A stretch of DNA of 34,736 nucleotides from Octopus bimaculoides (GCF_001194135.2 NC_069000.1:41187916-41222651), one strand, 5' to 3'. Counted from the first letter of the stretch, positions 1 through 34,736 are shown. Notes: a model not told the origin generated them from the sequence alone. A program made the numbers and translations.

Positions 1-150
1 CAAGGCGCGCGCAGAACGAAGAAACCGTTCTGAACGCCCTCGTCCAGTGCTCGAGCATTGCTGACCTGTAGGTTTATGTCGAACACCTGTTGTCGCGTGT
101 AGGATAGATCCGGCTATCAGTGAAGATTGCCCCGCCGCCCTCCTTTGGTT

Positions 151-175
151 GGGGTGGGGTGGGGTGGGGTGGGGT
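151..175 (+). repeat. (GGGGT)5 tandem repeat, G-quadruplex-capable
   Basis: Five perfect GGGGT units read directly. Confidence 0.9.
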
Positions 176-375
176 AGGCAATTTCTTAATCTGATAGCAA
201 AAAATATTTCTGCTGCAATACATTACAATTCATCCAATCATTTTCAAGAATGTTGATAGATTTTCAGAAAGGAACAACGGGTTTGAAAACGACTTCGGTG
301 ACTTAAAATAAATTCACGACTTTTTGTTGCTGACCTCAGAGAGGGAATTAAACTGAAGACCAAACATTTTCTACC

Positions 376-478
376 AGACGACGGATATTAATTACAAATA
401 TAGTCAAAGGGAGAGAACTCTATTTTCTCAGTGCTTTAGGTGTCACCCGTAAATATCTCCCACATTCAACATTGGTTC
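376..478 (+). repeat. Unclassified dispersed repeat, copy 1 (homologous to 5785-5887)
   Basis: Colinear similarity by eye: AGACGAC..GATATT..AAGGGAGA(G/A)AACTC..CGTAAATAT(C/T)TCCCACATT..ATTGGT in both copies. Confidence 0.6.
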
Positions 479-1112
479 ATTATTCATGATTGATTACTTG
501 ATTAAATTTTTCATCAATTCTAGGAGAAATCATATATCTCGTAAATTACTTCACATGGATCATATACATAAAATGAAATAATTTTCTATATTTCACGAGT
601 AGATATAAACACATAGTAATGTATTCGAATCGGCCTCAGCTCGTTTAAGCTGTACTTAGGAAAGACTAAAATATCCAGACATTTGACATCCTTTTCGAAC
701 CATAATCAACAGAAAGCAAGAGTTATTAATATTTGCAGTTCCAGTTAAGATTTCTCTTTTCCGAAGAAATTTATGATGCTGAAATGTAAAGGCCGCTTAC
801 GACCGAGAGCAAATTAAATATTTCGCATGCTATTCCGAAAGAGAACGTACTAACCAGCATTCTATCATGCCGCTCACGATCTGGATCGTGGTAAATACTC
901 TTCATAAATTCAATCTCTTATATGGACACTGCAAAATATTTGGTCCAACATTTAACTGATTCTGTGAATCTACACTAAAGTTTTGTTGAGGAAAACGTTG
1001 ATATAAGGTTTTTGCTATTAAATGCAATACTTTTCCTCCAAATTTGAATTTCATTTAATGTGTAAAAATGAATGTTATGAATATATGAGAATAAATAAAT
1101 GTAATCTTTAAA

Positions 1113-1245
1113 TAAACACACACACACACATACACAAACACACACTCACACACACACACATGCATACATGCTAAAATACACGCTATCATAAATACATACA
1201 TACATACATACATACATACATACATACATACATACATACATACAT
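1113..1245. repeat. (CA)n / (TACA)n microsatellite; forms the 3' tail of the adjacent LINE remnant
   Basis: Direct reading. Confidence 0.95.
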
Positions 1246-1252
1246 GGTGGTA

Positions 1253-1693
1253 GTTGTCTACTCCTTAAACAGAGTTTGACCACCTCCTGCACCTACACCT
1301 TAGCCCCTTCATGGCGTCTGATGTGGCTTTTTAAACCAGACAGTGTTTTGAAAAAACACCCACACAGATTGCACCTCTGATTTGCACTACCAATACCTGA
1401 AAGTAAGTTCTGCTCATTGTGGATCCTAACATGTCTTTTAAGACCCCCACTGGATTTGCAAGCCCTCTGGCACACACCACATTCAAACGTGTGCACAGAC
1501 ATATAATCAGAATAGCTGGATGAGGTTTGTTTTCCATGGGTTCGCAGGTGAGATTTGAGCCAGCCAAGGACAGACATGGTCTGTCACAGACTGTGCACAC
1601 AAAAAGGTCCTTGTCATTCACCTTCTCGATCTTTACATTTTTCCTTAAATATCTCTTGAGCCCTGCTTGCATCATCCTGGCCTCTTCAAATGC
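1253..1693 (-). mobile_element. RTE-type LINE 3' end with three C2H2 zinc fingers, copy 1, frameshifted
   Basis: Translates to AFEEARMMQAGLKRYLRK (RTE C-terminal FE..R...KR..RK motif), then CTVC..H..H, CGVC..H..H and CNLC..H..H. A 1-bp deletion near 1560 (GAGC vs GAGGC in copy 2) splits the frame. Near-identical to 13459-13892. Confidence 0.8.
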
Positions 1694-2714
1694 ATACATG
1701 CATACATACATGCATACATACATCCATACATACATACATACATACGTGACTGACTTGATCCTCACAATATTTGAACACTAATATTCAAATGAGCCAGACA
1801 TTACAAAGAATGTTGTATTTATGCTATGGTTAAACTAACTACCATCCAAACAAAAGATTATACAAGGGGGTTGGGAAACAGATTGCTGAAAAAAGAAGTT
1901 TTTAATTACTTTCTGAATATCTTTTGAGTTGAGAATGGGAAAATTCATTGTGCTTTGTTTAAACAGAATAAATTTAGATAAAATACATTTAAAAGTATGT
2001 AAAAACTTGGTCTGAGGTTGGATTTCTTGTCTGCATTTCTGTATTTTGGTCAACAATAATTCTTAAAGCATTTTCCTTTTCATTTAGCCTAAAAGTACAA
2101 TGTGCCAAAACCTTCTCAACATATACAAGAGTAATGTACTTCCACAACCTTACTGGGATTGACTTAAACTGTAATAACCTGTTCAACCAATGTCAGGGCA
2201 GTGGCATGAAGTGGATATTACTATGGACACTTGCTTGCTTTAAGATTACTGTCATGACTTTGTCTCTGTTATGTTGGCATGTCTGTTGATAATAATAGAA
2301 ACTGTTAATGTAGTCGCATTATTCAGGAACCTTCCATGTTTTGATTCTCCATGATGGTGTTAAGCCAGATTACAGATCAACATGCGTTCCAGTTTCTAAA
2401 TTCCACACATCAGCTTTGGTCAGTGAAAGAAAGAGATGTGAGGTTCTGGTACAACATGAATATGAGACAAAATAGAAGAGGGGCGTAAGTGGAAATGTAG
2501 GTAAGTGTGCTGAGTGCAAATAGGGTGATCAGAGACAGGGAATGGGCTGGACACAGAGGACATCAGTTCAGTGTAGGGGGAAATGAAGAAAATAGGGTCA
2601 CATGGAAGAGTGGGTATCAGAAGACAAGTTCTGGAGGAAGGCTGGACAGAGCCTCACTTCAGCTAAGAGGAATGGACTTCTTCAACCACAGTATAACTCC
2701 ATTCATCTCATTGC

Positions 2715-3155
2715 CCCATAATCTCTGAGATGCTCAACATCTTGGGGTCAGTTTTCACCATTTCATCCTACATCTTCCTACGTCTGTCTCTTCCATATGT
2801 TCCTTCCACATTTAGTGATTGACACTTCTCTATACTGCTGTTCTCATCCATCTGCATCACATGACCATACTAGTGCAGTCTTTTGTCCTTATACCACATG
2901 TGATGCTTCTAATGCCTGATTTTTCTCTAGGCACATTTGTACTTTGTTGTACAGGCACACTGATATTGCACATCCATTGGAGCATACTTGTTTCATTTGT
3001 TTCAAATCCTTGCATATCATTGCACTCACAACCGATGTTTCACAACCATATAGCATTGCTGTTTGTACAAAGGCATCATACAATCTGCCATCTGTTGTGA
3101 GAGAGACCTTTTTCATTACCAGAGATAGAAGTTCCCTGAGCTTTCTCCAAACAAT
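2715..3155 (-). mobile_element. Degraded RTE LINE ORF C-terminal fragment
   Basis: VWRKLREL..GRLYDAFVQTAMLYGCET.., followed by frameshifted matches to the RTE RLRWYGHV..GRGR..WDE motifs. Same family region as 20030-20339. Confidence 0.8.
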
Positions 3156-3283
3156 TCATATTCTAAGAACTATGCTTTCAAAGCATCCTCTTCTATGCTA
3201 ATTAGGTTACCTAGACAACAGTAACTATCTACTAAATCTATGGAGCCTCTTGAGTATTTCAAAATAACTATTTCCCATGTGTG

Positions 3284-3551
3284 GAGGGGCGTGGCTTAGT
3301 GGTCAGGGTATCAGCATCATGATCGCAAGATTGTGGTTTCGATTCCTGGACCGGGCGACGTGTTGTGTTCTTGAGCAAAACACTTCATTTCCCGTTGCTC
3401 CAGTCCACTCAGCTGGCAAAAATGAGCAACGCTGCGATGGACTGGCGTCCCGTCCAGCTGGGGAACACATACGCCATTGAAACCGGGAAACCGGGCCCAT
3501 GAGCCTGGCTAGGCTTTAAGAGGGCACATTTATTATTATTATTTATTATTT
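3284..3551 (+). mobile_element. tRNA-derived SINE with Meta-like central domain and (TTA)n tail
   Basis: A-box GTGGCTTAGTGG and B-box GGTTTCGATTCC. Central GCGATGGACTGGCGTCCCGTCCAG recalls the Meta/V-SINE-type domain (family name from memory). Confidence 0.75.
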
Positions 3552-4249
3552 CCTATGTGCTGTAATTATTTATTGCTTCTGCACATCTGCCACAAACAAA
3601 TTCTTTCTGTCTTAGTCTTCTTCTGATTCCTCTGTATTTCTTGTGTCCATAGTTTTCCCTGAGCACACAGTATGGAATTTAATATTCAGATATAGAATTT
3701 CTTTTTCACATTTCAGTCAATAGAAATTAGGGTGTAGTCATATTTGCAAAGATTTTCACTCACAAATAGAAAGCAATGAAATTGTAAGGCCACTGATATC
3801 TTAGATTCATGATAGATACATAACAACACAACAAGAGTATTCCAATGGAGATTTCATTAACAAATACTCTGTTAGTGAATTCCTTCACTTACTCCGGTTA
3901 TCAGAAATCATGAATTAATAATCACAGGAAGTATGGCTAAGATTTTTACTCACAAGTAAGAGACAGCGAAATTGTAATACAACATAATTTCTGCATTATG
4001 AAAACTAGGTAGTAATGCCATTCCTGGAGAAAGATAACAAGCCTACTTTCTGTAATGTTGCTTCCATCCCATCCAGACCATAGTAAATATGTAGTGAAAT
4101 CATTCCTTTACTTATACTATCATTGAATCTGACAAAAGCAAAGATAAAATATTTAATTTCAGAAGAGGTAAATTAATAATATCTGTAAAAATAAAATAAG
4201 ATCCGGTGTAATGTTGCTAAATATGGAAAATGGCCCTGGAGTGAAATGA

Positions 4250-4860
4250 GAAAAAGTTCAGAACATTTCATATGAGACTGACAATGACTGGTGTAGTGGC
4301 CTTCATTGTTGTCTCTAATGTAATATCTCGAGTGGCCACAGAATTCAGTTTTGTCCCTGAATAATGCCTTTTCTACAGATTGAGCTGCCTTCTAACTTAC
4401 TAAGACTTTGTTTTTTGCTCGGTTAGCCCTAAGGCCCTTCAATTCTGGACCTTGCTTCCACACCTGAAACAACTCCTCAAGTTCTGGTTGTGACTCAGCT
4501 ATTAGAGCAAGGTCATAGAAGAGCTCCCTGGAGCAGCCTGTCTTGAATGCCTCTGTTATTGCCTGGAGGACTATGATGAACAAGAGAGGGCTGAAGACTG
4601 ATCCTTGGTGAACCCCTACTTCTACCTGGAATTCTTCACTATACTTGTTGCCAACCGTCACCTTACTGAGAGCATCCTTGTACATGGCTTGTACAGCTCT
4701 CACCAACCATTCATCTATCCCTAGTTTCCGCACTGACCACCAGATGAGGGATCAGGGGACCTTGCCAAAGGCTTTTTCCATGTCAACAAAAGCCAAGTAC
4801 AGAGGTTTATCTTTGGCTAAAAATTTCTCTTCATTATTTATTATTTTACTCAGAGATATG
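4250..4860 (-). mobile_element. RTE LINE reverse-transcriptase fragment, catalytically dead
   Basis: EEKFLAKDKPLYLAFVDMEKAF, then (frameshift) MRKLGIDEWLVRAVQAMY..GVHQGSVFSPLLFIIVL..ELFYDLALIAES, where YADD is reduced to YD. Confidence 0.9.
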
Positions 4861-5127
4861 CAAGGTGCGTGATCACTGAATAACACAAGATGTAAAGAAT
4901 CCTTTAAAAACTGAAGATGAATCATGTTATTATGGCTGCAGACAACAAGTGAAACTATTACCATAGTTACATTGCTATAGAAATTTCCATGGTGTAATTT
5001 GACTATCACGATGGCATTGCTATACTGGAAACAAATGATATTATTGGTTTCAAATTTTGCCACAAGGCCCACAATTTTGGGGGAGTGTTGGTAAGTCAAT
5101 TGCATCAACCACAGTGTTCACCTGATA

Positions 5128-5250
5128 CTTATTTTATTGATTTGAAAAGATGAAAGAGAAAGTTGACCTTAGCAGAATTTTAACAAAATGCCAGACAAAA
5201 TGCCACGAAGCATTTCACCTGGTGTGCTAATGATTCTGCCAACTCACCAC
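5128..5250 (-). mobile_element. Degenerate copy of the Nin/Deu-domain-like SINE
   Basis: Aligns by eye to 5655-5780 (GAAAAGATGAAAG..GTTGACCT..CAGAATTT..TTCTGCCA). Confidence 0.6.
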
Positions 5251-5550
5251 TTTGGCAAATGAAACTATTAGATTGCAGTTCAGTTCAGTCTTGTGACAGC
5301 ATGAAATAGCACTGATGTCATACTTAAATGCAACAACAACAACAAGATAAGTTGTTGCCTAAATATTTAGCTTTAACCAATCTGGAAAATACCTTTGATA
5401 GGGTCCCTTGCTCTATGATCTAGTGGTGGATCAGGAAATTAGGAGATTAATGGCTTGTGAAAGCATTACAAGCCATGTGAGAGTTAGCAATGAGTTCAAG
5501 CAGTGACTTTAGCATACATATAAAGATTTATCAGGGCTCACTTTTCTACT

Positions 5551-5780
5551 TTCTTATTTCTTTATTGCCCACAAGGGGCTAAACATAGAGGGGACAAACA
5601 AGGACAGACAAAAGGATTAAGTCGATTATATCGATCTCAGTGCGTAACTGGTACTTAATTTATCGATCCCGAAAGGATGAAAGGCAAAGTCGACCTCGGC
5701 GGAATTTGAACTCAGAACGTAAAGACAGACGAAATATCGCTAACCATTTCGTCCGGCGTGCAAACAGTTCTGCCAGCTTC
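5551..5780 (-). mobile_element. tRNA-derived SINE with Nin/Deu-like domain, near complete
   Basis: Minus strand reads GAGTTCAAATTCCGCCGAGGTCGACTTTGCCTTTCATCCTTTCGGGATCGATAAATTAAGTACCAG (B-box plus CCTTTCATCCTT..GATAAA..AGTACC domain). Confidence 0.8.
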
Positions 5781-5784
5781 TAAT

Positions 5785-5887
5785 AGACGACAGAAGATAT
5801 TGATTGTAATACGGTCTAAGGGAGAAAACTCCGTTCTCTTAACCTTCTCGGTGTTCTCGTAAATATTTCCCACATTTACTATTGGTC
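5785..5887 (+). repeat. Unclassified dispersed repeat, copy 2 (homologous to 376-478)
   Basis: See 376-478. Confidence 0.6.
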
Positions 5888-6236
5888 TGTTATAAATCAG
5901 AAAGATCCAATTTCTGGTCAGACAACGCGTTACAATACGTAAAGATATTCACCAACAGAATGTGAATCAGTTATGCCTCAATACGAATGTCCTTGGTACA
6001 AATTTATCTTGACTAGGGTTGTGAACGCGTTACAATTTCACCGTCTCCAGATGTGAAAAATCTCGGCTATAAATGCAACAGAAAGAGAACTTGAATGTCA
6101 GAATAATCGAGTATTTCCTAAATGCATATAAAACATGTTACCGATTCAAATTAACCAGGACTACTTTTCTACTTTAATGTTTTATGCAAGGAAGATAATA
6201 CGTATAAAATGTGATTTAGCTTCAAATTTGATCTAT

Positions 6237-6643
6237 AGGCGCATGAGTGGCTGTGTGGTAGGTAGCTTGCTTACCAACCACATGGTTCCGGGTTCATTCC
6301 CATTGCGTGGCACCTTGGGCAAGTGTCTTCTACTATAGCCTCGGGTCGACCAAAGCCTTGTGAGTGGATTTGGTAGACGGAAACTGAAAGAAGCCCGTCG
6401 TATATATGTATATGTATATATATATGTGTGTGCTTGTGTGTTTGTGTTTGTCCCCCCAACATCGCTTGACAACCGATGGTGGTGTGTTCACGTCCCTGTA
6501 ACTTCGCGGTTCGGCAAAAAAGACCGACAGAATAAGTACTAGGCATCCAAAGAATAAGTCCTGGGGTTGATTTTCTCGACTAAAGGCGGTGCTCCAGCAT
6601 GGCCGCAGTCAAATGGCTGAAACAAGTAAAAGAGTAAAGAGTA
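6237..6643 (+). mobile_element. CORE-like tRNA SINE (OR-type), full length
   Basis: Head GGCGCATGAGTGGCTGTGTGG..GGTTCATTCCC, CORE-like GGCACCTTGGGCAAGTGTCTT, internal TA/TG microsatellite and AGTAAAAGAGTAAAGAG tail. Colinear with 14369-14786. Confidence 0.85.
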
Positions 6644-6860
6644 TTAGTTCAAGACACAAACTGACAGACATTAATAACAAACCAATGTCGAACGAGGGAA
6701 ATATTTATGGTTATCACTTAAAAGACAGAGGATGAGTTCTCTCCCTTGGACTAAATTTTCTGCCAACTCAGAATTTGTTGTGCTTTGCAGGTTATCTCCC
6801 TTGGTCGCTAGCACACCCTCATAAGAAAAAAATCGATTTGAAAAGATTTTTCGTAATTCT

Positions 6861-6899
<39 letters not shown>

Positions 6900-7097
6900 A
6901 CATATAGAATAAAAGTAAGACATAGAGGCAAGAATATTGCTTTTTAATAGAATAAATGCTTTTATTTATCCAGAAAATACTGGAACTGGATTTACAGAAT
7001 CGATAGAGGGTCTGACCGAATGCTTTCTTGTGTTTAAAATACATTGTTTTTTTTTACTCGGATATCAACTCTTAGCAACGTTACGTTTGTTTATCTT

Positions 7098-7400
7098 TTA
7101 CTTGTTTCGGTCATTAGACTGTGGTCATGTTGGAGTACCGCCTTGAAGAAATTTAGTCGAACGTAAATTTTTTTTTTTTTTTTTTTTTTTTTCAGAATAT
7201 TAGGAAGGTTTTTATTTGCATACATAACATATAAACATGTACATTTTTTGGAACATTGTCATTTTATAAGAAAGTCTTGGTACTCATTCTATCGGTTGTC
7301 TTTTGCCGAACCACTAGCTTACAGGGACATAAACACACCAAAACCAGTTGTCAAGTGGTGTTGTGGGACAGACACACACACACACTATAAATGTGTTTGT
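7098..7400 (-). mobile_element. 3' half of the CORE-like SINE, interrupted by a poly-T-headed insertion (~7162-7275)
   Basis: 7098-7160 and 7278-7400 are reverse complements of adjacent parts of 6455-6640. Confidence 0.65.
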
Positions 7401-7414
7401 GTGCGCACGTGTAT

Positions 7415-7530
7415 GAGGGCGCCGCATGGCTTAGTGGTTAGGGTGTGCACTCACGATCGCGAGATCGAGGTTTCTATTTCTAGACGGGGTGGTGCGCTGT
7501 GTTCTTGAGCAAAACACTTCATCTCACACG
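7415..7530 (+). mobile_element. SINE 5' head, same family as 3284-3551
   Basis: GCATGGCTTAGTGGTTAGGG..GGTTTCTATTTC..TGTGTTCTTGAGCAAAACACTTCAT shared with 3290-3390. Confidence 0.7.
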
Positions 7531-7875
7531 TGGTACACCATGCATCTGTTCAGGCAACATCGATTTGATGGAGAGTGAGCTAATATGCAGCATGAACATT
7601 CGGTCACTATAAACAAATCATTTATTCAGGCCGTTCGGCAAAAACTGAATGCTCATTGGTCGTCTTCGACAGGAGTCTATCATTCGCCATGCTGGACCAC
7701 TGAAATCTACAAGTTTTTTTCATTCTCTTATTTTGTTTATTTTCTCTTTTTCCTTTCTGTTGAAGAGCGTAGGCTCAAAATGTAAAAGACTTCATTTTCC
7801 CGAGCATCAAACTAATACACTTGCTTGTTGTTCGTACACCTGTCTTTGTCTTTTGTTTTCCTATAAATTCCAATT

Positions 7876-7877
7876 AT

Positions 7878-7918
<41 letters not shown>

Positions 7919-7931
7919 TATACATACATAC

Positions 7932-7966
<35 letters not shown>

Positions 7967-8121
7967 CATATATACATATATATATATACATATATACATA
8001 TATATATATACATATATACATATACATATATACATATACATATATACATATATACATATACATATATACATATATACATATACATATATATACATATACA
8101 TATATACATATACATATATAC

Positions 8122-8168
<47 letters not shown>

Positions 8169-8183
8169 CATATATATATATAT
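7876..8183. repeat. (TA)n/(TACATA)n microsatellite running into gap 8184-8616
   Basis: Direct reading. Confidence 0.95.
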
Positions 8184-9109
8184 NNNNNNNNNNNNNNNNN
8201 NNNNNNNNNNNNNNNNNNNNNNNNNNNNNNNNNNNNNNNNNNNNNNNNNNNNNNNNNNNNNNNNNNNNNNNNNNNNNNNNNNNNNNNNNNNNNNNNNNNN
8301 NNNNNNNNNNNNNNNNNNNNNNNNNNNNNNNNNNNNNNNNNNNNNNNNNNNNNNNNNNNNNNNNNNNNNNNNNNNNNNNNNNNNNNNNNNNNNNNNNNNN
8401 NNNNNNNNNNNNNNNNNNNNNNNNNNNNNNNNNNNNNNNNNNNNNNNNNNNNNNNNNNNNNNNNNNNNNNNNNNNNNNNNNNNNNNNNNNNNNNNNNNNN
8501 NNNNNNNNNNNNNNNNNNNNNNNNNNNNNNNNNNNNNNNNNNNNNNNNNNNNNNNNNNNNNNNNNNNNNNNNNNNNNNNNNNNNNNNNNNNNNNNNNNNN
8601 NNNNNNNNNNNNNNNNCATTATGTGGTCAGTTCTTCTTTCAGAAGACCTCTTTGAGAACCACGTAAAACAAGTAGCACAGTTAAATCAACCCATTTTCTT
8701 ATACCAGCTTCTGAGCTCCAAGCCTTTTCTGTTTCAAAGACATAAATGCCCGAAACTCATTCTATTTTCTCTTTTTTTTTTTTTTGTGTGTGTGATAAAT
8801 TGGTAAAAACTAATTTCAAGAATTTTTACGCCTTATATGAGAATTTGTGACACATGGTATTAGATGAGGACCACTCATATAAACATGGTGAAATGAATGT
8901 TAAAATGGGGGCTGGGATATATATAAATGTATCTACATCTGAACCTTTCACCCATTTTAACTAAGTTTCCATTGTTGGTGCTAGTATAGAATGCGATCTA
9001 CCACGGTGTCTACCTTACCTTTCAGATATTTCGGAGATAAAACACTTCAGATATTTCAGGAACGATGCAAATAAATCATCTTAGTCTTTACTCATCATCT
9101 TCCAGCAGA

Positions 9110-9300
9110 AATGATCAAGATTTTCCACGACAACGAAATAAAGGCCTGAATTGTCCGCCTCTGTTACGCTCTCGTTTGTCCTGCATCGGTGGCAGGGATC
9201 TGCTTCTTGTTGTGCATCCAACAGATTGTAATCTTTTAGAAATGTGACTGCTGTTTCTTCTGTCAAGATGACACGTGTATAAAAATCTCTTTCAGCAACA
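9110..9300 (-). mobile_element. Possible Merlin/ISXO2-like transposase N-terminal fragment (pseudogene)
   Basis: TEETAVTFLKDYNLLDAQQEADPCHRC, then (frameshift) MQDKRERNRGGQFRPLFRCRGKS*. Resembles the FL....LL..C..C..M..RC zinc-ribbon start of Merlin transposases, judged from memory. Confidence 0.45.
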
Positions 9301-9387
9301 TTTCAATGTAAGGTAACCCGCAAGTGGAAAGGTGAAGTAATAACGAGTAGTTTTTAAGGTAGATAACCCTGGCTAAGGTAGATAACA

Positions 9388-9762
9388 GAGGCGCAATGGC
9401 CCAGTGGTTAGGGTAGTGGACTCGCGGTTTCGATTCCCAGACCGGGCGTTGTGAGTGTTTATTGAGCGAAAACACCTAAAGCTCCACGAGGCTCCAGCAG
9501 GGGATGGTGGCGAACCCTGCTGTAGTCTTTCACCACAACTTTCTCTCACTCTTACTTCCTGTTTCTGTTATGTCTGTAATTCAAAGGGTCAGCCTTGTCA
9601 CACTCTGTCTCACGCTGAATATCCCCCGAGAACTACATTAAGGGTACACGTGTCTGTGGAGTGCTCAGCCACTTGCACGTTAATTTCACGAGCAGGCTGT
9701 TCTGTTGATCGGATCAACTGGAACCCTCGACGTCGTAAGCGACGGAGTGCCAACAACAACAA
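9388..9762 (+). mobile_element. tRNA-derived SINE with (CAA)n tail, full length
   Basis: A-box TGGCCCAGTGG, B-box GGTTTCGATTCCC, CAACAACAACAA tail. Homologous to 24839-25149 and 28481-28736. Confidence 0.85.
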
Positions 9763-10642
9763 TATTTCTTTACAGCCTCATGAAAGTAAAATGGTTCACT
9801 TTGTCAAAAGTGAAAATGTTTTCCAAGAAAATGAGATTATGAAAGAACAGAGTATTCAATCATGATAATGAAGTAATGGGGGACAGTAAAGGATCAGTGT
9901 AACAAATTTATGTTAAATTAGTGTGAAATTGTACAAAAAGAAGTGTAACAGTAGTAACTCACCTCACACAATTAGACTCTTTTTAATGAGGTTTACATAA
10001 CATAATTACCTTTGATTGATTTGAACAACTATTGGAAGGTATAGATTAGTTTGTCATCTGAATTTTAAAAAATAATTAAAATTCATTTTTCACTCAGGTA
10101 AAGGGTGACCACAATTTTTGTTATGGAAAACATTTTGACATTTTGGTATCCTTTGAAAAGCACAACATATGGACATATGCCGTGACAAATAGAATAATTA
10201 TTATAAACAGATGATGATTTCAAAAGCAAAACCTGAAATTTGGAATAAAAAGCAAGGTTGATTAATATGACTCTGTATAGTAAAATCAATTCTAACAGAA
10301 AGTAAAATGCTGCCACACAGTTTCTATGGTGTTTTATCAATTGTGCCAACCATATTCTTACACATTTTATGATTTTTAAGTTAGGGACAGGCACTTTCAG
10401 AAGGTGGGGGTATCAGCCAATTATAATTATCACACCCAGCACTTTACTAGTTTGTATTTTATTGACCCTGAAAAGATGAAAGGAAAGGTCAATACAGAAT
10501 ATAGGGGACATCACAAGGTCCATTCTTCTACCAAATCTGCCAATGTATTACCTTCAAAATAATAACAATATTTGCAATAACAAGAAAAAATAAAAACAAC
10601 ATTAATAACAATTGTAACAACAATCAGACATATTTTAATGCT

Positions 10643-12582
10643 TCATTTCTTTAGATTCTCTTGCAAAATAGCAAGCAAATTAGATCTAAATTCTTCATCT
10701 TTCTTTTCCTGCCTCATCTTTTCATTCTTTTGTACTTCAATTAGTGTGGCTAATTGTTGATTTGTTTCCTTGAAAAGTTCTAGAATTTTAGTTTGGAAAT
10801 CTTTTAATTGTTTCTCTCGAATTTCAGCTTCTTGTTGGTATTGCTGAACATGGAGCTGGAACCAATGTGGTACAGCTTCACTATTGCTCTCATTCTTTTC
10901 TCTTCTGAGCTCACCCACAGCTAAAGGCAAAGGCGATTCCAACAAGTTCAGTGTCTTATTAGTTAATAACCCCTTAGAAAGTTCGGAATTTTGTCTAGAG
11001 AAAACGTTAGACCCAGTAGCACCCACGTTCAAGCAGGGAGTCTCTGAGTGACTGGTGACTGGCATATTGTGAATTTCAGAGCTTGTCTGATTACTATTTG
11101 AAGTTGTATTGTGTTGAAGGGATTTTGAAGAGTTGATATCAGAAGTGATATCAGAAGTGATATCTTGTAATCTTGTGATGTTTGAAATATCATGGTTAAT
11201 GCCATTATCACTTGCAGAATCACAGATGTTGTTCATATTTTCAGGAAGCACAGATGCCTGTTGACAAAAGAGCTCTAAACTACAATCATTTTTAGTTCCA
11301 ATCGGTTCTGTAGGTAATTCTCCTAAAACAATTTTGTTGCTGTTCTGTAAATTTGCACCATTAGCATCATGACCTAATATTGTGGCAGTTGTTGTTGTTG
11401 TTGTGCTAGTAGTAGTAGTAGAAGTGGGAGCTGTAGCTAACGGTGTTATCGATGATACTGCTGATGACAACAATAATGATGATGATGTTGATGATGATGA
11501 GGAGGAGGATGATGAAGATGATGATGACGATGACGACGATGATGGTATTGAAGATGATGATGATGATGATGATGTGGATGATGACACAGATGTTGATGAC
11601 ACTGGATTCAAATCCTGAGGAGTCGAAATTTCCATATATAAGTTTGCCTCGTTACTGCTAGGTTCCATTTTAATGCTGAAAATTCCAAGATTGGCATCTT
11701 CTGATGTCCAGCTTTGTTCATTCGCTTTCTCCATCACAGATATGCTTGGAATAGTTGTTTGTTCAAAAGAGTTGTCGGCCTCTTTCTTTATCTCCCTTTG
11801 AAGTTCTGAGTCAGTGATTACTTCGACACTGTTCTGGATATCATCATTGAACGATGGCATTACAGTGATGACACTACCATTACCATTAGGACTGGGACGG
11901 AAACTATTCTGCAAGGACAAGGAGCTGCTCTCCAAATTGTCCCAATACTGTTTGCACACCTCCTCTTCCAAACTTATTTGTTTGAGAAAATTTTTCTCCA
12001 CTACCTGGTTGTCTTCTTCTCCCTCTGATCTCAGTGACGAATTCCACACATTGTTTTGCCAAATTCTATCAGCCTGGTTATCTATATGATCTTGCAGAAG
12101 ATTTTCAGTATTCTCCACAGTACTTACATCACGGTAATTATCCAAAAGTATTCGAGAAGAAAAATTGTCAGGGATAATATGAGAATCACAAGATGAAAGC
12201 AGATCCGCTGAAGAGTTGGCACTATCAACATCAATGGCAAAAACTGAATCAAAGGGACTCGGAAGTGAAGATGAGTCTTCTAACCTTGGATTTTGGAAAG
12301 CATAGTACATCATGTTCAAGACACCAAGGAAAGGCCAAACTTGATTGCTGCTCTCTGAAGAATTCTTCGACATTTTCAAATGGACGTATTTTTGTTTGAG
12401 TTCTTGCCATTTCTGTTGGCATTGTAAAGATGTCGTGTTTAAACCAAGGAGTTTCATTTTGTTTGAAATTTCCATCCATAATTCAGACTCACTTGTGATA
12501 TGAGATGGTTTCATCATGAAATATTGTGTTAACGACCTCAGAAGAAGCTCTATGCTTTCTCTGGACCATACACCACAGTCAC
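10643..12582 (-). CDS. Terminal exon of the integrase-H2C2/Myb-SANT chimeric gene: Myb/SANT-like trihelix domain, S/T-rich linker and C-terminal coiled coil
   Basis: 1940-bp uninterrupted frame. Acceptor TTATTATTTGCAG|GT at 12582 (phase 1). W-SRESIELLL..WMEISNKMKLLGLNTTSLQCQQKWQELKQKY..WPF fits the Myb_DNA-bind_4-type pattern. Stop TGA at 10643-10645. Confidence 0.9.
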
Positions 12583-12659
12583 CTGCAAATAATAATAATA
12601 AGAATAAGAATGATAACAGTTTCAAAGTCTGGCACAAGGCCATCAATTGTGGAAGAGGG

Positions 12660-12828
12660 GCTAAGTTGATTACATCAATCACAGTGCTCAAATGGTGTTT
12701 ATTTATCACCTCTGAAAGGATGAAAGGCAAAATCAACCTCGGTGGAATTTGAACTCAGAACAGAATGACTGACGAAATGTCACTAAGTATTTTGGCTGGT
12801 GTGTTAACCATTCTGCCAAATCAGCGCC
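12660..12828 (-). mobile_element. Nin/Deu-like SINE copy in the last intron (source of the false N-terminus of the 697-aa ORF)
   Basis: GAAAGGATGAAAGGCAAAATCAACCTCGGTGGAATTTGAACTCAGAAC matches 5670-5720. Confidence 0.75.
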
Positions 12829-12832
12829 TTAC

Positions 12833-12865
<33 letters not shown>

Positions 12866-13109
12866 TAAGGATAATACAGCATTGTGGGCATGGCTTGAGC
12901 GAGGTGATTTTAAACATACCACCAAAAGCTGCACAAGACCAGGCTCTCACTAACAATTCAGTGAAGTATAACATCTATAAAACTTCTGACACCCAGAAAG
13001 AGTGTGGAAAATGTGACCCAATTGCTAAGTAGATGCGAAAGCCTTGCACAAAAAGAATACAAGCACCACCACGATAAAGTGTGTGTGTATCTTCATTGGT
13101 TCTTATGCC

Positions 13110-13260
13110 ATAAATACCAATAAGCCTAACAACAGATATAGGAACCAGGATGTCCACTGGTTCAACCCAATTTTCGGTTTGCATGTTTCAACTAAGAATG
13201 CTGGAAAATGTTTTGCTGCTTTGAACAAGTGTTTACCTAAATCTAATCAGTATCCTACAC
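13110..13260 (+). mobile_element. Degraded Penelope-like element fragment
   Basis: RNQDVHWFNPIFGLHVSTKNAGKCFAALNKCLPKSN matches the PLE motif R.IIWFNPP(F/Y)S..V.TN.G..FL.L..KHFP. Confidence 0.6.
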
Positions 13261-13458
13261 CAACTCTGCTAATGTAGAGCAGCATAAACAATAGCAAAAT
13301 GCAGCAAAGGTTCAATGACCCACCTACTGGATCTAGCGAACATTTGGATCTAAATACCAACCAAGGAGATGTAAACCGCATTGATAAACACCAATTATGA
13401 CCAATTTGTAGTAGTTATATATATATATTGTATTATATATATATATATATATATGGGG

Positions 13459-13892
13459 GTTGTCTACTCCTTACAGAGTTTGACCACCTCCTGCACCTAC
13501 ACCTTAGCCCTTTCATGGCGTCTGATGTGGCTTTTTAAACCAGACAGTGTTTTGAAAAAACACCCACACAGATTGCACCTCTGGTTTGCACTACCAATAC
13601 CTGCAGGTAAGTTCTGCTCATTGTGGATCCTAACATGTCTTTTAAGACCCCCACTGGATTTGCAAGCCCTCTGGCACACACCACATTCAAACGTGTGCAC
13701 AGACATATAATCAGAATAGCTGGTTGAAGTTTGTTTTCCATGGGTTCGCAGGTGAGATTTGAGGCCAGCCAAGGACAGACATGGTCTGTCACAGACTGTG
13801 CACACAAAAAAGTCCTTGTCATTCACCTTCTCGATCTTTACATTTTTCCTTAAATATCTCTTGAGCCCTGCTTGCGTCATCCTGGCCTCTTC
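13459..13892 (-). mobile_element. RTE-type LINE 3' end with three C2H2 zinc fingers, copy 2, ORF intact (13497-13891)
   Basis: EARMTQAGLKRYLRK..CTVCDRPCLSLAGLKSHLRTH..CGVCQRACKSSGGLKRHVRIH..CNLCGCFFKTLSGLKSHIRRH, no stop or frameshift. Near-identical to 1253-1693. Confidence 0.85.
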
Positions 13893-13895
13893 TGT

Positions 13896-13949
<54 letters not shown>

Positions 13950-14118
13950 ACAAAATGATGATGATGATGATCACAAGGATATTGTTTAAGATCAATATTA
14001 TGATGATGATGGTAGCATGTATAATTTCATTTACATGTGTGTGGCAGGTATGTGAGCGGGAAAAAAATTGATGGAAATGTAAGAATGAAAATATAGATAA
14101 TCAATAAGACTAACTAAC

Positions 14119-14176
14119 TTGTAGTCTGCATGGAACTGGTCTCCTTCCAGGATGGATTTTCATTGGGCAACTGTAC
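14119..14176 (-). CDS. Exon of chimeric gene (VQLPNENPSWKETSSMQTT), phase 0 to 1
   Basis: Acceptor CTGCACTTTTTTAG|GTA, donor ACAA|GTTAGT, 58 nt. Supplies exactly the phase change needed between 15739 and 12582. Confidence 0.7.
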
Positions 14177-14368
14177 CTAAAAAAGTGCAGTGAAAAAACT
14201 GTTACACATGTCGAAATGAAATGATTTGTGACTCCCATGAAAAAATGTAAACTTGTACTTTAATTCATCCATGAGTTAGATTGAGTGAAAATAATAATTA
14301 ATTCAGGAGAAATTATTAAGTAGAAGCAATAATCGACAAATGCTAGATGAAATGAAGATATGAAACGA

Positions 14369-14786
14369 AGGCGTAGGAGTGACTGTGTGGTAAGTAGCTT
14401 GCTTACCAACCACATGGTTCCAGGTTCAGGCCCACTGCGTGGCACCTTGGGCAAGTGTCTTCTACTATAGCCTCGGGCCGACCAAAGCCTTGTGAGTGGA
14501 TTTGGTAGACGGAAACTGAAAGAAGCCCGTCGTATATATGTATATATATATACTATGTGTGTGTATATGTTTGTGTGTCTGTGTTTGTCTCCCCCTACCA
14601 ACATCGCTTGACAACCGTTGCTGGTGTGCTTACGTCCCCGTAATTTAGCGGTTCGGCGAAAAGAGACCGATAGAATAAGTACTAGGCTTACAAAGAATAA
14701 GTCTTAGGGTCGATTTTCTCGACTGAAGGCGGTGCTCCAGCATGGCTGCAGTCAAATGACTGAAACAAGTAAAAGAGTAAAAGAGT
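14369..14786 (+). mobile_element. CORE-like tRNA SINE (OR-type), full length
   Basis: Colinear with 6237-6643. Confidence 0.85.
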
Positions 14787-15039
14787 ATATACATTCCCAA
14801 ATGGATTGCTTATGACACACGTCTCTGTTGCAACTCTTGCTTGCCAGTAGAAGTCATAAATGAGCTGAGTAGAGTCAGTGGATATGTAATTAAAAGAGTT
14901 CACATAATTATATTTATTTATTTAACATGAAGAACCTGATGATATTTGTGTGCATGTGTGCATTTGCATATGTACATGTGTGTATAAGTAACTGCATGTA
15001 CGTATGCATGTGTGTGTCGCAGGGTGGATAACTAGATCT

Positions 15040-15135
15040 TTTATCTTCTACTAGTTTCAGTCATTAGACTACAGCCATGCTGGGGCACAGCCTTGAAGAA
15101 TTTTAGTCAAATGAAAAGACCCCAGTCTTTATTTT
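15040..15135 (-). mobile_element. 3' fragment of CORE-like SINE
   Basis: TTTCAGTCATTAGACTACAGCCATGCTGGGGCACAGCCTTGAAG is the reverse complement of the SINE 3' region. Confidence 0.6.
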
Positions 15136-15738
15136 CTTAAATAGACAGATAGGTATAATACAAAAAATAACAGATGAATGGATTATATGGTCTTCATTAA
15201 AAGACTGTATTGTGATGTATCATTGTACATTCAGTTACGTAAGACATACAACAGCCATAAGATTATACAATACATTACAATGCAATAACCTCGTAAATCC
15301 TCAAGCAACCATATGCCGGTCAAAATTTGATATGTTGTTAGACTGGCAAGCTCAACAGCATATCACATGAAACTCCATGTATGATAAACTGTAAAGAATC
15401 ATAAGTGTTTAAAATCCAAGAGACTTCAAACGCAACATACAGACACAGACACACAGAGCTCAACCTGTCTGCCTTGATGCTTGTTCTCACCAGTGCTTAC
15501 AAAAAAATAACCTATTAAATCCGGAAACAACATTCTCTGACTACTATACTACACTCCATCTACCTAAAAACACACAAATAGCTTCAACAGCAAACTGGTT
15601 CCAGATCTAATTAAAGCGTAGCATATCTAAGAATCAAGCTCCAATGGTTACTTCGCAACATCTGATGGAATCTGGCTGTGTCTTAAAACTGACCAGGCCA
15701 ACTCAACAACATAAATAATAACAAGAAACAGAACTTAC

Positions 15739-15789
15739 AATGTCATTTTGATACTGCCGAAGTTTCTGGCAAACTTCACACTCAGATAC
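15739..15789 (-). CDS. Exon of chimeric gene carrying the CxxC half of the integrase zinc finger (VSECEVCQKLRQYQNDI)
   Basis: Acceptor CTTTTTATTCTAACAG|GTA, donor ATT|GTAAGT, 51 nt, phase 0 to 0. Completes KKW-VSECEVCQ. Confidence 0.85.
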
Positions 15790-16059
15790 CTGTTAGAATA
15801 AAAAGATGCATTACAAACGTGTGTGTGTGTGTGTGTGTGCTTGCGTGAGAGAGAGAGAGAGAGACTGTGAGTGTATAGGTGCTTGAAATTACTATATAAT
15901 GACGGTAGTGAGCGTCTCTATAACGCCTATTGTTACTAATTCTTGATACTTCAAATACTGTACTCCCATGAAATAAAAAAACAAAGAACAAAATACAAAA
16001 CATGAACAGGCTCTAGAGAGTTTCTATGTTTTTTTGGTAAGTGAATACATTAAAAGTAC

Positions 16060-16390
16060 AGGCATAGCTAAGTGGTTAAGAAGCTTGCTTAACAACCACA
16101 AGGTCTCAGGCGCAGTACAACTGTGAGACATCTTGGGCATGTGGCTTCTACTACAGCCTTATGTGAGAAATTGGCAGAGAGAAACTGTGTAGAAGGTCAG
16201 TGAGGGTGACTGTCTATCCTGACACTGCTTGAAACAAAAAATCAAATGGGTCTGTGTTTGTGATCTGTCACTAAGTGGTGCAACAGAGGTCACTAATGTG
16301 GGAACCAGGCTTAATAAATAAGTACTGGGGTCAATATAACCAACTTTAAAAAATCCTTCAAAATAGTGACCCAACATGCTTGCCATTCAA
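16060..16390 (+). mobile_element. Old degenerate CORE-like SINE
   Basis: GGCATAGCTAAGTGGTTAAGAAGCTTGCTT..ACCACAAGG..CTTGGGCATGTGGCTTCTACTACAGCC, then AATAAGTACTGGGGTCAAT. Confidence 0.6.
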
Positions 16391-16483
16391 TAAAGGGAGC
16401 AAGTAATTTATTCTTTTGCTATATATATTTTATCTTTTTATTTTCTCACCTGACAGTATTTTTGAAAGTAAAGGATTGCTTAC

Positions 16484-16671
16484 CCATTTTTTAATGTCTT
16501 CAGTCAGTGATGACCAATAGTATTTTGAAGTAACCCGAAGCAAAGTTTTAGTCTCTCTCATATGTAACCCACTGGGGAGAATGTGGGAATACTTAAATAC
16601 TTTCAATTGGTCAGCCAGTTTGTCCAAAACAATTTTGGGTTCTTCATCTATTTTCTCAGAGATTGACGAAA
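16484..16671 (-). CDS. Exon of chimeric gene carrying the HH half of the Gypsy/Ginger-type integrase zinc-binding domain
   Basis: Acceptor TATTTTTTTCTCCTAG|TT, donor TGG|GTAAGC, 188 nt, phase 1 to 0. Encodes PKIVLDKLADQLKVFKYSHILPSGLHMRETKTLLRVTSKYYWSSLTEDIKKW. Confidence 0.85.
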
Positions 16672-17257
16672 CTAGGAGAAAAAAATACAAAACAAAGTTA
16701 GAATGATTTTATGAATCAAGCAGTCAATCAACAGGTTACTGATCATACATTAGCAAGAAAGTAACGTGTCTATAATAATTGATGCATGAGAACAGTAAAG
16801 GTCATGCTTATAATAATTGGTGCATTGAGAAAAATGTACATGTTTTGTCTTGCAAAAGATGGGTTACAGCAAATATTCTGCTCAATACCTCAGATTTGCT
16901 TGTCAGTTGTTAGTTGAACATTCTCTTGGTGGCTGATGATATGTGCATCCCTGACCATGAGCAGAAGTAGTGCAGGAGTATCATAGTCACGTGTTGAGAG
17001 GAATTCTTTGAAGTTTGAATAACTCCTCTCTGCCATGATGACTAAAACACTGAAGAGTTACCAGTTTCTCACTTAGTTCATCGCAAGGCTATGGTAGAAT
17101 AAATATTTCTCAGGAAGATCAAAGCCAGGTCGATCTGTTTGTGATGCTAATTTCTTAATTACACAGTCATTCCATGCACACAACAAAATATGGTAGGAAT
17201 TTATAAATAGAGGCAGAGTGGAAATGAATTTGAAAGACAGATTTATCATATACATAC

Positions 17258-17411
17258 CATTTGTTGCTAATTTAGCCAGTATCCGAGCATCGACTGAATT
17301 CTGTGCAATCTTCCACTGATAGGCCCGTAGCTTATCAGAACTTAGTCTCTTCTGTCGATCATATTTGTTTGTTATTGATTTTGGAGAATTCTTTGCAATA
17401 CTAATAGCAGA
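17258..17411 (-). CDS. Exon of chimeric gene (SAISIAKNSPK..RAYQWKIAQNSVDARILAKLATN)
   Basis: Acceptor GTTTTCCTTTTCCAG|TCT, donor ATG|GTATGT, 154 nt, phase 0 to 1. Only this frame is open. Confidence 0.75.
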
Positions 17412-17932
17412 CTGGAAAAGGAAAACATTTCACTGCATCAGTATATAAACACACACACACACACAGAGGCAACATATTAACACAGTTCAACCTGTCACAT
17501 GGTCAGATTGTCAGCAATTAAACTGGTAATCCAATGAAGCTTGCTTAGTGAGGAGGGTAATTTGGTCACCCTGCGAGAAGAAAATCAAAACCCATCAAAG
17601 GGTGGAGGAACTCGTAAGACTCAACAGCCTTCCAACAGTGTGTATACAGAAGAATTAACCTCAATGATGAAAATCCTTGAGCCAGGGTCATAACGAAGCC
17701 ATGGGGAGCAGCATGGCAGATGTGATGGTGGACATATTGATCTTCATTCAGTGAAACCACATGACAGTCTAGGTGGGAGAACCTCTTCAGCCAATGGTCA
17801 GTGAAGGGTCAACCAATCCAATTAGCAGATTGCTGCCACTTGATAGAACTGGCAATTCATCAACTCACTTTAGTTACTTAAGAACACAATGGAGTTCTGA
17901 GTCTCATAGTACACCAATTGAAGTTGGATAAC

Positions 17933-17978
<46 letters not shown>
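17933..17978. repeat. (GTA)n microsatellite
   Basis: Direct reading. Confidence 0.95.
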
Positions 17979-17979
<1 letters not shown>

Positions 17980-18614
17980 TGTGTAATGGTAGTCTCTCAA
18001 GTCAGAGAGAGACAGTACCAAGGAGCAAAATGTTTTCCACTTATAGCCCCAGGCCAAACAATAATTTGTGAGCGAATTTGGAAGACAGAAACTGAAAGAA
18101 GCCTGTCATGTGAACATATAAGCATGTGTGTATGTGTGTGTGTGTGTGCATGTGTTTGCACATGTGCGTGCAAATGTTCACAAACTTACAGAGTTATGCT
18201 ACAATGATACGACTGTTTGTAACTGAGCTGCAAGTGATGATATCAGCATTTAAGGCTTGAACTGCAAATCAGTGAAGTTTGTGTCCTGGAATTAAAATAT
18301 CTTCACTTGCAAAACAATTAAGAGATAGTGATGGCAAGAGCATGAAGCCACAGAAATCCTCCTTCAAATATTCAATCCACTTCATCTAAACCTCGCTAGA
18401 ATGAAAAAATAGACATTAAAATATCAAATGGACGAATGATAACATGAGTTCCATAATATCTCTCAGACAAACATTGTATGGAATGGAGTAACTAAGATTG
18501 GTAATGTGTGTGTGTGTTTACATATGTGTATGTGTGAAAGAGATAGAAAGAGAGAGAGACAAAGGAAAAGTGAGAGATACAGAGAAAGAGTATTATGCAG
18601 GTTTCTATATTGAT

Positions 18615-18808
18615 CGGTGGCACGTAAAAGCACCCACTACACTCTCGGAGTGGTTGGCGTTAGGAAGGGCATCCAGCTGTAGAAACTCTGCCAAATCAGA
18701 TTGGAGCATGGTGTCGCCTCCTGGTCCACCAGTCCTCAGTCAAATCGTCCAACCCATGCTAGCATGGAAAGCGGACGTTAAACGACGATGATGATGATGA
18801 TGATGATG
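18615..18808 (+). mobile_element. RTE LINE 3' UTR fragment with (GAT)n tail
   Basis: GGTGGCACGTAAAAGCACCCACTACACTCTCGGAGTGGTTGGCGTTAGGAAGGGCATCCAGCTGTAG..GGACGTTAAACGACGATGAT; matches 20630-20811, which follows RTE coding sequence. Confidence 0.85.
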
Positions 18809-18870
18809 TGTGTGTGTGTGTGTGGCCACATGTGAGAATATTCATGTTTTTAAGACACTATAATACTCAC

Positions 18871-18984
18871 TTTTAAACGATTTCTAGCAATCTGTGACCT
18901 GACCCTCTGTTGATCCAAATAACGCCTGTATTTTTCTGGGTCTCGTTCTTTCAACTGCCGACGCCATATTGTACTGCGGTTGAC
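18871..18984 (-). CDS. Most 5' identifiable exon of chimeric gene (VNRSTIWRRQLKERDPEKYRRYLDQQRVRSQIARNRLK), basic helical segment
   Basis: Acceptor TTTCATAACAG|GTC, donor AAA|GTGAGT, 114 nt, phase 0 to 0, open and protein-like. No in-frame ATG, so an upstream exon is missing. Confidence 0.7.
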
Positions 18985-19445
18985 CTGTTATGAAATATAA
19001 AAGAATATAGTTGTATGAAGATTAAAATGTTTTAAAATTGAAATATGTATGCATTTAAGAGCAAATGAGAGGAAAAGCTAAACTTCAGCTATACAAGACA
19101 GAAATAACTGCCATATCTCCCTGCTGCCTTATATATACAATGTGAGGGCTACAATATGGTAGCAAATCTACTGTCTTGTGTATGTATAAATAAGCCAAAA
19201 GGGAAACTTGTATATGATAGCAAGACCTGACACAAATAGTTGTCATATATTCTGAAAACCCACATCCTACTGTTTCATGTATGTATAAATGCAGGAACCA
19301 ACAAAGGTGACTTTCACATTCTATTGTCTAATGTCTGTATATATGTTGGTAAGAACCAACGTGTAGCTCTGCACATTACAACTTTCTAAAAAATAGCAGA
19401 TACATCTCCATATCACACAATGTTGTCACACACACATATATATAC

Positions 19446-19476
<31 letters not shown>

Positions 19477-19513
19477 GAGACACACATGTATATACACACA
19501 CACGCATATAAAC

Positions 19514-19980
19514 ACAAGAGGGTACCCAAAAGTATCAGGAAACGATCTGTGTGAGACAAGCCCATTGTAGTTCAGGCTTCCACTGCTAGAAGCCACTTGA
19601 TGCAACCCTCAGGCATCAGTCTGCCGATCAGCATTGTACACTCAGGTCATACTGTCATGTGATGCATCTTTATCTTGCAGTGCTTCTCCCCTGTTCATCA
19701 ATGTTTGCAATGTCTGAAACGAAGGAAGAGCATGCTTCTGTGAAATTCTGTTTTCTGCTGGGGAAAACGGAGGCCGAAACAGTTGTCATGCTTCAAACAG
19801 TTGTCATGCTTCAAACAGTTGTCATGCTTCAAACAGCTTACCAGGATGCTGTCATGAGCAAAACACAAGTTTATGAGTGATTTTTATGCTTTAGGAATGG
19901 TCACTAGTTGCTTGAGGACCAACCTCATTCAGAGCAACTGTTGACCTCCCAAATGAGTGGAAACATCATGAAAATTCATA
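19514..19980 (+). mobile_element. Mariner-like transposon 5' fragment (pseudogene)
   Basis: TIR-like ACAAGAGGGTACCCAAAAGT. MSETKEEHASVKFCFLLGKTEAETVVMLQTAYQDAVMSKTQVYE*FLCFRNG..LEDQPHS matches the mariner HTH N-terminus. Confidence 0.8.
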
Positions 19981-20029
19981 AACTGATTTTTAGTTTTTTT
20001 ATAATTCCTTGAGTATCTCTTTGGAGTTT

Positions 20030-20811
20030 ATCATGGATGTGTTATGTCAGTGTGCATACTCGACAGAGTGTAAGTACCTTGAGAGAAAAGTTGGACTTAA
20101 GAAGCATCAGACGTGGTGTGCAAGAGAGACGACTGCGCTGATATGGTCATGTGTTGTGAATAGATGAGGACAGCTGTGTGAAAAAGAGTCACACCCTGGC
20201 AGTTGACGGAACCTGTGGAAGACCTGGGATGAGGTGGTGAAGCACAACCTTCAAACACTGGGCCTCACCGGGGCGATGACTAGTGACCGAGACCTTTGGA
20301 AATATGCTGTGCTTGAGAAGATCTGGCAAGCCAAGTGAGACCATAACCCGTGGTCTATGCCAGTGCTCTATAACCAGCCCACTTAAGAGTACCCTTCAAT
20401 CATTGAATAATAAACTATGCTTATGAAGACTGTTGAGTCAAGTGAAATTGAAATTGCTGTCATGGCCGTTGATAGTACTGCCTGACTGGCACCCATGCCA
20501 GTGGAACGTTAAAAGCAACATTCAAGCGTGATTGTTGCCAGGGTCACCTGACTTGCTCCTGTGCTGGTGGCACGTAAAAAACACCATTCAAGCGTGGTTG
20601 TTGCCAGTGCCACCGGACTGGCTCCCATGCAGGTGGCACGTAAAAGCACCCACTACACTCTCAGAGTGGTTGGCGTTAGGAAGGGCATCCAGCTGTAGAA
20701 ACTCTGCCAGATCAGATTGGAACCTGGTGCAGCCTTTTGGCTTGCCAGCCCTGTCAACCCGTCCAACCCATGCCAGCATGGAAAGCGGACGTTAAATGAC
20801 GATGATGATGA
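20030..20811 (+). mobile_element. 5'-truncated RTE LINE: ORF end, tandem-repeat 3' UTR and (GAT)n tail
   Basis: VSVHTRQSVSTLREKLDLRSIRRGVQERRLR*YGHV..KTWDEVVKHNLQTLGL..SDRDLWKYAV, then three ~60-65-bp UTR units and a GATGAT tail. Confidence 0.9.
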
Positions 20812-20935
20812 TTATATATATATTAGATAAATATTATATACATATATTATATACATATATATTATATAAATATCATATACATATGTATTATATACATACA
20901 TATATATATATATGTACATGTATATATATACATAC

Positions 20936-20998
<63 letters not shown>
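20812..20998. repeat. (TA)n-rich microsatellite running into gap 20999-21540
   Basis: Direct reading. Confidence 0.95.
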
Positions 20999-22169
20999 NN
21001 NNNNNNNNNNNNNNNNNNNNNNNNNNNNNNNNNNNNNNNNNNNNNNNNNNNNNNNNNNNNNNNNNNNNNNNNNNNNNNNNNNNNNNNNNNNNNNNNNNNN
21101 NNNNNNNNNNNNNNNNNNNNNNNNNNNNNNNNNNNNNNNNNNNNNNNNNNNNNNNNNNNNNNNNNNNNNNNNNNNNNNNNNNNNNNNNNNNNNNNNNNNN
21201 NNNNNNNNNNNNNNNNNNNNNNNNNNNNNNNNNNNNNNNNNNNNNNNNNNNNNNNNNNNNNNNNNNNNNNNNNNNNNNNNNNNNNNNNNNNNNNNNNNNN
21301 NNNNNNNNNNNNNNNNNNNNNNNNNNNNNNNNNNNNNNNNNNNNNNNNNNNNNNNNNNNNNNNNNNNNNNNNNNNNNNNNNNNNNNNNNNNNNNNNNNNN
21401 NNNNNNNNNNNNNNNNNNNNNNNNNNNNNNNNNNNNNNNNNNNNNNNNNNNNNNNNNNNNNNNNNNNNNNNNNNNNNNNNNNNNNNNNNNNNNNNNNNNN
21501 NNNNNNNNNNNNNNNNNNNNNNNNNNNNNNNNNNNNNNNNGAGGGGGGGAGAGGGGGGGAGAGAGAGAGAGGGAGGGAGAGACGCACACACGAACGTGCC
21601 TTATACAACTTACATCCTTTTCCCAGCCGCACGGTTCACACGCTGCATGCAAAAAAGCACAGTAGAATTTCTGTTGCAGGAAATAGCAACAGAAATGACG
21701 AACGAAAACGATTGCAACAGCTTTTCTATAACATATACATGACAGACACAGCGCGTATTGACTCAAATGGAAAGAAAATGAGCCTATAAATTGAAATAGC
21801 ATAATGAATTTAGACCTTGTTGAGCCCATAAGCTATATAAATACTTCAGATCACTCGTTTAAATAACTACAGCAGAAAGTCTCGTAAAAATTGAAAAAAT
21901 AAGCCTTTCATTAATTTTGAGCTTCTTATTGTATCTTGTTTAGCTAGCTAAAGCCTAAATCCGGTAGTGATCACCATCAACAAGCGTGTAGCTACAAGGT
22001 CTCTTAAACAGTTGATGATAGTACCCAGACCTTAAATCACACCTCGCCGTCTTTAAAAGGGGTGGGGAAACACTGTTTGAAATAATGAACAGTGAGAAAT
22101 AGTTTTTGATCTGAGTCTAACCTGGAGGTAAACGACTTAAATGCTCACATAGCAAAATACAAATTATTT

Positions 22170-22830
22170 TAACTCTTTACGTTCTGTGTTGATAGTCCGA
22201 GGTGAACATTACCTTTCATCCTTTCGAGAATCGATAAACTAAAGTACCAGTGAAGTACTGAGGTCGATGTAATCGACTTGTGCTCTTCTCTCAAAACTAT
22301 TTGTGCCAAATTTTGAAACAATTATTATTCAAAACCCGCCGAGGTCAACTTTAAGTTTCATCCTTTTGGAGTAGATAAAATAAAGTTTAACACTGGAATC
22401 GATGTAACTGACTTAACCCTTTCTCTAAAATAGCTGGCCTTCTGCCAAAATTTGAAAGAGTTATTTATTTAAAAGGCTGGAGAGTTAAAGAAAATCAAAT
22501 GTCTTGCAGCAGTCAAAAGTTACGCCTCATTAAGTTGTGAGTTCAAATCAGTAAGTCAACTTCGTCTTTCCAGAGTCGATCAAGTACTGAAATCGATTAA
22601 ATCGGATATATATATCCCATCCCACTATGAAGCCTGAGTTCTTTGCACCTATGTCAAAAATCATTAGTGTTTTATGTCGTCCATTATGTTCCGAGTTCAA
22701 ATTGCCGTCGAGGTCGACATAGCATTTTACCCTTCCAAGGGTCGAAAAGAAAGACAAGCACTTTGGGTCAGTTTAATCACTCGCTCTTTTTCTCCGTCTT
22801 CCCCACATAATATCTGGCTTTGTGTCTCGA
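22170..22830 (+). mobile_element. Four head-to-tail degenerate Nin/Deu-like SINE copies
   Basis: Recurring GAGGTC(G/A)AC..TTTCATCCTTT..GATAAA/GTCGA motifs near 22199, 22341, 22553 and 22710. Confidence 0.65.
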
Positions 22831-23186
22831 CTATACATTCCCCACTCACTGGTCTAGTGCCTATGTCAGAGATGCTTAATTCAGAAGCAATTCTCTTATT
22901 ATTAAACGTGAAGAAACAATAGCAAAATAGCAAGAAAAAAAAAGATAAACAGAATTAAAAGCCTCAAGAAATTAGAGGAAAATTTAAATATAACTCCACC
23001 CACTTCAAAAATGAAGAAAAAATTTAAATGTAACAAAGAATTTTCCAACGAACCCGTGATTTTCGGAACGTATGAAACATTTGTTGATAACTATCGTCCA
23101 TGTTTGTTTTGTTGCTAATATTACTTCGCTGCATCTCGCTAGGTGTCGCTTGATGCATGATGTGAATGCGTGCGATCGACAGGCGG

Positions 23187-23760
23187 CTTTTTCTCTATTC
23201 TTTCTATCTCTTTCTCTTTCATTCTCTCAATCTCTCTCTTGTTATATATTTCTCTTAACCCCTGCTCTTTATCTACATCCCTTTTTTTCACCTTTTCTCT
23301 TTATTTATTTTTGTTCTTTTTCTCTTTATATATCTCTATTTTAACATCTTTTTCTCTTTCTTTCATTCCTCCATTTTACACTTTCCATTTCTTGTTTCTT
23401 CCTCGCTTTTTCCCCCCTCTCTTCCTCTCGATATTTTTGTTTCTCCACCGTTCTGTGTTTTCCTCTGTTTTCCTCGCCTTTTCGTCTATCTGTTTTCACT
23501 CTCACGCTTTCTCTTTTTATTTTTCCACCTTTTCTCTATATTTCTCTTTCTCTTTTTAACTCTCTTCTTCCCACTCTTTCTTTCTTCTTGTACAATTCTC
23601 TCTCCCCTTTTGTCTTCCTTTTTCTTCTTCTTTATATTTGTCTTACCTTCTTCCACTTTATTTCTTCCTCTCCCTCTCCCTCCCTCTATTTTACTTTCTC
23701 ACTCTCTATCTGTTTCTTTCTTTCCTCTCTTTTTCCCTTCATCTCTTTCTCTCTGTTTCC
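23187..23760. repeat. ~570-bp polypyrimidine (CT/TTC) low-complexity tract
   Basis: Direct reading; strongly C/T-biased on the + strand. Confidence 0.9.
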
Positions 23761-24129
23761 TGTACTTTCGATGTGAATGATTGACACCTCATCTAATTGA
23801 ATTATTGTCACGTTTTACCGAATCGGGTTTCATATTGTCCTGCTTCACTGATCGAACCACTATTTGTTGTGGACGAGTATGTGATGCTGTAACGTACATG
23901 CCGCTCCGTAAAGTAATAGCAACAAATGTGAAACGACTCAGCTAAAAATCAATACCAGTTCACCAAGTTGACCACAACTTATTGCCACAGCCTTTGACTT
24001 AGAATAAGTTGATTCCTTGTAAATATGTGTGTGTGTGACAACAAACATAAACAGGCAGTCAACAAGTATCAAGTCAGTTTATAACATTTACAGGCCTACT
24101 AATAAATATTATACACACACATATATGAG

Positions 24130-24299
24130 CTCAAACTCTCCCATGAAAAGGAAGGGCAGAGAAACAAGCCAGGGTTGTCAAAAATATAAAAACAAACCCT
24201 AAAGCCCTCTATAGATTTGCAAAAGTGTCTGCTTCAGTACGGTACAAGATAGGGTCACTGTTCGAAAAAAATGGCTCTCTGATTTGTAACCAGGTGTAA
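24130..24299 (+). mobile_element. Small CR1/L2-like LINE ORF2 fragment
   Basis: RAEKQARVVKNIKTNPKALYRFAKVSASVRYKIGSLFEKNGSL fits the IK.NPK.FY..A..IGPL..G.L linker motif. Confidence 0.5.
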
Positions 24300-24838
24300 G
24301 GAGGGGGTGGCTTCGATCTCAAGAGCTTGGGTATACCAAAGTATCCATCTTCAGTTTGAAATTCTTTGGGCTTATGTGCTTTTACGCCTAGCTAGCTTGA
24401 CAGCAATAGTACAAATTTCTATACCACGGACATCATTGCAGCACGCTACTGTTTTCTATATTGAGCATCTCTGGATTTCATCTATTCACTATATNNNNNN
24501 NNNNNNNNNNNNNNNNNNNNNNNNNNNNNNNNNNNNNNNNNNNNNNNNNNNNNNNNNNNNNNNNNNNNNNNNNNNNNNNNNNNNNNNNNNNNNNNNNNNN
24601 NNNNNNNNNNNNNNNNNNNNNNNNNNNNNNNNNNNNNNNNNNNNNNNNNNNNNNNNNNNNNNNNNNNNNNNNNNNNNNNNNNNNNNNNNNNNNNNNNNNN
24701 NNNNNNNNNNNNNNNNNNNNNNNNNNNNNNNNNNNNNNNNNNNNNNNNNNNNNNNNNNNNNNNNNNNNNNNNNNNNNNNNNNNNNNNNNNNNNNNNNNNN
24801 NNNNNNNNNNNNNNNNNNNNNNNNNNNNNNNNNNNNNN

Positions 24839-25149
24839 CCTGCTCGTGAAAGTAACGTGCAAGTGGCTGAGCACTCCACAGACACGTGTACCCTTAACGT
24901 AGTTCTCGGGGATATTCAGCGTGACAAGGCTGACCCTTTGAATTACAGGCACAACAGAAACAGGAAGTAAGAGTGAGAGAAAGTTGTGGTGAAAGAGTAC
25001 AGCAGGGTTCGCCACCATCCCCTGTCGGAGCCTCGTGGAGCTTTAGGTGTGTTCACTTAATAAACACTCACAACGCCCGGTCTGGGAATCGAAACCACGA
25101 TCCTATGACCGCGAGTCCGCTGCCCTAACCACTAGGCCATTGCGCCTCC
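24839..25149 (-). mobile_element. tRNA SINE of the 9388-9762 family, 3' end lost in gap 24495-24838
   Basis: Reverse complement of 9388-9695. Confidence 0.85.
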
Positions 25150-25151
25150 AC

Positions 25152-25372
25152 CGAAACGAGGGATAGACCGCAAACTACTCTTCGGTCCAAAGATACCTTG
25201 ATTGTATGAAGTTTACATTGTCGACAGGAGATCCCGTGTTAACTCGTTAATACCTTTCGAAATGCATTTCGATCGAATCCCCAACGAGTTAACACTGGAA
25301 CTCTTAACGACAGTGTAAACTTCATATAATCAAGGTGTCCTTGGCCTGAAGAGTAGTCTACCCCTCGTTTCG
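25152..25372. repeat. 221-bp imperfect inverted repeat (arms 25152-25248 and 25283-25372) with central palindrome TCGAAATGCATTTCGA
   Basis: Arms align as reverse complements: CGAAACGAGGG..ACTACTCTTC..ACCTTGATT.TATGAAGTTTACA.TGTCG..GTGTTAACTCGTT. Confidence 0.85.
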
Positions 25373-25559
25373 ATAATTTTCTACTTCCGAGTTTCCGCTA
25401 GCTATGAAACGTATGTAACCAGGACATTATCTACTCCATTCCCTAATGTTTGACAGTTCGTATATACATACCACAACCTATGTTGCTAACCGTGAACTCT
25501 GTGTCACCACCGCTGCTGCTGTCGTTGTTAGCCGTGTTGTTGCGGCCGTTTGTGAAATT

Positions 25560-26373
25560 ATTGTGTGTGTATGGGTTCGCTTCTTATGTTGTTTGTGTCC
25601 ATGCCCTTTATATAGATTTAGCTACTTATTTATTTTTAAATCTCAGGTCTATGACAAATATGTTTATTATTATTATTATTATTATTATTATTGTTTAGTA
25701 GTTTTATTTTTATAACGTGCTTTCACTTCACTACCGAGCGCAGCTCTGTGCACCTTGGGTATGTGCTGTGGTTTGCTGTGGTGCTCTTATGGTTACTGTA
25801 TTGAAAGTGTTTTGCGTAAGATGTGTGCAGTGCCCAGTAGTGCAATTTTCAGTATGTTATATATATTTGTAAGTCCTGGTGTTTTTGTTATGTATTTGTC
25901 TGAATATTTTTTTATTATACNNNNNNNNNNNNNNNNNNNNNNNNNNNNNNNNNNNNNNNNNNNNNNNNNNNNNNNNNNNNNNNNNNNNNNNNNNNNNNNN
26001 NNNNNNNNNNNNNNNNNNNNNNNNNNNNNNNNNNNNNNNTATACTTAAGGCACCTACTATGATAGGATTTGTTTCTGTTTTTAGATTCCACATTCGAGTT
26101 ACCTCTATTTCCAGGTCTTTGTATTTTGAAAGTTTTTCCATTTCTTTTAGAGAAACGTTGTCATCTGCTGGTATTGATACATCAATTAGAAAGCATTTTT
26201 TTCCTTCATGATCTTTGACAACTATATCTGGTCTATTTTCCTTAATTTCTCTATCTGTGTGTATTGGCATATCCCAGAGTATGGTTGCTTTCTCGTTTTC
26301 TGTGACCTTTTCTGGCGTGTGTTTATACCATCTTTTTTCTGTTGTTATTCCATAGTGTTGGCATAGATTATTA

Positions 26374-26404
<31 letters not shown>

Positions 26405-26495
26405 TATTAATCTTTTTTATATCTATCTATCTCTATTTTTTATATGTATCACAGGTATGTGCATATAAGTCTATAGTGTGTGTATTACCCTATTT
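25560..26495 (-). repeat. Inverted copy of the Penelope terminal repeat (pLTR-like), split by a Dong/R4 insertion
   Basis: 25560-25665 is the reverse complement of 27170-27300, and 26420-26495 is the reverse complement of 27075-27135. Confidence 0.75.
25693..26366 (-). mobile_element. 5'-truncated Dong/R4-clade non-LTR retrotransposon (restriction-like endonuclease domain) inserted in (TAA)n
   Basis: WYKHTPEKVTENEKATILWDMPIHTDREIKENRPDIVVKD..LIDVSIPADDNVSLKEMEKLSKYKDL..IIVGAL..LLGTAHILRKTLSIQ* (PD..D/E RLE motif). (TTA)n on both sides, at 25664-25692 and 26367-26410. Confidence 0.88.
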
Positions 26496-26529
26496 GTATA
26501 TGTGTTTTATTTATTATCATAAAAAAAAA

Positions 26530-27070
26530 CAGAGCGTCATGTTCGTCGATGCTACCCTTGGCGGCGAACTAGCATGCTTTTTAGAAAAACATTAAATAAG
26601 GCTAACCTACGGGTTAATGTCGTAGAGAGACCTGGTGCCCCTATAAAATCCCTGATCTGTAGAACTGAACCCTTTGGTAAGACCCCATGTACGGAGAACA
26701 AATGTGTTGTATGTAAGATGAACCCACGGGTTAACTGTAAGGTTAGGAATGTAGCGTATAACTTACGATGTACTGAGGGGCGGTGCAGAAACATGACAAC
26801 TACCTACATTGAAGAGACTGCACGCAGCATAGGAAAGCGTATAAGTGAACATTGGCGAGAGCACAAAGAGAAAAGCTCGTCAGTGCTCTACCAACATGCT
26901 GAGGCAGAACATGGAGGCTCGATTAATAGCATAGAAGTTAAAGTATTATCAACGCATAGAATTGACACGACACTTAGATCAAAGTGGCTATACACATAAC
27001 AGGAGACAGACCGAGCCTCAATAGAAAACACGAATGGAACAATAACACCCACCAACACACCACATGATTA
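26530..27070 (+). mobile_element. Penelope-like element 3' part: Cys-rich linker and GIY-YIG endonuclease (pseudogene)
   Basis: VMFVDATLGGELA, then (shift) VVERPG..CTENKCVVC..NCKVRNVAYNLRC..C..YIEETARS..RISEH..LYQH..H, then (shift) IKVAIHI..PSLNRKHEW. Confidence 0.85.
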
Positions 27071-27074
27071 AAAC

Positions 27075-27302
27075 GGGGCAATACACACTATAAACATATA
27101 TGCACATACCTGTGATGCATATAAAAAATACAGATAAATAATAATAATAATGATGATGATAGAAGAAGAAAGATATTTGTTACATACGTGTGATAAGTAT
27201 AAGAAATAGAGATCGATAATAAATTAATAAATCTATATAAAGGGCATGGAAACAAACAACATAAGAAGCGAACCCATACACACAAATACAAACACACACA
27301 AT
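27075..27302 (+). repeat. Penelope terminal repeat (pLTR-like), running into gap 27303-27761
   Basis: Follows the GIY-YIG end; inverted homolog at 25560-26495. Confidence 0.7.
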
Positions 27303-27859
27303 NNNNNNNNNNNNNNNNNNNNNNNNNNNNNNNNNNNNNNNNNNNNNNNNNNNNNNNNNNNNNNNNNNNNNNNNNNNNNNNNNNNNNNNNNNNNNNNNNN
27401 NNNNNNNNNNNNNNNNNNNNNNNNNNNNNNNNNNNNNNNNNNNNNNNNNNNNNNNNNNNNNNNNNNNNNNNNNNNNNNNNNNNNNNNNNNNNNNNNNNNN
27501 NNNNNNNNNNNNNNNNNNNNNNNNNNNNNNNNNNNNNNNNNNNNNNNNNNNNNNNNNNNNNNNNNNNNNNNNNNNNNNNNNNNNNNNNNNNNNNNNNNNN
27601 NNNNNNNNNNNNNNNNNNNNNNNNNNNNNNNNNNNNNNNNNNNNNNNNNNNNNNNNNNNNNNNNNNNNNNNNNNNNNNNNNNNNNNNNNNNNNNNNNNNN
27701 NNNNNNNNNNNNNNNNNNNNNNNNNNNNNNNNNNNNNNNNNNNNNNNNNNNNNNNNNNNNNGATGTGGCGGCGTTGTTGGTGGTCATCGTTGGACGAAGC
27801 TATTGATGTGTCGCTGGCTGCCGCTGCTGCTGCTGTCGTGTGGTACACGGAACAGATCT

Positions 27860-28080
27860 CAAAGAGAAACTGAACCGAGACCAATTTGCTGGGTATGAGT
27901 TGCTCTATTTAAAGCGTTAAGGTGGCTCCAAGACGGTAGCAGAAAAACACTATCACGTGACCTTATTAAGGGCTGTGATTGGTCAGTTTGCGTTCTGGCG
28001 GGAACGGTTCGAAGAAGTTGCCGCTTCAAATAATAATCAGTCACGTGATGACAAGGAGATGGGTTCTCCGCTACGCCCGC
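27860..28080 (-). promoter_or_regulatory. Promoter-like CpG-rich segment: two TCACGTGA E-boxes, CCAAT box, Inr-like TCAGTT
   Basis: TCACGTGA at 27953-27960 and 28041-28048; ATTGG at 27978-27982; minus-strand TCAGTT at 27873-27868. Motif-only evidence. Confidence 0.45.
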
Positions 28081-28226
28081 GCTTGTTTATATTTAAATGA
28101 GAAGAATGGCGATAGCAGTTTTGTATCTAATGGCGATATGTAGTTTCACTACATATGTATATATTTATAATAGAGAGGAGAGGAATTTCACTCAAGTGTA
28201 CGCTATATATATATATATATATATAC

Positions 28227-28257
<31 letters not shown>

Positions 28258-28480
28258 ATAAAAGATGGGAGATGCACACAAATGTATTAAAATTATGTAA
28301 ACTGCGCATTTCTCTCTTTTATTGTGTGTGTGAATAGCTGTAAATTGAATAGAATATATTTTGTTGGATTCATGGTTATTATTTAAATAAATATCTTGAT
28401 TTTCAAAAAACTTGCCTTGAGCTTTAGTTCTAAACAGTTTGACAATATTTCTTCAAACCTGTCACCTTCGTACATACATG

Positions 28481-28736
28481 GTTGGCACTCCATCGGTTAC
28501 GACGACGAGGGTTCCAGTTGACCCGAGCAACGGAACAGTCTGCTCGTGAAATTAACAAGAAGAAAGAGTGCGAGGCAGTTGTGGTGAAAGACTACAGCAG
28601 GGTTCGCCACCATCCCCTGCCGTAGCCTCGTGGAGCTTTATGTGTTTTCGCTCAATAAACACTCGCAACGCCCGGTCTGGGAATCGAAACTGCGATTCTA
28701 CGACTGCTGCCCTAACCACCGGGCCATTTCGCCTCC
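28481..28736 (-). mobile_element. tRNA SINE of the 9388-9762 family with an internal deletion
   Basis: Reverse complement of 9388-9545 joined directly to 9680-9755. Confidence 0.8.
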
Positions 28737-29039
28737 ACTGAGAGTATTGTAGAATGCAGTTGTCTGAGGTGATGCCATGTGGGACCAATCTGAAATCATG
28801 TGTTTGCGAAGCTAACTTCATAACCGCACAACCACATGACTGAACATTTGTGTGAATTAAAAATTACCAATATTTCATGCTCGGGAGCCATTAGACAAAA
28901 GATATTCTCTACAGAGAAGCGTTTTAATTTTGGTTTTGAATAAGTTTCATTTCGTTTATGTTATTGCTTACAGATCGCAAGAAAACCCACCAAACATCTT
29001 TCACATTGTGCCTTACCTTGCTAAAGAGATACCGTATAA

Positions 29040-29344
29040 TTGCAGTTCCCGAACTTATTTTGGTGCAGGAAACCTTTGTATGATTTTCTGAAAATCATGG
29101 AACCCATTCCTGTATGCTATATGGACAAACTTAATTCCTAAATTTTAACAGGACATTAAATGAAACCAAAATTGTTTCAGATAATTTATTCATAAAAAAT
29201 GTAATAGCATTTCTTTGAAATATTGAACACTTTTTTTATGAAATAAATTTTGATTAGATTTTATTAAAATACCTTTTATTGCGGGACCCGAAGACTTTTT
29301 TCACGGAACGGTGAGGTGCCTCGGAACCCGTTTTGAGAAACACT
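29040..29344. mobile_element. Degenerate hAT/Charlie-like MITE
   Basis: Right end TTTGAGAAACACTG is a typical hAT TIR; the left end CAGTTCCCGAACTTATTTTGG is degenerate. Confidence 0.4.
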
Positions 29345-30449
29345 GTTGTAGAGCCATCGGATTGTTGAATTCACAGGCGTTACAGTCTCCACAAATACAG
29401 CATTTACTTTCCACAAACGTACATTTGATTGCTTCTCTGTTACTTCTCTACGAATAATTTTCTTTTCGATGTTTAAAGTAGTTCTCTACCTTTTTTTAAT
29501 AGCCGAGCCAAATCCCAAACCTGTATTCTTTTAAGGGGGCGCATCAATAAAAATAAAACCCAAGTCAATCAATGAAAAATTTATTATATTCAGAGGGAAG
29601 ACCATTGGGGGCCGCCGGGAAGATGCTCCAGGGCCGCGTGCGGCTTTAGGATGTTACGAGAGTTTTTTTTTACCGCTAAAATATAAAACGACATTGTGAA
29701 TAAGCAGTATCAAATGTTTCAACCGAGCTGCTTAGCTAACGAAACCAAGATCTCTTCGGCAACCTGAAGCAGTAGAGAAGGTAGAAAATCGAGATAAAAT
29801 ATTAAGTAGCATTAAATGTTCTAATGTTGATGGTTTAGCATAACCTTTCATACCTTTTTCAATTTGTGTCAATGTAAGAAATATTTCTTGCACATCCGTT
29901 ACTACTTCTACCACCACCATAGCAACATACGTGTCAAAAATAGATCTGGTAGATTAAGGTTGACCTAGGCCAAGTCAACCACCACTGAAGACGAGTGAAT
30001 AGGGCGTTGGCTTCTTAGTTGAGAAGGGTTGCTGGCGGAGGCAATACTGCGCCCTTTAATAAGGTAAAGGGAAAATGCACCTAGCAGTCTGGTAGAACAG
30101 GTAAAAAGGTGGAGAGGGAGAGAGAGAGGGGAGGAAGGAGAGAGAAGGTAGTAGAATCGCCGAAATGTCTGTCTTGTTGGGAAATGGTTATTAGAGATTT
30201 CGAACGAGCACGAATAGAAACAAATATATAATAAACTGCAACTACTACTACCACCAGTATTACTACAATATTTGTTACTACTACTACAACTATCATCATT
30301 ACAACGAACACTACTGAAACATCTTGCAGTTAGAGCAACACTTTACGAAGACGGAAGAGATTTGAAGAAGAAAAGAATCCATTTAAAGAAAACACCACCA
30401 CAATGGCAGAAATAAAACCCACAAAAGATCGGCAATTGACACAAGGTAA

Positions 30450-30700
30450 TAGACACGGAAGCACGTGACCTAAGGTCACTTCCGGTTGCCATATTTTTTA
30501 CTGTATGTATGTTTGTATGTATGTTTGTATGTATGTATGGACAGCAATCACTTCAATAATAACTGTACGACACATGCGCATGACGACACTAAACAACTGG
30601 TTGTTATCGTTGTAAGTCGCCCTTGCTACCGTCGTTGTGTTCGCATTATTGTTGTTGTGGTGGTGGTGGTATTCGTCAATGTTATGGCGGCACCTGGTGG
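30450..30700. promoter_or_regulatory. Housekeeping-type promoter cluster (ETS, E-box, YY1-like, NRF1-like)
   Basis: CGGAAG 30456-30461, CACGTG 30462-30467, ACTTCCGG 30478-30485, GCCATATT 30488-30495, CATGCGCATG 30573-30582, ATGGCGGC 30684-30691. Confidence 0.5.
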
Positions 30701-31590
30701 TGGTGGTTGCACCCTTTTTTATTTTTTTCCTATTTTGATTCTTCAAGTCTAAGGAAAGTCGGTTCCCTTTTTTCCACCCCACGATTTTACCTTGTTAGGT
30801 CCGCACTCAGAAATAACGTGAGACCGTCTTAAATCTTAAGCATTTCAAACAAACAAAACCTTCATTTCACCACTTCCACGTATATACATTCATATATTCA
30901 TATATATATATATATATATATATATTACTTACTAGTCATCGACCCATCACCGGACTAACAACCCCGATCGTCCGCGCGTACAATTTAACATTTAAAAACA
31001 ATTTATCCCCGATTTGTATTATATATATATATTTATATATAATGTATATGTGTGTGTGTTGAAACACCTCTGTTGTTTACCACCAACCCCACTAAATTAC
31101 ACGATCTTATTCTCATTTAAGTCGTATATATATATATATATATATANNNNNNNNNNNNNNNNNNNNNNNNNNNNNNNNNNNNNNNNNNNNNNNNNNNNNN
31201 NNNNNNNNNNNNNNNNNNNNNNNNNNNNNNNNNNNNNNNNNNNNNNNNNNNNNNNNNNNNNNNNNNNNNNNNNNNNNNNNNNNNNNNNNNNNNNNNNNNN
31301 NNNNNNNNNNNNNNNNNNNNNNNNNNNNNNNNNNNNNNNNNNNNNNNNNNNNNNNNNNNNNNNNNNNNNNNNNNNNNNNNNNNNNNNNNNNNNNNNNNNN
31401 NNNNNNNNNNNNNNNNNNNNNNNNNNNNNNNNNNNNNNNNNNNNNNNNNNNNNNNNNNNNNNNNNNNNNNNNNNNNNNNNNNNNNNNNNNNNNNNNNNNN
31501 NNNNNNNNNNNNNNNNNNNNNNNNNNNNNNNNNNNNNNNNNNNNNNNNNNNNNNNNNNNNNNNNNNNNNNNNNNNNNNNNNNNNNNNNNN

Positions 31591-31631
<41 letters not shown>

Positions 31632-31852
31632 TTGTATGTATGCATGCATATTTGTATCTGTTTGTGTATGTGTTTATAATGTGTGTATATATATATATAT
31701 ATTTGAATGTGTAATATGTATTAGTAAATTGCTCACACTCGTGTATGTGTGTAGTGTCCATTATAAGTAATATGAAATGCATATTTCATAAATTACATTT
31801 CTATAGATCGGTTGAGGGCACTCGTTGTGTGTGTGTGTGTGTGTGTGTATTT

Positions 31853-32330
31853 GGTCAGGTAGTGTTAAAATAGGTAGTAGAAATAAGGTCAAATTCATAA
31901 ATAGTCGATCATGATTGCGGTGGAGATATCAAGTTGTGGAAATGAAAATGTTGACACTTTACTAGGTCAGTCTTTACTTGCAATTCCTGTTTTTTTTCTC
32001 CTCCCCCACCATCTCTCTCTCTCTTTTACGGCAGTTTGCTTGCACCCGCTGGCTGCATATTTTTTGGTCAGGCTGCTCTCACATCTCGCGCCTGACTGCG
32101 GTCAGTTTGCATCCGTCTCGTGTTTGTCTGCATTTTGGTGGCCGCATGTCTATGGTCAGTGAGTATTCCTTCTAATCAGATTGTCAGGGGTTGAGTTTAT
32201 ATACACTTGCTTATCAGCCATACACGTGCTGACTGAATCGACTGTTTACAGGTACTGATTGTTATGGTGTGGTCAGTTTGTACTTGGTAACTGGTCAGCA
32301 AACACCTACTGATTATCATTGTCTGGTCAG
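31853..32330 (+). promoter_or_regulatory. Cluster of eight same-strand GGTCAG motifs (putative enhancer or 5' exon region)
   Basis: GGTCAG at 31853, 31965, 32066, 32100, 32154, 32271, 32293 and 32325. Confidence 0.4.
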
Positions 32331-32909
32331 CAAATCGTGTGTAAATAAAACTTGCAGTTTCTACTGATTGCGACTATTTGGCGCTTGCCAAACTGTCGAC
32401 AAACACCAACACTGAGATAATGGATTATTTAAGCATTTCGATAATTTCTGAATAATTCAGAATTATAAGGAATTAACAACGTAACACCTCATGTATGGAA
32501 TTATATTTCACTTGTGTTCAACTGAGAAAAGTAATGGAATATTATGGGAGTTAACCTGGATCTAATTCAGTATTAAGGATATGATTTTAGCACCTTGAAC
32601 CGAATATCTGCAAGATTCATTTCATTAACTCATTTGTTACCATATTTCTGTTGAAATACATTGCCATTGATTCAATTAATTTTGAAAATAATAAAGAATC
32701 GGTCGTTATTTATGCTGTTTGGAACGTTGAGGTTTTAATGGACCACCACTTTAACATATGTGTGGGTAACCATGTAGCTCTAAACGTGTTTTCTTCTGAC
32801 CACTTCTCTTAAAGTTTAACCTCTCATATAACATAAAGCTGCCTCCCTCTTTTCTCTGTCTCCAATTTGTTGAAAGGAGTCTTAGTCTTGTCAGCTGTAC
32901 TTGTAGTGT

Positions 32910-33090
32910 CAAAAAAGAAGCACTCTGTACACTCTGTCAACTGGTTGGTGTTTTGAAGGGCATGTACTGTAGACACCTTACCAAAACTGACATTAGAGCA
33001 TGATGCAGTTAAGACTTACCGGATCCTATCAAACTGTCCAACCCATTGCAACATAGAAGACGGGCACTACAAAATGATGGTGATGATGAC
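32910..33090 (+). mobile_element. Highly degraded RTE 3' UTR copy
   Basis: ACACTCTG..TGGTTGGTGTTTTGAAGGGCATG..CTGTAGA..GTCCAACCCAT..GATGGTGATGATG, colinear with 18615-18808. Confidence 0.6.
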
Positions 33091-33842
33091 TTTGAATCAG
33101 AAAGTTTGTATCAGGAAAAGAGTTGGTTTCAGGCAGGTTGCTACTAAAAAGTGTAAAGTATAACAAATATTTTCGATGCTCATAAGCTAAAATGTTTAAC
33201 TTGATAACCATCAGTAGTAAATTGAGCTCTGAGGAACAACCTGTAGGTTTTGCCATCCAAATACAACATTCTTCATTCTTGACTTAGGACTATGCTGTCC
33301 ACTCCGCTATGCAGTGTGGAGGTAGTTATATATGCCGTATAAGTTTTGTATGCAAGGAGGTTGTGCAGTTAGTTAAACCTCTAGATAATTGTTAAAAGAC
33401 TGAGATGAGTAGCAATGTCCTCTGAGGCAGAACCATTCAACTCCTGCCGTTATAGAAAATGAATGTTTAAATAAAATTTGTTCTATAAATTTCACGTGTA
33501 CACTGACTAATTCCTTCTTGATTCTTTGTAGTGAATCAAGATGTATTCAATTGATGCATACTTTGAATTCTCTTTAGCTGGTTATAGTCAGTATATAAAT
33601 ATGAACTTGAAGTAATCATTGGGAAATAATTTTGGATTAGATAGAATCATCAAGTAAAAAGACCATTTAAAGATTTTTTTTTTTAGTTTATTTCTTGGAG
33701 AATTTCTTGTGATTTTCTACTAGGTGTACTATTCAAACTCTTGGCAGTTTGTGTTTTGTCAACAGAATGCCATTACCTGTTGCTCTCAGTGGCTCAATCA
33801 ACTTAACTGTAAATTGGTAACATTGGGGAGTACAACATCCTC

Positions 33843-34049
33843 TTAACCCTTTTGTTATTATAGTCCCAGTGAAATTTACTGTCTTAATTTCTAAAATAAA
33901 GAGTTTAGTAAAATAATTTTGTCATTATTAAGGTGGTGTATGAAACATGCCATGGAATTTTGAGGGAAAGCTTTTAGTTCAGTTTAAAATATCGATTTTG
34001 TATCATGGAAGCAGGGCAGTTTCAGGCAGATTGGTATTGAAAGGGTTAA
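33843..34049. mobile_element. TTAA-flanked MITE (piggyBac-like ends)
   Basis: TTAA|CCCTTT at 33843-33852 and AAAGGG|TTAA at 34040-34049. A related partial copy lies at about 32626-32700. Confidence 0.65.
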
Positions 34050-34177
34050 AGACATTGGCAGGTAATACTGTAAAATTAATGTTTCATTAGCTTTTGTGGT
34101 CAATTTCAACTCCATTAGGATGGTCTGGAGAGGGATGGAGCTTCCCAGTCTACACTTCTTGAAAAGCGAAAATGCCT

Positions 34178-34393
34178 TTAACTTGTTAGCATTCAGCTTA
34201 CTCTGTCAAATATAATGCTTATTTATTCACTTTGTTTTGAATTTATCATATTATTTGGTGGCTTTGAAATGTTGATGATCCAATTGAATATTATTTGAAT
34301 GATATTGTAGGGTAGGTGTGAGATGTGAGATCTGGCCAGGTTGAACATAAAACGGATTAATTATTTGGGCTGGTTTTGATGCTAAAGGGTTAA
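34178..34393. mobile_element. Second TTAA-flanked MITE family
   Basis: Left TTAACTTGTTAGCATTCA and right TGATGCTAAAGGGTTAA form an imperfect TIR pair. Confidence 0.6.
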
Positions 34394-34524
34394 TAATAGT
34401 AGAGTTCCCTATGATTTACAGTAAAGTTCCTTTAGATATGAGATCAGTATGTTTGCAACTTAATAGTTTCTGCTATAATCACTCACCTTCAAGGGTGGTA
34501 GCCTCTTTTTGTAAGATGTCTGTA

Positions 34525-34700
34525 GACATATGCATGACTGATTAAGAAGTTTGCTTCCCAGTTACATGTTTCAGGCTTCAGTCCTACTGTGTGACACTTG
34601 GTTAGTGTCTTCTACTATAGCCACAAGCTGACTAAAGCTTTGTAAGTGGATTTGGTCAATGGAAACTGAAAGAAGCCTATCACACACACACACACGAGTG
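34525..34700 (+). mobile_element. 5' half of a degenerate CORE-like SINE
   Basis: GTGTCTTCTACTATAGCC..AAAGCTTTGTAAGTGGATTTGGT..GGAAACTGAAAGAAGCC matches 6323-6397. Confidence 0.75.
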
Positions 34701-34736
34701 TGTGTGTATAAATACATATATATATATATATATATA

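What the first reader, a model, noticed from the sequence alone, without database searches (positions are those of the whole stretch)
10643..18984. Hidden spliced gene fusing a Gypsy/Ginger integrase zinc finger (H2C2) to a Myb/SANT trihelix domain, with no DDE core
Seen: six minus-strand exons with canonical AG/GT sites and a continuous phase chain (0-0-1-0-0-1) give about 834 aa. Splicing 16484-16671 to 15739-15789 rebuilds YSHILPSGLH-x29-CEVCQ, i.e. H-x6-H-x29-C-x2-C with the T..R+..+YYW..+..D+..WV pattern. Established: this spacing and pattern define the integrase zinc-binding domain (Integrase_H2C2, PF17921) of Ty3/Gypsy retrotransposons, Ginger DNA transposons and GIN1. The downstream W..E...LL/W.EIS.KM..G..T..QC..KW..LK..Y/WPF pattern is the Myb/SANT-like domain (PF13837) of Harbinger ORF-derived and MSANTD/trihelix proteins. 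Inference: the integrase homology stops near DIVQLPNENPSW, where the PI.V..PW approach to the DDE core would be, and is replaced by a trihelix domain. Intact frames and splice sites amid heavily decayed transposons suggest a domesticated chimeric transcription or chromatin factor rather than a mobile element.
Basis: partly seen in the sequence, partly recalled or inferred. Interest (0 to 1): 0.85.

Follow-up and report, generated by a model that had tools for sequence, protein, structure and literature searches.

The report
Cephalopod gene: integrase zinc finger plus Myb
This is a real, conserved octopus gene that kept only the small zinc-binding domain of a transposon integrase and joined it to a Myb/SANT-like DNA-binding domain; sister species annotate it under uninformative names and nobody has studied it.

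Summary
The six minus-strand exons all have AG/GT sites and give an open 834-aa frame. Pfam finds Integrase_H2C2 (49.2 bits, cut-off 25.5) and Myb_DNA-bind_4 (48.2 bits, cut-off 27), with no integrase core.

It is a host gene, not a mobile element:
- It is single-copy in the window and collinear with the Octopus sinensis locus.
- That locus carries an 862-aa model with the same junctions, auto-named "serine-rich adhesin for platelets-like".
- Argonauta hians has the same seven-exon layout.
- A contiguous 2.5-kb contig from a more distant relative (46% identity) encodes both domains in one frame.
- dN/dS is 0.18 overall and 0.07 over the N-terminal 314 aa.
- The four zinc ligands and the Myb tryptophans are conserved. 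An AlphaFold model of the zinc domain (pLDDT 85) best matches the Ty3 and foamy-virus integrase N-terminal domains.

The most likely role is a multimeric nuclear DNA-binding or chromatin factor. That part is inferred, not shown.

Known domesticated integrases (GIN1, KRBA2, SCAND3, Imagin) keep the core fold, so this is a new variant of a known kind. It is unpublished but not unannotated. Two frogs carry an analogous gene.

The parts
23054..23158 (-). ATG at 23158 is the start used in the O. sinensis model. The in-frame ATG at 23101 (MDDSYQQ...) is the start used in the Argonauta model and matches the start of the distant relative. GT donor follows 23054.
   Evidence: tblastn of P0151 aa 1-17; sequence and frame; identical 105-nt exon in O. 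sinensis.
18871..18984 (-). Exon 1 (114 nt). Start of the highly conserved basic N-terminal helix (VNRSTIWRRQLKERDPEKYRRYLDQQRVRSQIARNRLK).
   Evidence: AG/GT sites; 114 nt in A. hians and O. sinensis too; confident long helix in AF2, pLDDT 80-88; dN/dS 0.03-0.07.
17258..17411 (-). Exon 2 (154 nt). Rest of the N-terminal basic region. No detectable homology outside this gene family.
16484..16671 (-). Exon 3 (188 nt). First part of the integrase zinc-binding domain, carrying both His ligands and the YYW motif. The Pfam match starts at 16609.
   Evidence: Pfam PF17921; integrase queries hit only here; alignment A3 places H30 and H37 in near-invariant columns.
15739..15789 (-). Exon 4 (51 nt). 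Carries the C-x2-C half of the zinc-binding domain. The Pfam match ends at 15763. A phase-0 intron therefore splits the domain.
   Evidence: the same 51-nt exon is present in A. hians and O. sinensis.
14119..14176 (-). Exon 5 (58 nt). Encodes VQLPNENPSWKETSSMQTT, the remnant of the LP-x5-W linker that leads into the integrase core in Ty3. Ends in phase 1.
   Evidence: Alignment to Ty3 and A3; the W is conserved in all orthologs; 58 nt in all three octopods.
10643..12582 (-). Exon 6 (1940 nt including the stop). Contains the Myb/SANT-like trihelix domain, a long poorly conserved Ser/Thr-rich region and a conserved C-terminal helical block.
   Evidence: the acceptor lies at the same position in two distant relatives, L005 and L006.
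12326..12568 (-).
   Evidence: Pfam 48.2 bits; W229, W259 and W282 invariant in alignment A1; weak match to plant GT-1 trihelix structures; 0 non-synonymous versus 5 synonymous changes against O. sinensis.
11380..11620 (-). Ser/Thr homopolymer-like tract. Probably the reason for the automatic O. sinensis name 'serine-rich adhesin for platelets-like'.
   Evidence: Translation; name; length varies between species.
10646..10870 (-). Conserved C-terminal block of 75 aa (PHWFQ...LATLI...EKKDEEF...), presumed helical or coiled-coil.
   Evidence: 99% aa identity to O. sinensis and O. vulgaris, 80% to Argonauta, 47% to the distant relative; dN/dS 0.05-0.10. The helical character is inference.

Best explanation
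Shown: this is a seven-exon host gene with coding sequence at window 10643-23158 on the minus strand. It is conserved in octopods, and in more distant relatives that are probably decapodiform cephalopods. Its product is 850 or 869 aa, depending on which ATG is used. From N- to C-terminus it has: (1) a strongly conserved basic helix with no known relatives; (2) the N-terminal HHCC zinc-binding domain of a Ty3/Gypsy- or Ginger-type integrase, cut off exactly where the catalytic core would begin; (3) a Myb/SANT-like trihelix domain of the Myb_DNA-bind_4 type; (4) a long, fast-evolving Ser/Thr-rich region; (5) a conserved C-terminal helical block. The integrase-derived part sits on three small exons. 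A phase-1 intron joins it to the Myb exon, so the chimera is made by splicing.

Inferred mechanism: the protein is a nuclear DNA-binding or chromatin factor. The trihelix domain would read DNA. The basic helix would supply nuclear import or extra DNA contact. The HHCC domain would act as a zinc-dependent multimerisation module, as it does in integrases, where it helps assemble tetramers. The C-terminal helix would add a second self-association surface. The catalytic DDE function is gone, so it cannot cut or join DNA.
For: Gene model: canonical splice sites and an open frame; first exon found.
Domains: PF17921 at 49.2 bits and PF13837 at 48.2 bits, with no rve. No core remnant anywhere in the window.
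Orthology: the O. sinensis model P0164 (862 aa) has both domains and exon lengths 105/114/154/188/51/58/1919, against 105/114/154/188/51/58/1940 here. The locus and both flanks are collinear. A. hians P0151 has exons of 48/114/154/179/51/58/1922 nt.
Transcript-type evidence: the Logan contig L002 (2514 nt) encodes P0003 (731 aa) with both domains in one uninterrupted frame. Two genomic contigs 57-59% identical to it carry an intron acceptor exactly before the Myb exon.
Selection: against O. sinensis, dN/dS is 0.18 overall, 0.074 for aa 1-314 (16 synonymous, 5 non-synonymous changes) and 0.05 for the C-terminus, and the Myb domain has no non-synonymous change. Against Argonauta it is 0.22 overall, 0.12 for H2C2 and 0.07 for Myb.
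Zinc domain: H, H, C and C fall in the near-invariant columns of a 53-sequence integrase alignment. The AF2 model has pLDDT 85. Its best Foldseek matches are Ty3 integrase (rmsd 2.0 A over 62 columns, probability 1.00) and PFV integrase (probability 0.99).
Against: - No expression data for this species were available. The junctions rest on comparative models and on one contig from another species whose library type I could not verify.
- Function is inferred from domains only. The domesticated integrase Imagin is cytosolic (PMC12863088), so an integrase-derived domain does not guarantee a nuclear role.
- Foldseek E-values are weak (0.08-0.19) because the domain is small, and the AF2 alignment was built from integrase sequences.
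- AF2 on the two-domain region with five orthologs was poor (pLDDT 47).
- dS against Argonauta is near saturation (1.1-1.9).
- The O. vulgaris assembly shows a rearranged or duplicated 3' part of the gene.
Confidence: 0.75

Rival explanations
1. The protein is an anti-transposon factor rather than a conventional transcription factor. The retained HHCC domain would pair with the N-terminal domain of incoming Gypsy or Ginger integrases and poison intasome assembly. The Myb domain would tether it to chromatin or to element DNA.
For: The HHCC domain is the part of integrases that makes inter-subunit contacts, and here it is kept under purifying selection without the core. The surrounding genome is rich in retroelement debris. 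This is inference only.
Against: There is no sign of the fast, positively selected evolution typical of restriction factors in the HHCC domain (dN/dS 0.06-0.12). No partner was identified. Identity to any one integrase is only 25-40%.
Confidence: 0.12
2. The chimera is a gene-prediction artefact. A small gene carrying the zinc finger and a separate Myb gene would lie next to each other and be joined only by in-silico splicing.
For: No transcript data exist for this species. The O. vulgaris annotation calls only the 3' part as a separate 546-aa protein.
Against: Exon 5 ends in phase 1 and needs the phase-1 start of exon 6. The 58-nt length is kept in three octopods. Contig L002 carries both domains in one uninterrupted frame, while related genomes have an intron at that point. 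The O. vulgaris models start at an internal Met of the same long exon.
Confidence: 0.05
3. It is part of a mobile element, or a decaying copy of one: a Gypsy/Ginger integrase fragment next to a Harbinger-type Myb ORF.
For: Both domains are common in transposons, and the window is full of repeats.
Against: It is single-copy in the window. It sits at an orthologous position with conserved flanks. Introns are conserved, dN/dS is well below 1 and no DDE core is present. The only direct repeats near it are short SINE-like elements inside introns.
Confidence: 0.02

Closest known systems
Domesticated integrase genes: GIN1, KRBA2, SCAND3/ZBED9, NYNRIN and crustacean Imagin
   Same: All are single-copy, multi-exon host genes derived from a Gypsy- or Ginger-type integrase. 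They retain the H2C2 zinc finger, have lost mobility and evolve under purifying selection (PMC12863088, PMC3575427, PMC3424704).
   Different: Those genes keep the integrase core fold, even where the DDE residues are lost as in Imagin. Here the core is absent altogether and a Myb/SANT-like domain follows instead.
Myb_DNA-bind_4 / trihelix proteins: plant GT-1 and GT-2, animal MSANTD and ZSCAN20-type proteins, Harbinger Myb-like ORF derivatives
   Same: The domain exceeds the Pfam cut-off, the tryptophan pattern is conserved, and the best solved-structure match is GT-1. The layout of a Myb domain, then a disordered region, then a C-terminal helix resembles many family members (my own knowledge).
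   Different: Among the 150 listed hits of the exhaustive search, none outside this gene family combines this domain with an integrase zinc finger. No Harbinger transposase partner was seen.
Uncharacterised frog genes: P0025 (Discoglossus pictus) and P0165 (Bombina bombina)
   Same: An integrase H2C2 domain is followed directly by a Myb/SANT-like domain with no integrase core. The two frog proteins are 73% identical and both 464 aa long.
   Different: The Myb domain is of the Myb_DNA-bind_5 (NAIF1-like) type. Identity to the octopus protein is only 26% over 175 aa. The frog proteins lack the N-terminal basic helix and the C-terminal block. They probably represent an independent fusion.
Host-transposase fusion transcription factors ('transposase capture', Cosby et al. 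2021, cited from memory)
   Same: A transposon-derived domain is joined by splicing to a host-type domain to make a new regulator.
   Different: In those cases the captured part is usually the transposase DNA-binding domain. Here it is the integrase oligomerisation and zinc module, and the DNA binder is the Myb domain.

Membership tests
Integrase_H2C2 domain (PF17921) | Profile score above Pfam's gathering cut-off | tested here: met
   49.2 bits against 25.5. Also on record for P0164, P0151 and P0003.
Integrase_H2C2 domain (PF17921) | H-x(3-7)-H-x(23-32)-C-x2-C zinc ligands | tested here: met
   The spacing is H-x6-H-x29-C-x2-C in all four full-length orthologs. The ligands fall in near-invariant columns of alignment A3.
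Integrase_H2C2 domain (PF17921) | Helical fold of the integrase N-terminal domain | tested here: met
   AF2 pLDDT is 85, and above 95 in the core. The top Foldseek hits are Ty3 and PFV integrase, with probability 0.99-1.00 and rmsd 2.0-2.6 A, but E-values of only 0.08-0.19.
Integrase_H2C2 domain (PF17921) | Binds zinc and promotes multimerisation | not testable with these tools
   Needs purified protein.
Myb_DNA-bind_4 / trihelix (PF13837) | Profile score above the gathering cut-off | tested here: met
   48.2 bits against 27.
Myb_DNA-bind_4 / trihelix (PF13837) | Three regularly spaced conserved tryptophans or aromatic residues | tested here: met
   W229, W259 and W282 (869-aa numbering) are invariant in A1.
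Myb_DNA-bind_4 / trihelix (PF13837) | Sequence-specific DNA binding | not testable with these tools
   Only a weak sequence match to GT-1 structures (E=0.013).
Ty3/Gypsy or Ginger mobile element | DDE catalytic core (rve) after the zinc finger | tested here: not met
   No rve hit at E<=1. tblastn with six integrases finds only exon 3.
Ty3/Gypsy or Ginger mobile element | Multiple copies bounded by LTRs or TIRs | tested here: not met
   Single copy in the window with no flanking long repeats. The locus is orthologous and collinear in O. sinensis. Genome-wide copy number could not be counted.
GIN1/KRBA2/SCAND3/Imagin-type domesticated integrases | Retained integrase core fold | tested here: not met
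GIN1/KRBA2/SCAND3/Imagin-type domesticated integrases | Single-copy, intron-containing, syntenic gene under purifying selection | tested here: met
Harbinger Myb-like ORF / NAIF1 | Paired with a DDE_Tnp_4 (HARBI1-type) transposase gene | not tested
   No ORF of 100 aa or more in the window looks like one, but the window was not scanned systematically.

The most novel reading that the evidence does not exclude
The isolated integrase HHCC domain may be a portable module that DNA-binding proteins have captured repeatedly and independently in animals. The examples found here are Myb_DNA-bind_4 in cephalopods, Myb_DNA-bind_5 in basal frogs, CARF/ALS2CR8 in crayfish and C2H2 arrays in other animals. 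If so, this octopus gene would be the best-supported member of an unrecognised class of 'integrase-NTD capture' regulators. Their shared mechanism would be zinc-dependent multimerisation of a DNA binder.
Probability: 0.3. Interest if true: 0.7.

Novelty: new variant of a known kind. Interest (0 to 1): 0.5.

Why it matters
Domestication of transposon proteins is a known source of new regulators, but examples outside vertebrates and flies are few. Integrase-derived examples described so far keep the catalytic-core fold. This gene shows that the roughly 60-aa zinc-binding N-terminal domain can be retained alone, under purifying selection (dN/dS 0.06-0.12 for this domain), when spliced onto a Myb/SANT-like DNA-binding domain. 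It appears to be a lineage-restricted putative regulator in cephalopods, a group known for unusual genome and neural evolution. It also corrects a misleading automatic name ("serine-rich adhesin for platelets-like"). Finally, it gives a concrete, testable candidate for asking what an integrase N-terminal domain does outside an integrase.

Tried and rejected
1. The first word-indexed protein search, with aa 1-409, returned only a truncated O. vulgaris model and missed the O. sinensis ortholog. The exhaustive HMMER search and a second search seeded with P0003 were needed.
2. The O. vulgaris locus L001 was expected to hold the upstream exons. Instead homology starts inside the last exon, at aa 268, and the segment is tandemly repeated. 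I left this unresolved and used O. sinensis.
3. Synteny through the Na/K-ATPase neighbour of the Argonauta gene gave nothing inside the window.
4. Sequence searches of the PDB gave only weak, though congruent, matches to GT-1, Ty3 and PFV integrase (E=0.01-0.3).
5. AF2 on the five-ortholog alignment of the N-terminal 343 aa was poor (pLDDT 47) and was not used for fold search.
6. Alignment A2, which mixed H2C2 and Myb segments, was misaligned by MAFFT and was discarded.
7. No family was found for the N-terminal basic helix or the C-terminal block.
8. Gypsy versus Ginger origin of the zinc finger could not be resolved from about 60 aa. There is no YPYY motif upstream.
9. Literature searches for the architecture, the locus name and the run accessions found nothing.
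10. The species of the window and of contigs L002, L005 and L006 could not be determined with the tools. The window differs from O. sinensis at dS of about 0.13.


Full report
**1. Observation**

I rebuilt the six exons exactly as listed. Each has a pyrimidine tract plus AG upstream and, except the last, GT downstream. Together they are 2505 nt, in frame, and translate to 834 aa ending in TGA at 10643-10645. The start phases 0-0-1-0-0-1 are correct. The zinc-finger motif H-ILPSGL-H-x29-C-EV-C appears only after joining 16484 to 15789.

Pfam scores Integrase_H2C2 at 49.2 bits (cut-off 25.5, aa 111-161) and Myb_DNA-bind_4 at 48.2 bits (cut-off 27, aa 194-274). No integrase-core (rve) family appears even at E<=1.

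The frame has no start codon because one exon was missed. Window 23054-23158 (-) encodes MHQATPSEMQRSNISNKTNMDDSYQQMFHTFRKSR followed by a GT donor. The coding sequence therefore spans 10643-23158 in seven exons. It gives 869 aa from the first ATG, or 850 aa from the ATG at 23101. The Argonauta model and the distant relative start at the position of the second ATG.

**2. It is a gene, and an orthologous one**

An exhaustive HMMER search of 1.84 billion representatives found two full-length relatives and otherwise only single-domain hits.

- Argonauta hians. P0002 and P0151 are named "uncharacterized protein LOC115221371". P0151 (841 aa) maps to locus L003 as seven exons of 48/114/154/179/51/58/1922 nt.
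- Octopus sinensis. A second search found P0164, 862 aa, named "serine-rich adhesin for platelets-like", with both Pfam domains. Its exons are 105/114/154/188/51/58/1919 nt. The window has 105/114/154/188/51/58/1940 nt.
- Collinearity. The window is collinear with the O. sinensis locus through exons, alignable intron segments (73-94% identity) and both flanks. The O. sinensis introns are much longer: the gene spans 35.6 kb there against 12.5 kb here.
- Copy number. Within the window the gene is single-copy. The only repeats near it are short dispersed elements inside introns.

The window comes from an Octopus species other than O. sinensis (dS about 0.13).

**3. The two halves are joined in a transcript-type sequence**

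P0003 (731 aa, 46% identical over the first 308 aa) lies on a 2514-nt Logan contig, L002, from run SRR27666080. That contig has a 316-nt leader and one uninterrupted frame containing both Pfam domains.

Two genomic contigs, L005 and L006, are 57-59% identical to P0003. Both carry a polypyrimidine tract plus AG exactly where the octopus exon 6 begins (...TTCTTGCAG|GTAATAGTGGCTCCTGG). The intron before the Myb exon is therefore old, and L002 is a spliced product.

I could not establish the species or library type of these runs. From the identity levels I infer non-octopod coleoids.

**4. Selection**

| Comparison | Region | dN/dS |
|---|---|---|
| vs O. sinensis (dS 0.13, unsaturated) | whole protein | 0.18 |
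| | aa 1-314 (16 synonymous, 5 non-synonymous changes) | 0.074 |
| | Myb domain (5 synonymous, 0 non-synonymous changes) | 0 |
| | C-terminal 75 aa | 0.05 |
| | middle region | 0.24 |
| vs Argonauta (dS 1.1-1.9, near saturation) | whole protein | 0.22 |
| | N-terminal region | 0.03 |
| | H2C2 | 0.12 |
| | Myb | 0.07 |
| | C-terminus | 0.10 |
| | middle region | 0.38 |

The pattern is four constrained blocks separated by a fast-evolving Ser/Thr-rich region whose length varies between species.

**5. Anatomy of the integrase-derived part**

In a 53-sequence alignment with integrase zinc fingers, the four ligands and the T and W positions fall in the near-invariant columns. The KIVL strand that precedes the first helix in integrases is present. 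The upstream LYY/YPYY strand is not.

After C-x2-C the protein keeps the LP-x5-W spacing seen in Ty3 (LPIAEGRW against LPNENPSW). The W is conserved in all orthologs. The first catalytic Asp and everything after it are missing. tblastn with six core-containing integrases hits only exon 3 and nothing else in the 34.7 kb.

AlphaFold2 with this alignment gives pLDDT 85, and above 95 for residues 11-70. Foldseek against the PDB ranks the Ty3 intasome integrase first (7q5b, rmsd 2.0 A over 62 columns, probability 1.00). PFV integrase comes next (3l2q, probability 0.99). E-values are only 0.08-0.19, as expected for a domain this small.

A phase-0 intron splits the domain between the HH and CC halves. 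This position is shared by all three octopod genomes.

**6. The Myb part and the rest**

The three tryptophans (W229, W259, W282 in 869-aa numbering) are invariant from octopus to the distant relatives. The best solved-structure match is the plant trihelix protein GT-1 (E=0.013).

The N-terminal basic segment is the most conserved part of the protein. It is 59% identical to P0003, against 47% for H2C2 and 36% for Myb. It was the only confidently modelled element in the five-sequence AF2 run, as one long helix with pLDDT 80-88. It has no detectable relatives. The C-terminal 75 aa are likewise conserved and family-specific.

**7. How it most likely works**

Shown: the gene is a non-mobile, selected, spliced chimera with an intact HHCC domain, an intact trihelix domain and no catalytic core.

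Inferred: it is a nuclear DNA-binding or chromatin factor. The trihelix domain, and perhaps the basic helix, would contact DNA. The HHCC domain would serve as a zinc-dependent multimerisation module, which is its established role in retroviral and Ty3 integrases. The C-terminal helix would add a second self-association surface.

A less likely alternative is a decoy that pairs with transposon integrases. Artefactual fusion and mobile-element readings are poorly supported (see the rival explanations).

**8. Comparison with what is known**

Known domesticated integrases (GIN1, KRBA2, SCAND3, NYNRIN, and Imagin in PMC12863088) keep the core fold. This gene does not, so it is not a member of that group in the strict sense, although it arose by the same kind of process.

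It is a member of the Myb_DNA-bind_4 family by profile score. No paper in the searchable library mentions the two Pfam accessions together, the locus or the run accessions. A survey of transposon-derived transcription factors that includes Octopus does not list it (PMC10027918).

Zinc fingers of this type without a core also occur next to other domains:
- ALS2CR8/CARF in crayfish (P0005);
- C2H2 arrays (P0008, P0009, P0058);
- Myb_DNA-bind_5 in the frogs Discoglossus and Bombina, whose proteins are 73% identical and both 464 aa.

The cephalopod gene therefore looks like one instance of a recurrent but undescribed pattern.

**9. Verdict**

The gene is annotated in sister species under uninformative names and has not been studied. 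I rate it a new variant of a known kind, of moderate interest.

Noticed in passing
window 13497-13880 (-), within repeat 13434-13951; second copy at 1225-1745: Intron 5 of the gene contains an intact 127-aa ORF with three C2H2 zinc fingers (zf-C2H2, 49.9 bits). It lies inside a dispersed repeat, and a frame-broken copy 92% identical sits 12 kb away. It is probably part of a transposable element.
   Followed up: partly
window 4392-4733 (-): A reverse-transcriptase fragment scores exactly at the Pfam cut-off (RVT_1, 29.6 bits). This is retroelement debris downstream of the gene.
   Followed up: partly
window 14369-14788 = 6237-6644; 18616-18801 = 20632-20815: Short SINE-like dispersed repeats lie inside introns and flanks. 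Many copies, some in tandem, occur in the O. sinensis and O. vulgaris loci.
   Followed up: partly
window 8184-8616, 20999-21540, 24495-24838, 25921-26039, 27303-27761, 31147-31590: Six assembly gaps (2341 N in all) are mostly flanked by TA/CA microsatellites. One lies inside intron 0 of the gene, so the true length of that intron is unknown.
   Followed up: no
L001 (O. vulgaris OX597833.1:11893470-11915110), positions 1-1369 and 9965-11822: The 3' two-thirds of the last exon occurs at least twice in tandem, about 10.5-12 kb apart. Each copy is annotated as a hypothetical protein of about 546 aa. O. sinensis shows no such duplication. This may be a real rearrangement or an assembly artefact.
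   Followed up: partly
L003 and L007 (Argonauta hians): There are two loci 96-98% identical, either haplotigs or a recent duplicate. Model P0002 skips 69 nt of the zinc-finger exon by using an internal CAT|GTGAGG donor, but the genomic exon is intact in both loci.
   Followed up: yes
proteins P0025/P0165 (frogs), P0005 (crayfish), P0008/P0009/P0058: Other predicted animal proteins carry the integrase zinc finger without an integrase core, fused to Myb_DNA-bind_5, ALS2CR8/CARF or C2H2 arrays. The frog pair is conserved at 73% identity and equal length.
   Followed up: partly
window 25857-26270 (-) and 26574-26999 (+): Two ORFs of 137 and 141 aa upstream of the gene have no Pfam match. The first is interrupted by an N gap and resembles, from memory, the C-terminal region of invertebrate retroelement proteins.
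   Followed up: partly
window 11380-11620 (-): A Ser/Thr homopolymer-like tract in the last exon varies in length between species. It probably caused the automatic name 'serine-rich adhesin for platelets-like' in O. sinensis.
   Followed up: partly
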